Below are positions 1 through 64,000 of a DNA stretch of 64,000 bases, piece by piece; within the stretch, counting starts at the first letter, position 1, and each line of letters begins with the position of its first letter. The stretch is from positions 1,378,394 through 1,442,393 of the forward strand of contig CBDBCS010000006.1 of assembly GCA_965203415.1 (NCBI GenBank), given 5' to 3'. Below the pieces are notes generated by a model that saw only the letters and a list, made by a program, of their open reading frames with translations, made no database searches and was not told the origin of the DNA. A program made the position numbers and the translations under genes. The stretch comes from Alphaproteobacteria bacterium (GTDB lineage: Bacteria > Pseudomonadota > Alphaproteobacteria > CBDBCS01).

Positions 1-473
1 CGGGGGCTCCCGAGAATGCGGACGCGATGGGGGACCCTGTCCCGAGGCCTCGTCTTTGGGCTCGGCCTGCGCCCCGGCCTGCGCCCTGGCACGGGAGGCG
101 GCCGGGGCGGGGTCGGGGGCCGCTTCGAGAGGGAGAGTGGACTCGGCGTCGGTCATCGGCGTGGCTCAGTCAGGCCCGCTCGGTGCATGCCCCGCACGTC
201 CTGAATACCCTGCGCGCCCGGCGAGGGCAGACAACTGCCTTGCCTCTCGGAGCCTCCCACTGAGCGCGGCTCGTCAGAGTCCATGCATCTGGTGGGCATC
301 TGGTGGTCTGTTTTTCATTTTTCCGTCGAATTTTTATCGGACCGCTTGTATCGGATTGTCACCAAACTCGGGAAAGCGCGGGAGCGGAAATAGAGACGCT
401 GCTCCCTCGCGACGGCGGGCGCCTGTCCCGATCCATGTCCCGGAAAAGCGTCCGGCACTTTAGGCCCGGGCTT

Positions 474-2318
474 TCAGGACGCCCGCTCGAGAATGCATCC
501 CGCCGCTCTGGCAAGAGCTATAAGCGAGGCCGCAGAAATGTTTGGATGCAAGGCGACGCCATAATAGGACGTCTTTCCCTGCGGGCCAGGCATCTGGAGT
601 TCTATGAAGGCGGCCGATTGGGCGTCGGACCCCGAACTCAGCGCGTGCTGGTGATAGCCCACCAAATGAACCGGTTTTAGTTCCGGAAAGTGCAGCCGAA
701 GCGCGTTCAAAAAAGCGTTGATGGGGCCATTGCCCGTGCCTCGGATGGTTTCTTTGACCATCGTTGCAGTCTGGAAGCCGGCCTCTTGTTCGCGCCGAAC
801 CAAGAGGGTGGCCTCTAGTTCGCGCTCTTCGGTCGGTTCGGGTTCGGGTGTGTCGGCAGGTCTTAGCTCGATCTTCACGGGGTGCGTGGTGTGGCTTACA
901 TAACGGAGCGGCCCTGTCTCTGTCAGATAGGTTTTCTGGAAAACATCCCAGATTTTTTCTGGCGCGATCTCTTGTTCGCTGGCGTCGGCCTCGTTCTGAA
1001 TCAGACGCGAGAGTTCGCTCTGAAAGCGTCTCGGGAGTTCTAAGCCAAAATCGCGCTCCATGATATAGGCGACGCCGCCTTTCCCGCTTTGCGAATTGAT
1101 GCGGACGACGGCCTCATAGGTGCGCCCCACATCCTTGGGGTCGATGGGGAGATAGGGGACCTCCCAGCGTTCCTGATTCGTCCGGCGCATCGCGGCAAAC
1201 CCCTTCTTGATGGCGTCCTGGTGCGAGCCAGAAAAGGCCGTGAAAACCAGATCGCCTGCATAAGGATGACGCTCTGGGACGGGGAGCCGGTTGCAATGCT
1301 CGGCGACTTTGCGAATAGAGGGCAAATCCGAAAAATCGATCCCCGGATCCACGCCCTGAGTGTAGAGATTCAAAGCCAGCGTCACAAGGTCCGTGTTGCC
1401 GGTGCGCTCGCCATTGCCGAAGAGCGTGCCTTCGATGCGTTCGGCTCCGGCCAGCAGGCCTAATTCGGCCGCGGCAACCCCGGTGCCTCTGTCATTATGA
1501 GGGTGCAGCGATAGAATGATAGAATCGCGCTGGGGCATATTTCTGTGAAAATACTCTATCAAATCGGCATAGAGATTCGGCGTGGACATCTCCACCGTGG
1601 CGGGGAGATTATGAATGACCTTCCAGCTCGGTTTGGGTTCCCACACGGCATTGACCGCGGCGCACACTTCGATGGCGTAGTCGATTTCGGTCCCCGTAAA
1701 GGACTCGGGCGAGTACTGAAAGAACCACCGCGTGCCGTGCCGGTCGCGTTCGGCGTGTTCTCGAACCCAGGTGGCACCGCGGGTTGCGATGGCTTTGACT
1801 TCCTCTCGAGAGGCGTCAAAAACAACGCGCCGCTGGAGCGTCGAAGTCGAATTATAGACATGCACAATGGCACTGTGAGCGCCCTCTAAAGCCTGATACG
1901 TGCGCTTGATGAGATCCTCTCGGGCCTGGGTCAGAGCCTGAACAAGGACGTGTTCGGGAATCAAATCCTTCTCGATGAGATGGCGCGTAAAATCAAAATC
2001 CGTCTGGCTGGCCGAGGGAAACCCAATCTCAATTTCTCGATAGCCGATGGCGACGAGTTTCTGAAACATTTTGATTTTGCGCTCGAGTCCCATCGGCTCG
2101 ATGAGAGCCTGATTCCCGTCGCGCAGATCCACCGAGCACCAGATGGGTGGCTTCGTCGTTTGCTTGTCAGGCCAGCTCCGTTCAAAATTCTGTAGGGGCG
2201 GATAGGGCTTGTATTTGCCTCGAGGCGACATAGACGGACTCACAGAAAAGGGCGGCGGCGACATGAGAGATAACGTGGGGGAGGCGATAGCTCCGAAGAT
2301 GACAAAGGACCTCTCCAT
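474..2318 (-). CDS. leuA: 2-isopropylmalate synthase (long-form LeuA)
   Basis: 614-aa ORF with the 'WCSVDLRDGNQAL' catalytic motif and the 'LSLHPHNDRGTG' metal site. A C-terminal LeuA regulatory domain is present. The true start may be an internal Met (2264 or 2231). Confidence 0.9.
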   Translation of the reverse strand: MERSFVIFGAIASPTLSLMSPPPFSVSPSMSPRGKYKPYPPLQNFERSWPDKQTTKPPIWCSVDLRDGNQALIEPMGLERKIKMFQKLVAIGYREIEIGFPSASQTDFDFTRHLIEKDLIPEHVLVQALTQAREDLIKRTYQALEGAHSAIVHVYNSTSTLQRRVVFDASREEVKAIATRGATWVREHAERDRHGTRWFFQYSPESFTGTEIDYAIEVCAAVNAVWEPKPSWKVIHNLPATVEMSTPNLYADLIEYFHRNMPQRDSIILSLHPHNDRGTGVAAAELGLLAGAERIEGTLFGNGERTGNTDLVTLALNLYTQGVDPGIDFSDLPSIRKVAEHCNRLPVPERHPYAGDLVFTAFSGSHQDAIKKGFAAMRRTNQERWEVPYLPIDPKDVGRTYEAVVRINSQSGKGGVAYIMERDFGLELPRRFQSELSRLIQNEADASEQEIAPEKIWDVFQKTYLTETGPLRYVSHTTHPVKIELRPADTPEPEPTEERELEATLLVRREQEAGFQTATMVKETIRGTGNGPINAFLNALRLHFPELKPVHLVGYHQHALSSGSDAQSAAFIELQMPGPQGKTSYYGVALHPNISAASLIALARAAGCILERAS

Positions 2319-2423
2319 CCTAGCAGGCTTCCTTCAAAAAAGTAAAGCTCTCCTTTTTTTCCGGACTCTTCCGGACGCTTCTCTGTTTTTCTGTTCTTCG
2401 CTTGGGTGTGTCGCCTCTTCTTC

Positions 2424-3917
2424 CTAGGAGAGGGTTGGCGGCCGAGGGTCTCGAAGATAAGCCAGGGCCTCTTGAAAAATGCCATCGACGCGCAGAGGAT
2501 TATGCATTCGAAAATTCCGGATAGAGTCAAAATGGACGCGCATCAAATTGGTGCCAAAAACACGCGGATAAGGTATAAATTCGCCCACCGCCACCATAGG
2601 AAAAAAGCCCTCCGGTTCCCACGTCGAGAGAATGAAAGCTTTCGTGCCACAGATCACCGGCAGATGTGCCATAGAGGTGTCGATGCTGACGACCATGGCA
2701 GCCTTTTGGACGCGCGCGATGAGGTCTCGGGGCGGTAGAGATAGCATCATTCCATAGGCATAGGGTTGTGTCAGATTTGCGACGCAAGCCGGAATGAGGC
2801 GGGGTAAGCCCGCGGCCTCTTCGTTCGGGCCACAGGAGAACACAGGAAAAAAACCGTTTTCCGAAAGTTTTCGCCCCAGCAGAACCCAGTTTGCGAGCGG
2901 CCACCATTTGTCTTTATTACTCCCGCCGGTGTGGAGAATGACTTCTTGAGGCTGTGGCAGACCCGAGACTCCCGACGGCCCCGGGGCGGCGGGGAGTCTC
3001 GCCAAACGCAGCGGCAATTTACTTCCGTGAAATCTAGAAAGACAATACCAGGGGTCGAGAAGCGTGAAAGCCGACGGAAAAGCCTGCTCGAAAGAAAAAG
3101 GCGTAAGCAAACTGGGAGGCCGCGTATCGGGACGTGGCATGTAATCCAGATAGGTCCTGAGGAACATATAATTGCGAACATATTTTTCTGAAGTAGAGGC
3201 CCCGGCTAACACAAGATTTTCAGGTTGAGCCGCGAGGGCACTGAGGTCCTCGGACCTGGGGTCGTGTCGGTGTTGAAGGAAAATCGCCGTCTTGATGTTG
3301 AGACCGCGGAGAAAAAGAAGATAGTCTCGTCTGTAAAAAGGATTCTTTTTGATTTTTTGTTTGTATCTCGGCACGAGGTTCCAGTCCGGGAACAGAATTT
3401 CGGCCCAGGCCTTGTGGTAAGCATCAAAAGCAAAATAAATATCCGCCGGCCGAGCCCCCGTCGCCTGCTCCACGAGGTGCTTGAGATGAAAAGTCAGTAA
3501 AAAATCCCCCACCTCATCCAAACGTTGAACGAGAACATGCTTGCGTTCTTTGCGTTCCCCGCCCCCCCCCTGGACAGCTGAGTGCCTCTGTCGAGCCGCC
3601 GGTCGATAGGGGCGGGATAACCGCGTCGATGGCAAGAATCGGACGGGCTGAGACAGACGGCCTCCTGCGGTATGAGGGGCGTCTGGGGCCTCTGTTCCGT
3701 CGCCTGTTTGTTCTCTGGGTTGTGTTCCAGATTGGATTTTCCCCGGGGCCGGTGCCGGGGCCGGCGCCGGGGCCGGGGCCTGTGGCGTCAAGTCGGCCTC
3801 TTGAGAGGCCGCGTATAAAGATCGGTCCGCCCGCAACCACGGATAGAGATACACGTCAATCTGGCCTCGTTTCCAGGCCGTCTTGATGGCCTGCGACGTG
3901 AGTTTCCTGGTTTTCAT
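2424..3917 (-). CDS. Glycosyltransferase family 9 (heptosyltransferase-like) protein with an N-terminal (PA)n tract
   Basis: 497-aa ORF. The C-terminal half shows the GT9 pattern 'HTGGSNKDKWWPLANW...GFFPVFSCGP...AAMVVSIDTSMAHLPVICGTKAFIL'. The N-terminus carries PAPAPAPAPAPAP. Confidence 0.6.
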   Translation of the reverse strand: MKTRKLTSQAIKTAWKRGQIDVYLYPWLRADRSLYAASQEADLTPQAPAPAPAPAPAPGKIQSGTQPREQTGDGTEAPDAPHTAGGRLSQPVRFLPSTRLSRPYRPAARQRHSAVQGGGGERKERKHVLVQRLDEVGDFLLTFHLKHLVEQATGARPADIYFAFDAYHKAWAEILFPDWNLVPRYKQKIKKNPFYRRDYLLFLRGLNIKTAIFLQHRHDPRSEDLSALAAQPENLVLAGASTSEKYVRNYMFLRTYLDYMPRPDTRPPSLLTPFSFEQAFPSAFTLLDPWYCLSRFHGSKLPLRLARLPAAPGPSGVSGLPQPQEVILHTGGSNKDKWWPLANWVLLGRKLSENGFFPVFSCGPNEEAAGLPRLIPACVANLTQPYAYGMMLSLPPRDLIARVQKAAMVVSIDTSMAHLPVICGTKAFILSTWEPEGFFPMVAVGEFIPYPRVFGTNLMRVHFDSIRNFRMHNPLRVDGIFQEALAYLRDPRPPTLS

Positions 3918-3967
3918 GCCTCGATTTTGAAGGGCGCGCGCCGTGCCATTTTTACAGTGTTTTTATC

Positions 3968-5341
3968 TTAAGTTTGAGCTTTCCCGGCCCGATTTTGCCC
4001 GGCATGCGTCGGGCAGGTTCGTGTCTCGAGAAAGTCTTGGATTTCGCGGGCGAGGCCATCCAAGACAGCAGGATTCACAGCGGTAAAATGCCATGGTTTT
4101 ATCTCGCAGACTCTGAAACGTTCCTCTAGCATGCCATGCGGATAAGGCGTGACCCAAGGCACGGCCCACTTCAGACTCTGAGCCAGACTCGCACGCTGGT
4201 CGGTGTGCTCCCGGCACTCCAAGGCGAAGACCATGGTTGGACTCAAGAGAGCGTAATGCAACAAAAAAGAATTGCGGCCGACCACTACGTCTATGCCCTG
4301 CAGGAATGTTAAGAACTCGCGTCCCGAAGCGAGCTCCACAAATTCGTAAGCGGTGGGGAGATTTTCCTCCAGGGGAAAGCCCGCACGGTCCTGGAGTACA
4401 TTCTCTATGAGGCGCGCCTCAAAATCGCCCCAGCCCTCGTGACACTTCAGAAAAACAACCTCGAAGTTCTGTATTCTCAAATTATGAGCAAGCCCGATGA
4501 GATTGTGAGAGAGCAGGCGATGTTTTTCCGAACGATGACTGGGAATGAGCGCAATCTTTTGTTTTTTTTCTGTCCTGACGTTTCCGATGACGTGTGCAAT
4601 CGGTGTCGGCTTGTGCCGCTTGCCAGAGAAAAGAGAGAGCTGATAAAAATATTCGCAAAGAGGGTGATACGCAAAATCCTCTTTTCTGCATCCGAAAAAA
4701 AAGCAATCCTCTACGCTTGCCGAACTAAAGGTGGGCTGATACGTAAAATGCTGCGTAAAGAAGGACAGAAAACGCGCCGTTCTGCCCTCGACTTGCGGCG
4801 GAAACCCGATGAGAAGGCGCGACGGGCGCAACGCTAAAGCTAGTAATTCCAGATAATTGGACTGGTGGATATGGGGCGGGCGAAACATTAAAATCGTCCC
4901 GTAAGGCCGTTGCCGCGCCCGCCAGAAAAACGTCAGAAGAGCCCTCCAGAGTGTCACCTTGCGTGGTCGGGCTTTTTTGTTAGATCTTCTCTCGGCTGGG
5001 CACGCGACCCGGTCCCAATCTGGAAACAGATCCGAGACCCAGACGGCCGGGCGACCTTTGAGCTCTTCGTCCTCGAGATAAAAAAGACAGATTTTTTGTG
5101 AGGCCTCGGTCCTGAGATCTTCTATGGCCTCTTTGAGATAACGTAAAAAAATCAAATCCTCCATCGCCCCCCAGTGCATCACCAAAAGCGTCTCGTTCTG
5201 GCCGGTTCGTTTGCCAGTTCGAGCCCCCGCGAACGTTCCACCGAAGAGCCGGCTGAACGCGAGGAACCAAAAGTCCAATCTGGCCAAGGCGCCCTCTCGG
5301 CGAGCCCGCCACAGAATACGCCACGAGAGCGGCTTCTTCAC
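3968..5341 (-). CDS. Divergent GT9-like glycosyltransferase / hypothetical protein
   Basis: 457-aa ORF. It shows 'IALIPSHRSEKHRLLSH...EVVFLKCHEG' and 'IDVVVGRNSFLLHYALLSPTMVFAL', which resemble the GT9 donor-binding motifs in degenerate form. It lies next to the other GT9-like gene. Confidence 0.45.
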   Translation of the reverse strand: MKKPLSWRILWRARREGALARLDFWFLAFSRLFGGTFAGARTGKRTGQNETLLVMHWGAMEDLIFLRYLKEAIEDLRTEASQKICLFYLEDEELKGRPAVWVSDLFPDWDRVACPAERRSNKKARPRKVTLWRALLTFFWRARQRPYGTILMFRPPHIHQSNYLELLALALRPSRLLIGFPPQVEGRTARFLSFFTQHFTYQPTFSSASVEDCFFFGCRKEDFAYHPLCEYFYQLSLFSGKRHKPTPIAHVIGNVRTEKKQKIALIPSHRSEKHRLLSHNLIGLAHNLRIQNFEVVFLKCHEGWGDFEARLIENVLQDRAGFPLEENLPTAYEFVELASGREFLTFLQGIDVVVGRNSFLLHYALLSPTMVFALECREHTDQRASLAQSLKWAVPWVTPYPHGMLEERFRVCEIKPWHFTAVNPAVLDGLAREIQDFLETRTCPTHAGQNRAGKAQT

Positions 5342-5369
5342 GTTCTCCTCTCTTTCATGGGGGTTTGGG

Positions 5370-8300
5370 TTATTCCGGGTTGGCCTGGCCGGCCGGCTGG
5401 GAAGAGCTCTCAGGCGAAGGCGGGGGCGCGATGGTTTCGGTCCCGCGCAGATATTTCAGAATGCCGGGCAAAAAAGAGTCCAGATAATCGACCTCGAAAT
5501 TCGGCTCGCCCAGAGGCCCCGTCGCTCGGAAGGGGGTTCCCAGAAGCAGACTTCCCTCCGGCCCGATAAGGAGCCGGTCCAGCGCATAAATCCGCTCAAA
5601 AAAGGTATGAAAAGACCGCACCGTCGTGAAGACTCCGGACACGGCAACCGTTTGGTTCTGGATATCGATCTCGCCTTGTGCCAGCATTTTATTGTTTTGA
5701 AACTCTGCGTCCAGATAATCCAGGTAAAGCTTCTCGGGGCTCCAGCGCATGGCTGTTTTGAGCGTCCGGATGGTGAGCGTATCCTCAAAGGACTCCAGGG
5801 TTTCGTCTATAGAAAAAAAAGCAGAGATACGCAAGGCCAAATTCGGATTCAGAACCTGGAGGGCCTCCACAGAAGCCTCCCCACCGAGCAGCTCGAGCGG
5901 CGAGGCACTCGCCATATCCACGACAAATTGGCCAGCCCCCAAATCCGAGCCGAACCCTAAAACATATAACAAAAAGCCGACATTAGACCCCTCGGCGGCA
6001 AAAGAGCGGGCATAAGGATTGACGGCGTCATACGCCACAAGCATGGGAGATTGCCCGCCAATCTCGCCTCTGAAACGAATTTCTTTCCAATCCGAATCGC
6101 ATCGAAGCATGGTCCCGCTATTCTGATTGAGGACCAGGTCGCTGGTTCCCACGAGCGTCTCGAGAAAGAATTGGCCCTCTATGCAAAAAGGAGGCCGGGT
6201 ATAGGCCGAAATCCGCCGGTCTGCCTCAGCCAGAGCCGGCGTCTTTTCCGGGGTCTCCGGTGTTGCCTCGTCCGGATTTTTCTGTTCCTGTCTCAGATAG
6301 TCGAGTGCCGATTCGAGATAAAGGCTTTCCCCCGATACGTCAAAAAATAGACCCGGCCCATGGGGTGGCCGACGGGGGTCGTAGCGCGCTTCCACAGAGA
6401 AGCTATTCGGGCCCAGCTTTCTCGCATGCACGCCTCCCGTCCAGACTTGTTGAGGTGTTCGGCCTCCGTGGGCCGCCACCGCCAGATGTTGCCCCTGTAT
6501 TTCGATGTGTTCTAGATCGAGCTGCCGCCGGTTCGGGCCCGATAACAAAGCCCTCGCATGGAGTCTCAGCGGGTTTTGACGGCTCGGGATATCAAACGCT
6601 TCGAGCACAGGCCAGACGATGCCTTGCCCCACAAGCGTGCCTTCCAGTTGTGTCTGTGCCGCCCGAGGCTTGTTTCGTATCAAGAGCTCGGCTTCCACGG
6701 GCCCGGCGGGATAGAGGCCGGGGATTCCCCCGGTTTTTCCCCCGGTTTTTTCCTCCGTGGTTTCTGTTGTCTCCGCCAGCAGCGTGCCCGACAAAGCCGC
6801 AATCGACCCACGCGTCCGGAGGGCGATTTCGGTTTGAGGGGCCTCTGGAGGCTCTTCCAGAAAATGTGTGCCTTCCCATTCGAACGGCAGAGACTCTAGC
6901 ACCGCCGCCCCCCGAGTCGTCACCTGGTTTGTGAGATGAGTTTTCTCAAAGACGAGCTCACCGACGCCCTGCCGGAGGGTCTTGTCCCATCCCGCCGGTT
7001 CTGTCACAGAGACCTCGCGAAAAGAAGAGGCGACATGGATCCGAGTCCGGGAGGAGCTATCCAGCCCGACGAGAATGTCTATCTCTGTCCTGTGGTACCC
7101 AGAGATGGACGCCCACGGAAAACGGAGCTCTTCAAAGACAGGATGTTGGATGCGTGTCAGATGTGTCATCAAAGTTTCCAGCTCGCCTGTCACGATGCCG
7201 TCGTACGAAAAAGAGCTGCTTGCGGTCTCAGGATGATACGTAAAACGCATAGAGGCCGGCAGAAAGGAAAGCGCCGGATGCGTCGCCTCTTCGAGATCAA
7301 AGGTGAGTCGAGTGTTGGAGCCTCTTATGGTGCCGCGCAGCGTCCCACGGATATTCTCGATGCGGACCGAGTCCTCCAGCAGCGCCAAGGTGGTCTCTTC
7401 CACGCGGCTTTTCAGGACCAGTTCTTTCAGTTCCAGAGCGTTGTCCGGCTCCCCCCCGGGGGTGTCCGGTGTATCCGGTGTGTCGGGTGTGTCGGGGGGC
7501 GTTCGCAGTCCAACTTGCAATTGAAAGTCTTTCAAGAGACCTCGGGGAAAAAGCGTCAGGAAGCTCTGGCGCGTTTCGGTTTGTAGCGTTGTCGGCCATA
7601 GGTGCTGAATACGCTCTACCGAGGCTTTCTCGACAAAAACCCGCCAGTCCTGATGGAGCCCCAAGGTTCCGTTGTTTTGGCTGTTTTCCTCATCCGTTGC
7701 AGGGGCCGTTGCCTGGGCTGTGTTTTGCCAGATTCGTCCTTGTGCCTCGATGGGCATATCGGCCAGACGAAGCCCGAGCTCGATCTCGAGACTCTCCCCG
7801 GAGGTGTCGTCTGTCGGCGTGCCCGTCGGTTTGCCCGTCGGCTTGTTCGTCACGCCGAGTTCCAGATTGTGCACCACGAGGGGTTCTTCAAAAAGTTTTT
7901 CATCCTGGAACAGTAAAAGCGGCCCCTGGAGTTCGACCTCAAAATCTATGTGAGAGAGCACCTCGAAAGGGTCTTGTGTCGGTTGTGAAGGAAGCCGCGT
8001 CCAAACGTCTTTCTTTATAGAAAGAGCCGCCGCCGCCTCCAGCGTTCCATGGAAAACCAGTGGCCCCGGGCTCGGGCGATCCGAGTCCGTCCGGAGGCCT
8101 CGTTCCAGAAGCGGTGTCAACCAACCGGCTTCGAAGTGCTCTAGGCCGAGCGTCAGGTTCAAGTGTTCCAGCTGCCCGAATTGTGTCAAATCATCTTTCG
8201 TTTCTAAGACGAGCGCGCTCTCATCCAAACGCGCCGTGAAAGCGGTTTGAGTTTCGTGCTCGGACCACGTCCCCGCTAGCGTCCAATGGAGGGTCTCGGG

Positions 8301-9584
8301 GGACAGTCGAGACAAGGCTTCGGGCACAAGCCCGGACTCGGGCCTGGACTCGGACCTGGACTCTGACCCGCCCAAAGAGGCAAGCGAGGTAACCCACGCC
8401 CCGAATAGGCCTTCGGACTCTAGGGTATAGTGCCACGCCGTCGTCTGCGGAGCCGCCTGGTCTATGTTTTGGTTTATGTTCTGGCCCGGCTCGGCGGTTG
8501 TTTTCTCAACAGAGAAACGAATAGGTTCCGGCGCGATATCCGGGAGTTCCAAGGTTCCCTCGGTTTGAAAAAGAAACGCCTCGATTCCGGATAGTCCGGG
8601 TTGTTTTTCGCCTTCAGGGGCCGCGTTCCGTTGAGCCACTTGCGTCCGGAGTTCAAATCGGAACCGAAGGTCTTGAGGCTCTTGCCCAACGCGCACCAGC
8701 TGCCCCAAAACTTCCGGCGTTTCGACCGTCAGCGTCCCCTCTTTCAGGTCTGTTCCCAGCCCTGTCTGGACCCGGAGCGTGCCCGAGAGGACGGGGTCGG
8801 TGTTTTTCTCGTCCCTAGAGCTCGCTCTACGGCCCGGGATGTTTGTCCGGGTGTTTTGCTGGGTGTTTTTTTGGAGACTCAGGCTGAGACCTTGCACGGC
8901 GTCCTCATAGCGTAGAGCCCCCAGCGTCACAAGAACGGTTTGAGCGTCCCGTTTCTCGAACGCAAGGTGCGTCCCCATGACCGCGGTGGTCTCGGTGATA
9001 ACGCCCGAGTCCGAGTGTGACTCCGAGTCCGGGGCCGAGCCCCAGCTCAAACGTGCCTGTTCGATAAGGAACCGCGTCCCAATCTTGGACTGGTCCAGAA
9101 AGCCCAGAATGATTTCAAACGTTGGCCCCGCCTCAAAAGAATCCTCCTGCCGGTCGTCCGAGGCACGCTCATCCAAATGCAAGTCCAGTGTTCTCAATCG
9201 GACCAGACTCGGGATGTAGGTTTGGTTCCAGAGGTCTCGCCACTGAAAGGCGATGGCGGCCTGTCCCAGCTCGAGGCGTGTTTCGGCCTCGCCCGCCGAG
9301 CCTGCCGCCCGCTCTTCCGCGAGGCCGCGTTCTTTCGAATCTCCAGAGGGCACGGAAAGCGTGAGTTGGTCGAAATCCACCACGACCGCCCGCTTCGAGA
9401 CGTCCAAAAACAGACGCGCATTCTGACTGTATAAAAAAAACGCCGACGACGTTCTTTGTGAGATGTTCCGAACGAACCAGTCGCCCGGCAACCCCCAGAC
9501 CGTCGCAACGAGCCCCACGCTCGCCAGCCCGACAAACAAGAGAACAATCGGGAGAACGAAGAGGTAAATAAAAACTTTCTTCAT
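5370..9584 (-). CDS. Large AsmA/YhdP-family (DUF3971-like) envelope protein
   Basis: 1404-aa ORF with a single N-terminal TM anchor 'MKKVFIYLFVLPIVLLFVGLASVGLVATVW'. The body is long and predicted to be beta-rich, and the conserved C-terminal region ends '...NFEVDYLDSFLPGILKYLRG', typical of the YhdP/AsmA2 family. It also contains several short tandem peptide inserts. Confidence 0.6.
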   Translation of the reverse strand: MKKVFIYLFVLPIVLLFVGLASVGLVATVWGLPGDWFVRNISQRTSSAFFLYSQNARLFLDVSKRAVVVDFDQLTLSVPSGDSKERGLAEERAAGSAGEAETRLELGQAAIAFQWRDLWNQTYIPSLVRLRTLDLHLDERASDDRQEDSFEAGPTFEIILGFLDQSKIGTRFLIEQARLSWGSAPDSESHSDSGVITETTAVMGTHLAFEKRDAQTVLVTLGALRYEDAVQGLSLSLQKNTQQNTRTNIPGRRASSRDEKNTDPVLSGTLRVQTGLGTDLKEGTLTVETPEVLGQLVRVGQEPQDLRFRFELRTQVAQRNAAPEGEKQPGLSGIEAFLFQTEGTLELPDIAPEPIRFSVEKTTAEPGQNINQNIDQAAPQTTAWHYTLESEGLFGAWVTSLASLGGSESRSESRPESGLVPEALSRLSPETLHWTLAGTWSEHETQTAFTARLDESALVLETKDDLTQFGQLEHLNLTLGLEHFEAGWLTPLLERGLRTDSDRPSPGPLVFHGTLEAAAALSIKKDVWTRLPSQPTQDPFEVLSHIDFEVELQGPLLLFQDEKLFEEPLVVHNLELGVTNKPTGKPTGTPTDDTSGESLEIELGLRLADMPIEAQGRIWQNTAQATAPATDEENSQNNGTLGLHQDWRVFVEKASVERIQHLWPTTLQTETRQSFLTLFPRGLLKDFQLQVGLRTPPDTPDTPDTPDTPGGEPDNALELKELVLKSRVEETTLALLEDSVRIENIRGTLRGTIRGSNTRLTFDLEEATHPALSFLPASMRFTYHPETASSSFSYDGIVTGELETLMTHLTRIQHPVFEELRFPWASISGYHRTEIDILVGLDSSSRTRIHVASSFREVSVTEPAGWDKTLRQGVGELVFEKTHLTNQVTTRGAAVLESLPFEWEGTHFLEEPPEAPQTEIALRTRGSIAALSGTLLAETTETTEEKTGGKTGGIPGLYPAGPVEAELLIRNKPRAAQTQLEGTLVGQGIVWPVLEAFDIPSRQNPLRLHARALLSGPNRRQLDLEHIEIQGQHLAVAAHGGRTPQQVWTGGVHARKLGPNSFSVEARYDPRRPPHGPGLFFDVSGESLYLESALDYLRQEQKNPDEATPETPEKTPALAEADRRISAYTRPPFCIEGQFFLETLVGTSDLVLNQNSGTMLRCDSDWKEIRFRGEIGGQSPMLVAYDAVNPYARSFAAEGSNVGFLLYVLGFGSDLGAGQFVVDMASASPLELLGGEASVEALQVLNPNLALRISAFFSIDETLESFEDTLTIRTLKTAMRWSPEKLYLDYLDAEFQNNKMLAQGEIDIQNQTVAVSGVFTTVRSFHTFFERIYALDRLLIGPEGSLLLGTPFRATGPLGEPNFEVDYLDSFLPGILKYLRGTETIAPPPSPESSSQPAGQANPE

Positions 9585-9599
9585 CGCATCATCGTGTCC

Positions 9600-9635
9600 C
9601 CGGTTATGCCGGTGATGCCGGTGATGCCGGTGATG
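9600..9635. repeat. Four tandem copies of a 9-bp unit (CCGGTKATG)
   Basis: The sequence reads directly as ccggttatg ccggtgatg ccggtgatg ccggtgatg. It lies 16-51 nt upstream of the AsmA-like start codon. Confidence 0.9.
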
Positions 9636-10048
9636 CTCGGGTGTTCCGGGGGCTCCCCGGGTATCCCTCCTGGTATTCCCCCGGGTATCCCTAGGTGTGT
9701 TTTAGAGCGTTTCACGGCAGAGCCCCTCTCGGTTGACATTCTGGTTCGTTCGGGCTAGAGAAAGACCTGGAGCAAAGGCGTGTTCTGTCGGCTCTTCCGT
9801 GGTCGGCCGCTGTCGGTGCCCCCTCCCGGTCTTTTCTCAGGTTGCCCGGGTCATCCCCGGGAGACCCGGGCAATTCGGCCCATTCTAGCAGACTTTTCAG
9901 AGCGTTGCTACAAGACGCTCTTGGGGCGGGCTCGGAGAAAAGGCCGCCAAAAGATCAGGACGGGGTCGGCACGCCGGGGCGAAGAAGGGGCGAGGAAACG
10001 CTTTTTTTGGGAAAAAGCAAAATTTGTGTGAGAGAAGGATTTTTTTGA

Positions 10049-11734
10049 ATGAAATCAGACATTGAAATAGCGACTCAGGCTCGCCTGCGGCCCGTAGCGG
10101 AAATCGGAGACCGCCTCCAGATCCCCCCCGAGGCCCTGTATCCGATTGGGCGCGATAAAGCGAAACTGGACCTCGCCTGGGCCGGGTCTGTGTCTGGGTC
10201 GCTCCCAGAGCGGCCTCAAGGGAAATTGATTCTAGTCACGGCGACCTCGCCCACGCCGGCCGGGGAGGGCAAAACCACCGCGAGCATCGGTTTGGGCGAC
10301 GCTCTGGCTCGTTTAGGCAAACGCACGGCTATTTGCTTGCGCGAGCCCTCTCTGGGCCCGTGTTTCGGGGTCAAAGGCGGTGCGGCCGGCGGCGGTTTTT
10401 CGCAGATTGTGCCGATGGAAGATATCAATCTCCATTTCACAGGAGACTTCCACGCCATCGGGTCTGCCCACAATCTGTTGGCGGCCATGCTGGATAATCA
10501 CATCTACTGGGGCAACGCCTTAGACATAGACCTACGGCGCGTCAGCTGGCGGCGCGTTCTGGACATGAATGACCGCGCGCTTCGCGACATCGTCTGTGGG
10601 CTGGGAGGCCCCAGCAATGGGTTTCCTCGCCAGTCTGGGTTTGACATCACGGTGGCCTCGGAGGTCATGGCGATCTTCTGCCTCGCCAAGGATTTATCGG
10701 ACCTGACCCAGCGTTTAGGCTCCATCATTGTCGGGTGGACACGAGCGCATAAGCCCGTTTATGCCCGCGATTTGAAGGCGCCCGGAGCCATGGCGGTGCT
10801 TCTTAAAAACGCGCTTTGTCCGAATCTCGTTCAAACGCTGGAGCACACGCCGGCTTTCGTGCACGGCGGGCCTTTCGCCAATATCGCGCACGGCTGCAAT
10901 TCGGTGCTGGCAACCCAGAGCGGCCTCGGCCTCGCCGATTACGTCGTCACCGAAGCCGGCTTCGGCGCAGACCTAGGAGCCGAAAAATTCCTCAACATCA
11001 AATGCCGCAAGACGGGTTTGCAGCCCTCGGCGGCGGTGGTTGTCACGACGCTGCGGGCTCTCAAGACCCACGGCGGGGTGCCCTCGAAGGCTTTGGGGGT
11101 GCCCGATGCGGCCGCCCTCGAGCGCGGCCTGGCGAATCTGGAACGCCATATCCGGAACCTCCGGCGGTTCGGCCTCCCTGTTCTGGTCGCGGTGAATCAA
11201 TTCACCACGGACACCCCCCAAGAGCACCGCTTGGTCCAGGATTTCTGCAAGGCTCTGGACACTCGAGCGCATCTCTGCACGCACTGGGCGGAGGGCGGAA
11301 AGGGAGCTCTAGACCTCGCCAAAGACGTTGTGGCGGTGGCGGACCAGCCGCAGGCTGAATTCCAGCTTCTCTATCCGGACAAGGCCGACCTGGCGACCAA
11401 AATAGAGACCGTCGCTCGGACCATTTATGGAGCCGCCGCCATCGAGATGAGTCAGAAAACCCGCGACCAGCTCCGTCTTTTTGAGGATCTGGGCTATGGG
11501 TCTGTGCCTGTCTGTATGGCGAAAACGCAATATAGTTTCTCGACGGACCCGCGCAAACTCGGGGCCCCAGAGGGCCATATCGTGCCCATACGCGAGGTAC
11601 GCCTCGCCAGCGGGGCCGGGTTCGTGGTGGCCATCTGTGGCGAGATTATGACCATGCCAGGCCTGCCTCGCACGCCGGCCGCCGAACATATTCGACTCAA
11701 TCCAGAGAGCGGCGCGACAGAGGGTTTGTTTTAG
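10049..11734 (+). CDS. fhs: Formate--tetrahydrofolate ligase
   Basis: 561-aa ORF. The N-terminus 'MKSDIEIA...' and the P-loop region 'TPAGEGKTT' are recognised, and the whole length resembles FTHFS. Confidence 0.95.
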
Positions 11735-12067
11735 ATGGATTTTGGCCTTTATTCGGCCGGCTCTGGCCCGCTGTGAGACGGCGGGCGAGCTCGCAGGTGA
11801 ACCCCTCGGGGTAGGGTGCGATGCCCCCCGCCGAGGCCGGTAAACTCGGCGAAACGTGCGAGGGGGCGGTGAAAACCGATACAAGACTGGGAACGGGCCA
11901 GGAAAAGGCCGGAAAAGAGACGGGGCTTGAGAGACCAACTGTTTTTTGCTAAATTTCTCCTGCGGCTCGGGGGAGATTCGGCTTTTCATCGGTCGGAACC
12001 CGCCGCTGCCCATCTTGAGAGGGCTTTATAGGGTATTCCCGCATCGTTTTTTCATTGTTTTTGTATC

Positions 12068-13471
12068 ATGGCTCAGACACTTTACGATAAAATCTGGCGT
12101 GCTCACCGCGTGTGCGAGGACGGGCGTGGTCAGACGCTTTTGTTCATCGACCGCCACCTGATTCACGAGGTCACCTCGCCCCAGGCCTTTGAGGGCCTGC
12201 GTCTGGCGGGTCGGCGCGTCCGCCACCCCGAGTTAACGCTCGCCGTGCCAGAGCACAATGTGCCGACCGAAGGCCGAGCTCAAGGTGTCAAGAACGAAGC
12301 CTCGCGCATCCAGATAGAGACTCTCGTCCAAAATTGCCGGGATTTTCACATTCCTCTGATAGACATGCTGGACGTGCGTCAGGGGATTGTGCACGTGATA
12401 GGGCCAGAGCAAGGCTTTACTTTGCCCGGTTCGACCATTGTCTGCGGCGATTCGCACACGGCGACGCATGGGGCTTTTGGGGCTCTCGCTTTCGGCATCG
12501 GGACGAGCGAGATAGAACACGTTCTTGCGACTCAAACGCTTCTCCAGCGGCCCAGTCGCAATATGCGCGTCCGGATCGAGGGCGACCTGGCGATGGGGGT
12601 GACCGCCAAGGATTTGATTCTGGCTCTCATCGGTCAGATCGGGACAGCAGGCGGCACAGGCTGCGTGATCGAGTACGACGGCCCTGCTATCCGCGCCCTC
12701 TCCATGGAGGCCCGCATGACGCTGTGCAATATGTCCATCGAGGGCGGGGCACGCGCCGGTTTGGTGGTCCCGGACGCCAAAACCTATGCCTATTTGGAGG
12801 GCCGCCCGCTTGCCCCGAAGGGGGCAGCCTGGGAACGCGCCATGGACGCCTGGGGCGACCTCGTTTCCGACCCGGGGGCCGTGTATGACCGCGAGGTCAC
12901 GCTGGAGGCCGCCAGCGTGCCGCCCCAGGTGACCTGGGGCACAAGCCCCGAGGACGTCGTCCCGATTCACGGCCGTGTGCCCGACCCCGCCCTCGAGGCG
13001 AACGCCGACAAGCGGCGGGCGATGCAGCGTTCTCTCGCTTATATGGGACTTCAGGTCGGCCAAGCTATGACCGAGATCGCCGTCGATCGAGTCTTCATCG
13101 GGTCCTGCACCAATGGCCGCATCGAGGACCTCCGGCAAGTCGCCCGAGTCGCAAACGGCCGCAGCGTGGCTCCCACCGTTCGAGCCATGATTGTGCCCGG
13201 GTCTGGTCTTGTGCGCCAGCAGGCCGAACAAGAAGGCCTCGCCGCTATTTTTCAAAAAGCCGGGTTCGAATGGCGCGAGCCCGGCTGCTCTATGTGCCTG
13301 GCGATGAATGGCGACGAGCTGCGAGACAAAGAACGCTGTGCCTCCACCAGCAATCGCAATTTCGAAGGAAGACAGGGGCGCGGCGGCCGGACGCATTTGA
13401 TGAGTCCGGCCATGGCGGCTCTGGCGGCTCTGGAGGGACGTCTCGCAGATATCCGAGACCACCTTTCGTGA
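12068..13471 (+). CDS. leuC: 3-isopropylmalate dehydratase large subunit
   Basis: 467-aa ORF starting '[10 protein letters not shown]...[21 protein letters not shown]'. The aconitase-family Cys ligand motifs 'GSCTNGR' and '[10 protein letters not shown]' are present. Confidence 0.95.
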
Positions 13472-14868
13472 GATTTACGTCAACCCGCGGCGGCGGGCAT
13501 ACGGTGGAGGGGGTCGAAGGATTCCTCACCCGGCCGCTTGCCCCGGACGGCGGGCTCTATGTCCCGGTCCCGGAGAGCCTCACGCCTCTGCCCGAGTCCT
13601 TTTTGCGCCGCATGTCGGGCTTGAGCTATGGCCAGCTTGGGACGCATATTCTCGGCCATTTCTTATCGGACACGCTCAACCACGCCCAAATAGAGTCGCT
13701 CTGGTTTGACACGCTCGCGCGTTTCCGCCGCGACGTGGTGGCGCCGCTGGTGCAGCTGGACAGCCAATTGTGGGTGATGGAGCTCTTTCACGGCCCGACG
13801 TGCTCTTTCAAGGATTACGCGCTTCAGCTTCTTGGGCGGCTCTATGGGCATTTTTTTCCGGCAGATGGGCCGAGACTCACGATCCTGGGAGCCACGTCTG
13901 GCGATACGGGCTCGGCCGCTATAGAGGGCTTTCGCGGCCATCCGGCTGCCAATATCGTGATTCTCTTTCCGAAAGACCGGATTAGTCCGCTCCAGCGGCG
14001 TCAGATGACGTGCGTGCAGGCTCAGAATGTGCACGTTTTGTCCATCCGAGGCTCTTTTGACGATTGTCAGGCCCTTGTGAAGCAGTGTTTCCGAGACCCT
14101 CGACTTGGGGCGACCTATCGCCTGACGGCGGTCAATTCGATCAATCTCGTTCGGATTCTGGCTCAAATGGTCTATTACGCTTACGGTGCCAGTCGTCTGG
14201 GCGGACGCGTCGTTTTTTCGGTGCCCTCGGGCAATTTTGGCAATGCGCTGGCGGGGCACTATGCCAGGCGGCTCGGCATCCCGATCCACCACATCGTGCT
14301 GGGTTCCAACCAGAACGATATTCTAACCCGAGCCCTCCAGCACAATGACATGTCCATCCAGAAGCTCGAGCCCAGTTTAGCTCCTGCGATGGATATTCAG
14401 GTGCCCAGTAATTTTGAACGCCTCTTGGCGACGCTGCCAGGGATGACGCCGGCCGAATGTGCGCACCGCATGCAGCACTTCGCCCGAGAAGGCCGGCTCC
14501 GTTTTTCCACCCGAGAATTTTTTCAACTCCGTCAATGGTTCAGTGCTTACGCGTATTCGGATGAGGTGCTCCCAGGAGCTCTGCGCGACATGTATCACCG
14601 GCACGGCGTGATTTTAGACCCGCACAGTCTCATTGGGGTTTTGGCCGCCCGAGCCTATATTCAGGAAAAAGGGCGCGCGCTCAAAGGCCCCGTGGTCGCC
14701 CTTGCCACCGCGCATCCGGCCAAATTTCCAGAAGTCGTCACTCAGGCTTTAGGGAAGCCTCCGCCCTGTCCGGACGTTATGAAAGACCTGGACCAGAAAA
14801 AAGAGTACTTTACAGAGCTCCCGAACTCGAAACAGGAGCTCGAAGCCTATATGGCTCGCCACCTTTGA
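13468..14868 (+). CDS. thrC: Threonine synthase
   Basis: A GTG start overlaps the leuC stop (GTGA). The sequence begins 'VRFTSTRGG...' and has the PLP-lysine motif '[13 protein letters not shown]'. The listed ORF start at 13270 lies inside leuC and is not used. Confidence 0.9.
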
Positions 14869-14926
14869 CGTTGAGGCCCCCCGGATCATCCGGCAAGGCC
14901 GAGAGGCTTGCGAGGCTTGTCTTCGC

Positions 14927-15604
14927 TCACAGAGACGCCGTCTTCTGCGGTTTCTTTTTATCCCGGAAACGCGGGGAAGCGGTTTGTTTCGGGCCGCCTC
15001 TGCCGAAATAGGGGACGTGGGGCTTGGTGAAAAAAGGCGTCAGGCCCAGCCCGGCAAAAAAACCGGCAATATGAGCCTCCCACGCGACATCGCTGGAACC
15101 GCTAGAGACGGCGTTGAGAATCTGCAGCCCCAGCCAGCCTAAAACGAAAACAGAGCACGGGACGGCTATCGGCACAAAAAAAACGAGCAAATACGTTTTG
15201 GCTCGGGTGAATAAAATCAGATAGGCGGCCATCAAGCCGCTCACGGCTCCGCTGGCCCCGACGAGGGGAATCCCAGAGTCCTGATTCAAAAGCACATAGC
15301 CGAAAAGCCCGCTCAAGACGGTCACAAACGCGTAGAACAGAAGGTAATTTTTCAGGCCCATGGCGTCCTCGACATTTTTGCCGAAGCTCCACAAAAAGAA
15401 CATATTAAAAAAAAGATGACCCCAGCCGCCGTGCAGAAAGGCGTGCGTCAGGAGAGAACTATCCAGAAAAGAATGCTCGAAAACGGAACTCGGGCGGAGA
15501 CCGTACGTCAGAACGAAAGCCTCGTGTGCGTGATAAGAGAGACCGGTTTGCCAAAAAAACACCCCACAACACGCCAAAACGACGCCTAGAGTCAACCAAG
15601 GCAT
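14927..15604 (-). CDS. Rhomboid family intramembrane serine protease
   Basis: 225 aa counted from the internal Met 'MPWLTLGVV'. The motifs 'HAFLHGGWGHLFFNM' and 'GASGAVSGLM' (GxSG) are present, along with a later His ('AHIAGF'). The upstream 246 codons of the 471-aa ORF are antisense to rnpB. Confidence 0.85.
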   Translation of the reverse strand: MPWLTLGVVLACCGVFFWQTGLSYHAHEAFVLTYGLRPSSVFEHSFLDSSLLTHAFLHGGWGHLFFNMFFLWSFGKNVEDAMGLKNYLLFYAFVTVLSGLFGYVLLNQDSGIPLVGASGAVSGLMAAYLILFTRAKTYLLVFFVPIAVPCSVFVLGWLGLQILNAVSSGSSDVAWEAHIAGFFAGLGLTPFFTKPHVPYFGRGGPKQTASPRFRDKKKPQKTASL

Positions 15605-15710
15605 CCGAGACGCCTTGTTCTTGTTTCTCAGAAAAATAAACACGATTGAAGCAGATTGAGGCAGGTCTGGGCAATAGGGAGGTCTGGGCAATAGACGGCA
15701 AACGCCGCTC

Positions 15711-15719
15711 ACTATAGCA
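15711..15719 (-). promoter_or_regulatory. Extended -10-like element (TGcTATAGT) upstream of the rhomboid gene
   Basis: The minus strand reads ttgTGcTATAGTg about 105 nt upstream of the ATG at 15604. The same motif recurs at 46758-46769 and 51661-51672. Confidence 0.3.
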
Positions 15720-15865
15720 CAAAGTTTTGTGAAAGTCTTGTTCTGTTGAGGCTCGGCCCAAATTCGAACAAGACTTCGAACCCGGGTCTCAATTATAGGG
15801 CAGTATAGGGTCGTATAGGGCAGGGCATGGCTTGCGTTGCGTGTTTTTTTGTCTAGAATAGGGTC

Positions 15866-16348
15866 TCGCAGGTGGTGGACAATCGCGCTTCTGCCGGACC
15901 GCTTTCGAGTCCGCCGCAGAGGTGAGGAAAGTCCGGGCTCTTCGAGGACAGGGTGCCGGGTAACGCCCGGCGAGAGCAATCTTAGGGAAAGTGCAACAGA
16001 AAGCAAACCGCCGAATGGCTGGTTCTGAGAACGTCCCTCGAGGGAAGGGTTTTCGGACGGCGACTCGGTAAGGGTGAAACGGAGCGGTAAGAGCGCCCCG
16101 CGTTCGTGGCGACACGAACGGCAGTGTAAACCCCACCCAGAGCAAGACTTGAAGAAACTCGCACAGCAGCAGGGCTTATACAGGAGTCCTCCGGGCCTGT
16201 AATAGGGCCCCAAGTGCCAGCTCGTCCTCGGGCTGCCGAGTTGAGGAAAGTCGCTCGAGCCCCCCGAGAGGGCGGGCCTAGATGAATGATTGTCAACCCG
16301 CTCGAAAATGGGAGCGGGAAACAGAACCCGGCTTATAGCCACCTGCCC
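15866..16348 (+). ncRNA. rnpB: RNase P RNA, bacterial type A
   Basis: Universal motifs are present in order: 'GAGGAAAGTCCGGGCTC', 'CAGGGTGCCGGGTAACGCCCGG', 'GAAAGTGCAACAGAAAGCAAACCGCC', 'GGTAAGGGTGAAACGGAGCGGTAAGAGCGCCC', 'GTAAACCCCACCC' and 'ACAGAACCCGGCTTATAG'. The P1 helix pairs gcaggtggt with agccacctgc. The ends are approximate. Confidence 0.9.
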
Positions 16349-16369
16349 GATTTTGCCCGGAACTTAGGC

Positions 16370-17713
16370 CTAACTTCCGTACAGCCAAGCGGGGAACGCC
16401 GTCGTCAGTTCCGGGAAGAGCACCAGCACCAGCACACGCACAGCCTCCACGGCGACGAAGGGGAGGACGCCTACAAAAATCACGCGCAGCGGGACCTCGC
16501 GCACGACGCTGTGGATGGTGAAAACATTCAGGCCGAAAGGCGGCGTGATGAGCCCGATCTCGACCACGACCAGAGCCAGGACGCCGAACCAGAGTTTGAA
16601 AAGCTCGGGCTCCATGCCGAAATCGAGCCGAGTTAAAACCGGCCATAAAAGCGGAACGGCCAGAAGAATCAAAGACAGAGACTCCATCACGCAGCCCAGA
16701 ACCACAAGACCTCCCAGGCACAGAAGCAGAACTCCATAGGGGGATATGTCCACCGTGGCAACCCATTCGGCCAAAAAGTCCGGCACATGCGAGCGCACCA
16801 TGAAAATGTTGAAAAGACTCGCCCCCAGCAGAATATAGTAAATCATCGCGGTGGTCTGAGCCGTCTCTAGCAACCCAGCCCGGAGGTCTCGCCAACTCAA
16901 GCCCTCGCGCCCCAGTTTTTGCCGGACCACACCGTGACAGAGCACCAAAAAAGCCCCGAAGGCGGCGGCCGGGGTGGGATTAAAGAAACCTCCGAAAATG
17001 CCGCCCATCACGATAGCGAAAATGAAAAACGGGGCGAGGAGACCTGTCAGACCTCGCAGCACCGCCGCGCGGGACCACGGCCCCCGAGCCGGGGCCAGCT
17101 CGGGGCGTAGGCTGGCCTGCACAAAAACCACCGTCGCGAAAAACACAACGGCCAGAAAAGCGGGCAGAAACGCCGCCGCAAACATTTTGGCGAGATTCAC
17201 CTCTACCAGAATGGCGTAGAGAACCAACACAAGCGAGGGCGGAATCAAAATGCCCAAAGTGCCGCCTGCCGCCAGAACGCCCGTCGTTAAACTTGGGGCA
17301 TAGGCGTATGAACGGAGCTCGTGATAGGCTATTTTGGACACGCTGACACAGGTCGCCAGAGACGAGCCGCAAACAGACCCAAAGCCGGCACTCGTGCCGA
17401 TAACCGCCAAAGCGAGCCCCCCTCGAAGCCGGCCGAACAAAGCATTGGTGCCTCGAAATAGGCCCTCCGAAAGCCCCGAACGCGCCGCTAATTGGCCCAT
17501 CAACACAAAAAAAGGAATCACCGAAAGACTATAGAGACTGAATTGAGCATAAGCCAAGTCCTGAAGCTGAATCAGCAGAACGCGAGGCCCAGCTAGAAAT
17601 AAGACGCCGCCTCCCCCCGTAATCAGGAGCGCATTCGCCACAGGCAGACGGCACAATAAAAGGCCCAGGAGTACAAAAAAACCCGCGAAACCTGTCCATT
17701 GGTCGAATGTCAT
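16370..17713 (-). CDS. dctM: TRAP transporter large permease subunit
   Basis: 447-aa polytopic membrane protein with typical DctM-family N-terminal and central segments. Confidence 0.85.
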   Translation of the reverse strand: MTFDQWTGFAGFFVLLGLLLCRLPVANALLITGGGGVLFLAGPRVLLIQLQDLAYAQFSLYSLSVIPFFVLMGQLAARSGLSEGLFRGTNALFGRLRGGLALAVIGTSAGFGSVCGSSLATCVSVSKIAYHELRSYAYAPSLTTGVLAAGGTLGILIPPSLVLVLYAILVEVNLAKMFAAAFLPAFLAVVFFATVVFVQASLRPELAPARGPWSRAAVLRGLTGLLAPFFIFAIVMGGIFGGFFNPTPAAAFGAFLVLCHGVVRQKLGREGLSWRDLRAGLLETAQTTAMIYYILLGASLFNIFMVRSHVPDFLAEWVATVDISPYGVLLLCLGGLVVLGCVMESLSLILLAVPLLWPVLTRLDFGMEPELFKLWFGVLALVVVEIGLITPPFGLNVFTIHSVVREVPLRVIFVGVLPFVAVEAVRVLVLVLFPELTTAFPAWLYGS

Positions 17714-17823
17714 AGGAATGTCACAGAAATATCTACGGGATTGTCACAGGCCGCAGCCTGCGCGGCGTCTCTTGTCGGCGGGCACACACAGAGACCACCA
17801 GAAAGACGAGAAAAAGGAGCCCG

Positions 17824-18411
17824 CTAGAGGAGCCTTTCCGGGCGGCGTTGGGCCCCGGGTGGCCTGTCGGGTGATGTGTCGGGTGGCTTATCCTCCGGCG
17901 GGGAGGCTAGGCCAACCGCCTTATGCCAGAGGCCCAAGAAGCACAGACCAGACCATAGAGCTAGACTCCCTAAAAGGAGCGGGTAGGCGACCCAGAGCGG
18001 AATGTTCAAAATCGGGGTCCCCGTCGGGAAGGGGGCCTCGAGGTGTTGATAAAACGCGATACTCATACGCCAGAGCAGACACGTAGCAATGACTGCGAAC
18101 GACCCATCCGTCAGCCAGTCTAGCCGGCGCCTCCATTTTTCCGGAAAAGGAAACAGGACTCGGACGTGAACCTGGCGCACAAAGGCGTAGGGCAGGAAGC
18201 AAAAAACAGCCAGAGCCGTTCCCATTTCCACCAACTCAAAGTCTCCCAGCACAGGCCGGGCGAACAGGACATCGCCCAGCGTACTCACGAGAACGAGACC
18301 CCCAAGTCCGCCCAGAAGCCCGCCGCCGACATAGGCAAACCCCGTCGCCAGCACCGTCATAGAGGCCTGGACGCGTTGAGACCAGCGGAGCGAAGGCGGG
18401 GCACCCTTCAC
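17824..18411 (-). CDS. dctQ: TRAP transporter small permease subunit
   Basis: 195-aa protein with four TM segments, immediately upstream of dctM on the same strand. Confidence 0.65.
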   Translation of the reverse strand: MKGAPPSLRWSQRVQASMTVLATGFAYVGGGLLGGLGGLVLVSTLGDVLFARPVLGDFELVEMGTALAVFCFLPYAFVRQVHVRVLFPFPEKWRRRLDWLTDGSFAVIATCLLWRMSIAFYQHLEAPFPTGTPILNIPLWVAYPLLLGSLALWSGLCFLGLWHKAVGLASPPEDKPPDTSPDRPPGAQRRPERLL

Positions 18412-18417
18412 GGTAGG

Positions 18418-19008
18418 TCAGAGGCCCTCGGCCCGGAGGGCGTCTAGAAGGCTCAAGACGGCGGGGTCCTGCCAATCCACGAATCCGTCGGCCCGATAGC
18501 GAACCACGCCTTTTTTATCTAGAATCAAGCTTGTCGGCAGGCCTCGCAACGCCAGAGCCTGCCAGATCTGGAATTGGGCGTCTCGGCCGCGGGGCAGGTC
18601 TTCCAGACCGTTCTCGCGGAAAAAGGCCTCGATAAAAGCGTCGGATTCGTCGTCCTCATTGAGAAGCACAAGCGCCACATCCGGGCGGTTCTCAACCAGC
18701 TGGCGCAAATCGGGGAGCTCTCGACGGCAGGGCGCGCACCAACTCGCCCAGAAGTTCACGACGACGACCCGCCCTTGCGTGAGGTCCGACAGAAAAAAAC
18801 GCTCCGCCCCTATGAGAATAGGCACATCAGGCCAAACCGTTTGCTCTGAGGGCACGAGGACGCCTAGACCTTCGGGTAGGTCTTCGGATGCTCCGCCACT
18901 GGTGGCTCCGCCACTGGTGGCCCCAAAAACGAAGAGTCCCCAGACGAGCCACGCCAGCAGCCTCGTCCTCCTCCTGGTCCGGTTCTCTGTTTTAGGCGTC
19001 CAAGCCAT
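18418..19008 (-). CDS. TlpA/ResA-like periplasmic thiol:disulfide oxidoreductase
   Basis: Thioredoxin-fold motif 'VVVNFWASWCAPCRRELP'. The signal anchor is counted from 'MAWTPKTENRTRRRTRLLAWLVWGLFVFG', and there is an ATSGGATSGG duplication after the signal peptide. Confidence 0.8.
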   Translation of the reverse strand: MAWTPKTENRTRRRTRLLAWLVWGLFVFGATSGGATSGGASEDLPEGLGVLVPSEQTVWPDVPILIGAERFFLSDLTQGRVVVVNFWASWCAPCRRELPDLRQLVENRPDVALVLLNEDDESDAFIEAFFRENGLEDLPRGRDAQFQIWQALALRGLPTSLILDKKGVVRYRADGFVDWQDPAVLSLLDALRAEGL

Positions 19009-20158
19009 GTTTTTCTGTTGCAAGTTGTTGTCGCCCGCCCTCTGGGGCGGTCCGCTCGATAGAGCACGTTTCAAGCGCATTTTCAAGCGTCCGGGTCAGC
19101 TTCTCCACCGAGGGGTTCTGATTGAAAAAGCGTCGCCATTTTGTGGCGTCTGGGCGTCCATAGACCAGACCGTTCAGGACGTGCTGATAGTGCCGCACGT
19201 CAAAACCCGAAGCTTGCCACCGATGGAACCAGGGGCGCATGCGTCTCAACACGGCCAGCCCGCTCGGCGGCGGGGTCGCCGCCGCCGAGGCAGGAGGCGC
19301 AATCTCCCACAAAAAGAGCGGATTCTGACAGATAGCTCGCCCTATCATGACGCCATCAAAGTGCTCGAGGGCCTCTTGGACCTGGTGCGCCGTCCGGATT
19401 TCTCCATTAAAAACGACCTTCAGGTCTGGGAAGCTTCGTTTCAGCCGTCGCGCTTTTTCGTGCTCGATAGGCGGCACGCGCCGATTCTGGCGGGGCGAAG
19501 CCTTCAAAAGAGCCTTGCGGGCATGGAGAATGATCTTCCGGACACCCTGCCCGGCGAGCATCGAAACAAATTCGGCCAGAAACTCAAAAGAGTCCGCCTG
19601 ATCCACCCCGCAGCGTATTTTGACGGTGACGGGGGTTGTCGTGTTCGCTTGCAGGGCCTGCAGGCACGCGGCGACGCGCTGAGGATCCGTCATCAGGCAG
19701 GCTCCGAAATGGCCAGACTGAACGCGTTTGGAAGGGCACCCGAGATTGAAATTGAGCTCGTCGAAGCCAAGCGGGTCCTGACAAGCCGCGGCTCGAGCCA
19801 GCCGCTCGGGGTCGCCGTCGCCCAGCTGGAGGGCGAGAGGACGCTCTATGGGGTCAAAATAGAGCCGCCGTTCCGGCTGCCCCTTGCCATAGAGCAAGGC
19901 TCCGGCGTGGACCATCTCGGTATAGAGCAGCGGCTCGGGGGTGATATGACGCAGGGCGACTCGGAAAAAATGGTCCGTCCAGGCCATCATGGGAGCCACC
20001 GCCACACGAGTGCCTCGGGCGGGGGCGGGTCGCGCAGGCTTTAGGAACACGCCGGGGTACAAGCCGGGACACACACCGGGAGACACACCGGGGTACAAGC
20101 CGGGACACACACCGGGGGCCTTGCTTTTTCCGAGGAGATGGGGCACAATCCCTGCCAT
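18992..20158 (-). CDS. dusA: tRNA-dihydrouridine synthase A
   Basis: Contains 'VAVAPMMAWTDHFFR...' and a Dus TIM-barrel with 'ELNFNLGCPSKRVQSG'. The start is uncertain: Met at 20158 was chosen, and the ORF stays open up to 20350. Confidence 0.85.
   Translation of the reverse strand: MAGIVPHLLGKSKAPGVCPGLYPGVSPGVCPGLYPGVFLKPARPAPARGTRVAVAPMMAWTDHFFRVALRHITPEPLLYTEMVHAGALLYGKGQPERRLYFDPIERPLALQLGDGDPERLARAAACQDPLGFDELNFNLGCPSKRVQSGHFGACLMTDPQRVAACLQALQANTTTPVTVKIRCGVDQADSFEFLAEFVSMLAGQGVRKIILHARKALLKASPRQNRRVPPIEHEKARRLKRSFPDLKVVFNGEIRTAHQVQEALEHFDGVMIGRAICQNPLFLWEIAPPASAAATPPPSGLAVLRRMRPWFHRWQASGFDVRHYQHVLNGLVYGRPDATKWRRFFNQNPSVEKLTRTLENALETCSIERTAPEGGRQQLATEKHGLDA
20048..20119. repeat. Two tandem copies of a 36-bp unit in the dusA 5' region
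   Basis: ccggggtacaagccgggacacacaccggg occurs at 20052-20080 and again at 20088-20116. It encodes PGVCPGLYPGVS twice if translated. Confidence 0.9.
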
Positions 20159-20298
20159 CCAGACTCTTGTTTTCCAACTCTTTTTCCAACTTTGGGCGAG
20201 GGGAAATGAAGGAAGCTCCGAATCAAGACCATCCAGACCGGGCTCAATTCTACCGCCCCCCCGGCGTCGATCCGCACCGAGGTAAAGAGGCGGAGCTG

Positions 20299-20799
20299 AT
20301 GGCCCAAGGTGCGAAACAATTGTCGGTCTTCTGGGGAGACGAGGCCCCACCAGAGGCTCTGTTCCGTCTCCAGTCCCAGGGTCTTGTAGCGCATCGGCGT
20401 TTTTCTGTCAAGCGTCCCGCGGGCCCGTCTAGACGGGGACCCTCAAGACGGCTGGCGGCGGAATCTGGGTCTCGGGGGCCCCGGGTCGGTCGGGCAGAAC
20501 GGGTCATCTGGGTCGATCTTTTCTGGCTCGTTTCGGGGGAGGCGGAGGCGGGTCTGGCGGCGGCCCGGACACGTTTGGAGACCCTTCTGCGAGCGGTGCT
20601 CTCTGGGACTCAGCGGGCCGATGAGACCCTCGAACGCGAAATCGGAACCCTTTTGGGCTATGAACCCGAGGCGATCGAGGCTTTTATCCAGTGGAAAGCC
20701 GACTTGGCGCAATCGCTTCCTGGGGGCGGAGCCTGGCTCGGCGATGCGGTGCCGGCCGCCTCCAGAGCGGAACCCGTCCTAACTCGGGAAAATTCGTAA
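20299..20799 (+). CDS. Hypothetical protein
   Basis: Only the C-terminal ~100 aa ('VIWVDLFWLVSGEAEAGLAAARTRLETLLRAV...YEPEAIEAFIQWKADLAQ') look protein-like. The start is a guess and no family was recognised. Confidence 0.3.
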   Translation: MAQGAKQLSVFWGDEAPPEALFRLQSQGLVAHRRFSVKRPAGPSRRGPSRRLAAESGSRGPRVGRAERVIWVDLFWLVSGEAEAGLAAARTRLETLLRAVLSGTQRADETLEREIGTLLGYEPEAIEAFIQWKADLAQSLPGGGAWLGDAVPAASRAEPVLTRENS

Positions 20800-20842
20800 A
20801 CAGAGCTTAAGCGTCCGCGTGTATGGAATGGAGTGTCACCCC

Positions 20843-21091
20843 ATGAAGTTTTTTTCAAAGCCATTTTTTCTCCGTCTGAGTCAGGCTTGTGTGCTTGCAG
20901 GAGGCTTGGCGGCATGCGGGAGCTCCTATGAAGTGGAACTGCGTCTGGGAGGCGTCACCTATAAATGTGAAACGGATGCGGGGCGGCTCTCTTTTCTTTA
21001 TCTGGCCGAAGCGGAGGCTCTTGGCAATTACAACGACATCCTAGAGGCCTTTGTCGCCGTCTGCGAGGACGAGGATGTGGGGTCGTCCTGA
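20843..21091 (+). CDS. Small putative lipoprotein
   Basis: The sequence 'MKFFSKPFFLRLSQACVLAGGLAACGSS' is a signal peptide with the lipobox L-A-A-C. The product is 82 aa. Confidence 0.4.
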   Translation: MKFFSKPFFLRLSQACVLAGGLAACGSSYEVELRLGGVTYKCETDAGRLSFLYLAEAEALGNYNDILEAFVAVCEDEDVGSS

Positions 21092-21150
21092 GGCGGCGGC
21101 GCCGTCGCCCATCGTAACGGGCCTTGGTTGAGCGTGTGCCGCGTGTAGCC

Positions 21151-22368
21151 ATGGCGTCTGTGCGTCTGTGCGCCCCTGAGCCCTTTTTATGCCCGCCAGA
21201 GGCGACCCTGAAGCAGGCTCTTGGCCGGCTGGGGGGCGCGCGTTTTGTTCTGATTCTCGACCCCGAGCGCCGGCTCTTGGGGAGTCTGACCGATGGCGTG
21301 GTCCGCCGCGCGCTGCTGCGGGGCGGCCGCCTGGAGGACGCCGTCGTCCAGTGGATGCACCGCGAGGTCATCACCGCCCCGCTCGAGGCCCCGCAGGCTC
21401 AAGCCGCCGCTCTGAAACGCGTGGAAACCCGCTTGGGAACCGGATACGAACACTGGCTCCCTTTGTTAGATAGCTCTGGGCGGGTGGTCTCTGTCCTGAT
21501 TCAGGCCCCGGTGCCGGTGCCGCCGCTTCGAGACGTTGTGCTCATGGCGGGCGGCATGGGGCGTCGATTGGGGGATCTCACGCGCCATGTGCCGAAACCG
21601 CTTTTGAGCGTGGCCGGGCAGCCTCTGCTGGGGCAGTGGCTCGACAAGCTGGAGACAGAATTGTACGTCCGACACCTCTATATCGCCGTGCGCTACCGCG
21701 CCGACCAGATTCGAGCCTATTTGAAAGACCGATTGGCAGGCCGATTGGAAGACCGGGCCCATCGAGATACGCCCCCGGATCCGGCCCCGGCCCTGGATCC
21801 GGCCCCGACTCCGGAGTCGCCTTTGACGCGGCGGCCGCCTTGTCAGCCCATCCTCCTCCACGAGGAGGTTTCGCTTGGAACCGCTGGGGCTCTCGGCTGT
21901 CTGAGAGCTTATGATCTGCCTGTTCTCGTTTTGAACGCGGACATTCTGACGCAGCTCCATCTGGAGTCCTTGTGCCATTTTCACGACCAGCGGGGGCATG
22001 ACCTCACCATTGCGGCCAGCTCTTATCGGCTGACGTGTCCTTACGGCGTTTTGTCTTGTGATGCTTCGGGTCGGTTTCGCGCGCTCGAGGAGAAACCGAC
22101 GCTTTCGCATCTCGTTGCGGCGGGTCTTTATGTGTTTCGTGGCGACCGTCTCCGTTCCTATTGTCACGGCCAGGCTCTGGAGATGCCCGAGCTCATTAAT
22201 CGGTTTGCGGCCGATGGGGCCTCTATTGGCCTGTTTCCGCTCTATGAGTACTGGCGCGACATCGGCCGTCCGGAGGACCTAGACTCGGCCCGGCGTGATT
22301 ACCGGGGTGATTACCAACTCGACCCCCCAGAAGAGTCCTCGAGGCGCACTTTGTCGTGTGGGCCGTAA
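21151..22368 (+). CDS. CBS-domain sugar-phosphate nucleotidyltransferase
   Basis: An N-terminal CBS pair is followed by the NTP-transferase signature 'VVLMAGGMGRRLGDLTRHVPKPLLSVAGQPLL'. There is a Pro/Ala-rich insert 'PPDPAPALDPAPTPESP'. Confidence 0.75.
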   Translation: MASVRLCAPEPFLCPPEATLKQALGRLGGARFVLILDPERRLLGSLTDGVVRRALLRGGRLEDAVVQWMHREVITAPLEAPQAQAAALKRVETRLGTGYEHWLPLLDSSGRVVSVLIQAPVPVPPLRDVVLMAGGMGRRLGDLTRHVPKPLLSVAGQPLLGQWLDKLETELYVRHLYIAVRYRADQIRAYLKDRLAGRLEDRAHRDTPPDPAPALDPAPTPESPLTRRPPCQPILLHEEVSLGTAGALGCLRAYDLPVLVLNADILTQLHLESLCHFHDQRGHDLTIAASSYRLTCPYGVLSCDASGRFRALEEKPTLSHLVAAGLYVFRGDRLRSYCHGQALEMPELINRFAADGASIGLFPLYEYWRDIGRPEDLDSARRDYRGDYQLDPPEESSRRTLSCGP

Positions 22369-23099
22369 TTCCGGCTAGAGCCGCTTCGGTACGCCTGCCT
22401 GGCAAAAACCGCATGCGCTGTGCGGGGGTGCCTCTTATCGAGTGGACCGTCCGGGCCGCTAGAGCCGCTTCTTGTATCACCTCTATTCTGATTACGACGG
22501 ACGATACGGCTATCCTGGAGGCCTATGCGCCCGGGCCGGACGTATCCGGGCCGGATCTCCGGCTTTTGTCGCGCCCGCCCGGGCTGGCTCGGCCAGAGAC
22601 CTCCATCCGGTGTGTTCTGCTTCATGCGCTCGAACAGGTGCCGGCACTGCGGGCCGAGCCGGCTTTTTGTCTTTTGCAGCCGACCTCGCCTCTTCGCACG
22701 GCGGCCGATATCGAGGCCGCCTGGAAGCTCTTTGAGGAAAAAAAACCCGACCAACTCTGGAGTGCGACTCTGACGAAGCCCCGTGCCTGGCATTACGCTT
22801 TTGGCTCCGACGGTTTTTTGGAGATCCCGGACCCGGATTTAGCGGAGGCGGGGGCGAGCGGCGGCACCGGCACCGGCGATACCGGCGGGGAGGCCGATAA
22901 GAACGAGTCCCCCTCTTGGGCGGTTGTAAATGGGGCTCTTTACATTTACGCCACGGCTCAATTTCTGACGGGTCGGCCGCCGAGACGCGTGGCGGCCTAT
23001 TTCATGCCGCCTGGCCGCTCGGTGGACATCGACACGCCCGAGGACTTCACCATGGCAGAGCAATTGCTCGCCGGACGCGCCCAACAGCAGAGCCTATAA
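22356..23099 (+). CDS. Acylneuraminate-type cytidylyltransferase (CMP-sugar synthetase family)
   Basis: Contains 'AVIPARAASVRLPGKNRMRCAGVPLIEWTVRAA...ILITTDD'. The GTG start overlaps the upstream gene by 13 nt. Confidence 0.8.
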   Translation: MWAVIPARAASVRLPGKNRMRCAGVPLIEWTVRAARAASCITSILITTDDTAILEAYAPGPDVSGPDLRLLSRPPGLARPETSIRCVLLHALEQVPALRAEPAFCLLQPTSPLRTAADIEAAWKLFEEKKPDQLWSATLTKPRAWHYAFGSDGFLEIPDPDLAEAGASGGTGTGDTGGEADKNESPSWAVVNGALYIYATAQFLTGRPPRRVAAYFMPPGRSVDIDTPEDFTMAEQLLAGRAQQQSL

Positions 23100-23151
23100 G
23101 CCCCCTCGGCGGCCCCTCGGCGGCTCGCAGAGCCCCCATCCGGAGGCTCAT

Positions 23152-23970
23152 CTAGAAGATAAATTCAAAACCGAATTGACTTCGTGTTTCGGTTATTTCC
23201 TCTTCTGGATACGAGCTCGGCCCCAGTTCATATCCGTCGCGCTCCCGGGTGAGTTGCAACACGCCGGCTTCAAAGAAAACATTCCTCGAAAGCGTGAAGG
23301 TCAGAGAAGGCCCATAATACAGCGTTGTTTCATCAAAGGAGGTCTCTATGTCGGGCGTGGTGTGGGGCGTGGCCGTGTCTTCATAGGTCCGCTCGGCTTC
23401 ATAGTTGGCCGCTATTCGGCCGCCGCGCAGATTGACACGCACCGTCGCGACCAGACGATAGGCGAATAAGACTCCGACGCCGGTCTCGTTCAGGCGTGTT
23501 TCTGTTTCTCGGGCACCCAGGACCTCGCAATCGCGGTGATAGCCTCCGTTGAGCTTGGCGCTCAAGTTTTCACCGTATCCGCCCTCCAGGAGCACATAGA
23601 GGCGGTCAAACCAGACGCCGACCCCCGCCGTCAGAGCGCCACTGGCTCGGCCGACGGGGTCGCAATGCTCTGGAACGGAAGAGTCAAAGGCTAGGGATAG
23701 ACCGGGCGCAATATAGAAAAAATCGCCGAATCGAATGCGGCTGGTACCTCGCAAATCGACGCCCTCTCGACTGCTGACTCCCCCCGATAGAACCACGCCG
23801 GCACTGCGATTGGAGGACGTCAATTGCTCAGCGACCTGCCCCCAGCCGACCGAGGGCAGAACCACAAGAGTTCCTCCCAAAAAAGAAGGCGCGAGCAAAA
23901 GGACTCGGCCGAGCTGGGAAACCCGGAAAACCCGGAAAACCTGACCGAACCCGACGAAAAAAGCCGTCAT
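23152..23970 (-). CDS. Putative outer-membrane beta-barrel protein
   Basis: The sequence has alternating beta-strand-like character and the C-terminus 'SQFGFEFIF' ends in an aromatic residue, as OMPs typically do. The start is uncertain because the ORF is open to 24171. Confidence 0.5.
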   Translation of the reverse strand: MTAFFVGFGQVFRVFRVSQLGRVLLLAPSFLGGTLVVLPSVGWGQVAEQLTSSNRSAGVVLSGGVSSREGVDLRGTSRIRFGDFFYIAPGLSLAFDSSVPEHCDPVGRASGALTAGVGVWFDRLYVLLEGGYGENLSAKLNGGYHRDCEVLGARETETRLNETGVGVLFAYRLVATVRVNLRGGRIAANYEAERTYEDTATPHTTPDIETSFDETTLYYGPSLTFTLSRNVFFEAGVLQLTRERDGYELGPSSYPEEEITETRSQFGFEFIF

Positions 23971-24623
23971 GCCTGAAAACAGTCGTGGAGAAAACACTAA
24001 AAAGAACTCGGCGAAAAAAAGAAAGACAAGACAACGCGCCCCGCCCCGCGAGGCCATGTCCGCGAGGCCGTGCCTGGGCCATGTTCCGTACTTTTGCCTC
24101 TGACGGAGGCGCAAGCAGAAAAACCACAAGAGAAACCACAAGGGGCCAAGGCGAGGCCTGCTCGAAGCCACGCTCGGAAACGAGACGACACCTCCCCACA
24201 GCTCAAACGCGTGCCTATCGAGGGCCTATCGTTACGACAGGCGTTACGACAGGCCCCTCACAAGAGCCCCCCACAAGAGAAATTGTGTCTCTTTCGTGTG
24301 GCACAGGGGCATGAACTTGTAGCACGATTCAGGCTCTTGGGCAAGGGCAGCTTTGGGCAGATTTGAGCGGTTTTCCGACATTTTTTTTCACGGCCCTCAG
24401 GCTTGCGTGTCCTGTCAAATTCTGCTAGGGTGCGTGGCCACGCGTGGCATGCTGGGTTGGTCCCAGCTTGCGGCGGGTCTTTTATAGGGTGTCGGACTGT
24501 TCGGTCCCCAGTGTGCCGGGAGATGCCGGGAGATGTCCGAGGGATGTACAGGTCATGGTGTATCTTTGTCGTTCGGTGTTTTTGCTTGGACCTTGGGTTC
24601 CCCCGGGGCTTATCTCGGGGTTT

Positions 24624-25121
24624 ATGCCACAAACGTCCCCACAAACGTCCTCCGGCGGCGAGGAGCCCTCTGGGCCGCCCGCGGACCGCCCCGGCCAAAG
24701 TGAAGGCGACAGCCAAAGCAATGGTCAGGGCGACGGCCTCGCTTTAGCCGAGGAACGCACGCAAGAACAGGTCAAACGGCCGCCTCTTTTTCGTGTTTTT
24801 CTCTTGAATGACGACTACACGCCCATGGCGTTCGTGGTCGATGTCCTACGGTCCGTGTTCCAGATGAATGAGGCTCAGGCCACAGAGGTGATGCTGCACG
24901 TCCATCGTCAAGGTCGAGGACTCTGCGGTGTGTTCCCGTTCGAGGTCGCGGAAACGCGGGTGGCTCAAGTCCACGCGCTCGCCAATCGGAATGAGCATCC
25001 GCTTCGCTGCCGGATCGAGGTCGCCGATTCTGGTTCTGATTCCGGCTCTGGTTCTGATTCCGGTTCTGGTTCTGATTCCGGCTCTGGTTCCGATTCCGAT
25101 GCGGGTTCCGGCTCTAATTGA
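24624..25121 (+). CDS. clpS: ATP-dependent Clp protease adaptor ClpS with a C-terminal (SG/SD)n tail
   Basis: The ClpS core 'LFRVFLLNDDYTPMAFVVDVLRSVFQMNEAQATEVMLHVHRQGRGLCGVFPFEVAETRV' is present and the gene lies directly upstream of clpA. Confidence 0.9.
   Translation: MPQTSPQTSSGGEEPSGPPADRPGQSEGDSQSNGQGDGLALAEERTQEQVKRPPLFRVFLLNDDYTPMAFVVDVLRSVFQMNEAQATEVMLHVHRQGRGLCGVFPFEVAETRVAQVHALANRNEHPLRCRIEVADSGSDSGSGSDSGSGSDSGSGSDSDAGSGSN
25036..25118 (+). repeat. 18-bp microsatellite (gattccggctctggttct, about 4.5 copies) encoding the ClpS tail
   Basis: The repeat reads directly from the sequence. Its translation is DSGSDSGSGSDSGSGSDSGSGSDSDAGSGSN. Confidence 0.9.
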
Positions 25122-25197
25122 GACGCGACCAGTTCTACGAGAGACCCCGAAATCACATCCGGCGTCATAGCAGAAAAAACGGGGAGATTGTAAAATC

Positions 25198-27513
25198 ATG
25201 TTGTCTCAGAATTTGGATGTCACGCTGAATAAGTCCATTCAGTTTGCAAGCCACTATAGCCACCAGCTGGCGACGATCGAGCACTTGCTTTACGCGATGA
25301 CGTATGACCAGGACGCCGTGACGCTCCTGGAGGCCTGTGGCGTGGATATCGGGCGTCTCAAGGCGGATCTCAAGGATTTTCTGGAGAGCGATATCCTCCC
25401 CCGAGCCCAGGACCCCGAGTGGGAACCCACGCCGACGATGGGCTTCCACCGCGTCTTCGAACGAGCCGCCGTCCACGCCCAGAGCTCTAACCGAGAGGTC
25501 GTGACCGCGGCCAATCTCATTGTGGCCATGTTTAAAGAGCGCGACTCGCATGCGGTTTATTTTCTGTTGAAACAGAAAATGTCGCGCTTGGATGCGATCC
25601 GGTTTCTCTCGCACGGGGAGGCGAAAGTCCCGCATCTCTCCGTGGAGCGTCCTATCCGCGGGAGCGAAATCGGGTCTCAGTCTCAAGACGATGACAATGC
25701 GGCCGAGCCTTCGCCTCTCCAAAAGTTCTGCACCGATCTCAACGCCAAGGCGCGCGCTGGCGGCGTCGACCCGCTGATTGGACGCCAGTGGGAGATTGAA
25801 CGCATTGCTCAGATTCTCTGTCGCCGGTCGAAAAACAATCCTGTTCTGCTCGGCGAGGCCGGGGTCGGCAAGACCGCGATTGTGGAGGGTCTCGCCCGGC
25901 TCATCGTCGAGCGCAAAGTGCCAGAACCCTTGTGGGACTATCGCATTTTTGCTCTGGATATCGGCGGGCTTCTGGCAGGCACCCGCTATCGAGGCGATTT
26001 CGAGGACCGGATCAAAGCGGTTCTCAAGGACATTCAGAAAAACCCCGGAAGCCTTTTGTTCATCGACGAGATCCACAATATCATGGGCGCCGGGGCGACT
26101 TCGTCGGGGACGATCGATGCGTCGAATCTCCTCAAGCCCGCCCTGGCGAGCGGGGCGTTAAAGTGCATCGGCTCGACGACCTATAAAGAGTTCCGGAACT
26201 CCTTCGAGAAAGATCTGGCTCTGATGCGTCGTTTCCAGAAGATCGATGTGAAAGAGCCCTCCATCGAGGACGCCATCCGCATTGTGAAAGGCCTCAAGCT
26301 CTGTTTCGAGGGCCACCACCACGTTCGCTATACGAATGAGGCTCTGGTCGGGGCGGTGGAGCTCTCGGCGCGCTATCTGCACGAGCGCAAACTTCCAGAC
26401 AAGGCTCTGGACGTCATAGACGAGGTCGGTGCCGCCGAACGCCTGAAAAGAAAACCCAGAAAAACCATCGGGCTCGCCGATATAGAGCACCAGATTAGCC
26501 AATTGGCGCGGATTCCCCGAAAAAGAGTCTCGGAGAAAGAACGCGGGGTTCTCCAGACGCTGGGTCAGGACCTGTCGCGGGTCGTCTATGGGCAGGCGGA
26601 GGCCGTGGAGGCTCTGGTCGCGGCCATCAAGCTCTCGCGGGCGGGGTTGCGAGACGCCGAAAAACCTGTGGGCAGTTATTTATTCTCGGGGCCAACGGGC
26701 GTCGGTAAAACAGAGATCGCCCGTCAGCTGGCGTTCATTCTGGGCATGGAGCTCATTCGTTTTGATATGTCCGAATACATGGAGCCTCATTCTGTTTCGC
26801 GGCTCATCGGGGCTCCGCCCGGCTATGTGGGCTTTGACCAAGGCGGGCTGCTGACCGAGTCCGTGCACAGAAATCCGCACGCGGTTCTGCTCTTGGACGA
26901 GATCGAAAAGGCGCATATGGATTTATTCAATGTGCTCCTGCAGGTGATGGACTATGGCAAATTGACGGACCACAACGGCAAAAAAGTGGATTTTCGCAAT
27001 GTGATTTTGATTATGACCTCGAATGCGGGCGCGCTCCGTTTGTCTAAGCAGCAGATCGGCTTCGAAAGAGAAGCCGTCGCTCGCATGGACGATGAGGCCA
27101 TTCAACGCACCTTCAGCCCGGAATTCCGAAATCGCCTGGACGCGGTCATTCCTTTCAATCATTTGTCTCCTGAGGTTCTGGATAAAATCGTCGATAAATT
27201 CGTCACGCAGATAGAGACACAACTTCAGGCGCGCCATGTCCAGATTCATCTCACGTCTGCGGCGCGATCTTATCTGGCTCGCAAGGGCTATGACCGCGTG
27301 ATGGGGGCTCGGCCGCTGGGGCGCCTGGTGCAAAAAGAGATTAAACAACGCCTGGCCGACGAGCTCCTGTTCGGCGAGCTGCGACGCGGCGGGTCGGTGT
27401 TCGTCGATTGTCTGCACCAGAATCCGCAGAATCCTCGGCAGAACGAACTGACGTTTCGTATAGAGGCTCTGGACCCTGGCCCCGGAAAGAAACGCCAGAA
27501 ATCTCTCGTCTGA
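25198..27513 (+). CDS. clpA: ATP-dependent Clp protease ATP-binding subunit ClpA
   Basis: 771 aa with a Clp N-domain and two AAA+ modules (Walker A motifs 'GEAGVGKTA' and 'GPTGVGKTE'). Confidence 0.95.
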
Positions 27514-27739
27514 GGAATTGCCACAGACATTCAGCTAGATTCGTCGAAATAAAGCCTAAAAAGCCCTAAAATAGGCTTCTTCCCCTGAGCATTGAGCTTG
27601 CATTCTGGTCTTTGTTTGGCCTAGACTGCGATTTCGAGGGGCATGGATAGCGGCGGTTCTCTGTTTTTTTCCGCTCCTGGTTTAGGGGCGCGCTTTTGTC
27701 TTTGCGCGGTCGTAATTGTATTGTCGAGGGCGTTTCTTT

Positions 27740-29380
27740 ATGAACCAGACAGACACAACAAACACAGCCCACAGGCGCGATCATGGGCGTATGATGCAGC
27801 TGTACCGCATGGGTCGGATTTCGCGGCGGACTTTTATGGAGTACGCCATCGCTTCGGGCATTGGTTTGACGGCCGGGCTCGCTTTTATGGGACAGGTTGC
27901 GGCTCAGACGCCTCGGAGCGGCGGGCACTTGCGTCTCGGCTTCCAGAGTGGGAACAGCACCGATTCCTATGACCCTGCGACGCTCGACAGCACCTTTAAC
28001 CAGGTTTTGGGCTATGGTGCGATGCGCAACGCCCTCACAGAGGTGCGGCCAGATGGGACGCTCGGGGCGGACCTCGCCGAAAGCTGGGAGTCGGCAGACC
28101 AGGCCCGGCGTTGGATTTTTAACCTCCGTTCGGGGGTAACGTTCCACAACGGCAAGAGCCTGACCCCCGCGGACGTTATCGCATCTTTGCAGTATCACAC
28201 CGGTGAGGATTCGACTTCGTCGGCCAAGCCGCTTGTGTCGGACATTGCTTCGATGCGTGTGTTGTCCCCTTCTCAGGTCGAAGTGGTTCTGAACGGGTCC
28301 AATGCTGGATTTCCTTTCTATCTGTCGGCCTTCCAACTTGGGATTGTGCCGTCCGATGGGGAGGGCAATGTGGATGCTAAGTCGGGTATCGGAACAGGCC
28401 CCTATATCCCCGAGAATTTTGAACCTGGCGTTCGAGCTTCCCTCCGCCGTAATCCCAATTATCATCGCACAGATGAGCCGGGCTATCTCGATTCCTTTGA
28501 GATGCTCCGTGTGCCCGATTCCACGGCTCGGGCCAATGCGCTCCAGAACGGCGAGCTGGACTTCTTTGAGGAAGCAGACAGAAAAACAGCCGGCCGCCTC
28601 GCCGGTCGTCGGGGGATTGCCCTCTACAACGTGGAAGGCAATCAGCACTATTCTTTCCCCATGCGGGCGAACGCGGCGCCCTTTGATAACAATGAGGTCC
28701 GCCTGGCTGTTAAAGCAGCGGTGGACCGTCAGGCTCTTCTGGACACGGTTCTCAAGGGTTTCGGGAGCCTCGGGAATGATCATCCGATTGGCAAGAGTAA
28801 TCTTTATCTGGACCGGGATTTGCCCCAACGGACCTATGATCCCGACCGAGCCCGCTCTTTCCTGAAGCGTGCGAATCTCGATTCGATCCAGATTCAGATC
28901 CACATCTCCGATGCGGCCTTTGCAGGGGCCATCGATTCGGCTGTGCTGATGCGCGAAGCCATGGCCCCAGCCGGTATCGATCTGGAGATCGTCCAGGTCC
29001 CCAGTGACGGCTATTGGAACAGTACCTGGCGCGTCAAACCCTTTTCGGCCTCGTATTGGGCGGGGCGGGCGACGGAAGATCAGATGTTCTCGACGGTTTA
29101 TGCTTCGGGGGTGCCGTGGAATGAAACGGCTTGGGAGCACGCGCGTTTCAATAGCCTCTTGAAAGAGGGCAGAGCCGAAACCGATTCGACCCGCCGGGCC
29201 GCCATTTATGCAGAAATGCAACAGATCGTCCGAGACGAAGGGGCCGCTCTCATTCCGCTTTTCGCCAATTACGTCGGAGCCTATCGGGAGGAGGTCGTGG
29301 GGCTCCCCGAAGTCGTCAGTGGAAGCTTTGATTGGGATGGACTGCGAGCCCCGGCACGGTGGTGGCGAAAAACGGCTTGA
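27740..29380 (+). CDS. ABC transporter substrate-binding protein, family 5 (peptide/nickel type), Tat signal
   Basis: Twin-arginine signal 'GRISRRTFMEYAIASGIGLTAGLAFMGQVAAQ', followed by the SBP_bac_5-like motifs 'GVTFHNGKSLTPADV' and 'LRRNPNYHR'. Confidence 0.85.
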   Translation: MNQTDTTNTAHRRDHGRMMQLYRMGRISRRTFMEYAIASGIGLTAGLAFMGQVAAQTPRSGGHLRLGFQSGNSTDSYDPATLDSTFNQVLGYGAMRNALTEVRPDGTLGADLAESWESADQARRWIFNLRSGVTFHNGKSLTPADVIASLQYHTGEDSTSSAKPLVSDIASMRVLSPSQVEVVLNGSNAGFPFYLSAFQLGIVPSDGEGNVDAKSGIGTGPYIPENFEPGVRASLRRNPNYHRTDEPGYLDSFEMLRVPDSTARANALQNGELDFFEEADRKTAGRLAGRRGIALYNVEGNQHYSFPMRANAAPFDNNEVRLAVKAAVDRQALLDTVLKGFGSLGNDHPIGKSNLYLDRDLPQRTYDPDRARSFLKRANLDSIQIQIHISDAAFAGAIDSAVLMREAMAPAGIDLEIVQVPSDGYWNSTWRVKPFSASYWAGRATEDQMFSTVYASGVPWNETAWEHARFNSLLKEGRAETDSTRRAAIYAEMQQIVRDEGAALIPLFANYVGAYREEVVGLPEVVSGSFDWDGLRAPARWWRKTA

Positions 29381-29445
29381 CAAACAAAACACGGGGCTTG
29401 GTAACTGCCGTCCGGAAGACGGGCAGCAGAGGGCAACGAACGGTG

Positions 29446-29699
29446 CGAGCCTATCTGGCTCGCAACAGAGGCTGTGACCGCGTGATGGGGGCTCGGCTGC
29501 TGGGGTGCCTGGTGCAAAACAGAGATTAAAACAACGCCTTGCCGACGAGCTTCGGCGCGGCGAACTGAGACGCGGCGGGTCGGTTTTCGTCGATTGTCTG
29601 CACCAGAATCCACAGAATCCTCGGCAGAACGAATTGACGTTTCGTATAGAGGCTCTGGACCCTGGCCCCGGAAAAAAGCGCCAGAAGTCTCTTGTCTGA
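29446..29699 (+). pseudogene. Relic copy of the clpA 3' end (last ~80 codons)
   Basis: The DNA aligns to clpA 27262-27513. The translated tail '[54 protein letters not shown]' is nearly identical to the ClpA C-terminus. An indel around 29515-29530 breaks the frame upstream. Confidence 0.8.
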
Positions 29700-29940
29700 G
29701 GCATTTCCACGGACATTCAGCCAGATTCGTCGAAATAAATCCTAAAAAACCCTAAAATAGCTCAAAAATAAGCTTCTTTGCCTGATATGGAGCTTGCATT
29801 CTGGTCTTTGTTTGGCCTAGACTCCGGTCTCAAGGGGCATGGGTAGCGGCGGTTCTCTGTTGTTTTCCGTCTGTTTTCCGCTCCTGGTTTAGGTGCGTGC
29901 TTTTGTCTTCGCACAGTAGTCGTTATTGAGGGAGTTTCTT

Positions 29941-31581
29941 ATGAACCGGATGAACACAAACAACAAAGCCCAAAGTCGTACGCATGGGCGTATGATGCAG
30001 CTTTACCGCATGGGTCGGATTTCGCGGCGGACCTTTATGGAGTACGCCATCGCTTCGGGCGTTGGTTTGACGGCCGGGCTTGCTTTTATGGGGCAGGTTG
30101 CGGCTCAGACGCCTCGGCGGGGCGGGCATTTGCGTTTTGGCCTCCAGAGCGGGAACAGCAGCGATTCCTATGACCCCGCGACGCTGAACAGTACGTTTAA
30201 CCAGCTTTTGGGCTACGGCTCGACGCGCAACGGCCTCACAGAGACGCGGCCCGATGAGTCGCTGGGGCCCGATCTCGCCGAAAGTTGGGAGTGGACAGAT
30301 GGCGGCCGGCGCTGGATTTTCAACCTCCGTCAGGGGGTGACGTTTCACAATGGCAAAACTCTGACCGCGGCGGACGTCGTCGCGAACATGCAGTATCACG
30401 CCGGTGACGATTCGGTTTCGGCGGCCAAACCGCTTTTCGCGTCCATGGTTTCGGTACGTGCCCTGACTCCTTCTCAAGTCGAAGTCGTTCTGAACGAACC
30501 GGATGTGGGTTTTCCTTCCTTGATGGCAGATTATCACCTTGGGATTGTGCCGTCCGATGGAGAGGGCAATGTAGACGCCATGTCGGGCATCGGAACAGGC
30601 CCCTATATCCCCGAGAATTTTGAGCCCGGGGTCCGAGCTTCCTTCAATCGCAACCCGAATTATTTCCGCACGGATGACCCGGGCTATCTCGATTCCTTTG
30701 AGATGATCCGCGTGCCCGATGCCAGTGCCCGAGCCAATGCGCTCCAGAATGGCGAGCTGGACGTTTTTGAGGCGGTCGACAAAAAAACAGCCAGCCGTCT
30801 CGCCGCTCGTCCGGGGCTTGCCCTCTATAATGTGGAGGGCAATCAGCACTATTCCTTCCCCATGCGGGTGAATGTGGAGCCCTTTGGTAACAATGATGTG
30901 CGCCTCGCCATTAAAGAGGCGGTGAATCGTGAGGTTCTTCTGGAAACGGTTCTCCAGGGCTTCGGGTATCTCGGGAATGATCATCCCATTGGCAAGGGCA
31001 ATCTCTATCTGGCCCAGGATTTGCCGCAGCGCACCTATGACCCAGAGCGAGCTCGTTCTCTCCTGAAGCGGGCCGGTCTTGATTCGCTCAAGATTCAGGT
31101 CCACACCGCCGAGGCCGCCTTTGCAGGCGCCATCGATTCGGCGGTGCTGATGCGCGAAGCCATGGCCCCGGCCGGTATCGATCTGGAGGTCGTCCAGGTC
31201 CCGAATGACGGCTATTGGGACAATATCTGGCGCGTCGAACCCTTTGCGGCCTGCTATTGGGCGGGGCGGCCCACCGAAGACCTGATGTTCTCGACGGGGT
31301 ATGCTTCGGGGGTGCCGTGGAATGACACGCTCTGGGAGCATACGCGTTTCAACACCCTCTTGAAACAGGGCAAGGCCGAGGCAGACGAAGCCCGCCGGGC
31401 CGCCATTTATGCAGAAATGCAACAGATCGTCCGGGACGAAGGCGCGACTCTCATTCCGTTTTTCGCTAATTACGTCGGGGCCTATCGTGAAGAGGTCGTT
31501 GGGATCCCCGAAGTCGTCGGGGGCAGCTATGATTGGGATGGACTGCGAGCCCCTTCGCGGTGGTGGCGGAAAACAGCTTGA
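29941..31581 (+). CDS. ABC transporter substrate-binding protein, family 5, Tat signal (paralog of 27740..29380)
   Basis: It has the same Tat leader and is collinear over its full length with the upstream SBP. Shared blocks include 'GIVPSDGEGNVDA', 'SGIGTGPYIPENFEPGVRAS' and 'AFAGAIDSAVLMREAMAPAGIDLE'. Confidence 0.85.
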   Translation: MNRMNTNNKAQSRTHGRMMQLYRMGRISRRTFMEYAIASGVGLTAGLAFMGQVAAQTPRRGGHLRFGLQSGNSSDSYDPATLNSTFNQLLGYGSTRNGLTETRPDESLGPDLAESWEWTDGGRRWIFNLRQGVTFHNGKTLTAADVVANMQYHAGDDSVSAAKPLFASMVSVRALTPSQVEVVLNEPDVGFPSLMADYHLGIVPSDGEGNVDAMSGIGTGPYIPENFEPGVRASFNRNPNYFRTDDPGYLDSFEMIRVPDASARANALQNGELDVFEAVDKKTASRLAARPGLALYNVEGNQHYSFPMRVNVEPFGNNDVRLAIKEAVNREVLLETVLQGFGYLGNDHPIGKGNLYLAQDLPQRTYDPERARSLLKRAGLDSLKIQVHTAEAAFAGAIDSAVLMREAMAPAGIDLEVVQVPNDGYWDNIWRVEPFAACYWAGRPTEDLMFSTGYASGVPWNDTLWEHTRFNTLLKQGKAEADEARRAAIYAEMQQIVRDEGATLIPFFANYVGAYREEVVGIPEVVGGSYDWDGLRAPSRWWRKTA

Positions 31582-32092
31582 GGGCCGGGCTACCGGCTGC
31601 GGCGGCCTTCTCTCTGATTAGGGCGCGAGACCCACGGGAGGCCCACGGGACCGTTCGCAGCCAAGCGTGAAGCCGAGGGCTGGCTGGAGGGTGCGGGAGT
31701 GCCGAGAGAAAACTTCCCCCGGGGCCGGGGGAAGCTTGTGGGAACACCGAGAACGTAAAACACCGTGAGGGCGGGGCTCTCCCGAGAGGGCAGCGTGCCG
31801 AGTCGGGCTATCTGCGACGTTTTGTTTTGTCGCCAGATTTCTGCTCGGAGGCGGCTTGAGTAAGGTCTGCTTGTTTGCTTTGCGGTCCTGCAGCCTGCGG
31901 TCCTGCAGATGGATGTGCTCTTGCTGAGTCGGGTGGTGGCAGCAACCGGGTCGCCTCGCCTCCGCCGCCGCGAGGGGAGGGGGGCTTTCGGTCGTTGTGG
32001 TGCCCCTGTCTCCTTGAATGTTTAGACCGCGGGCAAGCTTCCGAGTCGAAGGCTCTGGGCTCGTGTGGTGGCCTCCGCCTGTTTTTCTTATT

Positions 32093-32653
32093 TTATGACG
32101 TTTGTTGGTCGTCTTGTGCCGGGTCCTCCTCCTCCCGGAGGTGCCGTCGAATAAAACCAAGCTGGCTGAAAGCAAACAGGAGCGTCAGGCCGATCGCGCC
32201 AAAGAGCTTGAAACTCACCCAAAAATCGGTTGTCTGCGTGCGCCAGACGATCTCATTCAGGCCGGCCATCCCCACGAAGAACAGAGCGAAGCGTTTGGTA
32301 AGCTGACGGCGCCCTTTCTCGGTGAGTCGAAGCGGGCTCCCTAACACGTACCGTCCCCACGTTTTATTGGTCGTGAGACTCGCCATCAAGGCCCCCGCAA
32401 GGCATAATTGGACAATGGTCGGCTTCATTTTAACAAAGCGTTCGTCCTGAAACAGGAAGGTGAGACCTCCAAAAAGCACCACAAGGCCCGCTGTGATAAG
32501 AAGCCTCAGAGGCATTTTCTTATTTTTGACCCACAAAATCGGCACAAAGACCAGCGTGCTCGCCATCAAAACGCCTGTTGCGACCCAGATGTCAAAGACG
32601 AAATAAGCGGCGAAAAATAATATAAGAGGTAGAAATTCAGCAAAGTTTTGCAC
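32093..32653 (-). CDS. yciB: Intracellular septation protein A (YciB/IspZ family)
   Basis: 186-aa membrane protein with five TM segments, starting 'FAEFLPLILFFAAYFVFDIWVATGVLMASTL...'. Confidence 0.8.
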   Translation of the reverse strand: MQNFAEFLPLILFFAAYFVFDIWVATGVLMASTLVFVPILWVKNKKMPLRLLITAGLVVLFGGLTFLFQDERFVKMKPTIVQLCLAGALMASLTTNKTWGRYVLGSPLRLTEKGRRQLTKRFALFFVGMAGLNEIVWRTQTTDFWVSFKLFGAIGLTLLFAFSQLGFIRRHLREEEDPAQDDQQTS

Positions 32654-32941
32654 GACGGCTCTCCTTGTGTCGGTTGGTTAAGTTTGTGTTACGCGAGGGC
32701 TCTATCGGTATCTATGGGCGAGGCGAGCCCGACTTTGTGCCCCGACTATAGACCGCACCGCGTGCCCCGGGACTACCTCGGGTCCAGTTTCGCAGCATAC
32801 ACTAAATCTAGCCGCGAGTCGTTGCCTTGTGCTGCTCCTATTCCTGGGCCTGTTCCTCGGGAGAGACGTTTCTCGGGAAAAGGTTCGTGTTTTCGGAATC
32901 TAGAGGCTGCTCGGCGCGGCCCACCCGGCCGGCAGCGAGGC

Positions 32942-34135
32942 CTACCGCCCCGGTGCGCTCGCGGCGAGCTTCCGGAGGCCATCGCCTTCCAACAGCCGCG
33001 AGAGGGCTTCGCTTGCCATCCTGCGCCAGAGCATGCTTTTGCTGGTGTCTCCGTCATTCCCCTGGCCGCCGAAGGTTGTTTTCTGCACGGTTTCTGCGGC
33101 AAGGAGCCGTCTTCCAGGCGATGCCTCTGCCCTCAGAGAAAATTCAAGCTTGCGAACGGAAACATTGTAGGATTTCTGACTAGACTCGGCCGTTTCATAA
33201 GAAAGAACGAGCGCAGCTTGTGGGTCGATTTGAATGCCGAATTCGAGCAATTGGTTCTCTAAAAAGGGCACCAGGGCCGTGTGTGTACGCTGTGACATCC
33301 GTTGGCCGGGGACGACTCGCATGGTGACGGCGGCCGACGCTGGGACTTCCGCGATGAGAGAAAGCTCCTGTCGGGTTTCGCGCTGCGAGCGAATCCTGAG
33401 CCGTCCTGTTTCGGCTCGGAAGCCTGGGGCCTCGATGCGAAAGAGATGCGTCCCCGGGGTCAGGAAAATCTTTTCATTCGGCCGATAGAGCGTTTCATCT
33501 ACATAGATGGCGAAGGAATCGTCGAACGGAATCGAGGACGGCGGAATGAAGCGGACCCAGCCGAGGGCTCCGAGCCTCTTTTTTAGGGCTTGTCGAGTCG
33601 CCAGCGCCTCCTCCTGGATGCGCCGATAGCCCGAGATTTCCTCTGGGGCGAAGCCCAGAGCTAAAAGCGCCAAAAGCTGTTCTACGCGGATGAGGGCTTT
33701 GTTTTGCTCTGTTTTTTTCAGAGCGTCCACATCGGGCGGGAGCTCTTGAGCCAAGGCTTCCACGGTAGCTCGGTACGCTCGGTCGGTCAGTCGAGCCGTT
33801 GCTTTCCACAGGCCGTCTCGGTCTTTTCTGTCGGACAATTCGGGCTGGACTTCGCGCAGTTCGATTTGGCTTTCGATCTGGATGTCTACAGAGTCCCTGC
33901 GGTCCAATACTTGGTTCTCCACGACCGTCAAAGAGCGCGTTTCACTCTTGACGGTGGCGAAGATAATGTTCGAGAGATTCGACATGGCGATGGCTCGGGC
34001 GCGTTGCGGGTCTTCGCTCTCGCCTTCGGCGACGAGCAGGTCTCGGGCGTGCCCGCTCTGAGCGAGGCTCGTCGCCAGGACGAAAAAAAAGAACAGAAAG
34101 ACCACGAGTCCACGCCGCCAGGGAAGTGTAAACAT
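32942..34135 (-). CDS. Secreted protein with an LPP20-like N-terminal domain and a PEGA-like domain
   Basis: Signal peptide 'MFTLPWRRGLVVFLFFFFVLATSLAQS'. An LPP20-like segment follows ('EDPQRARAIAMSNLSNIIFATVKSETRSLTVVENQVLD...'), then a PEGA-like segment ('IFLTPGTHLFRIEAPGFRAETGRLRI'). Family assignment is by eye only. Confidence 0.45.
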   Translation of the reverse strand: MFTLPWRRGLVVFLFFFFVLATSLAQSGHARDLLVAEGESEDPQRARAIAMSNLSNIIFATVKSETRSLTVVENQVLDRRDSVDIQIESQIELREVQPELSDRKDRDGLWKATARLTDRAYRATVEALAQELPPDVDALKKTEQNKALIRVEQLLALLALGFAPEEISGYRRIQEEALATRQALKKRLGALGWVRFIPPSSIPFDDSFAIYVDETLYRPNEKIFLTPGTHLFRIEAPGFRAETGRLRIRSQRETRQELSLIAEVPASAAVTMRVVPGQRMSQRTHTALVPFLENQLLEFGIQIDPQAALVLSYETAESSQKSYNVSVRKLEFSLRAEASPGRRLLAAETVQKTTFGGQGNDGDTSKSMLWRRMASEALSRLLEGDGLRKLAASAPGR

Positions 34136-34360
34136 GTGCCGCCCTCCCGAGCCGCTTCGAGGCCCCATCTCACGAGATAAATACGCTTCGTTACCCATGG
34201 CTCTTCCTGCCTTAAGTTATCCAACAAAATGAGCTCGAAGGCAAGCCCTATGTTCTATGTAAGCTCTGTCGTTCAGACACAACGCGCCACGCCCGCCGCT
34301 CTTGGGTCCGGCCCCCAGAGCAGCCCCAGCACCCGCTCCAAGGGGGGCCGCAGGAGGACC

Positions 34361-35515
34361 TTACTTCCGGACGCGGGCTGCGCCGACAAACGTCTCAAAG
34401 CCGGTTTCGATCTCGATTAAGGCCAAGACGATCCTGTAGTTCGTTTGCTGGTTGCCACTGATGTTGGCGACCGTGCCGTAGAGAACATATTGAGCCCCCA
34501 CCAAACGCCCGATCTCGACCGCCGTCTCAGAGTCCGCCAGACCGCTTTGAGCCAGTTGGACTTCTTTCATGATGGTCTCTAGGTTCCGGTTGACGACTCT
34601 AAAGAAGCGCAACTCGCTTAGGCGAATCCGGACCGACTCATTGATGAGTTGCGTGTCAATGTTTTCCCCCAAGCGACTCTCGATGGGAACGATCACCAAC
34701 GTCGGTCTGGTCGTCTCGCCGAGCTCCTCTTTCATAGCCGCCACCATCTTGTCGACGATAGTCTCGAAAGCCTGGACGTCGAAGCTCGCGGCGACCGTTT
34801 CCTGCCGAGGGGCCGAAGTCGCGGAGGCTGCCGGCTGAGGGGCCGGCGTTGCGGGGGCGGCCGCGGCCGTATTGTTTTCGCGAAGACAAGCTTTGAATGC
34901 GTTGACTACTCGACGTTCTTCGTCGCTGCCACTGGAGGTCTCCCAGTATTTGCGGAAGTCCGAGAGACACGCCCCCGTTTGGCGGATTTGCTCGGCCCGA
35001 TTTTCGCCGCCCAGAACACAAGCGGAGAATAATCCGAAGTATCGGGTTCGTTCGTCCGAGCCCCCGGGGGCATTCAAGTGTTTGCGGTAGTCCGAGAGAC
35101 ACGCCCCCGTTTGGCGGATTTCCTCGGCCCGATTGACGCCGCCCCAAACACAAGCGCGCCATAATCCGAAGTATCGGATTTTTTCGTCCGAGTCCGAGGG
35201 GGCCTTCCAGCCTCTGCGGTAGTCCGAGAGACACGCCCCCGTTTGGCGGATTTCCTCGGCCCGATTGACGCCGCCCACAACACAAGCGTAGAATAATCCG
35301 TAGTATCGGGTTTCTTCGTCCGAGCCCGAGGGGGCCGCATCCCCTCTGTCGTCGTACGACTTACACGCATTCTGAGCATGCGCCCTCTCGACGCTCAGCG
35401 TGACGCCGACGAGAGCCGTCGCGAGAACGGCTGCCCAAAAACGGACACGCCGGCTCGCCAAAAGAGCACCGCCGCGTGCCACCAATTCAGACAATCCGGT
35501 GTTTGTTTTTCCCAT
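34361..35515 (-). CDS. LpoB/FlgO-fold secreted protein, array member 1 (about 3.5 two-Cys repeats)
   Basis: 384 aa. Leader 'MGKTNTGLSELVARGGALLASRRVRFWAAVLATALVGVTLSVERAHA'. The repeats have the form '...RYFGL..AC..GG.NRAEEIRQTGACLSDYR...'. The C-terminal domain is 'PTLVIVPIESRLGENIDTQLINESVRIRL...GAQYVLYGTVA...LALIEIETG'. Confidence 0.8.
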   Translation of the reverse strand: MGKTNTGLSELVARGGALLASRRVRFWAAVLATALVGVTLSVERAHAQNACKSYDDRGDAAPSGSDEETRYYGLFYACVVGGVNRAEEIRQTGACLSDYRRGWKAPSDSDEKIRYFGLWRACVWGGVNRAEEIRQTGACLSDYRKHLNAPGGSDERTRYFGLFSACVLGGENRAEQIRQTGACLSDFRKYWETSSGSDEERRVVNAFKACLRENNTAAAAPATPAPQPAASATSAPRQETVAASFDVQAFETIVDKMVAAMKEELGETTRPTLVIVPIESRLGENIDTQLINESVRIRLSELRFFRVVNRNLETIMKEVQLAQSGLADSETAVEIGRLVGAQYVLYGTVANISGNQQTNYRIVLALIEIETGFETFVGAARVRK

Positions 35516-35689
35516 TTAGGCCTCCTTCGAGCCACGCCCCCCGCCAGAGGAAAGCACACAAAAACTGGAGCCCGCCTACACCCCGCGGCCAACCTCGGGC
35601 CGGGCCGAGACAACCCGGGGCCGAGCCGCCCCCCGGCGCCTCGCCACAGAGAGCCCCCCGGCGGAGGCCTATCGGCTCCTTTCGTCCGT

Positions 35690-35717
35690 ATCCTAGCACC
35701 AATTTTTGATTTTGCAA
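35690..35717 (-). promoter_or_regulatory. Sigma70-like promoter upstream of array member 1 (TTGCAA-16-TAGGAT)
   Basis: The minus strand reads cTTGCAAaatcaaaaattggtgcTAGGATa. Near-identical copies lie at 41343-41370 and 43863-43890. It sits about 165 nt upstream of the start codon. Confidence 0.45.
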
Positions 35718-35873
35718 GCACCTCCGCCCGCCGCCTCCGTGGAGCGGGGGCTGGTGCCGGTCATGTCAGAGAAGGGCCGCCCCCTCGCCCCCTGTCCGTA
35801 AAGAGCCTCCGGTCCGCAGAGAAAGCTCTCTCGAGGGAAAAGGCTCGCCCCCAGAGAAACCTTGGCCTAAGGG

Positions 35874-36467
35874 TTAGGGGAAGGGGAGATAAGTTTGAGG
35901 AGATACAAAAATACTAGGACGGAGGTAAGCAGTGCTTACTATTTTGAAGCTGAATATGTAGCCAACTTGCTCGTGATCTTCGATGAAATCGTCCATATAG
36001 GCCTCGAATGCATATTTTGCACCATGTTCTTTCTCCTGGAGGGTGAACAGGCCCTTTGAATACAGGTTAGCTCGAATCAAACCAATGATAGGGTCCTTCT
36101 CCTCACCCATAAATGCTTCTCCATCTGTCCTGTCTTTGAGTTCAATCCATAAAGGTGCTTTTTTGTCACCGAGCTTCTCTGTGAATTGTTCGTTGTCAGC
36201 CATTTCTTTAATCAAATTTTTGATGATAATCTCGATCAGCTGGTCGTCGACTCTCCTCACCTTAATTTCGGGCTGCCTATCAATGGAGTCTCCATCAGTC
36301 ATACTTATGATGCGAGTACATATTCCGACGATTTCCCTGCCGACGAAATCACAACCGCTCAGAGTTGTCGCAAGGAGCAAGGCTCCCAAAAAACAGGCAG
36401 AAGGCCTCGCAAAAAGAGCGAACACAGGTGCAAAAAATTCAGACAATTCAACATATTTTTTTCTCAC
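35874..36467 (-). CDS. Divergent short array member 2 (lipoprotein, low GC)
   Basis: 197 aa with a GTG start. The family leader plus lipobox 'MRKKYVELSEFFAPVFALFARPSACFLGALLLATTLSGC' is present. The remainder only loosely follows the family C-terminal pattern. GC is visibly lower than in the flanks. Confidence 0.6.
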   Translation of the reverse strand: MRKKYVELSEFFAPVFALFARPSACFLGALLLATTLSGCDFVGREIVGICTRIISMTDGDSIDRQPEIKVRRVDDQLIEIIIKNLIKEMADNEQFTEKLGDKKAPLWIELKDRTDGEAFMGEEKDPIIGLIRANLYSKGLFTLQEKEHGAKYAFEAYMDDFIEDHEQVGYIFSFKIVSTAYLRPSIFVSPQTYLPFP

Positions 36468-36593
36468 TCTTCTCTCCCTATCTCTAAGTTATTCAAGCTG
36501 CGCATGAGGCAATCCCTATCGTTCGACACGCCCGACACGCCACGACCTTCGCCCCCGGCCGCCATGTCGTCAGAGAAGGACCGCCCCCCTCGC

Positions 36594-37634
36594 TCACCGG
36601 CCGTTAAGCGGCTCCAGTCCGTGCTGGAAAAGGCTCCCTCCCCCGAGAATCTGCCTGGCTTCACCGGTACCGGTCCAAACATCAAGACCGGACCGAGTGT
36701 TGGTTACGGTCAAGGTGAGTGTGTGGACAATATCATCACCTTCGTCACTTTTTTTAGCGGCTATGGATCCGTTGAGCACATATTGAACTCCGGCCAATTG
36801 CCCGAGCCGGGTGACATTATGGGAGTCTGCCAGAAGATCAACGCTTGGTATCGGGTATTGTTCTTGAAGCAGGGTCTTCTCCGCCAGAGGATTCCAGTTC
36901 ACAAGGGTGAACTGGTTCGCTTCATACAGGCGAACTTGAAGCGTATCATTGACAATTGGCGTGTCAATGTTTGCATTCGACCGATTTGTGATGGGAGTGA
37001 CCAGTAAAGTCGGTTCGGGTCCGGTAGCGCGGAGTTCCTCTCGTAGAAAGAGGTCGGCGCCCATTTGTGCGATCACGTCGTCGGCAAGATTCCCGAAAGC
37101 CTGGATATCGAGGCTTGTTGCTACGGAAAGCTCACTTTCCTTAGGCTCAAGTGCCTCACGTACCTTACGTAGCTGTTCCGCTTTTTCCTCTCCCTCATTT
37201 TCCGCAATTGTTTCAATACCACCTAAATTCACCCCACTCCAAAACCCCGAGCGACAACGCGACTTTTGGTCTCTTTCTAATTCGCTTCTGCCGCAGGTCT
37301 CTAGGTAGAAGTCAAGAACCTCAAGTTCCGCTTTTTGCTCACTCTCACGTACCTTACGTACCCGTTTCACGTCTCCTTCAGTTTTTTCCGCAAGTTCTTC
37401 AATTTCCTCCCATTCCTGAGTGGAACAAACAACACGTTCGTCGCAGCGGACGATTTTTTCTTCCAATTCATCAGAGCGGGCGATTATTTCCTGGGAGTAG
37501 CCGTAGCCCGGGAAGAGAAAGCTGCTCAGAGTCATCGCAACGAGCACGACTCCCAGAAAACAGGCAGAAGGCCTCGCAAAAAGAGCGAGAAGAGGTGCAA
37601 AAAATTCAGACAATTCAACGTATGTGTTTCTCAT
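36594..37634 (-). CDS. LpoB/FlgO-fold array member 3 (class II central cassette)
   Basis: 346 aa from 'MRNTYVELSEFFAPLLALFARPSACFLGVVLVAMTLSS'. The central cassette is acidic and Cys-containing. The C-terminal domain is 'PTLLVTPITNRSNANIDTPIVNDTLQVRL...GVQYVLNGSIA'. Confidence 0.75.
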   Translation of the reverse strand: MRNTYVELSEFFAPLLALFARPSACFLGVVLVAMTLSSFLFPGYGYSQEIIARSDELEEKIVRCDERVVCSTQEWEEIEELAEKTEGDVKRVRKVRESEQKAELEVLDFYLETCGRSELERDQKSRCRSGFWSGVNLGGIETIAENEGEEKAEQLRKVREALEPKESELSVATSLDIQAFGNLADDVIAQMGADLFLREELRATGPEPTLLVTPITNRSNANIDTPIVNDTLQVRLYEANQFTLVNWNPLAEKTLLQEQYPIPSVDLLADSHNVTRLGQLAGVQYVLNGSIAAKKSDEGDDIVHTLTLTVTNTRSGLDVWTGTGEARQILGGGSLFQHGLEPLNGR

Positions 37635-37759
37635 TTGGTCCTCCGTTTGGCTAAAGGTTAATCTTATCACAAAACGGCCCTCCCGGGCAACCCGGGTCAC
37701 CTTACCAAAGAGAAAATTCAACTACAAGTTAAATTTTCTGTTTTTTTCTATTTATTTTT

Positions 37760-38664
37760 CTATTTTTGAGTTATTGCCGCAGGAGGCCCCGCCCGCGAGG
37801 CCGTCTTATGGACTTCGGCCTCATCTACCCAAGCGTCAAGTCCCGTTTCAATCTCGGTCAAGACCAGGGTGAGCGTGTAGACAATTTGCACTTCGCTCTC
37901 TTGGCGCGTGCGTATCGCCGCGATAGACCCGTGCAGGACATATTGAGCCCCAAGCATTTGTCCGACCTCGGCGGCCGTATCAGAGTCCGCCAGACCGCTT
38001 TGTTCCAATTGTTGCTCTTGCAGCAGAGTCTCTAGTTGGCCTCGACTCACGGGGGCAAAAAGGCGAGCTTTACTCAGGCGGACTCGGAGCGCATTGTGGA
38101 TGAGGTGCACGTCCACGTTCGCATCCGACCCATGCCTCAGGTGGTGTCGTTGCTCTCAGGGGTTGCCTCACGTTCAAGGGCCTCACGTATCGCACGTAGC
38201 TCACGGAGCTGTTCCGCGGTTCCCTCCTTTTCCGCAATGGCTTCAAGATAATCAAAACCCCAAACGCCCCCCGAGCGACAATGCCACGTTCGGTTGCCAT
38301 CCGCACAGAGATCTAAATAGACGCCAAGAATCGCACGGTCCATCGTTTCTCTCTTGCTGCGTCCATAGTCGCGTATCCTACGTACCCGCTCCACATCTTG
38401 CCCTGTTCTTTCCGCATAGTCTTCAATCTTCTCCCATTGGGCAGCGGAACAAATAGACACCCAGGAGCCGCCGTTGCGGCCGTTGGGGTTGAGCAATAAA
38501 GCCTCGCATCTGTTCAAGGCGTTTTCCAATTCACGTTGCTCCACGGAGACACTACAACCGCTCAGAGTCGCCGCAACGAGGACGACTCCGAGAAGATAGG
38601 CGGATACTCTAACGGGTCGGCCGGCGTATCGACCCGTGTATCGGCCAGAGTCTGTTTTTCTCAT
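37760..38664 (-). pseudogene. Array member 4, disrupted by an internal deletion and frameshift
   Basis: The N-terminal ORF (38137-38664; leader with lipobox 'ATLSGC' and a class II cassette) stops at TGA. The C-terminal domain resumes in another frame at '..GSDANVDVHLIHNALRVRL...GAQYVLHGSIA'. About 50 codons corresponding to the 'FG..AF...PTLL..PI.N' segment are missing. Confidence 0.7.
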
Positions 38665-38706
38665 TTGAGCCTCCTTCGAGTCACCATACCGCCACACCCA
38701 CGCCCG

Positions 38707-40299
38707 CTAGGACGTTTTAATGACTTCGGCTGCCTCGAGCCACAAATCAGCACCGGTTTCAATGTTGGTTACGATCAAGGTGAGTGTGTAGACAATCTGC
38801 AGGCCGCCACTCTCGAGCGTGCGTATATCGTCGGCGATGGAGCCGTGGAGCATATATTGAGCTCCGAGCGTTCGCCCGACCTGAGCGGCACTCTCGGCGT
38901 CCACCAGGTCGCCCAGTGTTTGTTCTTGAAGCAGGGTCTCTAGGTGGTCTCGCCTCACGAGTTCAAAGAGGCGCTCTCGATTCAGGCGAACTCGAACCAA
39001 ATTATGGATGAGTTGCGTGTCAATGTTTGCTCCCGACCGGTTCTCGATGGAGGCGATCAGTAAAGTCGGTTTGGTACCGCCGAGGTCCTCTTTGAGACCG
39101 AGGTCGGTGCCCATGTTTTTAATCACGTCGTCGGCAAGTTTTTGGAAATCTCGGACACCGAAGCTCGCTGCGAGAGCTGCCTCAAGGGCCTCACGTTCCT
39201 CCTGTGTCAGACTTGCCTCACGTGTCTCAGGTGCCTCACGTGTCTCACGTGTCAGACTTGCCTCACGTGTCAGACTTGCCTCACGTGGTGTCTCACGTTC
39301 CTCATAACGCCCCTCCTCTTCGCGGACTTTGTCAAGCAGATTTCCGCCGCGCACCAAAAACAGATGTCCGAACGCCTCCTCAATCTGCTTACAAGCGTAC
39401 TCTAAGCTGTAGTATAAGTCTTCTGTGTGCGAGCGGTCAGCATCCCGGGCTTCGCTCCGGTACAAGATACACCCACTACTCAAACCACGTTCCAGGTGTT
39501 TTCTGACTCTTGTGACCGTACGTTCGCCGCCTCTATCACAAGCGTAATAGAATATGTCGTATAGGATTATTGCGTACGAGTCCGCGGGGGACGCCTCGTA
39601 TTTGTAATAGTACGAGTCACACGGATCATAATTTTCTCGAAGACAAGCTTTCCATAAGTTGAATTGTCGTTCTTTTGCGTCGCCCTTCCGGGGGGCAGAC
39701 TCCCGTTTGCGGTAGTCCGAGAGACACGCGCCACTTTCGCGGATTTCCTCGGCCAGATTTTCGCCGCCTTCAACACAAGCGGAGAATAATGCTGCGTATA
39801 GCATTTGTGCGTCCGAGCCCGAGGGGGCATTCCGGGCAGCATTCCAGTATTTGCGGTAGTACGAGATACACGCGCCACTTTGGCGGATTTCCTCGGCCCG
39901 ATTGACGCCGAACCAAGAACAAGCGTAGAATAATGCTGAGTATAGGATTGTTTCGTCCGAGCGTGCATTCCAGGATTTGCGGAAGTACGAGATACACGCG
40001 CCACTTTGGCGGATTTCCTCGGCCCGATTGACGCCGAACCAAGAACAAGCGTGATATAATGCCCAGTATAGGTGGTATTCGTCCGAGTCCGAGGGGGACG
40101 CACGGTATCTGTCCCAGTACGAGTCACACGCATCCTCACGAGCACTCCCAACGCTCGGCGTGACGCCAACGAGAGCGAGCACGAAAACCGCCGCTAAAAA
40201 ACGGACATGCCGACCCGCAAAAAGAGCGAACACAGGGGCCAACAATTCAGACAAGCCTGTGTATCGGCTAGCGTATCGGTCAGAGTCTGTTTTTCTCAT
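38707..40299 (-). CDS. LpoB/FlgO-fold array member 5 (about 5 degenerate two-Cys repeats plus a REASLT tandem)
   Basis: 530 aa from 'MRKTDSDRYASRYTGLSELLAPVFALFAGRHVRFLAAVFVLALVG'. The repeats have the form '..LY.AL(F/Y).AC.(W/E)(F/G)G(V/E)N(R/L)AEEIR(Q/E)SGAC(I/L)S(Y/D)(F/Y)RK'. The C-terminal domain is 'PTLLIASIENRSGANIDTQLIHNLVRVRL...GAQYMLHGSIA'. Confidence 0.8.
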   Translation of the reverse strand: MRKTDSDRYASRYTGLSELLAPVFALFAGRHVRFLAAVFVLALVGVTPSVGSAREDACDSYWDRYRASPSDSDEYHLYWALYHACSWFGVNRAEEIRQSGACISYFRKSWNARSDETILYSALFYACSWFGVNRAEEIRQSGACISYYRKYWNAARNAPSGSDAQMLYAALFSACVEGGENLAEEIRESGACLSDYRKRESAPRKGDAKERQFNLWKACLRENYDPCDSYYYKYEASPADSYAIILYDIFYYACDRGGERTVTRVRKHLERGLSSGCILYRSEARDADRSHTEDLYYSLEYACKQIEEAFGHLFLVRGGNLLDKVREEEGRYEERETPREASLTREASLTRETREAPETREASLTQEEREALEAALAASFGVRDFQKLADDVIKNMGTDLGLKEDLGGTKPTLLIASIENRSGANIDTQLIHNLVRVRLNRERLFELVRRDHLETLLQEQTLGDLVDAESAAQVGRTLGAQYMLHGSIADDIRTLESGGLQIVYTLTLIVTNIETGADLWLEAAEVIKTS

Positions 40300-40528
40300 G
40301 TGAGCTCCCTTCGAGACACGCCCCTCGCAAGAGAAATAGGCCGAGTTTCCCCTTTCTCTTCCTATACACCCAGGCCTGCGGCCTCGGGCTCCGGGTCTGG
40401 GGCCGGCCCCGGGGCCGACCATGCCAGAAGAAGCGGCCTCGTTGGCAACAGCTCGCCCCCGGGGGCCCCTCGCCCGGGGCACCCCGGGGCCACCCCGGGG
40501 CCGGGGAACCCCAGGGGGAACTCTCGGC

Positions 40529-41191
40529 CTAAAAGAGCCCCCGCGAGGACGTTTTACTGACCTCGGCTTCATCGACCCAATAGTCGATGCCGGTCTCGAG
40601 TTCGGTCAAGGTCAAGACGACTTTGTAGAAAATCTGTTGGTCGCCACTCTCGCGCGTCCGGATATTCGCGATGGACCCGTGCAAGAGATATTGAGCCCCA
40701 ACCAACCGCCCGATCTGGCTGGCACTATCGGGGTCCGCGAGACCGCTTTCGCCCAATTGCTGCTCTTCGAGCAGGGTCTCCAGGTGGTTCCGGTTCACAA
40801 AGGTGAAGAGGCGAGCTCGATTCAGGCGGACTCGAATCGAGTCATTGATGAGCTGCGTGTCAATGTGCTCATCCGACCGATTCACCACAGGCGAGATCAG
40901 TAAAGTCGGCCTGAGATCGCCCAGATCCTCTTTGAGACCGCGGTTGGTGACCATGGCCTCGACCATATCGTCGACGATTTTCCGGAAATCTCGGACGCCG
41001 AAGCTCGTGGTGAGCGCTTCCTCGCCCGCCTGGTTTTCGCGGACGCCGCCACAGCTGCCTAGAGTCGTCGCTAGGAGGACGGCTCCTAAGAAACAGGCCG
41101 AGCGCCTCGTGAAACGACTCGCGAAACGACCCGCGAAAAGAGCGAGCCCAGTGGCGAAAAATTCAGACAATTCAAGGTATTTTTTTCTCAT
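40529..41191 (-). CDS. LpoB/FlgO-fold lipoprotein, array member 6 (minimal form, no central repeats)
   Basis: 220 aa from 'MRKKYLELSEFFATGLALFAG...LLATTLGSC', with a lipobox. This is directly followed by the family C-terminal domain 'FGVRDFRKIVDDMVEAM...PTLLISPVVNRSDEHIDTQLINDSIRVRL...GAQYLLHGSIA'. Confidence 0.8.
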   Translation of the reverse strand: MRKKYLELSEFFATGLALFAGRFASRFTRRSACFLGAVLLATTLGSCGGVRENQAGEEALTTSFGVRDFRKIVDDMVEAMVTNRGLKEDLGDLRPTLLISPVVNRSDEHIDTQLINDSIRVRLNRARLFTFVNRNHLETLLEEQQLGESGLADPDSASQIGRLVGAQYLLHGSIANIRTRESGDQQIFYKVVLTLTELETGIDYWVDEAEVSKTSSRGLF

Positions 41192-41342
41192 TTCCTTCTC
41201 CATTTGACTAAAGGGTTAGTTTATCCCAAAAAACGGCCTTCTCGGGAGCCCCGGGACACCCGGGACGACCCGCGACCAAGCCCGGGAGTTTCGCCGCCTC
41301 GAGGCGGCCCCGGAAGAGGTCTTCGGCCATTTCTCTGCCTCT

Positions 41343-41370
41343 ACCCTAGCACCAATTTTTGATTTTGCAA
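41343..41370 (-). promoter_or_regulatory. Sigma70-like promoter upstream of array member 6 (TTGCAA-16-TAGGGT)
   Basis: The minus strand reads tTTGCAAaatcaaaaattggtgcTAGGGTa. Twenty-two consecutive nt are identical to the copy at 35690-35717. Confidence 0.45.
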
Positions 41371-41525
41371 GAATCTCCGCCGGGCCCGAGACCCAAACTG
41401 CCGTCTCTGCCTCGGCTGCCGCCTCCTCCGGGGAGCCTCCTGCGTGGTGTGTCGAGGCCTGGCGGCTCCGTCAGAGCCGGAGCAGACCCAGAGCCGGCCC
41501 GCTCCACGGGGCCGCAGGAGCGGCG

Positions 41526-42491
41526 TTACTTACGGACTTGGGCTGCTTTTTCAAAAAAGTTAGAACCTTGAGTTTCAAGCTCGATTAAGGTCAAAAAGAC
41601 TCTGCAGTTCGTTCGATCACCGGCGACGGTGCCGTGGAGCACATATTGGACTCCGACTATTCGCCCGATCTCGGTCGCCGTATCGGAGTCCACGACCCCG
41701 CTTTGGGGCTGTTGTATTTTTTGAAGGATTTTCTTTACATTCCGGCTTGAAACTTTAAAAAAGCGCAAATCGCTCACGAGAATCCGAATCGACTCATTGA
41801 TGAGTTGCGTGTCAATGTCTTCCCCCACGCGACTCTCTATGGGAACGATCACTAAAGCCGGTTCGGCATCCTCGCCGAGCTTTTGTTTCAAGTTCGCCGC
41901 CATGTTGATGATGACGGTCTCTAAAGCGAAGGTCGGTGCGACCGTTTCCTGCTCCCGGGCCGGATTTTTTTCGCGAAGACAATTTTCCAATAAGTTGAGT
42001 TGTCGACGTTCTTCGTCCGAGTTCTCGGAGGCGTCCCAGAATTTGCGGTGGTATGAGAGACACGCCTCAGTTTCTTGGATTTCCTCGGCCAGGTTTTCGC
42101 CGCCCTCAAGACAAGCCCACCATAATGCGTTGTATCGGATTTCTTTGTCCGAGCCCGAGGGGGCCTCCCAGAATTTGCGGTGGTATGAGAGACACGCCCC
42201 ACTTTTTTTGTCGATTTCCTTGAGCCGCTTTTCGCCGCGGCCGAGCCCAGCACAAAGCTTCCGGGATTTGTATTCTCGGCCTTCTTCGTCCGAGTCAGTG
42301 GATTTGTACGAGAAACAGGCCTCAAGAGGACTAGGAATAGGAACAGGAACAAGAACAGGAATACAAGAGCTCAGCGTGACGCCAACGAGAGCCGTCGCCA
42401 GAACGGCCGCCAAAAAACGGACACGCCGACTCGCCAAAAGAGCGAGCCCGAGTGCCAAAAGTGTAGACAATCCGATGGTTGTTGTTCTCAT
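41526..42491 (-). CDS. LpoB/FlgO-fold lipoprotein, array member 7 (about 2.5 two-Cys repeats)
   Basis: 321 aa. The leader 'MRTTTIGLSTLLALGLALLASRRVRFLAAVLATALVGVTLSSC' carries a lipobox. The repeats include 'GACLSYHRKFWEAPSGSDKEIRYNALWWACLEGGENLAEEIQETEACLSYHRKFW'. The C-terminal domain is 'PALVIVPIESRVGEDIDTQLINESIRI...GVQYVLHGTVA'. Confidence 0.8.
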   Translation of the reverse strand: MRTTTIGLSTLLALGLALLASRRVRFLAAVLATALVGVTLSSCIPVLVPVPIPSPLEACFSYKSTDSDEEGREYKSRKLCAGLGRGEKRLKEIDKKSGACLSYHRKFWEAPSGSDKEIRYNALWWACLEGGENLAEEIQETEACLSYHRKFWDASENSDEERRQLNLLENCLREKNPAREQETVAPTFALETVIINMAANLKQKLGEDAEPALVIVPIESRVGEDIDTQLINESIRILVSDLRFFKVSSRNVKKILQKIQQPQSGVVDSDTATEIGRIVGVQYVLHGTVAGDRTNCRVFLTLIELETQGSNFFEKAAQVRK

Positions 42492-42543
42492 TTCTTTCTC
42501 CGTCTAGCTTCTGATAGGAAAAGGTGGAGGCCGCAGGAGGACG

Positions 42544-43650
42544 CTACTTACGGACTCGGGCTGCGTCGACAAACACCTCAACACCGGTTTCAGTCTCGAT
42601 TAAGGCCAAGACGACTCTGTAGTGCGTTTGCTGATTGTCATTTATGTTGGCGACGGTGCCGTAGAGTACATATTGAGCGCCGATCAAGCGTCCGATCTCG
42701 ACCGCCGTGTCAGAGTCCGCGAGATCGCTTTGGGCCAGTTGTAGTTCTTTCAGGATGGTCTCCAGATTCCGGCTCACAATTGTAAAAAAGGGCACCTTGC
42801 TCAGGCGATTCCGAATCGACTCATTGATGAGTTGCGTGTCAATGTCTTCACCCACACGCTTATCGATGGGAACGATCAGTAAAGTCGGTCTGGCATTCTG
42901 GCCGAGCTCCTCTTTCAAGGCCTCCACCATGTCGTCGACGATGGTCTCGAAAGCCTGGACGCCGAAGCTCGCGGCGACCGTTTCCTGCCTACGGGCCGGA
43001 CTTATTTCGCGAACACAAGCTTTCCATAAGTTGAGTGGTCGAACTACCTCGTCATTGCCCCGGAAGGCCTTCCAGTATTTGCGGAAGTCCGAGAGACACG
43101 CCCCAGTTTCGCGGATTTCCTCGGCCAGGTTTTCGCCGCCCAGAACACAAGCGGTGAATAATCCGTAGGGTAGGATTTCTTCGTCCCCGGGGGCCTTCCA
43201 CCCTTTGCGGAAGTCCGAGAGACACGCCCCAGTTTCGTGGATTTCCTCGGCCCGATTTTCGCCGCCCAGAACACAAGCGGTGAATAATCCGAAGTATCGG
43301 ATTTCTTCGTCCGAGTCCGAGGGGGCCTTCCAGTATTTGCGGAAGTCCGAGAGACACGCCCTAGTTTCGTGGATTTCCTCGGCCCGATTGACGCCGCCCC
43401 AAGCACAAGCGTTCCATAATGCGGCGTATAGGATTCTTTCGTCCGAGCCCGAGGGGGCCGCCTGGTGTTTTTCACCATACAAGTCACACACATCATTAGC
43501 ACGAGCACTACCAACGCTCAGCGCGCCGACGACGAGAGCGGTTGCCAGAACAGCCGCCCAAAAACGGACACGCCGACTCGCCAAGAGTGCGCCTCCGAGC
43601 GCGACGCCGCGTGCCAAAAATTCAGACAATCCGATGGTTATGTTTCTCAT
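42544..43650 (-). CDS. LpoB/FlgO-fold secreted protein, array member 8 (about 3.5 two-Cys repeats)
   Basis: 368 aa. The leader is 'MRNITIGLSEFLARGVALGGALLASRRVRFWAAVLATALVVGALSVGSARA'. It has three clear repeats and the C-terminal domain 'PTLLIVPIDKRVGEDIDTQLINESIRNRL...GAQYVLYGTVA...LALIETETG'. Confidence 0.8.
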   Translation of the reverse strand: MRNITIGLSEFLARGVALGGALLASRRVRFWAAVLATALVVGALSVGSARANDVCDLYGEKHQAAPSGSDERILYAALWNACAWGGVNRAEEIHETRACLSDFRKYWKAPSDSDEEIRYFGLFTACVLGGENRAEEIHETGACLSDFRKGWKAPGDEEILPYGLFTACVLGGENLAEEIRETGACLSDFRKYWKAFRGNDEVVRPLNLWKACVREISPARRQETVAASFGVQAFETIVDDMVEALKEELGQNARPTLLIVPIDKRVGEDIDTQLINESIRNRLSKVPFFTIVSRNLETILKELQLAQSDLADSDTAVEIGRLIGAQYVLYGTVANINDNQQTHYRVVLALIETETGVEVFVDAARVRK

Positions 43651-43862
43651 TTGTTCTCTCCGTCTAGCTGGGTGATATGAAAAGAGGTGGTCTTATCCCA
43701 AAAAGGTCCTTTCGGGCGTTCTGGGGCATCTCAAAGTGTATAAAAGAAAGAGCACAAAATTGGAGCGCACAAAGATTCCTCCCGGGGCCACCCGGGACAT
43801 CCGGAACCAAGACTGGAAGCCTCGCCGGAGCCGGAGCCGATCTTTTTCAAATTTTCGACCAT

Positions 43863-43890
43863 AATCTAGCATCTTTTTTTGATTTTTCAA
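43863..43890 (-). promoter_or_regulatory. Sigma70-like promoter upstream of array member 8 (TTGAAA-16-TAGATT)
   Basis: The minus strand reads cTTGAAAaatcaaaaaaagatgcTAGATTa. It is a diverged copy of the motif at 35690 and 41343, about 205 nt upstream of the start codon. Confidence 0.4.
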
Positions 43891-43964
43891 GAAATTTCGC
43901 CGGGGCCCGAGAACTCCAAAACAGCCGCCGCCCGCCACCTCCTCCCCGGCCCAGAGTCTGTTCG

Positions 43965-45579
43965 TCAGACGGTGCGCCCTAACCATTGCCACTCGAGCGG
44001 CGTAACACGCCGGTCATAATCTTGGGCCTCGGCGCGTTTGACCTCGGTTAGGACATGGTGAAATTCCGCGTTGAGAAACTTTCTCGCACTCGAGCTTTGC
44101 TCGAAGAGGGTGACAGCCTGACTCAGGTGGAGCGGGAAAGCACGCCGCCCGCCCGAAGCACGAGACGGCCGCCTCGAAGCCACGGGCCCCGTCAGAACCG
44201 GCGGTGGCAACACCGGCGAGCCCGCCTCTGGCCCGGCCTCCGCCCCGGCCTCCGCCCCGGCCTCCGCCGCCCCGGCCTCCGCCGCCCCGGCCTCTGTCTC
44301 CGACAGGCCCGTCAGCATCCCCAGCACCACCCCAATCAGAGCATTATACGGATTGGTGTCGGCGCCGGGCACTCGGAATTCCAGCCTCGCGTCGCCGCCC
44401 GCCGTGCGAGGAACCCGAACCGCCACAAAACGATTGTCAAACCCGTAATCGGCACACACAGGGGCAAAATTGAGCGGGTCCAGAAAACGCTTATAGGCGT
44501 TGCTATTGTGCGCGAAAAGCAGAAAGTTCTCGCCCATGGTCTCCAGCAAGCCCCAAAGAGCGCGCCGCATCGCGAGGGGCAAGGCGTCTCGACGCCACCC
44601 CTGCATGAGATTGTGTCTCGTTTTCTTGTCCCAGAGGCTGACGTGGATATGCAGGCCGTTGCCGCTCCACAGGTGGTGCGGTTTGGCCATAAAACAGGCG
44701 AGGAAACCGTGTTGTCTCGCGATGTGTTTGATCATCCGCTTCATCAAGAGCGTCTCGTCCCCAAGCCGACACAAATCGCCATGGTGCCAGAGATTCGCCT
44801 CGAACTGGCCGGTGGAGGATTCTTTGGACAGCCCAGACAGAGGCAACGCCAGGTTCTTCGCTTCTTTCTGAAGGCGCTCCAGGAACGGGCGATAGTCCTG
44901 CATGGCCGCGTCGGCTAAGAGGTGCTCTGTGTCGTCCGGTGCGTTCGACGAAGGATTGTGCGCATAAGCCGGCAAGCCTCCTGGCTGGTCTGCGGCCTGG
45001 ACTAGTGTGAATTCCAACTCGCAGCTGCATTGGAGTTCGTAACCCAGGTCTCCCAGGCGCGCCACCAGCCGAGCCAGCTGGCCGCGGGCGTCTCCGGCGT
45101 ATGCGCGGCCCTGTGACGGGAAGCTCGGGCGTCGCCTCTGCCGGCGCCGTCTCCGCCAGAGGGTCCCCCAGAGGGTCTAGAGAGGACTCACACATTTGCA
45201 CCAGGACACAAGCCGTCTCGGGCGTATCCGTGTAAACCCCCAGCGTGCCAGGGAGCGGAAAACAATAGAGATCCGGTTCTCCCGCTTGAACGACCCTGCC
45301 GGTTCCGGGCAGATTCACGCCATGCGAGCACAGCATCACCGTAGAGCGCGGGAAAAAGACGCCGTGCTCTGAAAAAAGAGAAGCCGCCTTCGAGACGTCC
45401 ACCGTCTTACTGCGCAGAATCCCGCTCAGATCGGGCAGCAGCAGGTCAAGCTGTTGAAGGCCAGGATGAGCTCGGCGAAACTTTTCCCACGGCTCGCGCA
45501 TGGCCCCCGGCATGGCCCCCGGCGAGGCAGCAGCAGCAGCAGCGGCGGACAGACTGGAGGCAGAATGTGACGGACTCAT
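43965..45579 (-). pseudogene. Glutamine synthetase family protein (GlnA/PuuA-like), apparent frameshift
   Basis: The N-terminal beta-grasp domain is in one frame (45579 down to about 45110). The catalytic domain ('CSCELEFTLV...FMAKPHHLWSGNGLHIHVSLWD...') is in another frame (about 45150 down to 43965), and that second frame is closed by TAG at 45177-45179. There is also an (EAGA)n insert. Confidence 0.6.
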
Positions 45580-46757
45580 TGTGTGGCTTTCTCTCTTATG
45601 TCTTGTGTTTTTTGGATTTTTTCGTTGCAGTTCCCCATGTTGGCCTCCATCGCCCTGCTTCCTCGAGTGAACTCGCCGCGTGAAACGTATACATCACTTC
45701 CACGTGAAGCGAAAGAAAAGCACTGGACAAACATTTGATAATGCAGAAAGATGTGACTATAACAAAAGTGCAACCTAACAAATGGAGCGGAGGCACAGAG
45801 GTAGACACCAGCTCATGAAACACCGTCTTTCTTGTTTTTTTCGGACACGCTCGAGAGCGGATTTTCCCGTCGGCAAAGCGTCCCACGACATGCTCCGGGA
45901 CACGCCCCGGGATATGCTCCGGGACGTGCTGTCTCGCGGCCTCTGGCACGGATTCTGGGTTAGGTTTCCAGCCTGTTTCTGGTCTGTCTCTTTTCGGTTT
46001 TTTGCCGGCGGCCTTCCGTTCGTCGGCTGCCCGTTTCTTCCCGGTCTTTTACAACACGTTTCCCGGTTGTCTCGGTTCTCCCGGGGCGTCGTCGCCCGCG
46101 AGGGCCGCCGGCTCTGGAACGGCCGGGGAACGGGAAGACAATCACACGCCGCCCGCACGGGTGTGCTCACAGCAACGAAGGGGTCCTGTGGCCCCTGTGG
46201 CCTTTGTGGTGTGGCGGCAATTCAGTCAATCCCAGGCAAGCGTCCCCGGAACGATTTTGCCTGCGTCTCCTCCCGAGAGCGGGGGCCCTGGTGCTCATAA
46301 CCAGCCAGGGTCGCAGGTCTCGCAGGGGGAGCGGCGTCTCGTCAAGAGATGCCAGCATGCGTTCCGGGGCCCGCGAAGCCAGTCTGGATGCGGGTGGGGC
46401 TCTCGTTTTTCGTCTCCTTCCACGAGACCCCCGCTCTACGGACTGCGCCCTGTCTGACAGAGGTGTGCTGGGAGTCCCTCGTTCGTTTCGTGTCGAGGGT
46501 TCCCGGGCACACCTAACCGGTCCTTCTCCGACCTGGACATCGGAGGGGGACAGGAGTCAGACAGCCCGTCCGTAGTCCAGAGGCCGCCCCGCTAAAGGGG
46601 CGGCGGGATTGAGCCCAGTCGGTGGAGCCCTCCGAGGGATAATCTTCTCGGTCTTCTCGGAGGTCTCTGCCGCAGCTGAGGCGGCCCCGGTGACCTGGCC
46701 CGGTGACCTGGTGAGCCTTAACGGCCCCAGCACACCGTAGTGCACTATAGAACGTCT

Positions 46758-46769
46758 GTGCTATAGCAC
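46758..46769 (+). promoter_or_regulatory. Perfect 12-bp palindrome GTGCTATAGCAC containing an extended -10-like TGcTATAGC, upstream of mod
   Basis: The sequence reads directly. A second perfect palindrome, TAGTGCACTA, lies at 46738-46747. Both are 140-170 nt upstream of the mod ATG. Confidence 0.3.
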
Positions 46770-46908
46770 ATGACGCCAGAATACGCAAGAGAGAGTCGAA
46801 AATTGAGGGCCTCGAGAGTCGAGGAGTCGGTGCCTTGAAAAGTCGGGGCCTTGACAAGCCAGCTTCCCTCGATTTAAGGCCCATTTTTTCGTCGCCCGCT
46901 TTTCGTTT

Positions 46909-48777
46909 ATGCCTGACCTACTCGAAGAACTCGAGGCCCTGCTCGCTCGAGACGAACGCTTCGTCCAGAACGGGCGCGTGATGAGGAATAAAGTCGTCAC
47001 AGAGGCCCTCAAGCTGGATAGAGGTCTCCTGGAGGCTCTTCTGGCGTCCGACCCTCTGAGACAAGCCTTTTTCGCCAAAGTCGGCGAGCTCTGGGTTTTT
47101 GACAAAGTCAAATTCACGCAATTTGTCCATCACAAAAGCTTCCTGCCAGACAGTTTTACAAGGTTCAAAAATAAAATAGGCCTCGGACAGAAAGACGTGC
47201 TGCTGTCCGAGCTGGATGAATTCGTGCTCCATTGGCCCTATAAGGACTGCACGCTGGAGGCCGGCCAGACGCGCCCCAACCAAAAACGAACCGAGTTCTT
47301 CTGGAATGAGCTCCTCGCCCGTTCAGAGCTGGACCTATTCCTGGAACCTAAAGTCCTGACCCATTTCAAACGCTTCTCTTCGAGCGGCGTGAGCGAGGTA
47401 GAAACGCTCTGCGACGACGATAATCTGGTGATCAAGGGCAATAATTTACTGGTTCTGCACACGCTCAAAAAGCGTTATGCGGGTCGAGTGAAACTCATTT
47501 ACATAGACCCGCCTTACAATACGGGTAAGGACAGTTTTCTCTACAACGATCATTTCCGGCACAGCACATGGTTGACGTTCATGAAAAATCGTCTCGAGCT
47601 CGCCCGGGACTTTTTGTCCAAAGAGGGCGTGATATTCGTGCAGTGCGACGACCACGAGCAGGCCTATCTCAAAGTGCTCATGGACGAGATCTTCGGGCGA
47701 GACCATTGTGTCGGTACGTTTCTGTGGAAGAAAAATAAAAGCGGGAATCAGAACACGCGTTATATGGCCCTCCAGCACGATTACATTCTGGCCTTCGTCA
47801 AAGAGAAAGGCCAGACACAATGGCGCGTCTCGTACACGCAAGAGGACCTCGCCGACTATAAAGAACGAGACGGGCAGGGGGTGTTCTACTGGAAGCCCGT
47901 CGCCCACGCCACAAGAGGCAAAACCCGAACGCTCTCGTATAGAGGCGAGACCCACCACATCGAAAAAAGTGTCTACGCCTCCGACACTTTGAAAGAACTC
48001 CTGGACCTCGGCGAGGCGTGTTTCCGGAAAAACAAGCACGGGGTGCAACAGCTGTACAAAAAACAGCGTTTGAAGAAAGGCACCTTGCCGTACTCTTTGA
48101 TGGACGCCAGGCGGTTCCCGATGAACGAGGACGCGAATAAAGAGCTCGCCGCCCTCTTCGGGGAGACCGCCGTTTTCGAGACCGCCAAGCCCGAATATCT
48201 CCTTTTCTATCTCATAGACATTGCGACGCGTCCCCAGGATCTTGTGATGGACTTTCATCTCGGGAGCGGCACCACGCTCGCCGTTGCGCACAAAATGGGG
48301 CGCCGCTATATCGGGGTCGAACAAATGGATTACATAGAACCCATTGTGGTCGAACGCATGAAAAAAGTCATCCAGGGCGAGCAGGGAGGCGTCTCCCCGC
48401 ACGCCTCTTGGCGCGGCGGCGGCGACTTCGTCTATTGTGAATTGATGGCTCTGAACCAGGCCTATGTCACGCGCATAGAAAGAGCCCGCTCGCATCCGGA
48501 ACTCTTGGCTTGTTGGGACGACCTCCTCCTGGAGGCGAAAGCGCATCTGAAATATCATCTGCGAAAGAGTCTGTTGAGAACTTCACGGGACGCCTTCGAG
48601 GCTCTGGCGTTTGAGGAAAAAAAACGCATGCTCCTAGAGCTTCTGGATAAAAACATGCTGTATGTGCCGCTCTCGTCTCTGGAGGACCAAGAGTATCGCA
48701 TAGAGGAACGCACAAAAAAACTGAACGCTTTTTTTGCCTCGTCTCCTTCCCCGCCGAGTCCGCCAGAAGCAACGTGA
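46909..48777 (+). CDS. mod: Type III restriction-modification system methyltransferase (Mod)
   Basis: 622 aa. It carries the catalytic motif IV 'LIYIDPPYNTG' and the AdoMet motif 'DFHLGSGTTLAVAHKMGRRYIGVEQ' in beta-class order. The N-terminus 'MPDLLEELEALLARDERF' is typical of Mod. Confidence 0.85.
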   Translation: MPDLLEELEALLARDERFVQNGRVMRNKVVTEALKLDRGLLEALLASDPLRQAFFAKVGELWVFDKVKFTQFVHHKSFLPDSFTRFKNKIGLGQKDVLLSELDEFVLHWPYKDCTLEAGQTRPNQKRTEFFWNELLARSELDLFLEPKVLTHFKRFSSSGVSEVETLCDDDNLVIKGNNLLVLHTLKKRYAGRVKLIYIDPPYNTGKDSFLYNDHFRHSTWLTFMKNRLELARDFLSKEGVIFVQCDDHEQAYLKVLMDEIFGRDHCVGTFLWKKNKSGNQNTRYMALQHDYILAFVKEKGQTQWRVSYTQEDLADYKERDGQGVFYWKPVAHATRGKTRTLSYRGETHHIEKSVYASDTLKELLDLGEACFRKNKHGVQQLYKKQRLKKGTLPYSLMDARRFPMNEDANKELAALFGETAVFETAKPEYLLFYLIDIATRPQDLVMDFHLGSGTTLAVAHKMGRRYIGVEQMDYIEPIVVERMKKVIQGEQGGVSPHASWRGGGDFVYCELMALNQAYVTRIERARSHPELLACWDDLLLEAKAHLKYHLRKSLLRTSRDAFEALAFEEKKRMLLELLDKNMLYVPLSSLEDQEYRIEERTKKLNAFFASSPSPPSPPEAT

Positions 48778-48821
48778 CCACCGAGGTGACCCGGGCCGCA
48801 TAAGGCTCCCCCCCCAAGACG

Positions 48822-51599
48822 ATGACCTATTCTCCCCGACCAGAGTCTCCCCTTTTCTTGGAGGAGCTCGCCCTTCAGGACCAGCTGGAAAGGCGTTTTG
48901 GAAGAGACCCCATCGCTCGAGTCCCGCTGCCAACGTGCATACGTAAAAACTTAAATCCTCGGTTTGTTTTGCGCGCCTATCAGATCGATGCGTTGCAACT
49001 TTATCTGACGTATTGGCGTTATGTTTTAGCGCCGGCTCTTCCTGCTGCCGGCGCCGGAGACCCGGCCGGAGATCCGGCCGGGCCGCCGCTGGCGGCCTCG
49101 AGTCGTCATGTCTTGTTTCAGATGGCCACAGGCAGCGGTAAGACGCTGATTATGGCGAGCCTCCTTTTGCACCTCTACGAACAGGGCTATCGGAACTTCC
49201 TCTTTTTCGTCCATAGCACAGACATTCTTGAACAAACGAAAAGCCTCTTTTTGGATGCCGGTTCGGACAAATATCTTTTCGCGGACAAGGTCACCATGGC
49301 AGGCCGTCCTGTTGGGCTCAGAGCGGTCAAGACGCTTCCGTCGGTCGCCGCCTCTGATGGTTCGCAAGAGCCCGCCAATCTGCTTTTTTGCACAGTTCAA
49401 GAGCTCCACAATATCGTTTCGGTCTCTCGAGAAAACCGCCTAACGTTGGACGATTTCGAGACCCATAAATGGGCTGTTTTTTCGGACGAAGCGCACCACA
49501 CCAACACAGAAACAAAGCGCGGGCCAGGACGCCCGACCTCCCTCAGGCATCCCAGCTGGGAGCACACCGTCCAGAAAATCACCACCCACCCCGAGACACT
49601 CTTGTTTGAGTTCACCGCAACGATGCTGCTCAACAATCCCGAGCTCTTAGAGAAATATCGCCCTAAACTCATTTTTGACTATGCCCTTGCGAAGTTTTGC
49701 AAGGCCCGCTTTTCCAAAAACATCCGCGTGTTGCAATGGGACAGTCCGCCTCTGGAGCGGGCCTTGCTGGCCGTCCTCTTGAGTCAGTACCGAAAAAAAC
49801 TTTTCGAGACTCAAGGGCTCTCGGTCAAACCCGTCTTGCTTTTCAAATCCGAGACGATTCGAGAAAGCCAATCTTTTTATGCTCTTTTTTCTGAGAGACT
49901 CAGAAAGGTGACGTCTGCCGAGCTGTCTCGGCTTCGAGCCATGACCCACGAGGCCCCGACAACGGACCCCATTCTGGAAACCATGTTCCGGTTCTTCGAA
50001 ACGCATCAGATTGATTTGGATAATCTCGCCCTTGAATTGCGAGAAGACTTCGCCGAGTCCCGATGGCTGCTGATACACAGCCAGGCCGAGTCTGTCGAAA
50101 AACGACGCGCCCTCAAAAACCTAGAGCACCCGACGAACCCCTATCGGCTTATTGTCGCTGTCGATAAGCTCAGCGAGGGCTGGGATGTTTTGAATCTATT
50201 CGATATTGTCCGAGTTTCGCTCGGGGGTTCAAGCCGGTGGACTCAAAACAAGAGTCAGAAAATCACAACGCGCGAGGCTCAATTAATCGGTCGAGGCGCC
50301 CGCTATTATCCCTTTGCCTTCACGGAAGACCAGGACCCCTTTCGTCGCAAATTCGATGCGGACCCCGAGCATGAGCTCCGTCTTTGCGAGACGCTCTACT
50401 ACCACAGCCCGCGGGACTCGGCGTATATTGCCGCCTTATCGGATGCTATGAAAGGCTTGGGTCTTGTGGGGTTTCTCCCGCCGGCTCCGGAGAAAATGAC
50501 CCTCAAGCCGGATTTCAAAAAGAGGGCGTTTTATCAAAAGGGCGTCCTCTTTCTCAATGGGGCCGTGGCGTGTCCGCGCCAAGAGAAACACGCTTTCTAT
50601 CAGGACCTGATTATTTCGTTTCACTTTGACATTCCCTTGCTGACGTATGCGGGGCGCACCGACGATCTTTTGGGCCAGACAAAGACGCTCCAGATCACCC
50701 GCGCCGAAAAGTCTCTGTCCGGTTTTTCCGATGCGGTTATTCACAAGGCTCTCTGCCGGAATGGGTTTTACCATTTTTCATCTCTGAGGCGTTATCTGCC
50801 GTGTCTGACCTCCATCCGAGAATTCATCACGAGTCGGACGTATCTCGGCAAGGTTAAAGTCCGATTGACGGGGACTTACGAGCGTCTCCAGAATCTCACG
50901 CCCGATGACGAGCTCTATGCGGTCGAGTGCTATCTGCACCGGCTCGAGCAGACTTTTACGCGCCGCATCCTCTCGCGTCAGGGGAGTCCCGTGTTTTCAC
51001 CCCGGCGCGTCCGAGACATCTTTCACGATAAAATTATGCACGCGCCGTCTTCGGCCGCCCCGCCCCCCGCTCCGTTGCCGCCGCCGCCTGGCCATTCGGA
51101 AGCGTCCCACACCTGGTATGTCTTCAACGAGGGACGCCACGTGGCGTGGCTCTCGGCGGTGGAGCAGGCCTTTCTGAAATACTTCGAAGCCCAGGCCACG
51201 GCGCTCCAAAAAAAATACGCCGAAGTGTATGTCATCCGAAATGAAGGCTTCTTCAAACTGTATCAGTTCGAGGACGGGCGCGTCTTCGAACCGGATTTTC
51301 TACTCTATCTGAGACAAGAGCACAACCAGACCTCGACCCATTACCAGGTCTTTATAGAAGCCAAAGGCGAGCACCTGATCGGAACAGAAAAATGGAAAGA
51401 AGAATTCCTGCTCGCCCTAGAAGCCCGAGCTCAAGTCCAAGCTCAAGTCGGGGGGCAACCCGAGGTCCAACCCGGCCCTCAATCCCGGGCAGAGCCGCAA
51501 AAACACCAGTATGTTCTCCTCGGCCTCCCCTTTTACAGAGAACACCAGAGCCGACCCATAGGGCCCTTCTGCGAAACCTTCGAGAAGCGTTTTCTCTGA
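48822..51599 (+). CDS. res: Type III restriction endonuclease subunit (Res)
   Basis: 925 aa. It has SF2 helicase motif I 'QMATGSGKTLIMA' and motif II 'VFSDEAHHTN', plus a C-terminal endonuclease region. It begins 44 nt downstream of mod. Confidence 0.85.
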   Translation: MTYSPRPESPLFLEELALQDQLERRFGRDPIARVPLPTCIRKNLNPRFVLRAYQIDALQLYLTYWRYVLAPALPAAGAGDPAGDPAGPPLAASSRHVLFQMATGSGKTLIMASLLLHLYEQGYRNFLFFVHSTDILEQTKSLFLDAGSDKYLFADKVTMAGRPVGLRAVKTLPSVAASDGSQEPANLLFCTVQELHNIVSVSRENRLTLDDFETHKWAVFSDEAHHTNTETKRGPGRPTSLRHPSWEHTVQKITTHPETLLFEFTATMLLNNPELLEKYRPKLIFDYALAKFCKARFSKNIRVLQWDSPPLERALLAVLLSQYRKKLFETQGLSVKPVLLFKSETIRESQSFYALFSERLRKVTSAELSRLRAMTHEAPTTDPILETMFRFFETHQIDLDNLALELREDFAESRWLLIHSQAESVEKRRALKNLEHPTNPYRLIVAVDKLSEGWDVLNLFDIVRVSLGGSSRWTQNKSQKITTREAQLIGRGARYYPFAFTEDQDPFRRKFDADPEHELRLCETLYYHSPRDSAYIAALSDAMKGLGLVGFLPPAPEKMTLKPDFKKRAFYQKGVLFLNGAVACPRQEKHAFYQDLIISFHFDIPLLTYAGRTDDLLGQTKTLQITRAEKSLSGFSDAVIHKALCRNGFYHFSSLRRYLPCLTSIREFITSRTYLGKVKVRLTGTYERLQNLTPDDELYAVECYLHRLEQTFTRRILSRQGSPVFSPRRVRDIFHDKIMHAPSSAAPPPAPLPPPPGHSEASHTWYVFNEGRHVAWLSAVEQAFLKYFEAQATALQKKYAEVYVIRNEGFFKLYQFEDGRVFEPDFLLYLRQEHNQTSTHYQVFIEAKGEHLIGTEKWKEEFLLALEARAQVQAQVGGQPEVQPGPQSRAEPQKHQYVLLGLPFYREHQSRPIGPFCETFEKRFL

Positions 51600-51846
51600 G
51601 GCTCGAGGCTTCCGCCGCCGGCTTCCGCCTTTCTGCCGTCGTGACGGTACAGCCGGTACCATTATAGCACAACTCGTGAGAGCAGGAATACTGCTTTTGA
51701 GCGAATTTAAGTAAAGTTTATTTGATTTGTGTTTTATGCCCCTCGTGTTATCCTCGAGGAGGTTGGGTTGCAGAGGCCGTTTTTGAGAGGGGAGAGACTC
51801 GAGAAGATCCTTTTTTAGCAACCTGTCTATAGCGTTTCTTCCGACT

Positions 51847-51882
51847 GGCGCCTGTCCGAATACGGCAGGCGCCCTTTTTTTC
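51847..51882 (+). terminator. Rho-independent terminator
   Basis: The GC stem ggcgcctg / caggcgcc is extended by ccg/cgg, has an AATA loop, and is followed by TTTTTTT. Confidence 0.7.
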
Positions 51883-51913
51883 GCTTTTTTCGCGAGGAGA
51901 CCAGATCACCAGA

Positions 51914-52576
51914 TCACCGGAAATGCACCGCAAAACGGAGGCTCTGGGCAATGAGAAAGGGCCCGCCTCCGACTAAAACGAGCATGAAAGCCGCTAAAAG
52001 CATGAGCTGAGGCCCCATCTCTCCGCCTTGTCGGGCGGTCTCTATAATCAGCAGGCTGAACAACAAAGGCGGTATCAAAAGAGGGAACCCCAACAGCCCC
52101 GCTAGAGGACTGGAAGGCGTGAGGGCTAACGTCAGACTCGCCGCGAAAAGGCCCGTGATCAAAAGAATCGGCACCACAAAAAGAAGGCAAAAACACAGGA
52201 GAAGAATGTGCGGAACAGGCAAAGCCAACATCATCCCCGCGACAGGGACAGCAAGTAAAACAGGAACTCCCAGGGTCAGGCTGCAACTGATGAATTTCGC
52301 CCACACCACGCCATAGAGCGGGAAACCATAGGCGAAAAGAGCCTCAAGCGTGCCGTCGCGTCGGTCTTCGTCAAAGGCGCGCTCCACGGCAAGCACGAGG
52401 CTCAAAGCGACAAGAAGCCAGATCAAATAAGGTGCGAAAAAAGAAAACGCCTCGAGGCGATACCCAAAGGTCTGCCGAAACAAGGTCAGCGCGAGAAGAA
52501 AAAAACCCAGCGTCGCAAAGAGCTCGTGGCGTTTTTCGCGTTGCTCGCGCAGATAAAGACCGACCAGGTGCCACAT
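51914..52576 (-). CDS. ccmB: Heme exporter protein B (cytochrome c maturation)
   Basis: 220-aa membrane protein with six TM segments and the motif 'AVERAFDEDRRDGTLEAL' typical of CcmB. Confidence 0.85.
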   Translation of the reverse strand: MWHLVGLYLREQREKRHELFATLGFFLLALTLFRQTFGYRLEAFSFFAPYLIWLLVALSLVLAVERAFDEDRRDGTLEALFAYGFPLYGVVWAKFISCSLTLGVPVLLAVPVAGMMLALPVPHILLLCFCLLFVVPILLITGLFAASLTLALTPSSPLAGLLGFPLLIPPLLFSLLIIETARQGGEMGPQLMLLAAFMLVLVGGGPFLIAQSLRFAVHFR

Positions 52577-52610
52577 GCTGCGTTCTCCCGTAGGCTCTTT
52601 GAGAGAGGGT

Positions 52611-54951
52611 CCCCGCTCGCCCCCGCCAGAGGCACCGCCAGAACGGCCCCCGCCCCCGGCGGACTATCCATCCGACCAGCCCTCGCTAGAGGCACCGTCA
52701 GAACGGCCCCAGCCCCCGGCGGACTATCCGACCAGCCCTCGCTCCCCGTCGCCAGAGGCACCGCCAGAACCCAGCTGGAACCCGCTTGACCCTCTGTATG
52801 GGCTCCCGCTTCCCACCGCCAGAGGCACCGCCAGAACGGCCCCAGCCACCGGCGGACTATCCGACCAGCCCCCGCTCCTCACCGCCAGAATTGTCGGTTG
52901 ACAAGGCCGGCCAGTTTCCGGGGCCCCGCTCCTCACCGCCAGAGGAGCCGACAGAATACTCGTGCAGCACACGAGGACATGCTGTTTGTCCCTGCTCCCC
53001 GCCGTCAGAGGAACCTCCAGAACTCCAGCTGGACCACGCTCGCCCTCTGTATGGGGCCCCGCTCCTCACCGCCAGAGGAGCTGACAGAATACTCGTGCAG
53101 CACACGAGGACATGCTGTTTGCCCCTGCTCCCCGCCGTCAGAGGAACCTCCAGAACTCCAGCTGGAACCCGCTTGACCCTCTGTATGGGCTCCCGCTTCC
53201 CACCGCCAGAGGCATCGTCAGAACCAGCTGGACCATGCTCGCCCCTCTGTATGGGGCCCCGCTCCTCACCGCCAGAGGAGCTGACAGAATACTCGTGCAG
53301 CACACGAGGACATGCTATTTGCCCCCGCTCCCCGCCGTCAGAGGCATCGCCGGAACCCAGCTGGACCACGCTCGCCCCTCTGTATGGGCCCCCGCTCCCC
53401 ACCGCCAGAGGAGCTGACAGAATACTCGTGCAGCACACGAGGACATGCTGTTTGCCCCCGCTCCCCACCGTCAGAGGCACCGCCAGAACCCAGCTGGAAC
53501 TCGCTCGTCCCTCTGTATGGGTCCTCGTTTTCCACCGCCAGAGGCACCGCCAGAACCCAGCTGGAACCCGCTTGACCCTCTGTATGGGCTCCCGCTTCCC
53601 ACCGCCAGAGGCATCGTCAGAACCAGCTGGACCATGCTCGCCCCTCTGTATGGGGCCCCGCTCCTCAACGCCAGAGGAGCTGACAGAATACTCGTGCAGC
53701 ACACGAGGACATGCTGTTTGCCCCCGCTCCCCGTCGCCCGAGGCACCGCCAGAACTGACCGTAACTCAGTCCCTTGTGCGTGACAGCTCCCGCTCCTCAC
53801 CGCCAGAGGCACCGCCAGAACTCCAGCTGGACCACGCTCGCCCTCTGTATGGGGCTCCCACTCTTCACCGCCAGAGGCACCGCCGGAACCTTGACGCTCG
53901 AAATCAGGGGGGCGGGCTTGCCCTCGCTCTCCGCCGCCCGAGGCACCACCAGAACCCAGCTGGAACCCGCTCGTCCCTCTGTATGGGTCCCCGTTTTCCA
54001 CCGCCAGAGGCGCCGCTAGAAGGCCCCAGCCCCCGCTCCTCACCGCCAGAGGCATCGCCAGAATACTCGTGTAGCACACGCGAACATGCTGTCTGCCCTT
54101 GCTTTCTACCGCCAGAAGCACCGCCAAAACGGCCCCAGCCACCGGCGGACTATCCGACCAGCCCTCGCTCCCCGCCGCCAGAGACACCGCCAGAACGGCC
54201 CCAGCCACCGGCGGACTATCCGACCAGCCCTCGCTCCTCACCGCCAGAGGCACCGCCAGAACTGACCGTAACTCAGTCCCTTGTGCGTGACAGCTCCCGC
54301 TCCTCACCGCCAGAATTGTCGGTTGACAAGGCCAGCCAGTTTCCGGGGCCCCGCTCCTCAACGCCAGAGGAGCCGACAGAATACTCGTGCAGCACACGCG
54401 AACATGCTGTCTGCCCCCGCTCCTCGCCGCCCGAGGCACCGCCAGAACAGCCCCAGCCCCCGGCGGACTATCCGACCAGCCCTCGCTCCCCGTCGCCCGA
54501 GGCACCGCCAGAACCCAGATGGAACCCGCTTGACCCTCTGTATGGGCTCCCGCTTCCCACCGCCAGAGGCACCGTCAGAACGGCCCCAGCCACCGGCGGA
54601 CTATCCGACCAGCCCCCGCTCCCCGTCGCCAGAGGCACCGTCAGAACGGCCCCAGCCACCGGCGGACTATCCGAGCAGCTCCCGCTCGCCCCGTCAGAGG
54701 CACCGCCAGAACCCAGCTGGAACACGCTCGCCCTCTGTATGGGCCCCCGCTTCCCACCGCCGGAACCCAGCTGGAACACGCTTGACCCTCTGTATGGCCC
54801 CCGCTTCCCGTCGCCAGAGGCACCGCCAGAACGGCCCCAGCCACCGGCGGACTATCCGACCAGCCCCCGCTCTCTACCGCCAGAGGCACCGCCAGAACTG
54901 ACCGTAACTCAGTCCCTTGTGCGTGACAGCTCCCGCTCCTCACCGCCAGAA
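52611..54951. repeat. Modular ~66-bp minisatellite array (about 36 units): a ~33-nt core alternating with about six recurring ~33-nt modules
   Basis: The core CCCGCTCCTCACCGCCAGAGGCACCGCCAGAAC has a perfect copy at 53789-53821. The modules, with example positions, are A ggccccagccaccggcggactatccgaccagc (52838-52869), B ccagctggaacccgcttgaccctctgtatgggct (52771-52804), C tgaccgtaactcagtcccttgtgcgtgacagct (53756-53788), D ttgtcggttgacaaggccggccagtttccggggc (52891-52924), E (45 nt, after a 21-nt short core; 52946-52990) and F (53890-53922). Confidence 0.9.
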
Positions 54952-54964
54952 TAGGCCGGGAGGA

Positions 54965-55474
54965 CTAGCCGATAGACACAGACGCCGGCTCAGACGCCGG
55001 CCCTGGCGTCGGCCCGGGCGGTTCCGCCGCCGAGCTCGCCGCAGATGGCACGCCGTCCGGCTGGCTGTCGCTCTTTCCGGCGGCGGCGGCGGGACTTTTG
55101 CCAGAGGCACTCTTCCCGGGCGCATGCTTGCCGGCGGCGGCGGCGGCCTTTTTCACGCTCGAGCTAACGCCCGAGGCGCGCGTTGTCTCTCCTTGTTTGG
55201 TTTTCTTTTCGATCTCGGTTTTGAGGCTCTGTCCTTTTTTCGTCAATTTACGGACAGGCATGTTCCGGAGATACGCATCCAGACCGCCCGCAAAATCGAC
55301 CGTGCGGAGCGTCCGCGTCGGCAGGCGCAAGCGCACAATGCGACTCAAGGCCTCTGAGCGCAACCGCACCGCCTGAATGTTCGGCAGGAAGTGCCGCAGC
55401 GTCTTGTTCTGCGCGTGGCTCACCTTGTGACCCTTGAGAGCCCCTTTACCCGTAAGTTCGCATCGTCGAGCCAT
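54965..55474 (-). CDS. rpmB: 50S ribosomal protein L28 with a ~65-aa low-complexity C-terminal extension
   Basis: The sequence 'MARRCELTGKGALKGHKVSHAQNKTLRHFLPNIQ' is the L28 signature. The ORF continues to 169 aa through an Ala/Lys/Ser/Pro-rich tail. Confidence 0.85.
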   Translation of the reverse strand: MARRCELTGKGALKGHKVSHAQNKTLRHFLPNIQAVRLRSEALSRIVRLRLPTRTLRTVDFAGGLDAYLRNMPVRKLTKKGQSLKTEIEKKTKQGETTRASGVSSSVKKAAAAAGKHAPGKSASGKSPAAAAGKSDSQPDGVPSAASSAAEPPGPTPGPASEPASVSIG

Positions 55475-55728
55475 GGTGGTGTTCTTCTCTTCTTGAAAAA
55501 AAGGCTTCGGTTTGGAAGGGCTCTAAACGAGCCCCCCAGGCCTGGGCCGGCACTTTGCCGGAAATGGGCCTCTTTGTCAAGCCCTGCGTGTACCTGCGTG
55601 TAACCGACGGGTGCCAGTTGTACGCCCAGTTGCACGCTTGCGTTTTCGCCTCGATTCGTGCTAGCCCTGGAGTCCAGCCCCCCCCTAGGGTTCAGAGAGG
55701 ATTCAGATAGGATTCAGAGCAAAATACG

Positions 55729-57669
55729 ATGCCCGCCCAGTTTCTTTCGCCCCCGGCTCAGGCAGCCTATGCCCAGACGTACCAGCACGCTCTAGAGAAC
55801 CCCGACCAGTTTTGGGACCAGCAAGGTCAGTGTCTGGACTGGATTCGGCCTTATCGTCGTGTACGCGACGGCTCTTTTTCAGAGTCCGCCACCATGCGCT
55901 GGTACTTGGATGGAGTCCTCAATGTATCCGCGAATTGCGTGGATAGGCACGCCGCGAAACAGCCCGATAAAGTCGCTCTGATCTGGGAGGGCGAGAACCC
56001 TGATAGCCCCTCCATCCGCATGAGCTACAAGACTCTGCTGGAAGAGACCTGTCGTATGGCCCATATTTTGAAGGCCTTAGGCGTCTCCAGAGGCGCACGC
56101 GTCGTGATCTACATGCCGATGATTCCGCAGGCTGTGGTTGCCATGCTGGCCTGTGCTCGGATTGGGGCGATTCACTCGGTGGTGTTCGGCGGGTTTTCGT
56201 CGGCGGCACTCGCCGAGCGTATCCAGAACTGTGGCGCGCGTCATCTCATCACCGCCGACCGAGGCCGCCGAGGCAATCAAGTCATTCCGCTCTTGGCGAA
56301 CGCCCGCGAGGCTCAAGCCCGCTGCCCCGACCTGTCGAGTATTCTCGTCATCGGTCTGGACGGGGAGAACGGCAAACGCCCGGTGAAACGACCGGTAAAA
56401 CACCCGGGGGCGGCCTCCGATACAGAGGCATGCTATTGGACGATGCGCGAATCGGCCTCGACGCATTATCCGCCGGAGCCCATGGACAGTGAGGCCCCTC
56501 TTTTCATTTTGTATACCTCGGGTTCCACGGGGAAGCCGAAGGGGCTTGTCCATAGCTCGGGGGGGTATCTTGTCTACGCCAGCCAGACCTTTGAGTCCCT
56601 CTTCGATTATCGTTCGGACGACATACACTGGTGCACGGCGGATATTGGCTGGATTACGGGGCACTCTTATGTTGTTTATGGGCCGCTGGCTCAAGGCGCG
56701 ACGGTGCTCTTGTATGAGGGCGTGCCTCATTATCCCGATTGGAGCCGATGCTGGAACATTTGCGATAAACACAAGGTGAGCTTGTTTTATACAGCCCCGA
56801 CTCTGGTGCGTTCTATGATGCAGGCGGGCGATAGCTTCGTCCAGAGGACCTCGCGCGAGAGCCTCAGGATCCTCGGCACGGTTGGCGAACCGATCAATCC
56901 TAAAGCCTGGAATTGGTATGCGGATGTCGTCGGCAAAGGTCGTCTCCCTGTGCTGGATACCTGGTGGCAAACGGAAACGGGCGGGATTATGCTGGCGCCT
57001 CATTTCAGAGCTCATCCGCAAAAACCGGGCTCTGTCAATCGGCCCTTTTATGGCATTCAGCCGGTGCTCCTGGACGAATCGGGCAAACCCGCCGAGGCCG
57101 GCCAGCTGTGCTTCCGTGAGTCCTGGCCCGGCCAGGCTCGGACCATTTATGGCGACCACGAACGCTTCGTCGAGACCTATTTCAAAAAATTTCCCGGCTA
57201 TTATGCCAGCGGCGATGGCGCGCAACGCGACGAAGACGGCGATTATTGGCTCACCGGCCGCATGGACGATGTCCTGAACGTCTCGGGCCACCGAATCGGA
57301 ACGGCTGAAATAGAATCGGCGCTTGTGGCTCACCCGGCGGTGGCCGAGGCCGCCGTTGTCGGATGTCCCCACCCGGTGAAAGGCGAGGCCCTCTATGCTT
57401 TTGTGACGCTCAAGGCGGGGGTGGAGATTGCCAAGCCCGATCTCCGGGCTTGGGTGGCGCATCAGATTGGCTCTTTTGCGAAGCCGGACTATCTCCAATG
57501 GGCGCCGGTGCTGCCTAAAACGCGCTCGGGTAAGATTATGCGGCGTATTTTGAAGAAAATCGTCGCAGGCGAGACCGCTTCCGACTTGGGAGATATCTCG
57601 ACGCTGGCTAATCCAGAGGTCGTCTCGGATCTCGCCGCCCAGGCTTGCAAGGTGTCTCGTCCGGCTTGA
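55729..57669 (+). CDS. acs: Acetyl-CoA synthetase (acetate--CoA ligase)
   Basis: 646 aa with the AMP-binding motif 'ILYTSGSTGKPKG' and the C-terminal 'LPKTRSGKIMRRILKKI'. Confidence 0.95.
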   Translation: MPAQFLSPPAQAAYAQTYQHALENPDQFWDQQGQCLDWIRPYRRVRDGSFSESATMRWYLDGVLNVSANCVDRHAAKQPDKVALIWEGENPDSPSIRMSYKTLLEETCRMAHILKALGVSRGARVVIYMPMIPQAVVAMLACARIGAIHSVVFGGFSSAALAERIQNCGARHLITADRGRRGNQVIPLLANAREAQARCPDLSSILVIGLDGENGKRPVKRPVKHPGAASDTEACYWTMRESASTHYPPEPMDSEAPLFILYTSGSTGKPKGLVHSSGGYLVYASQTFESLFDYRSDDIHWCTADIGWITGHSYVVYGPLAQGATVLLYEGVPHYPDWSRCWNICDKHKVSLFYTAPTLVRSMMQAGDSFVQRTSRESLRILGTVGEPINPKAWNWYADVVGKGRLPVLDTWWQTETGGIMLAPHFRAHPQKPGSVNRPFYGIQPVLLDESGKPAEAGQLCFRESWPGQARTIYGDHERFVETYFKKFPGYYASGDGAQRDEDGDYWLTGRMDDVLNVSGHRIGTAEIESALVAHPAVAEAAVVGCPHPVKGEALYAFVTLKAGVEIAKPDLRAWVAHQIGSFAKPDYLQWAPVLPKTRSGKIMRRILKKIVAGETASDLGDISTLANPEVVSDLAAQACKVSRPA

Positions 57670-57928
57670 CCGCCCGCCTGCCCCCGGCTTCGGGCCGCTT
57701 TCGGGGGAGCAGTGGGCTCGCCCTGAAAACACAAAAAAGAGGCGAACCAACCGCCTCTCCCCGCAAAAACGACAAAAGAGAGAGCACAGCTCTCTCTCTC
57801 TTTTCTCTCCCGCTTTCCCGCTTTGGGTCTTGACGGAAGCACCTCGCCTCTCCGTTCTCCGCCGCCCTCCCTGCCGCCCCGCCTCACAGAAAAGAAAGGG
57901 GGACGCCGAAAAAGAGAAAGACTCCCCG

Positions 57929-57970
57929 CCCTCCCCATTGCTCTCAGACGAGAGAGCAACAGGGAGGGGG
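57929..57970 (-). terminator. Putative terminator hairpin downstream of the porin gene
   Basis: An imperfect long hairpin forms with inner stem ttgctctc / gagagcaa and outer C-rich/G-rich arms. On the minus strand it is followed by tctttctcttttt. Confidence 0.4.
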
Positions 57971-58001
57971 AGAGCCTCTAAAGAGGTGAAAGAAGGGAGA
58001 A

Positions 58002-59234
58002 CTAGAAGCTGAAGCCTAAGCCGACGGTCAGCCGCAGACCTTCATTTTGATCCGCATCGTCCCCATTGGTATAGGCGGCCAGCTTAAACGTCACCCCATC
58101 CGTGATGGCATAGGTGGCGTTGAGGTCAAGCGTAAGATCCGTCTCGGCATCTTCCTGCGACAAGTCAGAGAGCTCACCAGAACCCTCGTCGACCACACCA
58201 TTCGTGTAGGTTTGGTCTGTCCGGACACCGGCCGAACCGTCGGCGGAATCATCGGCTCCCTCAGCTTCATCCGAGGCCATGATCGAGACAACCGTGAGGG
58301 ATATGCCGATGGGTCCATTGCCCCAGCCGACACCCAGTCCCACTTGCATACCGTTATCATCGGTGTTCGTGGGCAGACTCACAGAGGTGGAGACATCGAT
58401 AGCCCCCAAGTCCAGAGCCACACCAGCCGTGATACCACCCTGGTCTTCGTCCGCATTGAGCTCTTGACCAGAGAACCATCCCAGACCGAAGGTGACGATG
58501 GCCACTTCCGCTTTGACCCCGGCTTCAATGGCGAAATCGGTCGTTGTGCGTTCGCCGCCGTCTTGGATTCGGTTGCCTGCAATCCCCGCGTCCGGATTGG
58601 GGGTCATAGCCTGCGCTTCGGCATCGCCGCCCTGACCAGCATCCAGGTCATCCGCATTGCGGAGCCGGTAGGGCTGAACAAGGGAAACACCCAAAGAGAC
58701 GGGCCCAAGAGACGGGGCGTAATAAGTGACCTTCATCGCGTCGCCAGAGTCGTATTTGGTGTTGGAATTATTCGCAATCCCAACTGCGACGAAGTCGGCT
58801 CCGACGGCGAGCCTGTCGGCAGCCCCGTCCTCATACCCCATCACGAAAGAACCGAAGCCACCATTGATGTGTCCGTGCACTTCCTCCGTGATGACCGTGA
58901 CTTCCCCCTGCTCGGGAGAGCCAGCAAGCCGAACGTTGTCCGTATTGTTATCCACGGCCCCAGAGTTCGTCACCTGAAGCTGGATCTCAAAACCTGTTTC
59001 GAGACCCATATCTGTGACACGATCCCCCGAGACGACCACCTCTGGGTTGTCAAAGTAAAAACGCGGGGCCGCGTCCGCGTCAAAATCGTTAGAGTCGTCA
59101 TCGTTCGGGTCGACTACGTCAAGCCGAAAATCGAACGAAGTCGAAACAGTAACAACACCATCTGCCGCCCGAGCGAGAGTCCCAAAGAGACCAAATGCCA
59201 GCAGGGCAGCTCCTAAAGCCAAAATTCTTTTCAT
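58002..59234 (-). CDS. Outer-membrane porin
   Basis: 410 aa with the signal peptide 'MKRILALGAALLAFGLFGTLARA'. The sequence is acidic with alternating beta-strand character, and the C-terminus is 'GLGFSF'. Confidence 0.8.
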   Translation of the reverse strand: MKRILALGAALLAFGLFGTLARAADGVVTVSTSFDFRLDVVDPNDDDSNDFDADAAPRFYFDNPEVVVSGDRVTDMGLETGFEIQLQVTNSGAVDNNTDNVRLAGSPEQGEVTVITEEVHGHINGGFGSFVMGYEDGAADRLAVGADFVAVGIANNSNTKYDSGDAMKVTYYAPSLGPVSLGVSLVQPYRLRNADDLDAGQGGDAEAQAMTPNPDAGIAGNRIQDGGERTTTDFAIEAGVKAEVAIVTFGLGWFSGQELNADEDQGGITAGVALDLGAIDVSTSVSLPTNTDDNGMQVGLGVGWGNGPIGISLTVVSIMASDEAEGADDSADGSAGVRTDQTYTNGVVDEGSGELSDLSQEDAETDLTLDLNATYAITDGVTFKLAAYTNGDDADQNEGLRLTVGLGFSF

Positions 59235-59783
59235 GCCGATTCCTCCGGTATGCTAAAAAAAAAGAGATAGAGGCCTCTCCCGACAGGGGAAAGAGCCTCG
59301 CCTGAGAAGGAACCCACCCCGAGTCCACCCGAACCCAAAGAGCGAGCCTGTTCTCTCAACTCAGACCCTCCACCCGAAAGAGAGAACCCCAAGAACCCAA
59401 GTCCCGAGAGCAAAACCGAGTGAAAACTCTGATGAGCTGAAGGAGCAGCAGTCAAGCCGTCCTCCCAGACAAAGGGCACATTTGCACGGAAAAAAAGAAA
59501 ACACAACTATTTTATTCTTTTTCTTGTTTTTTTTACTTTTCACTCTTTTTGTTTCAAATTTGTAACATAACTTTACATTTCGTCTCTAAATCCCATCCGT
59601 TTGTTTCAAAGCCTTGCGTTTCGGACGTCTCGGGGGCGTCTCGAGGGAAGGCGGCGGGCAAGGCGGTGGAAAAAAAGGAGGGATTGTGTGAGACACACAT
59701 ATATATACGTGTATACGTGCGTGCACCCGTGAGCGTGCCCCCCTCGCCGCCCAGGACGAAGAGGACGGCAGGGCAGGGGGCCC

Positions 59784-60983
59784 TTACGGACTCTGGCTTA
59801 GCAGTTCCGTTTTCAGGAATTCGATACCGAAGCCCGCCAGGCCGACATAGGCTCGGTCGGCGTGGGCCAAGAGCCGAATGGACTTGACGCCCAGGTCTCT
59901 GAGAATTTGAGCACCGATGCCAATCTCGCGCCACGACGTCAGCTGCGAGTCCTTCGATTCCACGACGCCGACGGCGCCTCGGCGCAGATAGACGATGATG
60001 CCGCGCTTCTCTTCGCCGATTCGACGCAGGCTTTCGCGGAGGCCCTGACTCGAATCGGTGAAAACATCGGCGAAAATATCATCAGGGAGGTGCTCTTTGT
60101 GAAAGCGAACCAACACCGAGGCTCCATCGCCCAATTCGCCGAAAACCATCGCAAAATGACACGCATGCGCCTCGAGCATGGGCTGAAAATTCGGCCGATA
60201 GCTATAAACCCAAGCCGGCCCCGCCGCCGTGGCTCGAGGCTTGGCCGCCACGCGCGTCAAAAGCGATTCGCTCTCCTGACGATAGCGGACCAAATCGGCG
60301 ATGGTCACCACGCGAATGCGGTGGTGGCGAGCGAATTCTAGAATCTGCTCGCCTTTTTTGACGCTGCCATCGTCATTGACCAACTCGGCGAGCAGGCCGA
60401 CCTCGGGGAGCCCCGCCAGACGCGCCAAATCTAAAGCCGCCTCGGTATGGCCGGTCCGAACCAACACGCCGCCCTCGCGCCCCACTAGAGGAAAAATATG
60501 ACCCGGCCGGACAAAATCCTGGGGGGCGTCCGAATTCACGAGAGCTAAAATGGTCCGACACCGCTCCTCGGCGGAAATGCCCGTCGTCAGCCCATGCCGA
60601 TAATCCACCGACACCGTGAAAGCCGTGCTCAGAGGCGCATCGTTTTGAGCAACCATGGGACGGAGCTCTAGACTCTGAGCGCGGGCCGAACGAATCGGCG
60701 TGCAGAGAATGCCCGACGTATGACGGATGAAAAACGCAACCAAGGCAGGCGTGACTTGGCTGGCCGGGAGAACTAAATCGCCCTCGTTTTCGCGCTCTGG
60801 GTCGTCCACCACAATCAGAGGCCGCCCCGCTTGGAGCTCTTTGAGAGCCTCCTCTATGGACGCCGTTTCTGGGCCCGCAATCGGGGGCAGAGGCACCCGA
60901 GCAGGGAGCTCTTCCGGGAGCTTTCCCCCCCCCGCAGGCTCTGTAGATTCTGCAGATTCTGAAGAATGGAATGCTGAAGGCAT
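59784..60983 (-). CDS. ribBA: Bifunctional 3,4-dihydroxy-2-butanone-4-phosphate synthase / GTP cyclohydrolase II
   Basis: The RibB motif 'IVVDDPERENEGDLVLPA' is followed by a GCH-II-like C-terminal half. The start is taken at 'MPSAFHS', 8 nt after the soxG stop. Confidence 0.85.
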   Translation of the reverse strand: MPSAFHSSESAESTEPAGGGKLPEELPARVPLPPIAGPETASIEEALKELQAGRPLIVVDDPERENEGDLVLPASQVTPALVAFFIRHTSGILCTPIRSARAQSLELRPMVAQNDAPLSTAFTVSVDYRHGLTTGISAEERCRTILALVNSDAPQDFVRPGHIFPLVGREGGVLVRTGHTEAALDLARLAGLPEVGLLAELVNDDGSVKKGEQILEFARHHRIRVVTIADLVRYRQESESLLTRVAAKPRATAAGPAWVYSYRPNFQPMLEAHACHFAMVFGELGDGASVLVRFHKEHLPDDIFADVFTDSSQGLRESLRRIGEEKRGIIVYLRRGAVGVVESKDSQLTSWREIGIGAQILRDLGVKSIRLLAHADRAYVGLAGFGIEFLKTELLSQSP

Positions 60984-60991
60984 GCGCTGTT

Positions 60992-61758
60992 TCACCTCAC
61001 GCCGGCCAAGGCCGTCTCGATCAAATCCACACAATAAGGCGCGAAGGAAACCCGGCTTTGAAAGAGAAGGGTCTCGCTTCCCAGGCAGGCTATCATCACG
61101 TGAGCCGCGCCAAAGCGCGTGTGGACTAGCTGACCCGACCGAGCCAGAGCCCTGGAAAAATCTAGCGCAATGAATTTCTGCAGAACGAAACGAGCCTGCT
61201 TGCCCCGAATCTCGAATCGGGAAAAGGCCTCGCTGAGTTCTACCAGATTGGCCGTCGCTCGCACGCCAAGAGCCCGGCGGACTTTTTCTTCCCGAATCGA
61301 TTGAGGCGATTGAGGAGCTGGGGGGGTCCGGGATGTCCGAGAGGTCCGGGGGGTCCGGGAAGCTCGCCCCGAACCCCCCGAGCCCTTGGCCGAAACTTTG
61401 CCCGAAGCTTTGCCCGAACCCTTGGCTGAAACTTTAGCCGCTTCGGGAGAGGGCGGGGGCGTCTCGTCGGGTTCCGCCGGATGAGCCCAGAGGACGGACT
61501 CGGGGTCTATCCAATACAGCGTATCTTGGCCGGAACTCACGAACGCATTGGCCGCGGGAAGCTTCCAAGGCCCCAGATCGCGCGCGAGAACCGTCAATTC
61601 CTTCGGTTTCGCCCGGAGTAGAAAGAGCCGCTCTGGAGGCCGCAGGCGTACGGAAAAAGAGCCGCCATGAGCCAAAAAAGCCCCAGATAGAGCTCCACCA
61701 AAAGACCCACCGTTTGCACGGCCGGTTGCACTGTCGTTTGTTTCGCTTGCGTTTCTCA
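60992..61758 (-). CDS. soxG: Sarcosine oxidase gamma subunit (with low-complexity insert)
   Basis: The C-terminal 'LVELSEAFSRFEIRGKQARFVLQKFIALDF...HVMIACLG' is SoxG-like. It lies directly downstream of the alpha subunit. The start is taken at 'MRNASE'. Confidence 0.7.
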
Positions 61759-61775
61759 TGGAGCGTCTTTCCTTT

Positions 61776-64000
61776 TCATGTTCTAGCCGCTTCGCTTCGG
61801 AGGGCCGGGGCCGACCGAGCCGGGGCCGACCGGAGCCGAGTCCGCTTCTTATCATAAAAGACCGGGTCGCAATAGCGAATCCTGAGGCCTCGGCGTTCAC
61901 CCGGCACGAAAACAAACCCCGTTTGTCCCACAAGTTGGCGCCCGTTCCGAACCAAACAGAGCCCAAAACAACGCTGCAAAACAGGACTGAAATAACACGA
62001 GGAAATATGACCAATGCTATTGTAGGGCCGCCGAATTTTGGCGTGCTCCATCAGAGCCGCCCCCTCGGGGAAGACGAAATCGGGGCGTTCCTCGGCGACA
62101 AAACCGACGAGATGTTTACGCCCAGGAGCCCGCATCGCAGGCCGCTGGAGCGAACGCTTGCCCAAAAAATCCTTTTTGTCGGAAGCCACCAGCCAGCTCA
62201 GCCCCGCATCCAGAGGCGTCACCGTCCCATCCGTGTCCTGCCCGACAATGATAAAGCCCTTCTCTGCGCGCAGAAGGTGCATCGTCTCGGTCCCGTAGGG
62301 CGTGATCCCGTGAGGCGCCCCCGCCTCCAAAAGAAGCCGCCACAGACTTGGCCCCAGACGCCAGGGGACATTGATCTCGAAGGCCTGCTCCCCCGAGAAG
62401 CTGATCTTGAACAAACGCGCCGGCAAGCCGCCTATATCTGCTTCCGTAAAGCCCATGAACGGGACAGCGCGAAGATCCACAGAACACAAGGGCTGAAGCA
62501 CCGTAGACGCTCTGGGTCCCGCAAGAACGACAACGGCCCATTGCTCGGTGACCGAGGTCGCGAAAACAGATTTGTCCGGCCACTCGGTCTGGAGACAAAA
62601 CTCGATCCAGTCTAGAACGCGCGCGGCCCCGCCAGTGGTGGTGGTCATATGGAAAAGATTGCGCTCCAGGCGCGTCGTGACGCCGTCGTCGAAGATCATG
62701 CCGTTCTCATCCAGCATCACCCCATAGCGGGCACGGTGGAGGCCTAAATCCCGCCATCGATTCGTGTAAAGCATCTCCAGGAGCCAGACGGCATCGCGGC
62801 CGGCGAGCTCGATTTTCCCAAGCGTAGAACCATCAAAGAGCCCCACGCCGTTCCGCACCGCCAGAGACTCGCGTTGGACGGCTTCGTCCATGGTCTCGGA
62901 CGTGCGCGTGTAAAAAAGAGGCCGCTTCCAGTCGCCAACATTCTCGAAGACCGCCCCGGCCTCCACGTGACAGCCGTGGAGCGACGTCTGACGCGTCGGG
63001 TGAAACCGGCTCCCGACCAACGGAGCCGCCACGGCTCCCAAAGTTATAGGGATATAGGGCGGCCGAAACGTCGTCGGCGATAGCTCTTGGGTGGCTTGTC
63101 CCGTGACTTGACCTAAAACCGCGAGACCCTGAACCCCAGAGGTCTTTCCCTGGTCCGTCCCCATGCCCAACGTCGTGTAGCGCTTGAGGTGTTCCGTCGA
63201 ACGATAGCCCTCTTGGCACGCCAGCCGGACGTCCGAGGCGACAACATCGTTTTGAAAATCTATAAAGTGTTTTTCTCGGTCCCACCCGTCCAGAAGCCGT
63301 AGCGTTTCTCCCAAAAGAGGCCCGTCGTCGCCTCGCAAGGCGACGCGTCCCCCGGGGGATTGCCCAGAAGCTTGCAGGATCTCCCGCAAGCCCCAGAGCC
63401 CGTTGATAGCCCCGACGCACGTATGTGTCTGCCCCCGCACCTGCGAGGCGAGCACAGGGACATACGCAAGACAAGCCTCCGAAAACGAGAGAGCTCCCCC
63501 CATCTGAGACCACAGATGCACCGTCGGCGTCCACCCGCCCGAAACCAAGACCGTGTCGCAGGCGAATTCCAAAACGGGCCCCTCGAAGCGGCCTGTCGCG
63601 CCCAGGCGTCTCACCGAGACCCCCCGGACACGCAAGGCTCCGGCAACGCCAGCCAGCGCGAAGCCATGATAAATAGGCACATCCGCCTCGTGAGCCCGTT
63701 GGTGCCACACGCCTTCGGCGGCTTTGGCTTTCTCGCGCCAGTCCAGACACAAGACCTCGAGCCCCGCCTGCTGAGCCGCTAGAGCCGATTGATAGGCCGA
63801 ATCATTATTCGTGGCGACCACCAATTGGCGTCCCGGCACGACGCCGAACCGCCGCAGATAGGTCAGAAAAGACCCCGCTAGCATAATGCCGGGCCGGTCG
63901 TTATCTTTGAACAGAAGCGGCCGCTCTAGAGCTCCCGTTGCTAGAATCACCCGTTCGGCTCGGATCCGGAGCAAAGCCTGGCGCGGCGGGAGGGCGTCGG
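61776..64000 (-). CDS. soxA: Sarcosine oxidase alpha subunit (partial; the N-terminus lies beyond the window)
   Basis: Contains 'ATGALERPLLFKDNDRPGIMLAG', 'YTTLGMGTDQGKTSG' and a C-terminal aminomethyltransferase (GcvT) fold. The ORF is still open at the window edge. Confidence 0.85.
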   Translation of the reverse strand, partial: DALPPRQALLRIRAERVILATGALERPLLFKDNDRPGIMLAGSFLTYLRRFGVVPGRQLVVATNNDSAYQSALAAQQAGLEVLCLDWREKAKAAEGVWHQRAHEADVPIYHGFALAGVAGALRVRGVSVRRLGATGRFEGPVLEFACDTVLVSGGWTPTVHLWSQMGGALSFSEACLAYVPVLASQVRGQTHTCVGAINGLWGLREILQASGQSPGGRVALRGDDGPLLGETLRLLDGWDREKHFIDFQNDVVASDVRLACQEGYRSTEHLKRYTTLGMGTDQGKTSGVQGLAVLGQVTGQATQELSPTTFRPPYIPITLGAVAAPLVGSRFHPTRQTSLHGCHVEAGAVFENVGDWKRPLFYTRTSETMDEAVQRESLAVRNGVGLFDGSTLGKIELAGRDAVWLLEMLYTNRWRDLGLHRARYGVMLDENGMIFDDGVTTRLERNLFHMTTTTGGAARVLDWIEFCLQTEWPDKSVFATSVTEQWAVVVLAGPRASTVLQPLCSVDLRAVPFMGFTEADIGGLPARLFKISFSGEQAFEINVPWRLGPSLWRLLLEAGAPHGITPYGTETMHLLRAEKGFIIVGQDTDGTVTPLDAGLSWLVASDKKDFLGKRSLQRPAMRAPGRKHLVGFVAEERPDFVFPEGAALMEHAKIRRPYNSIGHISSCYFSPVLQRCFGLCLVRNGRQLVGQTGFVFVPGERRGLRIRYCDPVFYDKKRTRLRSAPARSAPALRSEAART

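Follow-up and report, generated by a model that had tools for sequence, protein, structure and literature searches.

Families of the Mycoplasma Vlp/Vsp type combine a conserved 5' region and a signal peptide with repetitive mature parts. Borrelia vlsE, with its silent cassettes, and Neisseria pilE/pilS are variation systems that work by segmental gene conversion, and the Helicobacter Hcp proteins are Cys-stapled helical repeat proteins in which Sel1-like repeats carry one disulfide each. A fourth point of reference is LpoB (YcfM), the outer-membrane lipoprotein activator of PBP1B, with a C-terminal globular domain described by the PF13036 and TIGR02722 models. In E. coli, LpoB reaches the UB2H domain via a long linker, about 145 Å (PMC6220978), and bona fide LpoB and UB2H have been reported as restricted to enterobacteria (PMC3060616).

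The locus described here lies in a stretch of 64,000 nucleotides (the window), which appears alphaproteobacterial by its gene content (best SoxA matches only ~45%). It shares with LpoB the homologous C-terminal domain and the layout of N-terminal export signal, spacer and C-terminal domain, and four of its members carry a lipobox. However, eight copies stand in tandem, whereas each of 80 ordinary LpoB loci contains just one; structured, hypervariable Cys-repeat cassettes take the place of the disordered linker of LpoB; three members have no lipid anchor; and the genomic context is non-canonical. It is doubtful that there is a UB2H partner, as the organism is probably no enterobacterium.

The array resembles the Vlp/Vsp families in the conserved upstream region and leader of all paralogs, in tandem repeats that vary in number and sequence, and in clustered genes whose content varies between strains. 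It differs from them by retaining a conserved folded C-terminal domain in a Gram-negative (diderm) cell, by repeats that fold into helices and combine framework with hypervariable positions instead of being of low complexity, and by having no identified phase-variation switch. Hcp proteins offer a parallel in being exported, in alpha-helical repeats whose units each carry one Cys pair, in paralogous families and in a putative role in binding, but the unit found here has 44 aa and three helices, is fused to an LpoB domain and gives no Sel1 or TPR match. With vlsE and pilE/pilS the array has in common variable microsegments between invariant tracts, arrayed copies and mosaic sequences; in contrast to them, all of its copies look expressible, and neither an expression site nor intraclonal variation is in evidence.

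Organisation of the array

Eight co-oriented ORFs, m8 to m1, are arranged head-to-tail on the minus strand at 34361-43650. The gene starts of m3, m5 and m6 were set otherwise than by the longest ORF, at 37634, 40299 and 41191, and these start codons lie 6-8 nt after a GGAG-type ribosome-binding site (RBS). An RBS and leader are common to all eight, and every copy has its own upstream element; the resulting 5' module consists of a T-run, a GATAAGA-like element, the GGAG RBS and a two-part leader of ~40 aa. Within the window, two DNA motifs of the leader are confined to the array, with 6 and 7 occurrences where 0.4-0.5 would arise by chance, so that the shared leader noted in the preliminary description is real. 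The mixture of leader ends noted there was also found, with a lipobox in m2, m4, m6 and m7 and an Ala-x-Ala (signal-peptidase-I type) site in m1, m5 and m8. The array proteins are predicted to be exported. A7 runs come after the start codons of m2 and m6.

In m8 (42544-43650), a leader with the Ala-x-Ala type cleavage site is followed by a four-unit cassette of two-Cys repeats, designated type A (43000-43497), and by an LpoB domain (42547-42978; PF13036, 67.7 bits). The tandem repeat has a period of 126/132 nt, and the same period is seen in m1 (34361-35515), which joins its leader and four-unit type A cassette (34871-35374) to the LpoB domain (34364-34795; 63.6 bits) through a Pro/Ala linker (34796-34870). 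The m7 gene (41526-42491) has a leader with the lipobox LSSC, a three-unit type A cassette (41964-42326) of which unit 1 is degenerate, and an LpoB domain (41529-41942; 36.2 bits). The m5 gene (38707-40299) starts at MRKTDSDRY after its RBS. Behind its leader come four units of type A (39628-40137) and two of the variant A' (39367-39627), then a linker of TREASL tandem repeats (39175-39300) and finally the LpoB domain (38710-39174; 67.8 bits). As proposed earlier, m6 (40529-41191) has no cassette, and its leader with lipobox LGSC leads to the LpoB domain at 40532-41011.

The cassette of m3 and m4 had been thought different from that of the other members, and it is indeed an acidic, four-Cys one (type B). 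In m3 (36594-37634) it occupies 37125-37496, between a leader whose lipobox Cys has been lost (LSSF) and a divergent LpoB domain (36597-37124; 54.7 bits). The pseudogene of the preliminary description corresponds to m4 (37760-38664), which three-frame translation resolved into an N part (38137-38664), with lipobox leader and type B cassette, ended by an in-frame stop after the cassette, and a C part (37760-38116) without a leader, which is the LpoB domain minus its first ~50 aa (70.3 bits). This split is also present in the sister strain. Finally, m2 (35874-36467) joins the family leader, with lipobox LSGC, to an orphan C-terminal domain of 158 aa (35877-36350); m2 and m3 lie in a block of low GC content (~50%) at 35759-37757, to which no strand is assigned.

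The C-terminal domain

Pfam LpoB (PF13036; cutoff 22.3 bits) matches m1, m3, m4 (C part), m5, m6, m7 and m8 at 36-110 bits. The highest score, 109.7 bits, belongs to m6, the only array member to pass the cutoff of the NCBIfam LpoB equivalog TIGR02722 (113.6 bits; cutoff 110.55), and which also matches the PDB LpoB entry 4q6l in phmmer (E = 0.006). The best Foldseek match was the C-terminal domain of E. coli LpoB (4q6z_A, probability 0.99). The AlphaFold model was built from six sequences and has a pLDDT of only ~50 in the LpoB part. The C-terminal domain is homologous to LpoB, as had been suggested, with nearest LpoB relatives only 30-36% identical.

The claim of eight LpoB paralogs is certain for seven of them and probable for m2. 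Pfam and NCBIfam searches gave no match for m2, and a homologue search returned only m2 itself; however, it aligns weakly and in register with the LpoB profile (6.1 bits, reached by 2/2000 shuffles), and hhalign places the two in register at E = 0.012-0.026, so that its C-terminal domain is probably a very divergent LpoB-like domain. The relationship to FlgO that had also been suggested found no support: in the Pfam search no FlgO model matched any array member, FlgT_M matches were weak and below the gathering score, and CsgG matches, which do exceed it, cover the shared alpha/beta motif only.

The cassettes

The type A unit has 44 aa (C-x26-C-x16) and three predicted helices. Cys pairs spaced 27 and 17 residues delimit four units in m1, four in m8, three in m7 and four plus two variant units in m5, in agreement with the earlier counts of 3.5, 3.5, 2.5 and 5. 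In the AlphaFold model of m8 the cassette is all helical, with a pLDDT of 70-90, and the Cys pairs would form disulfides. Neither among 5.8 billion clustered proteins nor among 1.84 billion representatives did the repeat have a relative beyond this lineage, and the cassette gave no Pfam or PDB match, nor a Sel1 or TPR Pfam match up to E = 10. The type A two-Cys helical repeat thus appears, from these searches, to be previously unseen and lineage-specific.

At many conserved positions all 13 units use one and the same codon, among them the rare TTA for Leu, while positions 5, 8, 9, 10, 18, 19, 22, 26, 29 and 30 use 4-9 codons each and vary at all three codon positions. These hypervariable codons are flanked by invariant framework tracts of 20-55 nt. 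The codon invariance of the framework could also reflect a nucleotide-level constraint. The hypervariable positions are located on helices a and b, are rich in Arg and are aromatic in 31% of cases, against 8% elsewhere, and in helix b the variability is concentrated on one face (moment 0.52, permutation p = 0.005).

Selection and recombination

For the strain comparison a single sister assembly was used, which comes from one metagenome. Between m1 and its sister ortholog, the cassette shows 58 nonsynonymous and 7 synonymous differences (dN/dS 2.7), against a dN/dS of 0.06 in the LpoB domain and 0.30 in the downstream gene dn (Fisher p = 1.9e-6; excess of the cassette over neutrality, binomial p = 0.008). 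Elevated values were also found for m1 with m8 (2.26, p = 0.010), m1 with m7 (2.12) and m5 with its ortholog (1.53). LpoB domains, with dN/dS of 0.06-0.55, are under purifying selection, and the contrast with cassette values of 2.1-2.7 bears out the earlier view of a diversifying rather than a housekeeping family. No sign of positive selection was seen in the two m4 parts (0.35 and 0.33 against the sister strain), m3 or dn. In the low-GC block, a single 1-nt indel is all that separates the two strains, which are otherwise 100% identical there. After gene conversion, "orthologous" cassettes are perhaps not strictly orthologous, and part of the dN excess could be imported paralogous variation; this is countered by the finding that all unit and paralog comparisons give dN/dS above 1 as well.

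The exchange of cassettes proposed earlier is borne out by the mutually discordant groupings of leader, cassette and LpoB domain. For the pair m1 and m8, dS is 0.105 in the cassette vs 0.35-0.42 in leader and LpoB domain (p = 1.6e-4), and the cassette of the sister gene L1a is a mosaic of alternating m1-like and m1'-like tracts (runs test p = 0.011). Array content differs between strains: sister contigs hold other members, among them genes of leader and cassette that lack an LpoB domain, and leaders joined to novel small Cys domains.

The downstream gene dn (32942-34198, minus strand) encodes a conserved exported protein of 418 aa directly next to the array. It is an orphan, whose only three homologues all lie beside arrays in the same sample and whose AlphaFold model (pLDDT 35.8) is unusable. 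A Type III restriction-modification system adjoins the array.

Alternative explanations

The possibility that these proteins are ordinary LpoB-type activators of class A PBPs, redundant or condition-specific, with cassettes as rigid spacers replacing the disordered linker of E. coli LpoB, is quite unlikely. It would fit the passage of m6 over the equivalog cutoff, the purifying selection on all LpoB domains, the spacer-like variation of cassette length among members and the long linker that E. coli LpoB needs to reach UB2H (~145 Å; PMC6220978). However, a spacer is not expected to show dN/dS > 2 at one-sided, aromatic-rich positions, and m1, m5 and m8, lacking a lipobox, would not be anchored in the outer membrane. 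The array is without the canonical hinT-ycfL-lpoB-thiK neighbourhood found in L005, ordinary LpoB loci are single copy, the closest LpoB relatives are distant, bona fide LpoB and UB2H are reportedly confined to enterobacteria (PMC3060616), and the window looks alphaproteobacterial. That the array is a set of periplasmic proteins giving immunity to, or acting as decoys for, competitors' toxins aimed at the cell wall (T6SS, CDI, bacteriocin) or phage proteins, with one variant per cassette, is unlikely, and would amount to a sub-case of the best explanation in which the ligand is named. Exported tandem paralogs, diversifying selection, strain gain and loss and the neighbouring restriction-modification system agree with it, and the LpoB fold would position such proteins at the peptidoglycan synthesis machinery; but the window ORFs scanned included no recognisable gene for a toxin, T6SS, CDI or bacteriocin, PADLOC and PHROG matches were absent, and the array proteins exceed typical immunity proteins in size and modularity.

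A programmed system of antigenic or phase variation like vls/pilS, in which one or a few expressed genes take up segments of the remaining copies, truncated ones among them, by gene conversion within the life of a clone, is improbable. The invariant tracts around hypervariable codons, the mosaic cassette, the A7 runs, and the truncated or disrupted copies kept in both strains with a substitution pattern that does not look neutral speak in its favour, but no copy looks silent, neither an invertible element nor strong inverted repeats were found, and the window ORFs scanned gave no recognisable recombinase gene. A scaffold role in an outer-membrane or flagellar ring, as for FlgO/FlgP (LPP20), is very improbable, and already largely refuted at the sequence level. 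Its support would be the FlgT_M and CsgG matches and the conserved exported neighbour dn, which the preliminary description had taken for an LPP20-like partner; dn, however, has no Pfam match, LPP20 and PEGA included, as a whole protein or in its N-terminal part up to E = 10, no NCBIfam match, no FlgP similarity and no meaningful PDB sequence or profile match, and among the window ORFs scanned no flagellar genes were seen, as had been said before. Hardly credible, and rejected, is an origin of the hypervariability in a diversity-generating retroelement or in assembly or sequencing error. Variation focused on few codons amid invariant DNA is what it would explain, but the substitutions spread over all 12 types without adenine specificity, all three codon positions vary, and the window ORFs scanned do not include a reverse transcriptase. 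Artefact is opposed by an independent assembly, L002, which gives the order m5-m4-m3-m2-m1-dn at 95.7% identity over 6.7 kb, and by a low error rate, since both assemblies are 100% identical over the adjacent 2 kb.

Proposed explanation

The reading we favour, with moderate confidence, is a lineage-specific family of exported variable-surface repeat proteins, built on a conserved LpoB-fold module and diversified by recombination and positive selection. Each gene is built of three modules, namely the 5' module, an optional middle cassette and a C-terminal LpoB-fold domain held by purifying selection. The type A cassette is predicted to be a solenoid of 44-aa units, with the Cys pair so located that it could staple helices a and b together. 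The framework and helix c are near-invariant even at synonymous sites, whereas ~10 positions on helices a and b are hypervariable. The cassette would be a surface for binding a ligand, either periplasmic or at the outer membrane. Its specificity may be diversified by positive selection on exposed positions and by exchange between units and between paralogs, through recombination or gene conversion in their near-identical framework tracts. This recombination would also shift whole cassettes between leaders and LpoB domains and alter array content between strains. The LpoB-fold domain would then serve as a constant docking or anchoring module whose partner need not be PBP1B, and candidates for the selective agent are phage, a host or competitor toxins. 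Taken in this sense, the locus suggests a family of variable envelope proteins with a binding role, and not a conventional regulator of the cell wall.

Array layout and genomic context

Eight open reading frames of one orientation fill positions 34361-43650 of the minus strand. Numbered by rising coordinate, they are m1 (34361-35515, 384 aa), m2 (35874-36467, 197 aa), m3 (36594-37634, 346 aa), m4 (37760-38664, disrupted), m5 (38707-40299, 530 aa), m6 (40529-41191, 220 aa), m7 (41526-42491, 321 aa) and m8 (42544-43650, 368 aa). An array gene is built of a leader, an optional cassette (type A, A' or B) and a C-terminal LpoB domain (PF13036). The starts of m3, m5 and m6 were set inside the longest ORFs, 6-8 nt after a GGAG-type ribosome-binding site, as in the other members. 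The array is followed on the same strand by dn, a 418-aa ORF (32942-34198). It is flanked on one side by ispA and an SBP_bac_5 gene, and on the other by a two-frame Gln-synthetase-like gene and then a Type III restriction-modification system.

In the sample ERZ25068803 several related contigs were found and compared with the window. One of them, the sister-strain contig L002, carries the counterparts m5'-m4'-m3'-m2'-m1'-dn' in the same order, with 95.7% identity over 6.7 kb, and an assembly artefact is therefore ruled out for the m5-m4-m3-m2-m1-dn part. By this independent assembly the array, first proposed from the sequence of the window, is confirmed as a real structure from m5 to m1 and dn. 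A second contig, L001, covers the restriction-modification and Gln-synthetase side at 85-90% identity and bears array members unlike those of the window: L1a, which has a leader and a type A cassette but no LpoB domain; a paralog of 350 aa whose cassette is of the A' kind; and a frameshifted type A gene. On a third contig, L083, a type B paralog adjoins dn.

The ordinary LpoB loci from metagenomes (n = 80, of which 30 have more than 15 kb of context; 30-36% identity) hold one LpoB domain each, and one of them shows the canonical hinT-ycfL-lpoB-thiK context. The array instead presents eight tandem copies between the Gln-synthetase-like gene and ispA. A metagenome scan for relatives of the array recovered nothing beyond ordinary LpoB genes, present in single copy and 30-36% identical, and searches of genome contigs with m8 and with a four-sequence LpoB-domain alignment returned no relative. 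The study as a whole drew on this one window and on a small number of short contigs that come from a single sample.

The Gln-synthetase-like gene (43965-45579, minus strand) is split over two overlapping frames, contains an Ala/Glu/Gly-rich insert encoded by a 12/15-nt tandem repeat (44224-44294), and is split at another place in the sister strain; it is either a pseudogene or the product of a sequencing error. The Type III system (46909-51599, plus strand; mod 46909-48777, res 48822-51599) lies near the array, just past this gene, and is ~90% identical in the sister strain. The remaining window is ordinary chromosome, with leuA, leuC, thrC, formate-THF ligase, a TRAP transporter, dusA, clpS/clpA, acs, ribBA, sarcosine oxidase, ccmB, a porin and RNase P RNA. 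The last is of bacterial class A (15867-16351, plus strand, 258 bits); its 485 nt compared with the 367 positions of the model imply sizeable insertions, and it overlaps a spurious long ORF (14927-16342). Two minus-strand ORFs of 1404 aa (5370-9584) and 457 aa (3968-5341) gave no Pfam and no NCBIfam match, and no Pfam match was obtained for ORFs of 716 aa (27566-29716, minus strand) and 722 aa (52786-54954, plus strand), the latter sitting in DNA of 65-68% GC with a GC skew of -0.22 to -0.27.

The LpoB domain and the downstream gene

The resemblance of the C-terminal domain to LpoB, claimed in the preliminary description, was borne out by Pfam. Against a PF13036 gathering score of 22.3 bits, seven members reached 36-110 bits (m1 63.6, m3 54.7, the C-terminal part of m4 70.3, m5 67.8, m6 109.7, m7 36.2 and m8 67.7), and several also match the alpha/beta motif common to LpoB and CsgG. 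The proposed number of eight paralogs holds for these seven, while m2 matches neither PF13036 nor any NCBIfam family and can be counted as a probable paralog only. With the NCBIfam LpoB equivalog TIGR02722 (cutoff 110.55 bits), m6 alone scored above the cutoff, narrowly (113.6 bits); the remaining members scored 37.5-72.6 bits, below it, and m2 gave no score. At the level of structure, the best PDB match of the m8 AlphaFold model by Foldseek was 4q6z_A, the C-terminal domain of E. coli LpoB (probability 0.99, E = 0.036, 26% identity), in a part of the model with pLDDT of ~50. LpoB was also found by phmmer with m6 against the PDB (E = 0.006), and no match to the m8 model was returned from BFVD.

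When m2 was aligned to an LpoB profile of 87 sequences, an in-register match of 6.1 bits was obtained, which 2 of 2000 shuffled sequences also attained, and hhalign gave E = 0.012-0.026. A homologue search with this orphan found only its own lineage. Judging from these alignments, m2 is probably a very divergent LpoB paralog. The disruption of m4 consists of an in-frame stop behind the cassette, and the first ~50 aa of its LpoB domain are missing. The leaderless LpoB remnant of this gene (37760-38116; L002 2470-2814) is kept in both strains. Its dN/dS of 0.33, calculated from small counts (9 nonsynonymous and 9 synonymous changes), does not suggest a pseudogene in free decay.

A link to the flagellar outer-membrane ring had also been suggested, with the array members as FlgO relatives and dn as an echo of FlgP and the LPP20 family. 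Neither half of this proposal was supported by the searches. No array member matched FlgO in Pfam, the FlgT_M matches remained below threshold (15.6-18.4 bits vs a cutoff of 31.2), and no flagellar genes were present among the window ORFs scanned. The whole dn protein had no Pfam match, LPP20 included, at E <= 1, its N-terminal 136 aa had none at E <= 10, and sequence and profile searches of the PDB, with its solved FlgP and Lpp20 structures, gave no match. Its AlphaFold model, made from a shallow alignment, has a pLDDT of 35.8, it shows no similarity to the LpoB profile, and its homologue search returned only this lineage.

Leaders and cassettes

The first of the two parts of the leader has the form M-R-K-x4-LSEF-x-A-x3-ALFA; in the second, a hydrophobic segment comes after a basic stretch. 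Two DNA motifs of the leader occur 6 and 7 times, in the array only, with ~0.5 occurrences expected by chance. An SRRVRF motif is present in the leaders of m1, m7 and m8. By a rule-of-thumb call, a lipobox closes the leader of m2 and m4 (LSGC), m6 (LGSC) and m7 (LSSC); there is none in m1, m5 and m8, where the leader ends in an Ala-x-Ala type site, nor in m3, which carries LSSF where its L083 homologue carries LSSC. Several members and array genes of a related strain have in common a T-run, a GATAAGA-like element and a ribosome-binding site. The Cys-rich passenger would argue for export by Sec; as for Tat, no Tat signal model (Pfam or TIGR01409) was among the matches at E <= 1. An A7 run stands right behind the start codon (ATG/GTG AGAAAAAAATA) of m2 (36455-36467) and m6 (41179-41191), a possible candidate site for slipped-strand mispairing. 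On L001 (6869-8702), three tandem genes possess the family's upstream element and leader and no LpoB domain; they encode short, novel Cys-containing domains, each different from the others, and the leader module thus joins other passengers too.

The type A cassette of m1, m5, m7 and m8 is a tandem repeat with a period of 126/132 nt. Its unit is 44 aa long with Cys spacings of 27 and 17 residues, and there are four units in m1, four in m8, three in m7, and four plus two of a variant kind (A') in m5. In an AlphaFold model made from a six-sequence alignment, the cassette is all-helical (pLDDT 70-90) with three helices per unit, the first Cys being at the start of helix a and the second near the end of helix b. 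With this placement one disulfide per unit would fit the model, and each type A unit presumably holds one. The type B cassette of m3 and m4 is an acidic four-Cys segment unrelated to type A. In m5, a 9/45-nt tandem repeat (39175-39300) links the cassette to the LpoB domain and encodes TREASL-like units; the length of this repeat differs in the sister strain, a VNTR-like variation of the linker.

Database searches placed the cassettes outside known families. The isolated cassettes and m2 had no Pfam match at E <= 10, Sel1-like and TPR repeats included in the case of the cassettes, and the cassettes, m2 and dn matched nothing among PDB sequences or in PADLOC and PHROGs. A type A profile run against 1.84 billion representative proteins retrieved only this lineage and two spurious repeat proteins, and m8 searched against 5.8 billion clusters yielded five proteins, each of which comes from this genome or from a single metagenome sample.

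Mode of evolution

Comparison of the window with L002 revealed 98-100% identity in the m1 LpoB domain, and 80-93% (m1) and 61-89% (m5) in the type A cassettes. By the Nei-Gojobori method, m1 and its counterpart m1' differ in the cassette by 58 nonsynonymous and 7 synonymous changes, a dN/dS of 2.7 that is to be read with the proviso that gene conversion may have left the "orthologous" cassettes non-orthologous in part. The corresponding values are 1 : 5 and 0.06 for the LpoB domain, and 23.5 : 25.5 and 0.30 for dn and dn'. The excess over neutrality in the m1 cassette has a binomial p of 0.008, and its contrast with dn a Fisher p of 1.9e-6. Other cassette comparisons agree with this result, with dN/dS above 1 for m1 vs m8 (2.26, p = 0.010), m1 vs m7 (2.12) and m5 vs m5' (1.53), next to values of 0.34-0.55 for the LpoB domains.

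Across 13 complete units, many conserved codons appear as one codon only, including the rare TTA, and positions 5, 8, 9, 10, 18, 19, 22, 26, 29 and 30 each show 4-9 different codons, with variation in all three places of the codon. The differences between orthologs fall at the same unit positions as the variation between units. The variable positions of helix b lie on one face (moment 0.52, permutation p = 0.005), and aromatic residues account for 31% at hypervariable positions vs 8% elsewhere. These hypervariable, aromatic-rich positions have the look of a binding site.

Exchange of modules is also apparent. Synonymous divergence between m1 and m8 is 3-4 times lower in the cassette (dS 0.105) than in the leader (0.416) and the LpoB domain (0.347; p = 1.6e-4), which indicates homogenisation or recent cassette exchange. 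By LpoB domain the members fall into {m1, m7, m8}, {m4, m5, m6} and m3 alone; by leader into {m1, m7, m8, partly m5}, {m2, m3, m6} and m4 alone; and by cassette into type A (m1, m5, m7, m8) and type B (m3, m4). As the three modules group the members differently, they must have recombined. The L1a gene is a mosaic in which m1-like and m1'-like tracts alternate (66 informative sites, 24 runs, permutation p = 0.011). The variant states of m1' are found in other units at 37 of 47 sites, which says little either way, as presence by chance is frequent at hypervariable sites. On a larger scale, the m2-m3 block (35759-37757), with a GC content of ~50% vs ~58% around it, is 100% identical to L002 except for one 1-nt indel, with flanks that differ by 1-5%, which suggests recent transfer of the block, or a sweep, between strains.

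Two mechanisms of programmed diversification were considered and rejected. A diversity-generating retroelement within the window is contradicted by substitutions that are even across all 12 types, without A-bias and with variation at all codon positions, and by the absence of a reverse transcriptase among the window ORFs scanned. As for an invertible element or promoter, no convincing inverted repeats were found.

Interpretation

What was observed fits a lineage-specific family of envelope proteins, presumably exported, in which the conserved LpoB-fold module would be the constant part. A disulfide-stapled helical repeat would present a hypervariable face, shaped by positive selection and by recombination among units and paralogs; the cassette would then have a binding function and the LpoB-like domain a docking function. 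An immunity array or a system of programmed variation may each be a special case of such an exported family. In the literature searched, neither arrays of LpoB paralogs nor the type A repeat were found described: the LpoB domain is known, and the array, the repeat and the mode of evolution are new.

An alternative is that these genes encode plain activators of PBP1B. For the cassette-bearing members this is unlikely, since three of them have no lipid anchor, the linker has structure and is under positive selection, and the genomic context is non-canonical. Bona fide LpoB crosses the periplasm with a long, disordered linker (PMC6220978); the cassette-bearing members have modelled helical repeats (pLDDT 70-90) in place of this linker, and in m6 only ~15 residues separate the lipobox from the LpoB domain. 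A bona fide activator should have conserved contact residues and, in its own genome, a cognate PBP1B with a UB2H docking domain, and LpoB and UB2H have been reported as restricted to enterobacteria (PMC3060616). The window looks alphaproteobacterial, which speaks faintly against the activator; for SoxA, the best matches in a plasmid collection are at ~45% identity and mostly from Alphaproteobacteria. Within the 64 kb of genome available, no PBP gene is present. As for m6, it could be a regulator of the PBP1B-activator type.

Returning to the exported family, its elements can be joined into one more ambitious proposal, which we consider rather improbable: that the array works as a natural combinatorial library whose members are helical-repeat binders stapled by disulfides, reshuffled and docked via the LpoB-fold module. 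The invariant framework tracts would guide recombination, and through it units, paralogs and truncated copies would swap their hypervariable helix faces within short times. If true, an uncultured Gram-negative bacterium would possess a programmable repertoire of periplasmic or surface receptors, docked through an LpoB-fold module, as a bacterial counterpart of variable repeat-protein receptors.

In enterobacteria, the LpoB fold is familiar from a single-copy protein that activates a cell-wall synthase, and here it appears to form the unchanging end of a multigene family that recombines and diversifies rapidly. If the reading as exported, diversifying envelope proteins is right, a fold of the LpoB/TolB-N type can serve as a general docking module, and the repeat would offer a new disulfide-stapled scaffold with natural framework and paratope positions that may interest protein engineers. 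The array would then also provide a clear example of an evolutionary arms race fought in the cell envelope, in an uncultured bacterium.

Follow-up and report, generated by a model that had tools for sequence, protein, structure and literature searches.

The window analyzed here is a 64,000-nt stretch of DNA from an Alphaproteobacteria bacterium (GCA_965203415.1, CBDBCS010000006.1:1378394-1442393). Between 34.3 and 43.7 kb, its minus strand carries eight paralogs in tandem, all co-oriented, that we refer to as m1 to m8. According to the family alignment, all eight open with a conserved leader, MRKT..GLSE...RRVRFWAAVLATALVGVTLS, which within this genome is confined to the cluster. A C-terminal LpoB domain (PF13036) is encoded by m1, m3, m5, m6, m7, and m8, and by the C-terminal fragment of the split gene m4. 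The leader is kept in m2, where no PF13036 match is present. Four of the eight paralogs (m1, m5, m7, and m8), all of them intact and each with its own leader, harbor three to six units of a two-cysteine repeat, placed between the shared signal leader and the C-terminal LpoB-fold domain (table 1). A preliminary description of this DNA had located the repeat in m1, m7, and m8 and, in degenerate form, in m5. We recovered it in the same four genes, the m5 region (39385-40137) being the more diverged. In m5, the units of type A are accompanied by two divergent hairpins, designated type B, which recur in P0006, a 350-aa paralog encoded by contig L007 of a second sample. The source genome is the sole member of its family among the genomes compared, and the ClpA protein encoded in the window shares about 60% identity with proteins from various Alphaproteobacteria.

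Table 1. Features of the repeat-bearing paralogs and of m6, in window coordinates
Feature	Position	Strand	Description	Evidence
m8 N-terminal leader and signal peptide	43498..43650	-	aa 1-51, ends ...LSVGSARA	Family alignment; low pLDDT in full-length model
m8 two-Cys helical array	43006..43497	-	aa 52-215; 4 C-x24/26-C hairpins and 16-residue linker helices	TRF, Cys positions, AF2
m8 flexible linker, array to LpoB domain	42955..43005	-	aa 216-232	pLDDT <50 at residues 218-229, full-length model
m8 C-terminal LpoB-fold domain	42562..42954	-	aa 233-363	PF13036 E 1.3e-18; Foldseek LpoB 4q6l/4q6z
m7 gene	41526-42491	-	Lipobox LSSC at aa 40-43	
m7 two-Cys array	41970..42326	-	aa 56-174; 3 hairpins	Cys positions, family alignment
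m6, repeat-less lipoprotein, ancestral type	40529..41203	-	Lipobox LGSC, then directly LpoB domain	
m5 gene	38707-40299	-		
m5 type-A units	39634..40137	-	aa 55-222 counted from likely start 40299; 4 hairpins	TRF, Cys spacing
m5 divergent type-B hairpins	39385..39633	-	Two C-x25/26-C units, form PCDSYYYKYEASPADSY...YAC	Cys spacing; weak self-match E 0.009
m1 gene	34361-35515	-		
m1 two-Cys array	34877..35374	-	aa 48-213; 4 hairpins	TRF, Cys positions
m1 LpoB domain	34382-34753	-		PF13036

The leaders of m1, m5, and m8 end in ...SARA or AHA, an SPI-type site, and have no lipobox; that of m7 ends in an LSSC lipobox. Judged from these leader sequences, export of the repeat proteins, either through an SPI-type "SARA" site or through a lipobox, is supported. 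We also considered lipoprotein attachment via the first cysteine of the repeat and rejected it, as the motifs QNAC, NDVC, and EDAC are not lipoboxes.

PF13036 matches the four repeat carriers with E values of 1.3e-18 (m8), 2.5e-17 (m1), 6.7e-09 (m7), and 1.2e-18 (m5). The full-length model of m8 retrieved the LpoB structures 4q6l and 4q6z with Foldseek (E 1.6e-7, target-normalised TM 0.73-0.75) and, more weakly, GNA1162, FlgT, PelC, and CsgG. The fold matched, that of LpoB, PelC, CsgG, and FlgT, is one that in other proteins docks to envelope machines or builds rings associated with the outer membrane. With the NCBIfam LpoB equivalog TIGR02722, whose cut-off is 110.55 bits, m8, m1, m7, and m5 score below the cut-off (72.2, 69.2, 37.5, and 72.6 bits, respectively). 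The sole member above it is m6, with 113.6 bits. One other genome of the same order (G024) encodes a single-copy, 198-aa, m6-like lipoprotein of the same architecture, devoid of repeats. Among 40 relatives, PF13036 genes number zero or one each, and at most three in one genome. The present genome has seven PF13036 matches, all inside the tandem cluster, which is therefore a lineage-specific expansion. The new modules were inserted between leader and LpoB domain, at the place where the ancestral lipoprotein of the m6 type has a short linker.

TRF detected tandem repetition with a period of 132 bp and 3.0 copies in m1 (34945-35335, 87% matches), of 126/132 bp and 3.0 copies in m8 (43058-43459, 86% matches), and of 126 bp and 2.0 copies in m5 (39839-40087, 92% matches), in agreement with the period of about 123-132 bp first proposed. 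A 39-nt string, AEEIRQTGACLSD on the coding (minus) strand, occurs with at most three mismatches at seven sites (34959, 35091, 35223, 39716, 43088, 43214, and 43346); none was expected from 100 shuffles. The recurrence of such a string had been noticed before, with coordinates about 2-7 nt too low.

The cysteines of m1 are at residues 51, 78, 95, 122, 139, 166, 183, and 210, with a spacing that alternates between 27 and 17 residues, and those of m8 at residues 55, 82, 99, 126, 143, 168, 185, and 212, one unit being 2 aa shorter. Each unit thus has two cysteines, as described previously, and the pattern in both genes is C-x26-C-x16-C. The number of cysteines is even in each array: eight in m1, eight in m8, 12 in m5, and six in m7, the last count leaving out the lipobox cysteine and one cysteine in the LpoB domain. 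In every array, the two cysteines of the first pair, and likewise those of the last, are 21-31 residues apart. Because the arrays start and end with a cysteine pair and hold an even number of cysteines, the unit is most simply read as C-x26-C followed by a 16-residue linker, and pairing within C-x26-C is favored. The C-x16-C-x25-C arrangement of the preliminary description was therefore close in its spacing, the structural phase being rather that of C-x26-C plus a 16-residue linker helix.

An AF2 model of residues 48-218 of m8, built from an alignment of only six sequences, is all-alpha with three helices per unit (pLDDT 90.6, pTM 0.86). In the full-length model, the array has a pLDDT of 80-94, and a low-confidence linker (residues 218-229) precedes the LpoB domain. 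In the predicted unit, helix A (9 residues) starts right after Cys1 and is followed by a loop of about five residues, APSGSD or APSDS. Helix B (16 residues) carries Cys2 three residues from its end. Helix C (10 residues, NRAEEIRQT) is preceded by a GG turn. Helical hairpins had been suggested from the sequence; the model supports their helical nature and replaces the two-helix unit by one of three helices. Counting residues along the antiparallel A-B hairpin, Cys1 faces Cys2, and the whole of helix C lies between Cys2 and the following Cys1. On this count, Cys1 and Cys2 of one unit (C-x26-C) most likely form a disulfide that would staple hairpin A-B after export to the oxidising periplasm. The genome encodes a DsbA-like thioredoxin (PF13462) and DsbB (PF02600), and disulfide formation after export is therefore plausible; the profile PF01323 finds no match in it.

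The repeats had been reported to be more conserved between paralogs than the flanking parts of the same genes. Between m8 and m1, this holds for scaffold sites and for synonymous sites, the dS of the repeats (0.10) being about 3.4-fold below that of the LpoB domain (0.35). It does not hold for raw nucleotide identity: the repeats agree at 82% of their nucleotides and the LpoB domain at 84%. For the same pair, dN is 0.235 in the repeats and 0.132 in the LpoB domain, and dN/dS is 2.3 and 0.38, respectively. Comparisons with m7 are alike, the dN/dS of the repeats ranging from 2.3 to 2.6 between paralogs. When 14 internal units are compared, the divergence of 22 scaffold codons is near 0.07 per site whichever codon position is taken (0.069), and that of the remaining 22 codons is 0.43, 0.50, and 0.29 at codon positions 1, 2, and 3. 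In helix B, the high-entropy unit positions are 34/35, 38, 41/42, and 45/46; with this i, i+3/4, i+7 periodicity, they share one face of the helix. Further variable positions, 21 and 24-26, are in helix A. The variable positions are rich in W, Y, F, and R.

A second strain is represented by contig L006 of an ENA metagenome sample, which is syntenic with the window from 32.5 to 40.4 kb. In the flanks, the two sequences agree at 97-100%, with more than 2 kb free of any difference. In the arrays, identity goes down to 81-90% in m1 and to 60-89% in m5. The m1 orthologs are of equal length and differ at 62 codons, 48 of them nonsynonymously. These 48 differences all fall within residues 14-234, about 45 of them in or beside the array, and these approximately 45 amino-acid changes affect unit positions that are also variable between units. 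No amino-acid change is found in the 150 codons of the LpoB domain. The array has a dN of 0.185 and a dS of 0.076 (dN/dS 2.4). The LpoB domain has a dS of 0.048 and a dN of 0.003, the latter arising from Nei-Gojobori path averaging, which scores 1.0 nonsynonymous difference. Synonymous changes in the m1 array are too few (p=0.012), and 25 codons show at least two changes compared with 9.6 expected (p<5e-5). With the variable positions defined from other genes only, we counted 3 changes in 57 scaffold codons and 45 changes in 75 variable codons, the latter with a dN/dS of 3.0 (p=0.013). The m5 ortholog pair gives a dN of 0.34 and a dN/dS of 1.56 in the type-A units, and a dN of 0.059 and a dN/dS of 0.40 in the LpoB domain. 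These dN/dS tests, by Nei-Gojobori counting, are modest (p ~0.01) and compare two alleles per gene, all from metagenome assemblies; a constraint on synonymous sites, for example one that keeps homology for recombination, could inflate the ratio.

Changes between the m1 orthologs are commonest at codon position 2 and rarest at position 3. As the array is open in all three sense frames, shifted frames under purifying selection could mimic such a pattern. We rejected this possibility because in seven genes no frame other than frame 0 connects leader and LpoB domain, and because frame 0 keeps the cysteine pattern and folds with a pLDDT of 90, the shifted frames having a dN/dS of 0.5-0.7. Hypervariability affects half of each unit, dN/dS exceeding 1 both between paralogs and between strains, and this is more notable than the conservation that was initially stressed.

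Concerted evolution or cassette exchange among the paralogs had been suspected from their resemblance at the DNA level. Low dS, exact mosaic tracts, and tests of runs all speak for it. In the following, W denotes the window and S the second strain or ENA sample. The variants of the second strain's m1 cluster inside exact matches of 35-82 nt to S_x1, S_ps, and W_m8. S_x1 is a truncated m1-like gene and S_ps a multiply frameshifted copy, both on contig L007. Applied to runs of concordant polymorphic sites, a Sawyer-type test gave p=0.0002 for S_m1/S_x1, p=0.008 for W_m1/S_x1, and p=0.012 for W_m1/W_m8, the last pair being within a single assembly. The tail of L007 runs into an m6-like gene. Since its flanks are only 81-89% identical to the window, the supposed L007 donors may lie in another strain than L006.

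We propose, as a probable explanation, that these genes encode a solenoid specific to this lineage and probably stapled by disulfides, and that short-tract gene conversion and positive selection together diversify its exposed face. Three to six three-helix units of 44 residues are inserted between the signal leader and the LpoB-fold domain. Short-tract gene conversion would homogenise the buried scaffold residues, and the DNA that encodes them, among units and paralogs. Diversifying selection would keep some 22 positions of each unit different, with a fast turnover; these lie in the C-terminal half of helix A and on one face of helix B. We infer that the array may serve as a variable surface for binding or display, which the LpoB/PelC/CsgG-like module would hold in the envelope. 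Its contacts would be partner-specific or engaged in an arms race, with factors of a host, a phage, or a competitor, or else a ligand related to peptidoglycan, as candidate partners. The evolutionary part, conversion and diversification, is demonstrated statistically in two strains. Strong diversifying selection is harder to explain if m1, m5, and m8, which with their SPI-type site may reside in the periplasm, reside in the outer membrane, or be secreted, are purely periplasmic.

Alternatively, the array might stand in for the disordered linker of LpoB as a rigid spacer or ruler and set the reach of the domain across the periplasm, its surface positions being simply free of constraint and their variation neutral drift reshuffled by conversion. 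The array occupies exactly the position of this linker. In Escherichia coli, LpoB is an outer-membrane lipoprotein that spans the periplasm with a disordered N-terminal stretch of 145 Å (PMC6220978). The number of units also varies between paralogs (3, 4, and 6), as might suit a ruler. However, a neutral surface on a constrained scaffold predicts a dN/dS below 1, and the values are 2.3-2.4 overall and 3.0 at the variable sites. Moreover, it is W, Y, F, and R, not small polar residues, that are enriched at the variable positions, and UB2H (PF14814), the domain by which a cognate PBP1B would dock, has a single match, below the cut-off (20.1 vs. 27 bits, E 0.0012), in this 86% complete genome. 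We consider a mere spacer unlikely.

The preliminary description could not place the repeat in a known class, and the Pfam, PDB-sequence, and Foldseek searches support its belonging to none. With hmmscan, whose speed filters may hide very weak matches, the four repeat regions had no credible Pfam match even at E<=10. At this threshold, Sel1 (PF08238), TPR, and ARM profiles were not matched, except for a chance TPR_TmcB match at 14 bits. A profile search of PDB sequences at E<=10 yielded only a chance match to ribosomal uS4 (E 0.27) and no Hcp, SLR, TPR, or ARM chain. Compared with the PDB by Foldseek, the m8 array model had no match below E 0.1 (best E 0.11, TM<=0.31), and SLR, TPR, and ARM entries were absent from the 50 matches listed.

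In a word-indexed collection of 5.8 billion proteins, five matches were obtained, two from the window and three from one ENA metagenome sample. When 1.84 billion representatives were searched exhaustively with an HMM, one further paralog of the same lineage was added, together with two weak matches, P0008 and P0007. The first is a Kelch protein and was discarded as spurious, its fold being a beta-propeller. The second (E 1e-5) is STAND-like, with 45-residue, one-cysteine helical repeats that have the pattern AC..K...AP..SD...Y..GL..A in common with the two-cysteine repeat, of which they may, on sequence grounds, be a very remote analogue. No repeat was found when GTDB species genomes and JGI metagenomes were scanned for the pattern, or when 400 genomes of the class were searched with an HMM. 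In all searches, credible matches were limited to this genome and one ENA metagenome sample. The 44-residue two-cysteine repeat is a previously undescribed, lineage-specific alpha-solenoid, which is predicted with confidence and seems to be restricted to a single uncultured lineage.

These searches also bear on the possibility that the repeat is a highly diverged form of a known helical class, Sel1-like as in Hcp, TPR, or armadillo, and hence no new family. Armadillo repeats likewise comprise three helices in about 42 residues, and the helical repeats of P0007 could be taken as a further hint of kinship. In Hcp proteins, the cysteines of a pair are spaced by 7 residues; here, the pair spans 26 and the unit has three helices. 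In other respects Hcp proteins are similar, since they are secreted, carry one disulfide per alpha/alpha repeat, form an expanded family, and show a dN/dS above 1 on solvent-exposed residues (PMC1941758). Given the absence of PF08238, TPR, and ARM matches in Pfam and of Hcp, SLR, TPR, and ARM chains in the PDB profile search and among the Foldseek matches listed, we hold descent from one of these classes to be quite improbable.

A narrower reading concerns the nature of the ligand and is compatible with the diversified solenoid, not exclusive of it. The paralogs could form a periplasmic immunity or inhibitor set directed, for example, against peptidoglycan-targeting toxins or lysozymes that competitors or the host produce, with one effector variant per paralog. 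Exported tandem paralogs with hypervariable, binding-type surfaces, a setting in the periplasm or envelope, and an LpoB-fold domain tied to peptidoglycan biology are what such a set would look like. However, we recognised no toxin, T6SS, or CDI gene among the neighbours examined and detected no homology to known immunity families in a search that lay outside the padloc and phrogs libraries, and such a role appears very unlikely.

Finally, it is most improbable that the strain mosaic is an assembly artefact of collapsed or chimeric units, or that a targeted mutator, for instance a diversity-generating retroelement, produced it: the identical 39-nt anchors between units could mislead assemblers, and units so nearly identical, if joined chimerically, could give the semblance of mosaic tracts, but both assemblies have intact frames, identical length, and perfect cysteine spacing, the flanks are 100% identical over more than 2 kb, and the paralog-level signal is already present inside the single window assembly; reverse-transcriptase fragments do exist in the genome, but we rejected a retroelement because these matches are degenerate, with stop codons and on another contig, because the strain substitution spectrum has no adenine bias, and because within this genome no repeat or template-like copy occurs outside the cluster.

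The diversified solenoid clearly exemplifies how, in a bacterial envelope protein, the scaffold can be homogenised and the surface made hypervariable at once. It also illustrates how a lipoprotein gene of the LpoB/PelC/CsgG fold can become a variable multigene family through a repeat module at the linker position. Should the variable face bind molecules of a host, a phage, or a competitor, the arrays would constitute a natural library of disulfide-stabilised binding scaffolds and a strain-level arms-race marker in an uncultured alphaproteobacterium.

With LpoB of E. coli and Salmonella (4Q6Z, 4Q6L, and 2MII), the repeat proteins have in common the C-terminal fold and an N-terminal extension before the globular domain. 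LpoB is single-copy with a disordered linker, whereas here seven PF13036 matches lie in tandem and a folded array takes the place of the linker. LpoB is also a lipobox lipoprotein, unlike three of the four repeat carriers. The repeat carriers belong with LpoB by PF13036 and by fold; as a group, they depart from it by their TIGR02722 scores and in lacking the combination of lipobox and disordered linker, m7 having a lipobox.

Functionally, the array is most analogous to the Hcp/Sel1-like family. Like the repeats described here, HcpA-E of Helicobacter (PF08238; 1KLX and 1OUV) are exported tandem alpha-helical repeats, expanded in one lineage, with surface dN/dS above 1. They have one disulfide per repeat; here, there are two cysteines per unit, and a disulfide between them would be consistent with the even number and the spacing of the cysteines, with the helix positions, and with the DsbA-like and DsbB genes. 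The SLR has two helices and about 36 residues, compared with three helices and 44 residues in this unit. Membership of Hcp/Sel1 is indicated neither by sequence (Pfam at E<=10, PDB) nor by structure (the 50 Foldseek matches listed). Unlike in Hcp, the array is fused to an LpoB-fold domain, and its genes are tandem paralogs with gene-conversion tracts. The top Foldseek matches of the array, the designed repeats DHR18 (5CWI) and RPB_PLP1_R6 (7UDN), are likewise regular all-alpha solenoids with short loops. These matches are non-significant (E 0.11-1.7, TM 0.15-0.26), and the designed proteins lack cysteine staples and are evolutionarily unrelated to the array.

Gene conversion drives the variation of several envelope proteins, among them TprK of Treponema pallidum in its V regions, PilE of Neisseria from the pilE/pilS loci, and Msp2 of Anaplasma. 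As in these systems, conserved DNA anchors flank short variable segments, and exact variant tracts are common to paralog or pseudogene copies, including the frameshifted and the truncated copy of the second sample. Mosaic tracts common to an expressed gene and to paralog or pseudogene donors, the mark of cassette variation, are thus found here as well. The differences are that the four window genes are intact and have their own leaders, that the assemblies show no sign of a single expression site fed by silent cassettes or of switching inside a population, and that the variable units belong to a helical repeat and not to beta-barrel or pilin loops. A more speculative extension, to which we attach a small probability, is that diversification is programmed and combinatorial. 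The 39-nt anchors would then guide recombination that shuffles variable segments among intact, truncated, and frameshifted copies, generating a repertoire of binding surfaces on a disulfide-stapled solenoid. Should the lineage also prove to be a symbiont, such a system could serve host recognition or evasion. Such programmed diversification would parallel, in bacteria, the repeat receptors that are assembled from cassettes, among them the VLRs of lampreys.

The gene content of the tandem array (m1 to m8, eight paralogs sharing a signal leader) was compared with that of contig L007 from a second sample. Three additional small exported Cys-containing proteins of about 125–155 aa in mature form are encoded there. 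They share the family leader with the array members, have a conserved upstream stretch, and carry neither the C-terminal LpoB domain (PF13036) nor the two-Cys repeat. No counterparts of these three proteins are present in the genome of the window; array content therefore varies by strain. On the same contig, an m1-like gene adjoins a glutamine-synthetase-like gene, a place occupied by m8 in the window. It encodes the leader followed by four repeat units, and stops without an LpoB domain. As the m1 of the window is nearer to the 5' part of this gene than to the m1 of the second sample, sequence relationships suggest an exchange between loci. A further L007 paralog with the two-Cys repeat has its coding sequence spread over three reading frames, reflecting either a frameshifted pseudogene or assembly errors. 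Exact tracts of 35–49 nt are common to its DNA and to variant segments of the second sample's m1.

Features of the window, of contig L007 (second sample) and of contig C4 (genome of the window)
Feature	Sequence	Positions
m2	window	35874-36467
m3	window	36594-37721
m4, N-terminal fragment	window	38137-38697
m5, 9-nt tandem repeat	window	39178-39287
No stop codon in any of three sense frames	window	34650-35380; 39567-40170; 41812-42352; 43005-43515
m1-like gene	L007	5836-6567
Three small exported proteins	L007	6707-8702
Frame-broken paralog	L007	9849-10693
ORFs of this paralog	L007	9849-10172; 10001-10693; 10087-10509
Reverse-transcriptase fragments	C4	53584-70877

Other modules were observed in the window paralogs. 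The 9-nt repeat of m5 (about 12 copies) encodes (R/T)EASLT or RETREAP-type peptide repeats in the stretch that separates the Cys modules from the LpoB domain; at this site, the m5 of the second strain carries a different and longer insert. Where the two-Cys repeat would be expected, m3 has another helical-looking, Cys-containing module with the pattern …C..(5)C…C..(12)C…, as does the N-terminal fragment of split gene m4. m2 retains the leader and lacks the LpoB domain.

Stop codons are missing from every sense frame of the repeat regions and from part of the antisense strand, which creates spurious ORFs of 83–209 aa. These open frames are probably a by-product of the repeat. Such regions can misguide gene callers, as exemplified by protein P0004. 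Elsewhere in the genome, contig C4 carries several pieces of reverse-transcriptase sequence (PF00078), broken up by stop codons, that have the appearance of decayed retroelements and no relation to the array.

P0007, a STAND-NTPase-like protein of 961 aa from the representative library, contains about eight tandem 45-residue helical-looking repeats (ACVAELKRLSDAPTATSDI.L.YA.GL.NAS...) with one Cys each. Their similarity to the two-Cys hairpin is weak (E 1e-5), and P0007 may be a remote relative or a convergent case.

Follow-up and report, generated by a model that had tools for sequence, protein, structure and literature searches.

A CRISPR-like mosaic tandem array between rpmB and ccmB is a false CRISPR and may be the body of an open reading frame on the opposite strand

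What fills the space between the genes rpmB and ccmB, where tandem units follow each other with the repeat/spacer geometry of a CRISPR array? The window analyzed here is a stretch of 64 kb (64,000 nucleotides), and the locus within it includes the following features:

51914 to 52576, minus strand: ccmB, a lone and very divergent copy, identified with Pfam
52575 to 52901, plus strand: ORF of 108 codons, whose ATG overlaps the ccmB start codon (shared CATG)
52612 to 54951, plus strand: mosaic tandem array of 36 units and a partial core
52690 to 54954, plus strand: uninterrupted frame (position mod 3 = 1) of 754 sense codons and the stop TAG at 54952–54954
54965 to 55474, minus strand: rpmB, ribosomal protein L28, identified with Pfam, with a low-complexity C-terminal extension of about 100 aa

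Segmentation found the array where the original prediction had placed it, with the expected number of about 36 units, and the predicted gaps of 13 nt to the rpmB stop codon (54965–54967) and 34 nt to the ccmB start codon (52574–52576) are exact. The rpmB gene converges on the long plus-strand ORF, with 10 nt between their stop codons, and ccmB diverges from the plus-strand ORFs. Homologues of L28 point to Alphaproteobacteria (53–61% identity), and synteny with rpmB is not seen for the closest homologue of ccmB (33% identity). We also considered the array as a continuation of the C-terminal extension of L28, and rejected this because the minus-strand frames hit stop codons immediately.

The array is composed of 36 head-to-tail units and a final partial core of 20 nt (52612–54951 of the window). 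Each unit is a 33-nt core with the consensus CCCGCTCCCCACCGCCAGAGGCACCGCCAGAAC, followed by a module of one of six families, and the units are arranged in the order A A B A D E B E B B E B E B B B E C B F B a E A A C D E A B A A B B A C (d). The predicted module counts were reproduced for B (13), C (3), D (2), E (7) and F (1), and family A has 10 members, not about nine, when truncated copies are included. This order contains every predicted block, the four E-B pairs as well as the A/C-D-E and A-C runs, and the duplication noticed inside the core is a 12-nt tandem (CACCGCCAGAgg/CACCGCCAGAac). A unit of about 66 bp is correct for most of the array, but the length is not uniform: B units measure 67 nt (seven), 68 nt (two), 66 nt (two), 65 nt and 54 nt, the D unit measures 54 nt, one A unit 42 nt, and units 1 and 2 have 70 and 56 nt.

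All core copies point in one direction, and the core is non-palindromic, with no inverted repeat inside. A 24-nt piece of it gave 23 matches at three mismatches or fewer, all on the plus strand and all within 52621–54898, against 0 matches expected in dinucleotide shuffles; the remaining 61 kb of the window contain no further copy of the array. The 32 full-length cores include 29 distinct sequences (pairwise identity 0.81 on average, 0.58 at minimum), and the cores vary more than the modules, which have an identity of 0.93–1.00 inside each of the six families; all three copies of the C module are identical. Larger repeated blocks, 92–96% identical, are spaced by 399, 636, 1425 and 1744 nt. The E units were earlier described as having a truncated core; a core of full length whose 3′ half has diverged describes them better. 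This divergence produces a second hairpin, GCTCCTC/GAGGAGC, besides the expected hairpin CTCGTG-CAGCA-CACGAG, which is present. On the whole, the label of a mosaic minisatellite and the anatomy described with it were right.

Is the array a CRISPR? The original prediction was doubtful, and its doubt proved justified: a relationship to CRISPR is not supported, as conservation is lower in the repeats than in the spacers and we found no cas gene in the window, no Rfam repeat family and no protospacer. The direct repeats are not near-identical (mean identity 0.81), and the spacers are not unique and unrelated sequences: they belong to the six recurring families. There is no palindromic stem or 3′ handle in the core, the AT-rich leader is absent at the array, and Rfam CRISPR repeat families gave no match even at E<=10. 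Neither Pfam nor PADLOC revealed cas domains in ORFs of at least 200 aa in the 64 kb analyzed of the 1.79-Mb genome; the predicted absence of a cas gene from the window thus holds for 39 ORFs examined with Pfam and for ORFs of unknown function examined with PADLOC. The modules had no blastn match among 50,697 phage and 72,556 plasmid records, and the core with modules A, C, D, E and F had no exact match in IMG/VR. It is extremely improbable that this is a degenerate or orphan CRISPR with spacers duplicated by recombination: such an origin would agree with the geometry (33-nt repeat and about 33-nt spacer, one locus, direct orientation) but not with 29 core versions in 32 and six families 93–100% identical internally, nor with the non-palindromic core, the missing leader and the lack of any cas domain, Rfam match, phage or plasmid match or IMG/VR module. 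With CRISPR arrays it has in common only the 33+33-nt spacing, all other defining features tested being absent. The array is a tandem-repeat false CRISPR.

If the array is not a CRISPR, then we can ask: Does either of its strands carry a message? It had been assigned to the minus strand together with its neighbours; the sole strand-specific signal that we found is on the plus strand. Plus-strand frame 1 is free of stops from 52690 to 54951, against 11 and 12 stops in the other two plus frames and 8, 12 and 20 in the minus frames across the array. The frame is open over 2,265 nt, antisense to rpmB and ccmB, and had passed unnoticed earlier. Its first in-frame starts are TTG 52786 (722 aa) and ATG 52798 (718 aa), with no clear Shine-Dalgarno sequence before either of them. 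The product would contain 22% Pro, 11% Ser and 10% Arg, and predicted peptides of the plus frame include PQPPADYPTSPR and SSPPEELTEYSCSTR. Both ends of the ORF lie inside the array and coincide with its limits, and the ORF has neither a unique N- or C-terminus nor a signal peptide. An antisense shadow of a minus-strand gene was rejected as its source, because the minus frame aligned with its codons is closed by the largest number of stops (20).

The 108-codon ORF reads units 1–3 in the RSPPPEAPPE phase, as elsewhere in phase, and the +4 and −10 indels of units 1 and 2 cancel in its frame. A single +1 shift within 52690–52899 would join it to the long ORF and give about 793 codons. Units 1–3 are off the long frame by one nucleotide, which suggests either a start at TTG 52786 or ATG 52798 or a fresh frameshift.

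How often would such an open frame arise by chance? After shuffling of the unit order, the observed open length was reached in 33 of 20,000 trials with all units and in 5 of 20,000 with units 3–37 only; when B units alone or non-B units alone were shuffled it was reached in 195 and 478 of 20,000, so that shuffles yield such a frame in 0.03–2.4% of trials, values which ignore the history of block duplication and for which a realistic neutral probability is nearer 0.01–0.03. The longest minus-strand frame is unremarkable, being matched in 575 of 5,000 shuffles.

Translated in phase unit by unit, the array becomes a regular repeat of 22 residues, as the 66-nt unit equals 22 codons. The first 11 codons are common to the units, R-[S/F]-[S/P]-P-P-E-[A/E]-P-P-E, and are built from a duplication of the four codons xPPE; a unit of the array thus encodes R-S-S-P-P-E-A-P-P-E and 12 variable residues. 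The last 11–12 codons form one of six alternative blocks, which in phase read RPQPPADYPTSP (A), PSWNPLDPLYG (B), LTVTQSLVRDSS (C), LSVDKAGQFPGP (D) and LTEYSCSTRGHAVCP (E), and the F block has a stop. A conserved half alternates with a variable half, and this alternation gives the array its repeat/spacer geometry and its CRISPR look. Examples of the six kinds of unit are:

53258 to 53323, plus strand: E unit, 66 nt, with hairpins GCTCCTC/GAGGAGC and CTCGTG/CACGAG; in phase RSSPPEELTEYSCSTRGHAICP
53457 to 53523, plus strand: B unit, 67 nt, frame-shifting, core and CCAGCTGGAACTCGCTCGTCCCTCTGTATGGGTC; in phase RSPPSEAPPEPSWNSLVPLYGS
53857 to 53922, plus strand: the sole F unit, with a stop in the PPE phase; the long ORF crosses it in another phase
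54164 to 54229, plus strand: A unit, 66 nt, core and GGCCCCAGCCACCGGCGGACTATCCGACCAGCC; in phase RSPPPETPPERPQPPADYPTSP
54230 to 54295, plus strand: C unit, 66 nt, with stops in two of the three plus-strand phases
54296 to 54349, plus strand: D unit, 54 nt, in which one 12-nt internal core repeat is absent, an in-frame change

Periods and length variants are multiples of three (the 12-nt duplication, the 66-nt unit, D with 54 nt, one unit of 42 nt, and 70 + 56 = 126 nt for units 1 and 2 together), with the exception of the B units of 67 and 68 nt. Each of these frame-shifting B units is compensated within one to three units, and the frame-shifting units lie in groups that cancel, namely (67, 68), (67, 67, 67), (68, 67), (67, 65) and (+4, −10), so that 25 of 37 units are in one phase. 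Shuffles of the unit lengths attain this number at P = 0.015, in a test that is independent of stop codons. Units 7 and 19 carry a +T/−C pair within one module. The PPE phase is free of stops in 35 of 37 units, and the ORF crosses both exceptions in another phase; the C module is open in one phase only, and all three of its copies fall in that phase. Sequencing error was rejected as the origin of the 67-nt B units, because seven copies agree. By our reasoning from the phase data, the ORF would also be interrupted if the B units had 66 nt, as the C unit at 53723 would then lose its phase.

The phase is not kept everywhere within the ORF, which reads 23 of 37 units in the PPE phase and the remaining 14 outside it. 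The B module is read there in all three phases (...PLYG five times, ...LCMG seven times and ...SVWV once), therefore its peptide is not conserved. A single proline-rich protein had been mentioned in the original prediction as an outcome that would speak against it; a 755-codon open frame, periods compatible with 3 nt and compensated frameshifts do point to such a protein, but the repeats are not frame-consistent, so that this is no clean refutation. At the level of codons, pN/pS among recent block copies was 0.67 in the ORF frame, without contrast to the remaining frames (0.44 and 0.97) and with no sign of purifying selection on the peptide, and within-family variants include 14 synonymous and 21 non-synonymous changes. 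The synonymous-codon score of the PPE phase was −0.07 versus 0.156 +/− 0.064 for 28 genes of the window (3.5 sd lower), the codon log-odds of the ORF frame (−0.19) lie beneath every real gene tested, and CCA, GCA and TCA, which are rare codons, occur in the core.

Searches gave no relatives of the ORF or the array. The 722-aa ORF had no homologue in collections of 5.8 billion and 1.84 billion proteins, and no match to itself either; both collections hold the rpmB and ccmB of this genome without the ORF, which indicates that the depositors' annotation lacks it. Six other ORFs of the array, looked up exactly, were not in the protein collection, and neither the real ORF nor an idealised in-phase translation matched Pfam or PDB. 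A core scan of 185,579 species-representative genomes returned three lone chance matches and no array, and JGI metagenomes scanned with the core and with the B module yielded nothing. The array was found in none of the public collections scanned.

How can these data be read? We give an even chance to the explanation that the array is the body of an unannotated, or recently decayed, ORF on the strand opposite to its neighbours, coding for an orphan proline-rich protein of about 720–790 residues. The array would expand and be reshuffled by unequal recombination or slippage between the common cores, one-nucleotide slips would occur at the G/C runs in and around the B modules, and selection would mainly keep one frame open and not the peptide. 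A more elaborate version makes it a frame-promiscuous coding minisatellite serving as a contingency locus, in which selection would keep nothing but a frame open, and unequal crossing-over between cores and +/−1 slippage at G/C runs in and around the B modules would reshuffle six modules and three reading phases. The proline-rich product would be hypervariable, and ribosomal +1 slippage might take place at the CCC-C runs of these junctions; this version we regard as unlikely. It is a good deal more plausible, and yet short of an even chance, that the array was never translated and represents a locus-specific, non-coding mosaic minisatellite, which would be built by unequal crossing-over at the 33-nt core in the rpmB-ccmB spacer, the ORF being a by-product of a T-poor repeat whose stop-bearing modules happen to be out of phase. 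Such an origin agrees with openness as the only coding signal, accompanied by poor codon usage, near-neutral pN/pS and mixed phases, with the common limits of ORF and array, and with an ORF that has no homologues and is absent from collections holding its neighbour genes. The stops, counted by independent origin, are distributed 5/4/1 over the three unit phases, which is not significant alone. However, the open frame, the retention of phase and the lengths in multiples of 3 nt would then all be coincidence (single P-values 0.0003–0.024), a non-coding minisatellite of 2.3 kb would be unusual in a genome of 1.79 Mb, and there is no feature linked to a function, as the core is non-palindromic, a structure signal is lacking and the window holds no dispersed copies.

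Another unlikely version, this one non-coding, makes it a cas-independent core-plus-module array that is transcribed as a repetitive RNA between rpmB and ccmB. The position of the array between two minus-strand genes suits a long structured or processed minus-strand RNA, acting as rpmB 3′ UTR, ccmB leader, scaffold or sponge with the E hairpins as attenuators or processing sites, and so does the lack of a strong intrinsic terminator after rpmB. No terminator had been expected near the array; within it, the E hairpins followed by TATTCTGT obtain weak terminator-like scores when read on the minus strand. Compared with shuffles, folding is somewhat better in the B and E units (z −2.2 and −1.5 on the minus strand, and −2.6 for E on the plus strand), but the A, C, D and F units do no better than shuffles (z −0.8 to +0.4), and nothing in the array reached the Rfam gathering threshold or E<=10. 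In two of seven E units the hairpin is weakened by an A-to-C change, and a third core hairpin has a T-to-C change; none of these changes is compensated. With unit folds ranging from z −2.6 to +0.4, uncompensated changes in the E hairpins and the sole strand-specific signal on the other strand, the structured RNA proposed earlier was not substantiated, and we consider it highly unlikely.

What would each outcome mean? Finders based on geometry would call this array a CRISPR, and masking pipelines could lose a gene call here; a test of spacer diversity, combined with one of the reading frames of both strands, settles the case. An expressed ORF would mean an orphan protein, repetitive and proline-rich, from a deeply isolated, small-genome and probably alphaproteobacterial lineage; it would be a possible marker for strain typing, and it would exemplify selection that favours openness but not sequence. 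A non-coding array would be a minisatellite of unusual length and complexity for a bacterium. No major open question depends on either outcome.

Among false CRISPRs, tandem repeats make up the largest class, with one example inside the gene of the surface protein SdrC (Zhang & Ye 2017, PMC5294841). The array resembles these false CRISPRs (PMC5294841) in its repeat/spacer geometry without spacer diversity, in the lack of cas genes and in detection by Tandem Repeats Finder, and it differs in having six unrelated module families in a higher-order pattern instead of one degenerate unit. As a CRISPR look-alike, an array of proline-rich 22-residue repeats is fairly ordinary.

A non-coding array would be loosely comparable to Wolbachia intergenic VNTRs, MIRUs and the intergenic mosaic elements of Neisseria. 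It departs from MIRU-type VNTRs, whose units carry small operon-strand ORFs coupled in translation to the flanking genes: here the minus frames are interrupted by 8, 12 and 20 stops, and no such frame joins the rpmB stop to the ccmB start. The Neisseria mosaic elements (dRS3 + RS) and the BIMEs of E. coli are dispersed and consist of inverted or palindromic repeats. They are similar to the array in combining a short common repeat with a closed set of recurring modules in a region that is not annotated as coding. In contrast, the core of the array is non-palindromic, its copies have the same orientation and it occupies a single locus in 64 kb, so the BIME-like membership suggested earlier is not supported. 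MSP1a of Anaplasma marginale, Arp of Treponema pallidum and the TRPs of Ehrlichia are mosaic tandem-repeat proteins that are typed by repeat order, and they resemble the array in having repeats of 20–30 residues in several named forms, whose number and order vary by recombination. These proteins are acidic or proline/serine-rich and lineage-specific, and they are expressed from a single phase with unique termini, whereas the units of the array are read in three phases and have no sequence homologues.

The array, a head-to-tail series of repeats in the gap between rpmB and ccmB, was placed at 52612-54951 by direct reading of 52200-55400, Tandem Repeats Finder, and fuzzy core matching. The Tandem Repeats Finder periods were 66, 133, 200, 266, 333, and 399; this check had been suggested with the original prediction, and it recovered the array, with 66 as the shortest listed period. 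A 24-nt piece of the core had 23 matches at three or fewer mismatches, all on the plus strand and all within the array (shuffles gave none), and no related sequence was found in the remaining 61 kb of the window. Segmentation gave 36 units (a 33-nt core followed by one module of families A to F) plus a 20-nt partial core, in the order A A B A D E B E B B E B E B B B E C B F B a E A A C D E A B A A B B A C (d), with module totals of A 10, B 13, C 3, D 2, E 7, and F 1. The original prediction was right on the module families, the blocks of higher order, the 12-nt duplication within the core, and the E hairpin, and the gaps it gave, 13 nt on the rpmB side (to the stop codon) and 34 nt on the ccmB side (to the start codon), are exact. 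Its units of about 66 bp hold for A, C, E, and F; the others range from 42 to 70 nt and are less uniform:

A, C, E, and F units: 66 nt
D unit: 54 nt
One truncated A unit: 42 nt
Units 1 and 2: 70 and 56 nt
B units: 67 (seven), 68 (two), 66 (two), 65, and 54 nt

Most of the 1-nt length differences in B modules and B/core junctions (52771-54807) lie within short C or G runs, at GAAC[C]CAGCTGG, CGCCC[C]TCTG, and the TATGG[G]...CCC[C]GC junction; an inserted T in GAAC[T]CCAGCTGG, seen in three units, does not fit this pattern. Runs of this kind naturally favour slippage, as well as being candidate spots for sequencing error. Because multi-unit blocks of 92-96% identity recur along the array, it was probably built, whichever explanation holds, by unequal recombination or slippage between shared cores. 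Large block repeats, four in number, lie 399, 636, and 1425 nt apart, all multiples of 3, and 1744 nt apart, this last being the out-of-frame 5′ block.

The window is drawn from a contig of 1,787,677 bp, and Pfam confirmed CcmB and L28 as the flanking gene products. The nearest relatives of L28 are alphaproteobacterial (53-61% identity). Neither the core nor the B module was found in related genomes or metagenome contigs, and the neighbours differ at the one distant ccmB locus. The flanking genes and other features of the window are as follows:

51914-52576, minus: ccmB, solitary (ccmA and ccmC not adjacent); CcmB is extremely divergent, its best homologue among 5.8 billion proteins being 33% identical
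54965-55474, minus: rpmB; L28 has 169 aa in total, with a C-terminal extension of ~100 residues rich in Ala, Lys, Ser, and Pro; the closest homologues have 92-100 aa, and an identical 169-aa product is present in a public collection
46909-51599, plus: complete Type III restriction-modification pair, mod then res, adjoining ccmB
51847-51873: strong GC-rich hairpin terminator 3′ of the mod-res pair
34361-43650, minus: lipoprotein-like paralogues, six or seven genes, with an LpoB-like domain (PF13036) at the C-terminus; they have 132-nt internal repeats in common, as well as blocks 60-84% identical
27343-30238: two tandem paralogous segments ~2.2 kb apart, 88-91% identical, the second within a family-5 solute-binding protein gene (29926-31581, plus); the long ORFs opposite them on the minus strand resemble antisense shadows
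15867-16351, plus: bacterial class A RNase P RNA (258 bits), in partial overlap with the 5′ end of a mechanically listed rhomboid-domain ORF (14927-16342); the true start of this ORF is therefore probably downstream of the listed one
5370-9584, minus: 1,404-aa ORF without Pfam or PADLOC match
3968-5341 and 32942-34198: ORFs without Pfam or PADLOC match

The original prediction had put the array with its minus-strand neighbours; these genes do lie on that strand, but the only strand-specific signal found is on the plus strand. It is a long open frame (52690-54954), here called the long ORF:

Plus frame 1 (position mod 3 = 1): 0 stops from 52690 to the TAG at 54952; 2,265 nt, 97% of the array
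Plus frame 0: 11 stops across 52577-54964
Plus frame 2: 12 stops across 52577-54964
Minus frames: 8, 12, and 20 stops across 52577-54964

With a T content of 14%, stops would make up about 1.8% of random codons, as estimated from base counts; the openness of plus frame 1 is beyond the reach of base composition alone. Unit order was then shuffled with each real unit keeping its length and its own stops. The observed open length was reached as follows:

All units shuffled: 33 of 20,000
Units 3-37: 5 of 20,000
B units only: 195 of 20,000
Non-B units only: 478 of 20,000
Minus strand, own longest frame: 575 of 5,000

As these tests take no account of block-duplication history, and three of the four large block spacings are multiples of 3, the realistic neutral probability is nearer 0.01-0.03 than 0.0003. 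The long ORF as the antisense shadow of a minus-strand gene was rejected, since no frame is more closed than the codon-aligned one on the minus strand.

The PPE phase, in which the core translates as R-S-S-P-P-E-A-P-P-E, is stop-free in 35 of the 37 units, and the long ORF keeps to it for 23. Each B unit of 67 or 68 nt shifts the long ORF out of this phase, and it always returns within one to three units, by the combinations (67,68), (67,67,67), (68,67), or (67,65). All units met during excursions are open in the phase then used, and at the only two with a PPE-phase stop (53124 and 53857) the long ORF is out of phase. Each of the three C modules has a single open phase, which the long ORF uses every time. 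In a test made without stop codons, 25 of 37 units share one phase (length shuffles, P = 0.015). Length variants outside the combinations listed above keep the frame. The duplicated 12 nt of the core encode xPPE twice, and exactly one copy is missing from D and from unit 34; the truncated A unit is 24 nt short, units 1 and 2 (126 nt together) balance a +4 duplication against a -10 deletion, and in unit 7 as in unit 19 there is a +T/-C pair within a single module. Translated unit by unit in phase, the array gives a tidy 22-residue repeat.

Other observations count against a healthy gene. The long ORF starts and ends inside the array: no recognisable Shine-Dalgarno sequence precedes its first in-frame starts, TTG 52786 (722 aa) and ATG 52798 (718 aa), and its TAG arises where the array ends in a partial core, with 10 nt between it and the stop of the convergent rpmB. 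The PPE phase of units 1-3 lies in another frame, as a 108-codon ORF (52575-52901) whose ATG shares CATG with the ccmB start and which a single +1 shift would join to the long ORF. Fourteen units are translated outside the PPE phase, and no conserved peptide results because B modules are translated in every one of the three phases. Between the block copies of 92-96% identity, pN/pS is 0.67 in the ORF frame versus 0.44 and 0.97 in the others. The PPE phase depends on codons that are rare among 28 window genes (CCA 9%, GCA 8%, TCA 4%), its synonymous-codon score is 3.5 sd below these genes, and the codon log-odds of the long ORF is below every real gene. Neither homologues nor a self-match were found among 5.8 billion or 1.84 billion proteins, collections which both contain the ccmB and rpmB products of the same genome, and Pfam and PDB gave no match.

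How, then, should the array be explained? We give roughly an even chance to a proline-rich repeat ORF, opposite in strand to its neighbours, that would be expressed or only recently disabled. A coding origin is favoured by three frame signals that are in part independent (openness, phase restoration, and 3-nt-compatible lengths), and long bacterial tandem arrays with codon-multiple periods are usually coding. The same signals speak against a minisatellite that never coded, which we regard as a somewhat weaker but serious candidate, since the poor codon usage, the absence of unique termini, and the lack of any constraint on the sequence itself favour neutrality or decay.

A functional RNA on the minus strand, matching the structured-RNA option of the original prediction, is unlikely. 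B units have z = -2.2 on this strand, E units have z = -2.6 on the plus strand and -1.5 on the minus strand, the two E hairpins are genuine inverted repeats, and the E hairpin together with the TATTCTGT after it gives a weak terminator-like score on the minus strand. However, for A, C, D, and F units folding does not exceed that of shuffled sequence, whichever strand is taken, uncompensated substitutions occur in three of seven E copies, and the array carries no RNA-structure signal.

The geometry of core and module resembles repeat and spacer, yet the array is not a CRISPR, a reading to which we assign only a very slight probability. Its "repeats" vary more than its "spacers": the 32 full cores comprise 29 distinct sequences (mean pairwise identity 81%, variation concentrated in the first 17 nt), while the modules fall into only six families, with an identity of 93-100% inside each and of about 30% from one to another. 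No inverted repeat was found inside the core, and the array had no match in Rfam, including CRISPR repeat families, even at E<=10. As noted earlier from sequence, the window has no cas gene: Pfam detected no cas domain in any window ORF of at least 200 aa, PADLOC had no match in those lacking a Pfam match, and the neighbourhood consists of housekeeping genes and the Type III restriction-modification pair. The proposed search of phages and plasmids matched no module, nor did exact searches of IMG/VR with modules A, C, D, E, and F.

False CRISPRs have been defined by the absence of spacer diversity and of companion cas genes; tandem repeats make up more than half of them, and one example lies in a surface-protein gene (PMC5294841). 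The array fits this definition on both spacer diversity and cas genes. It is a lineage-specific tandem-repeat false CRISPR or orphan repeat ORF, mildly unusual in that its frame stays open although the units are read in three phases.
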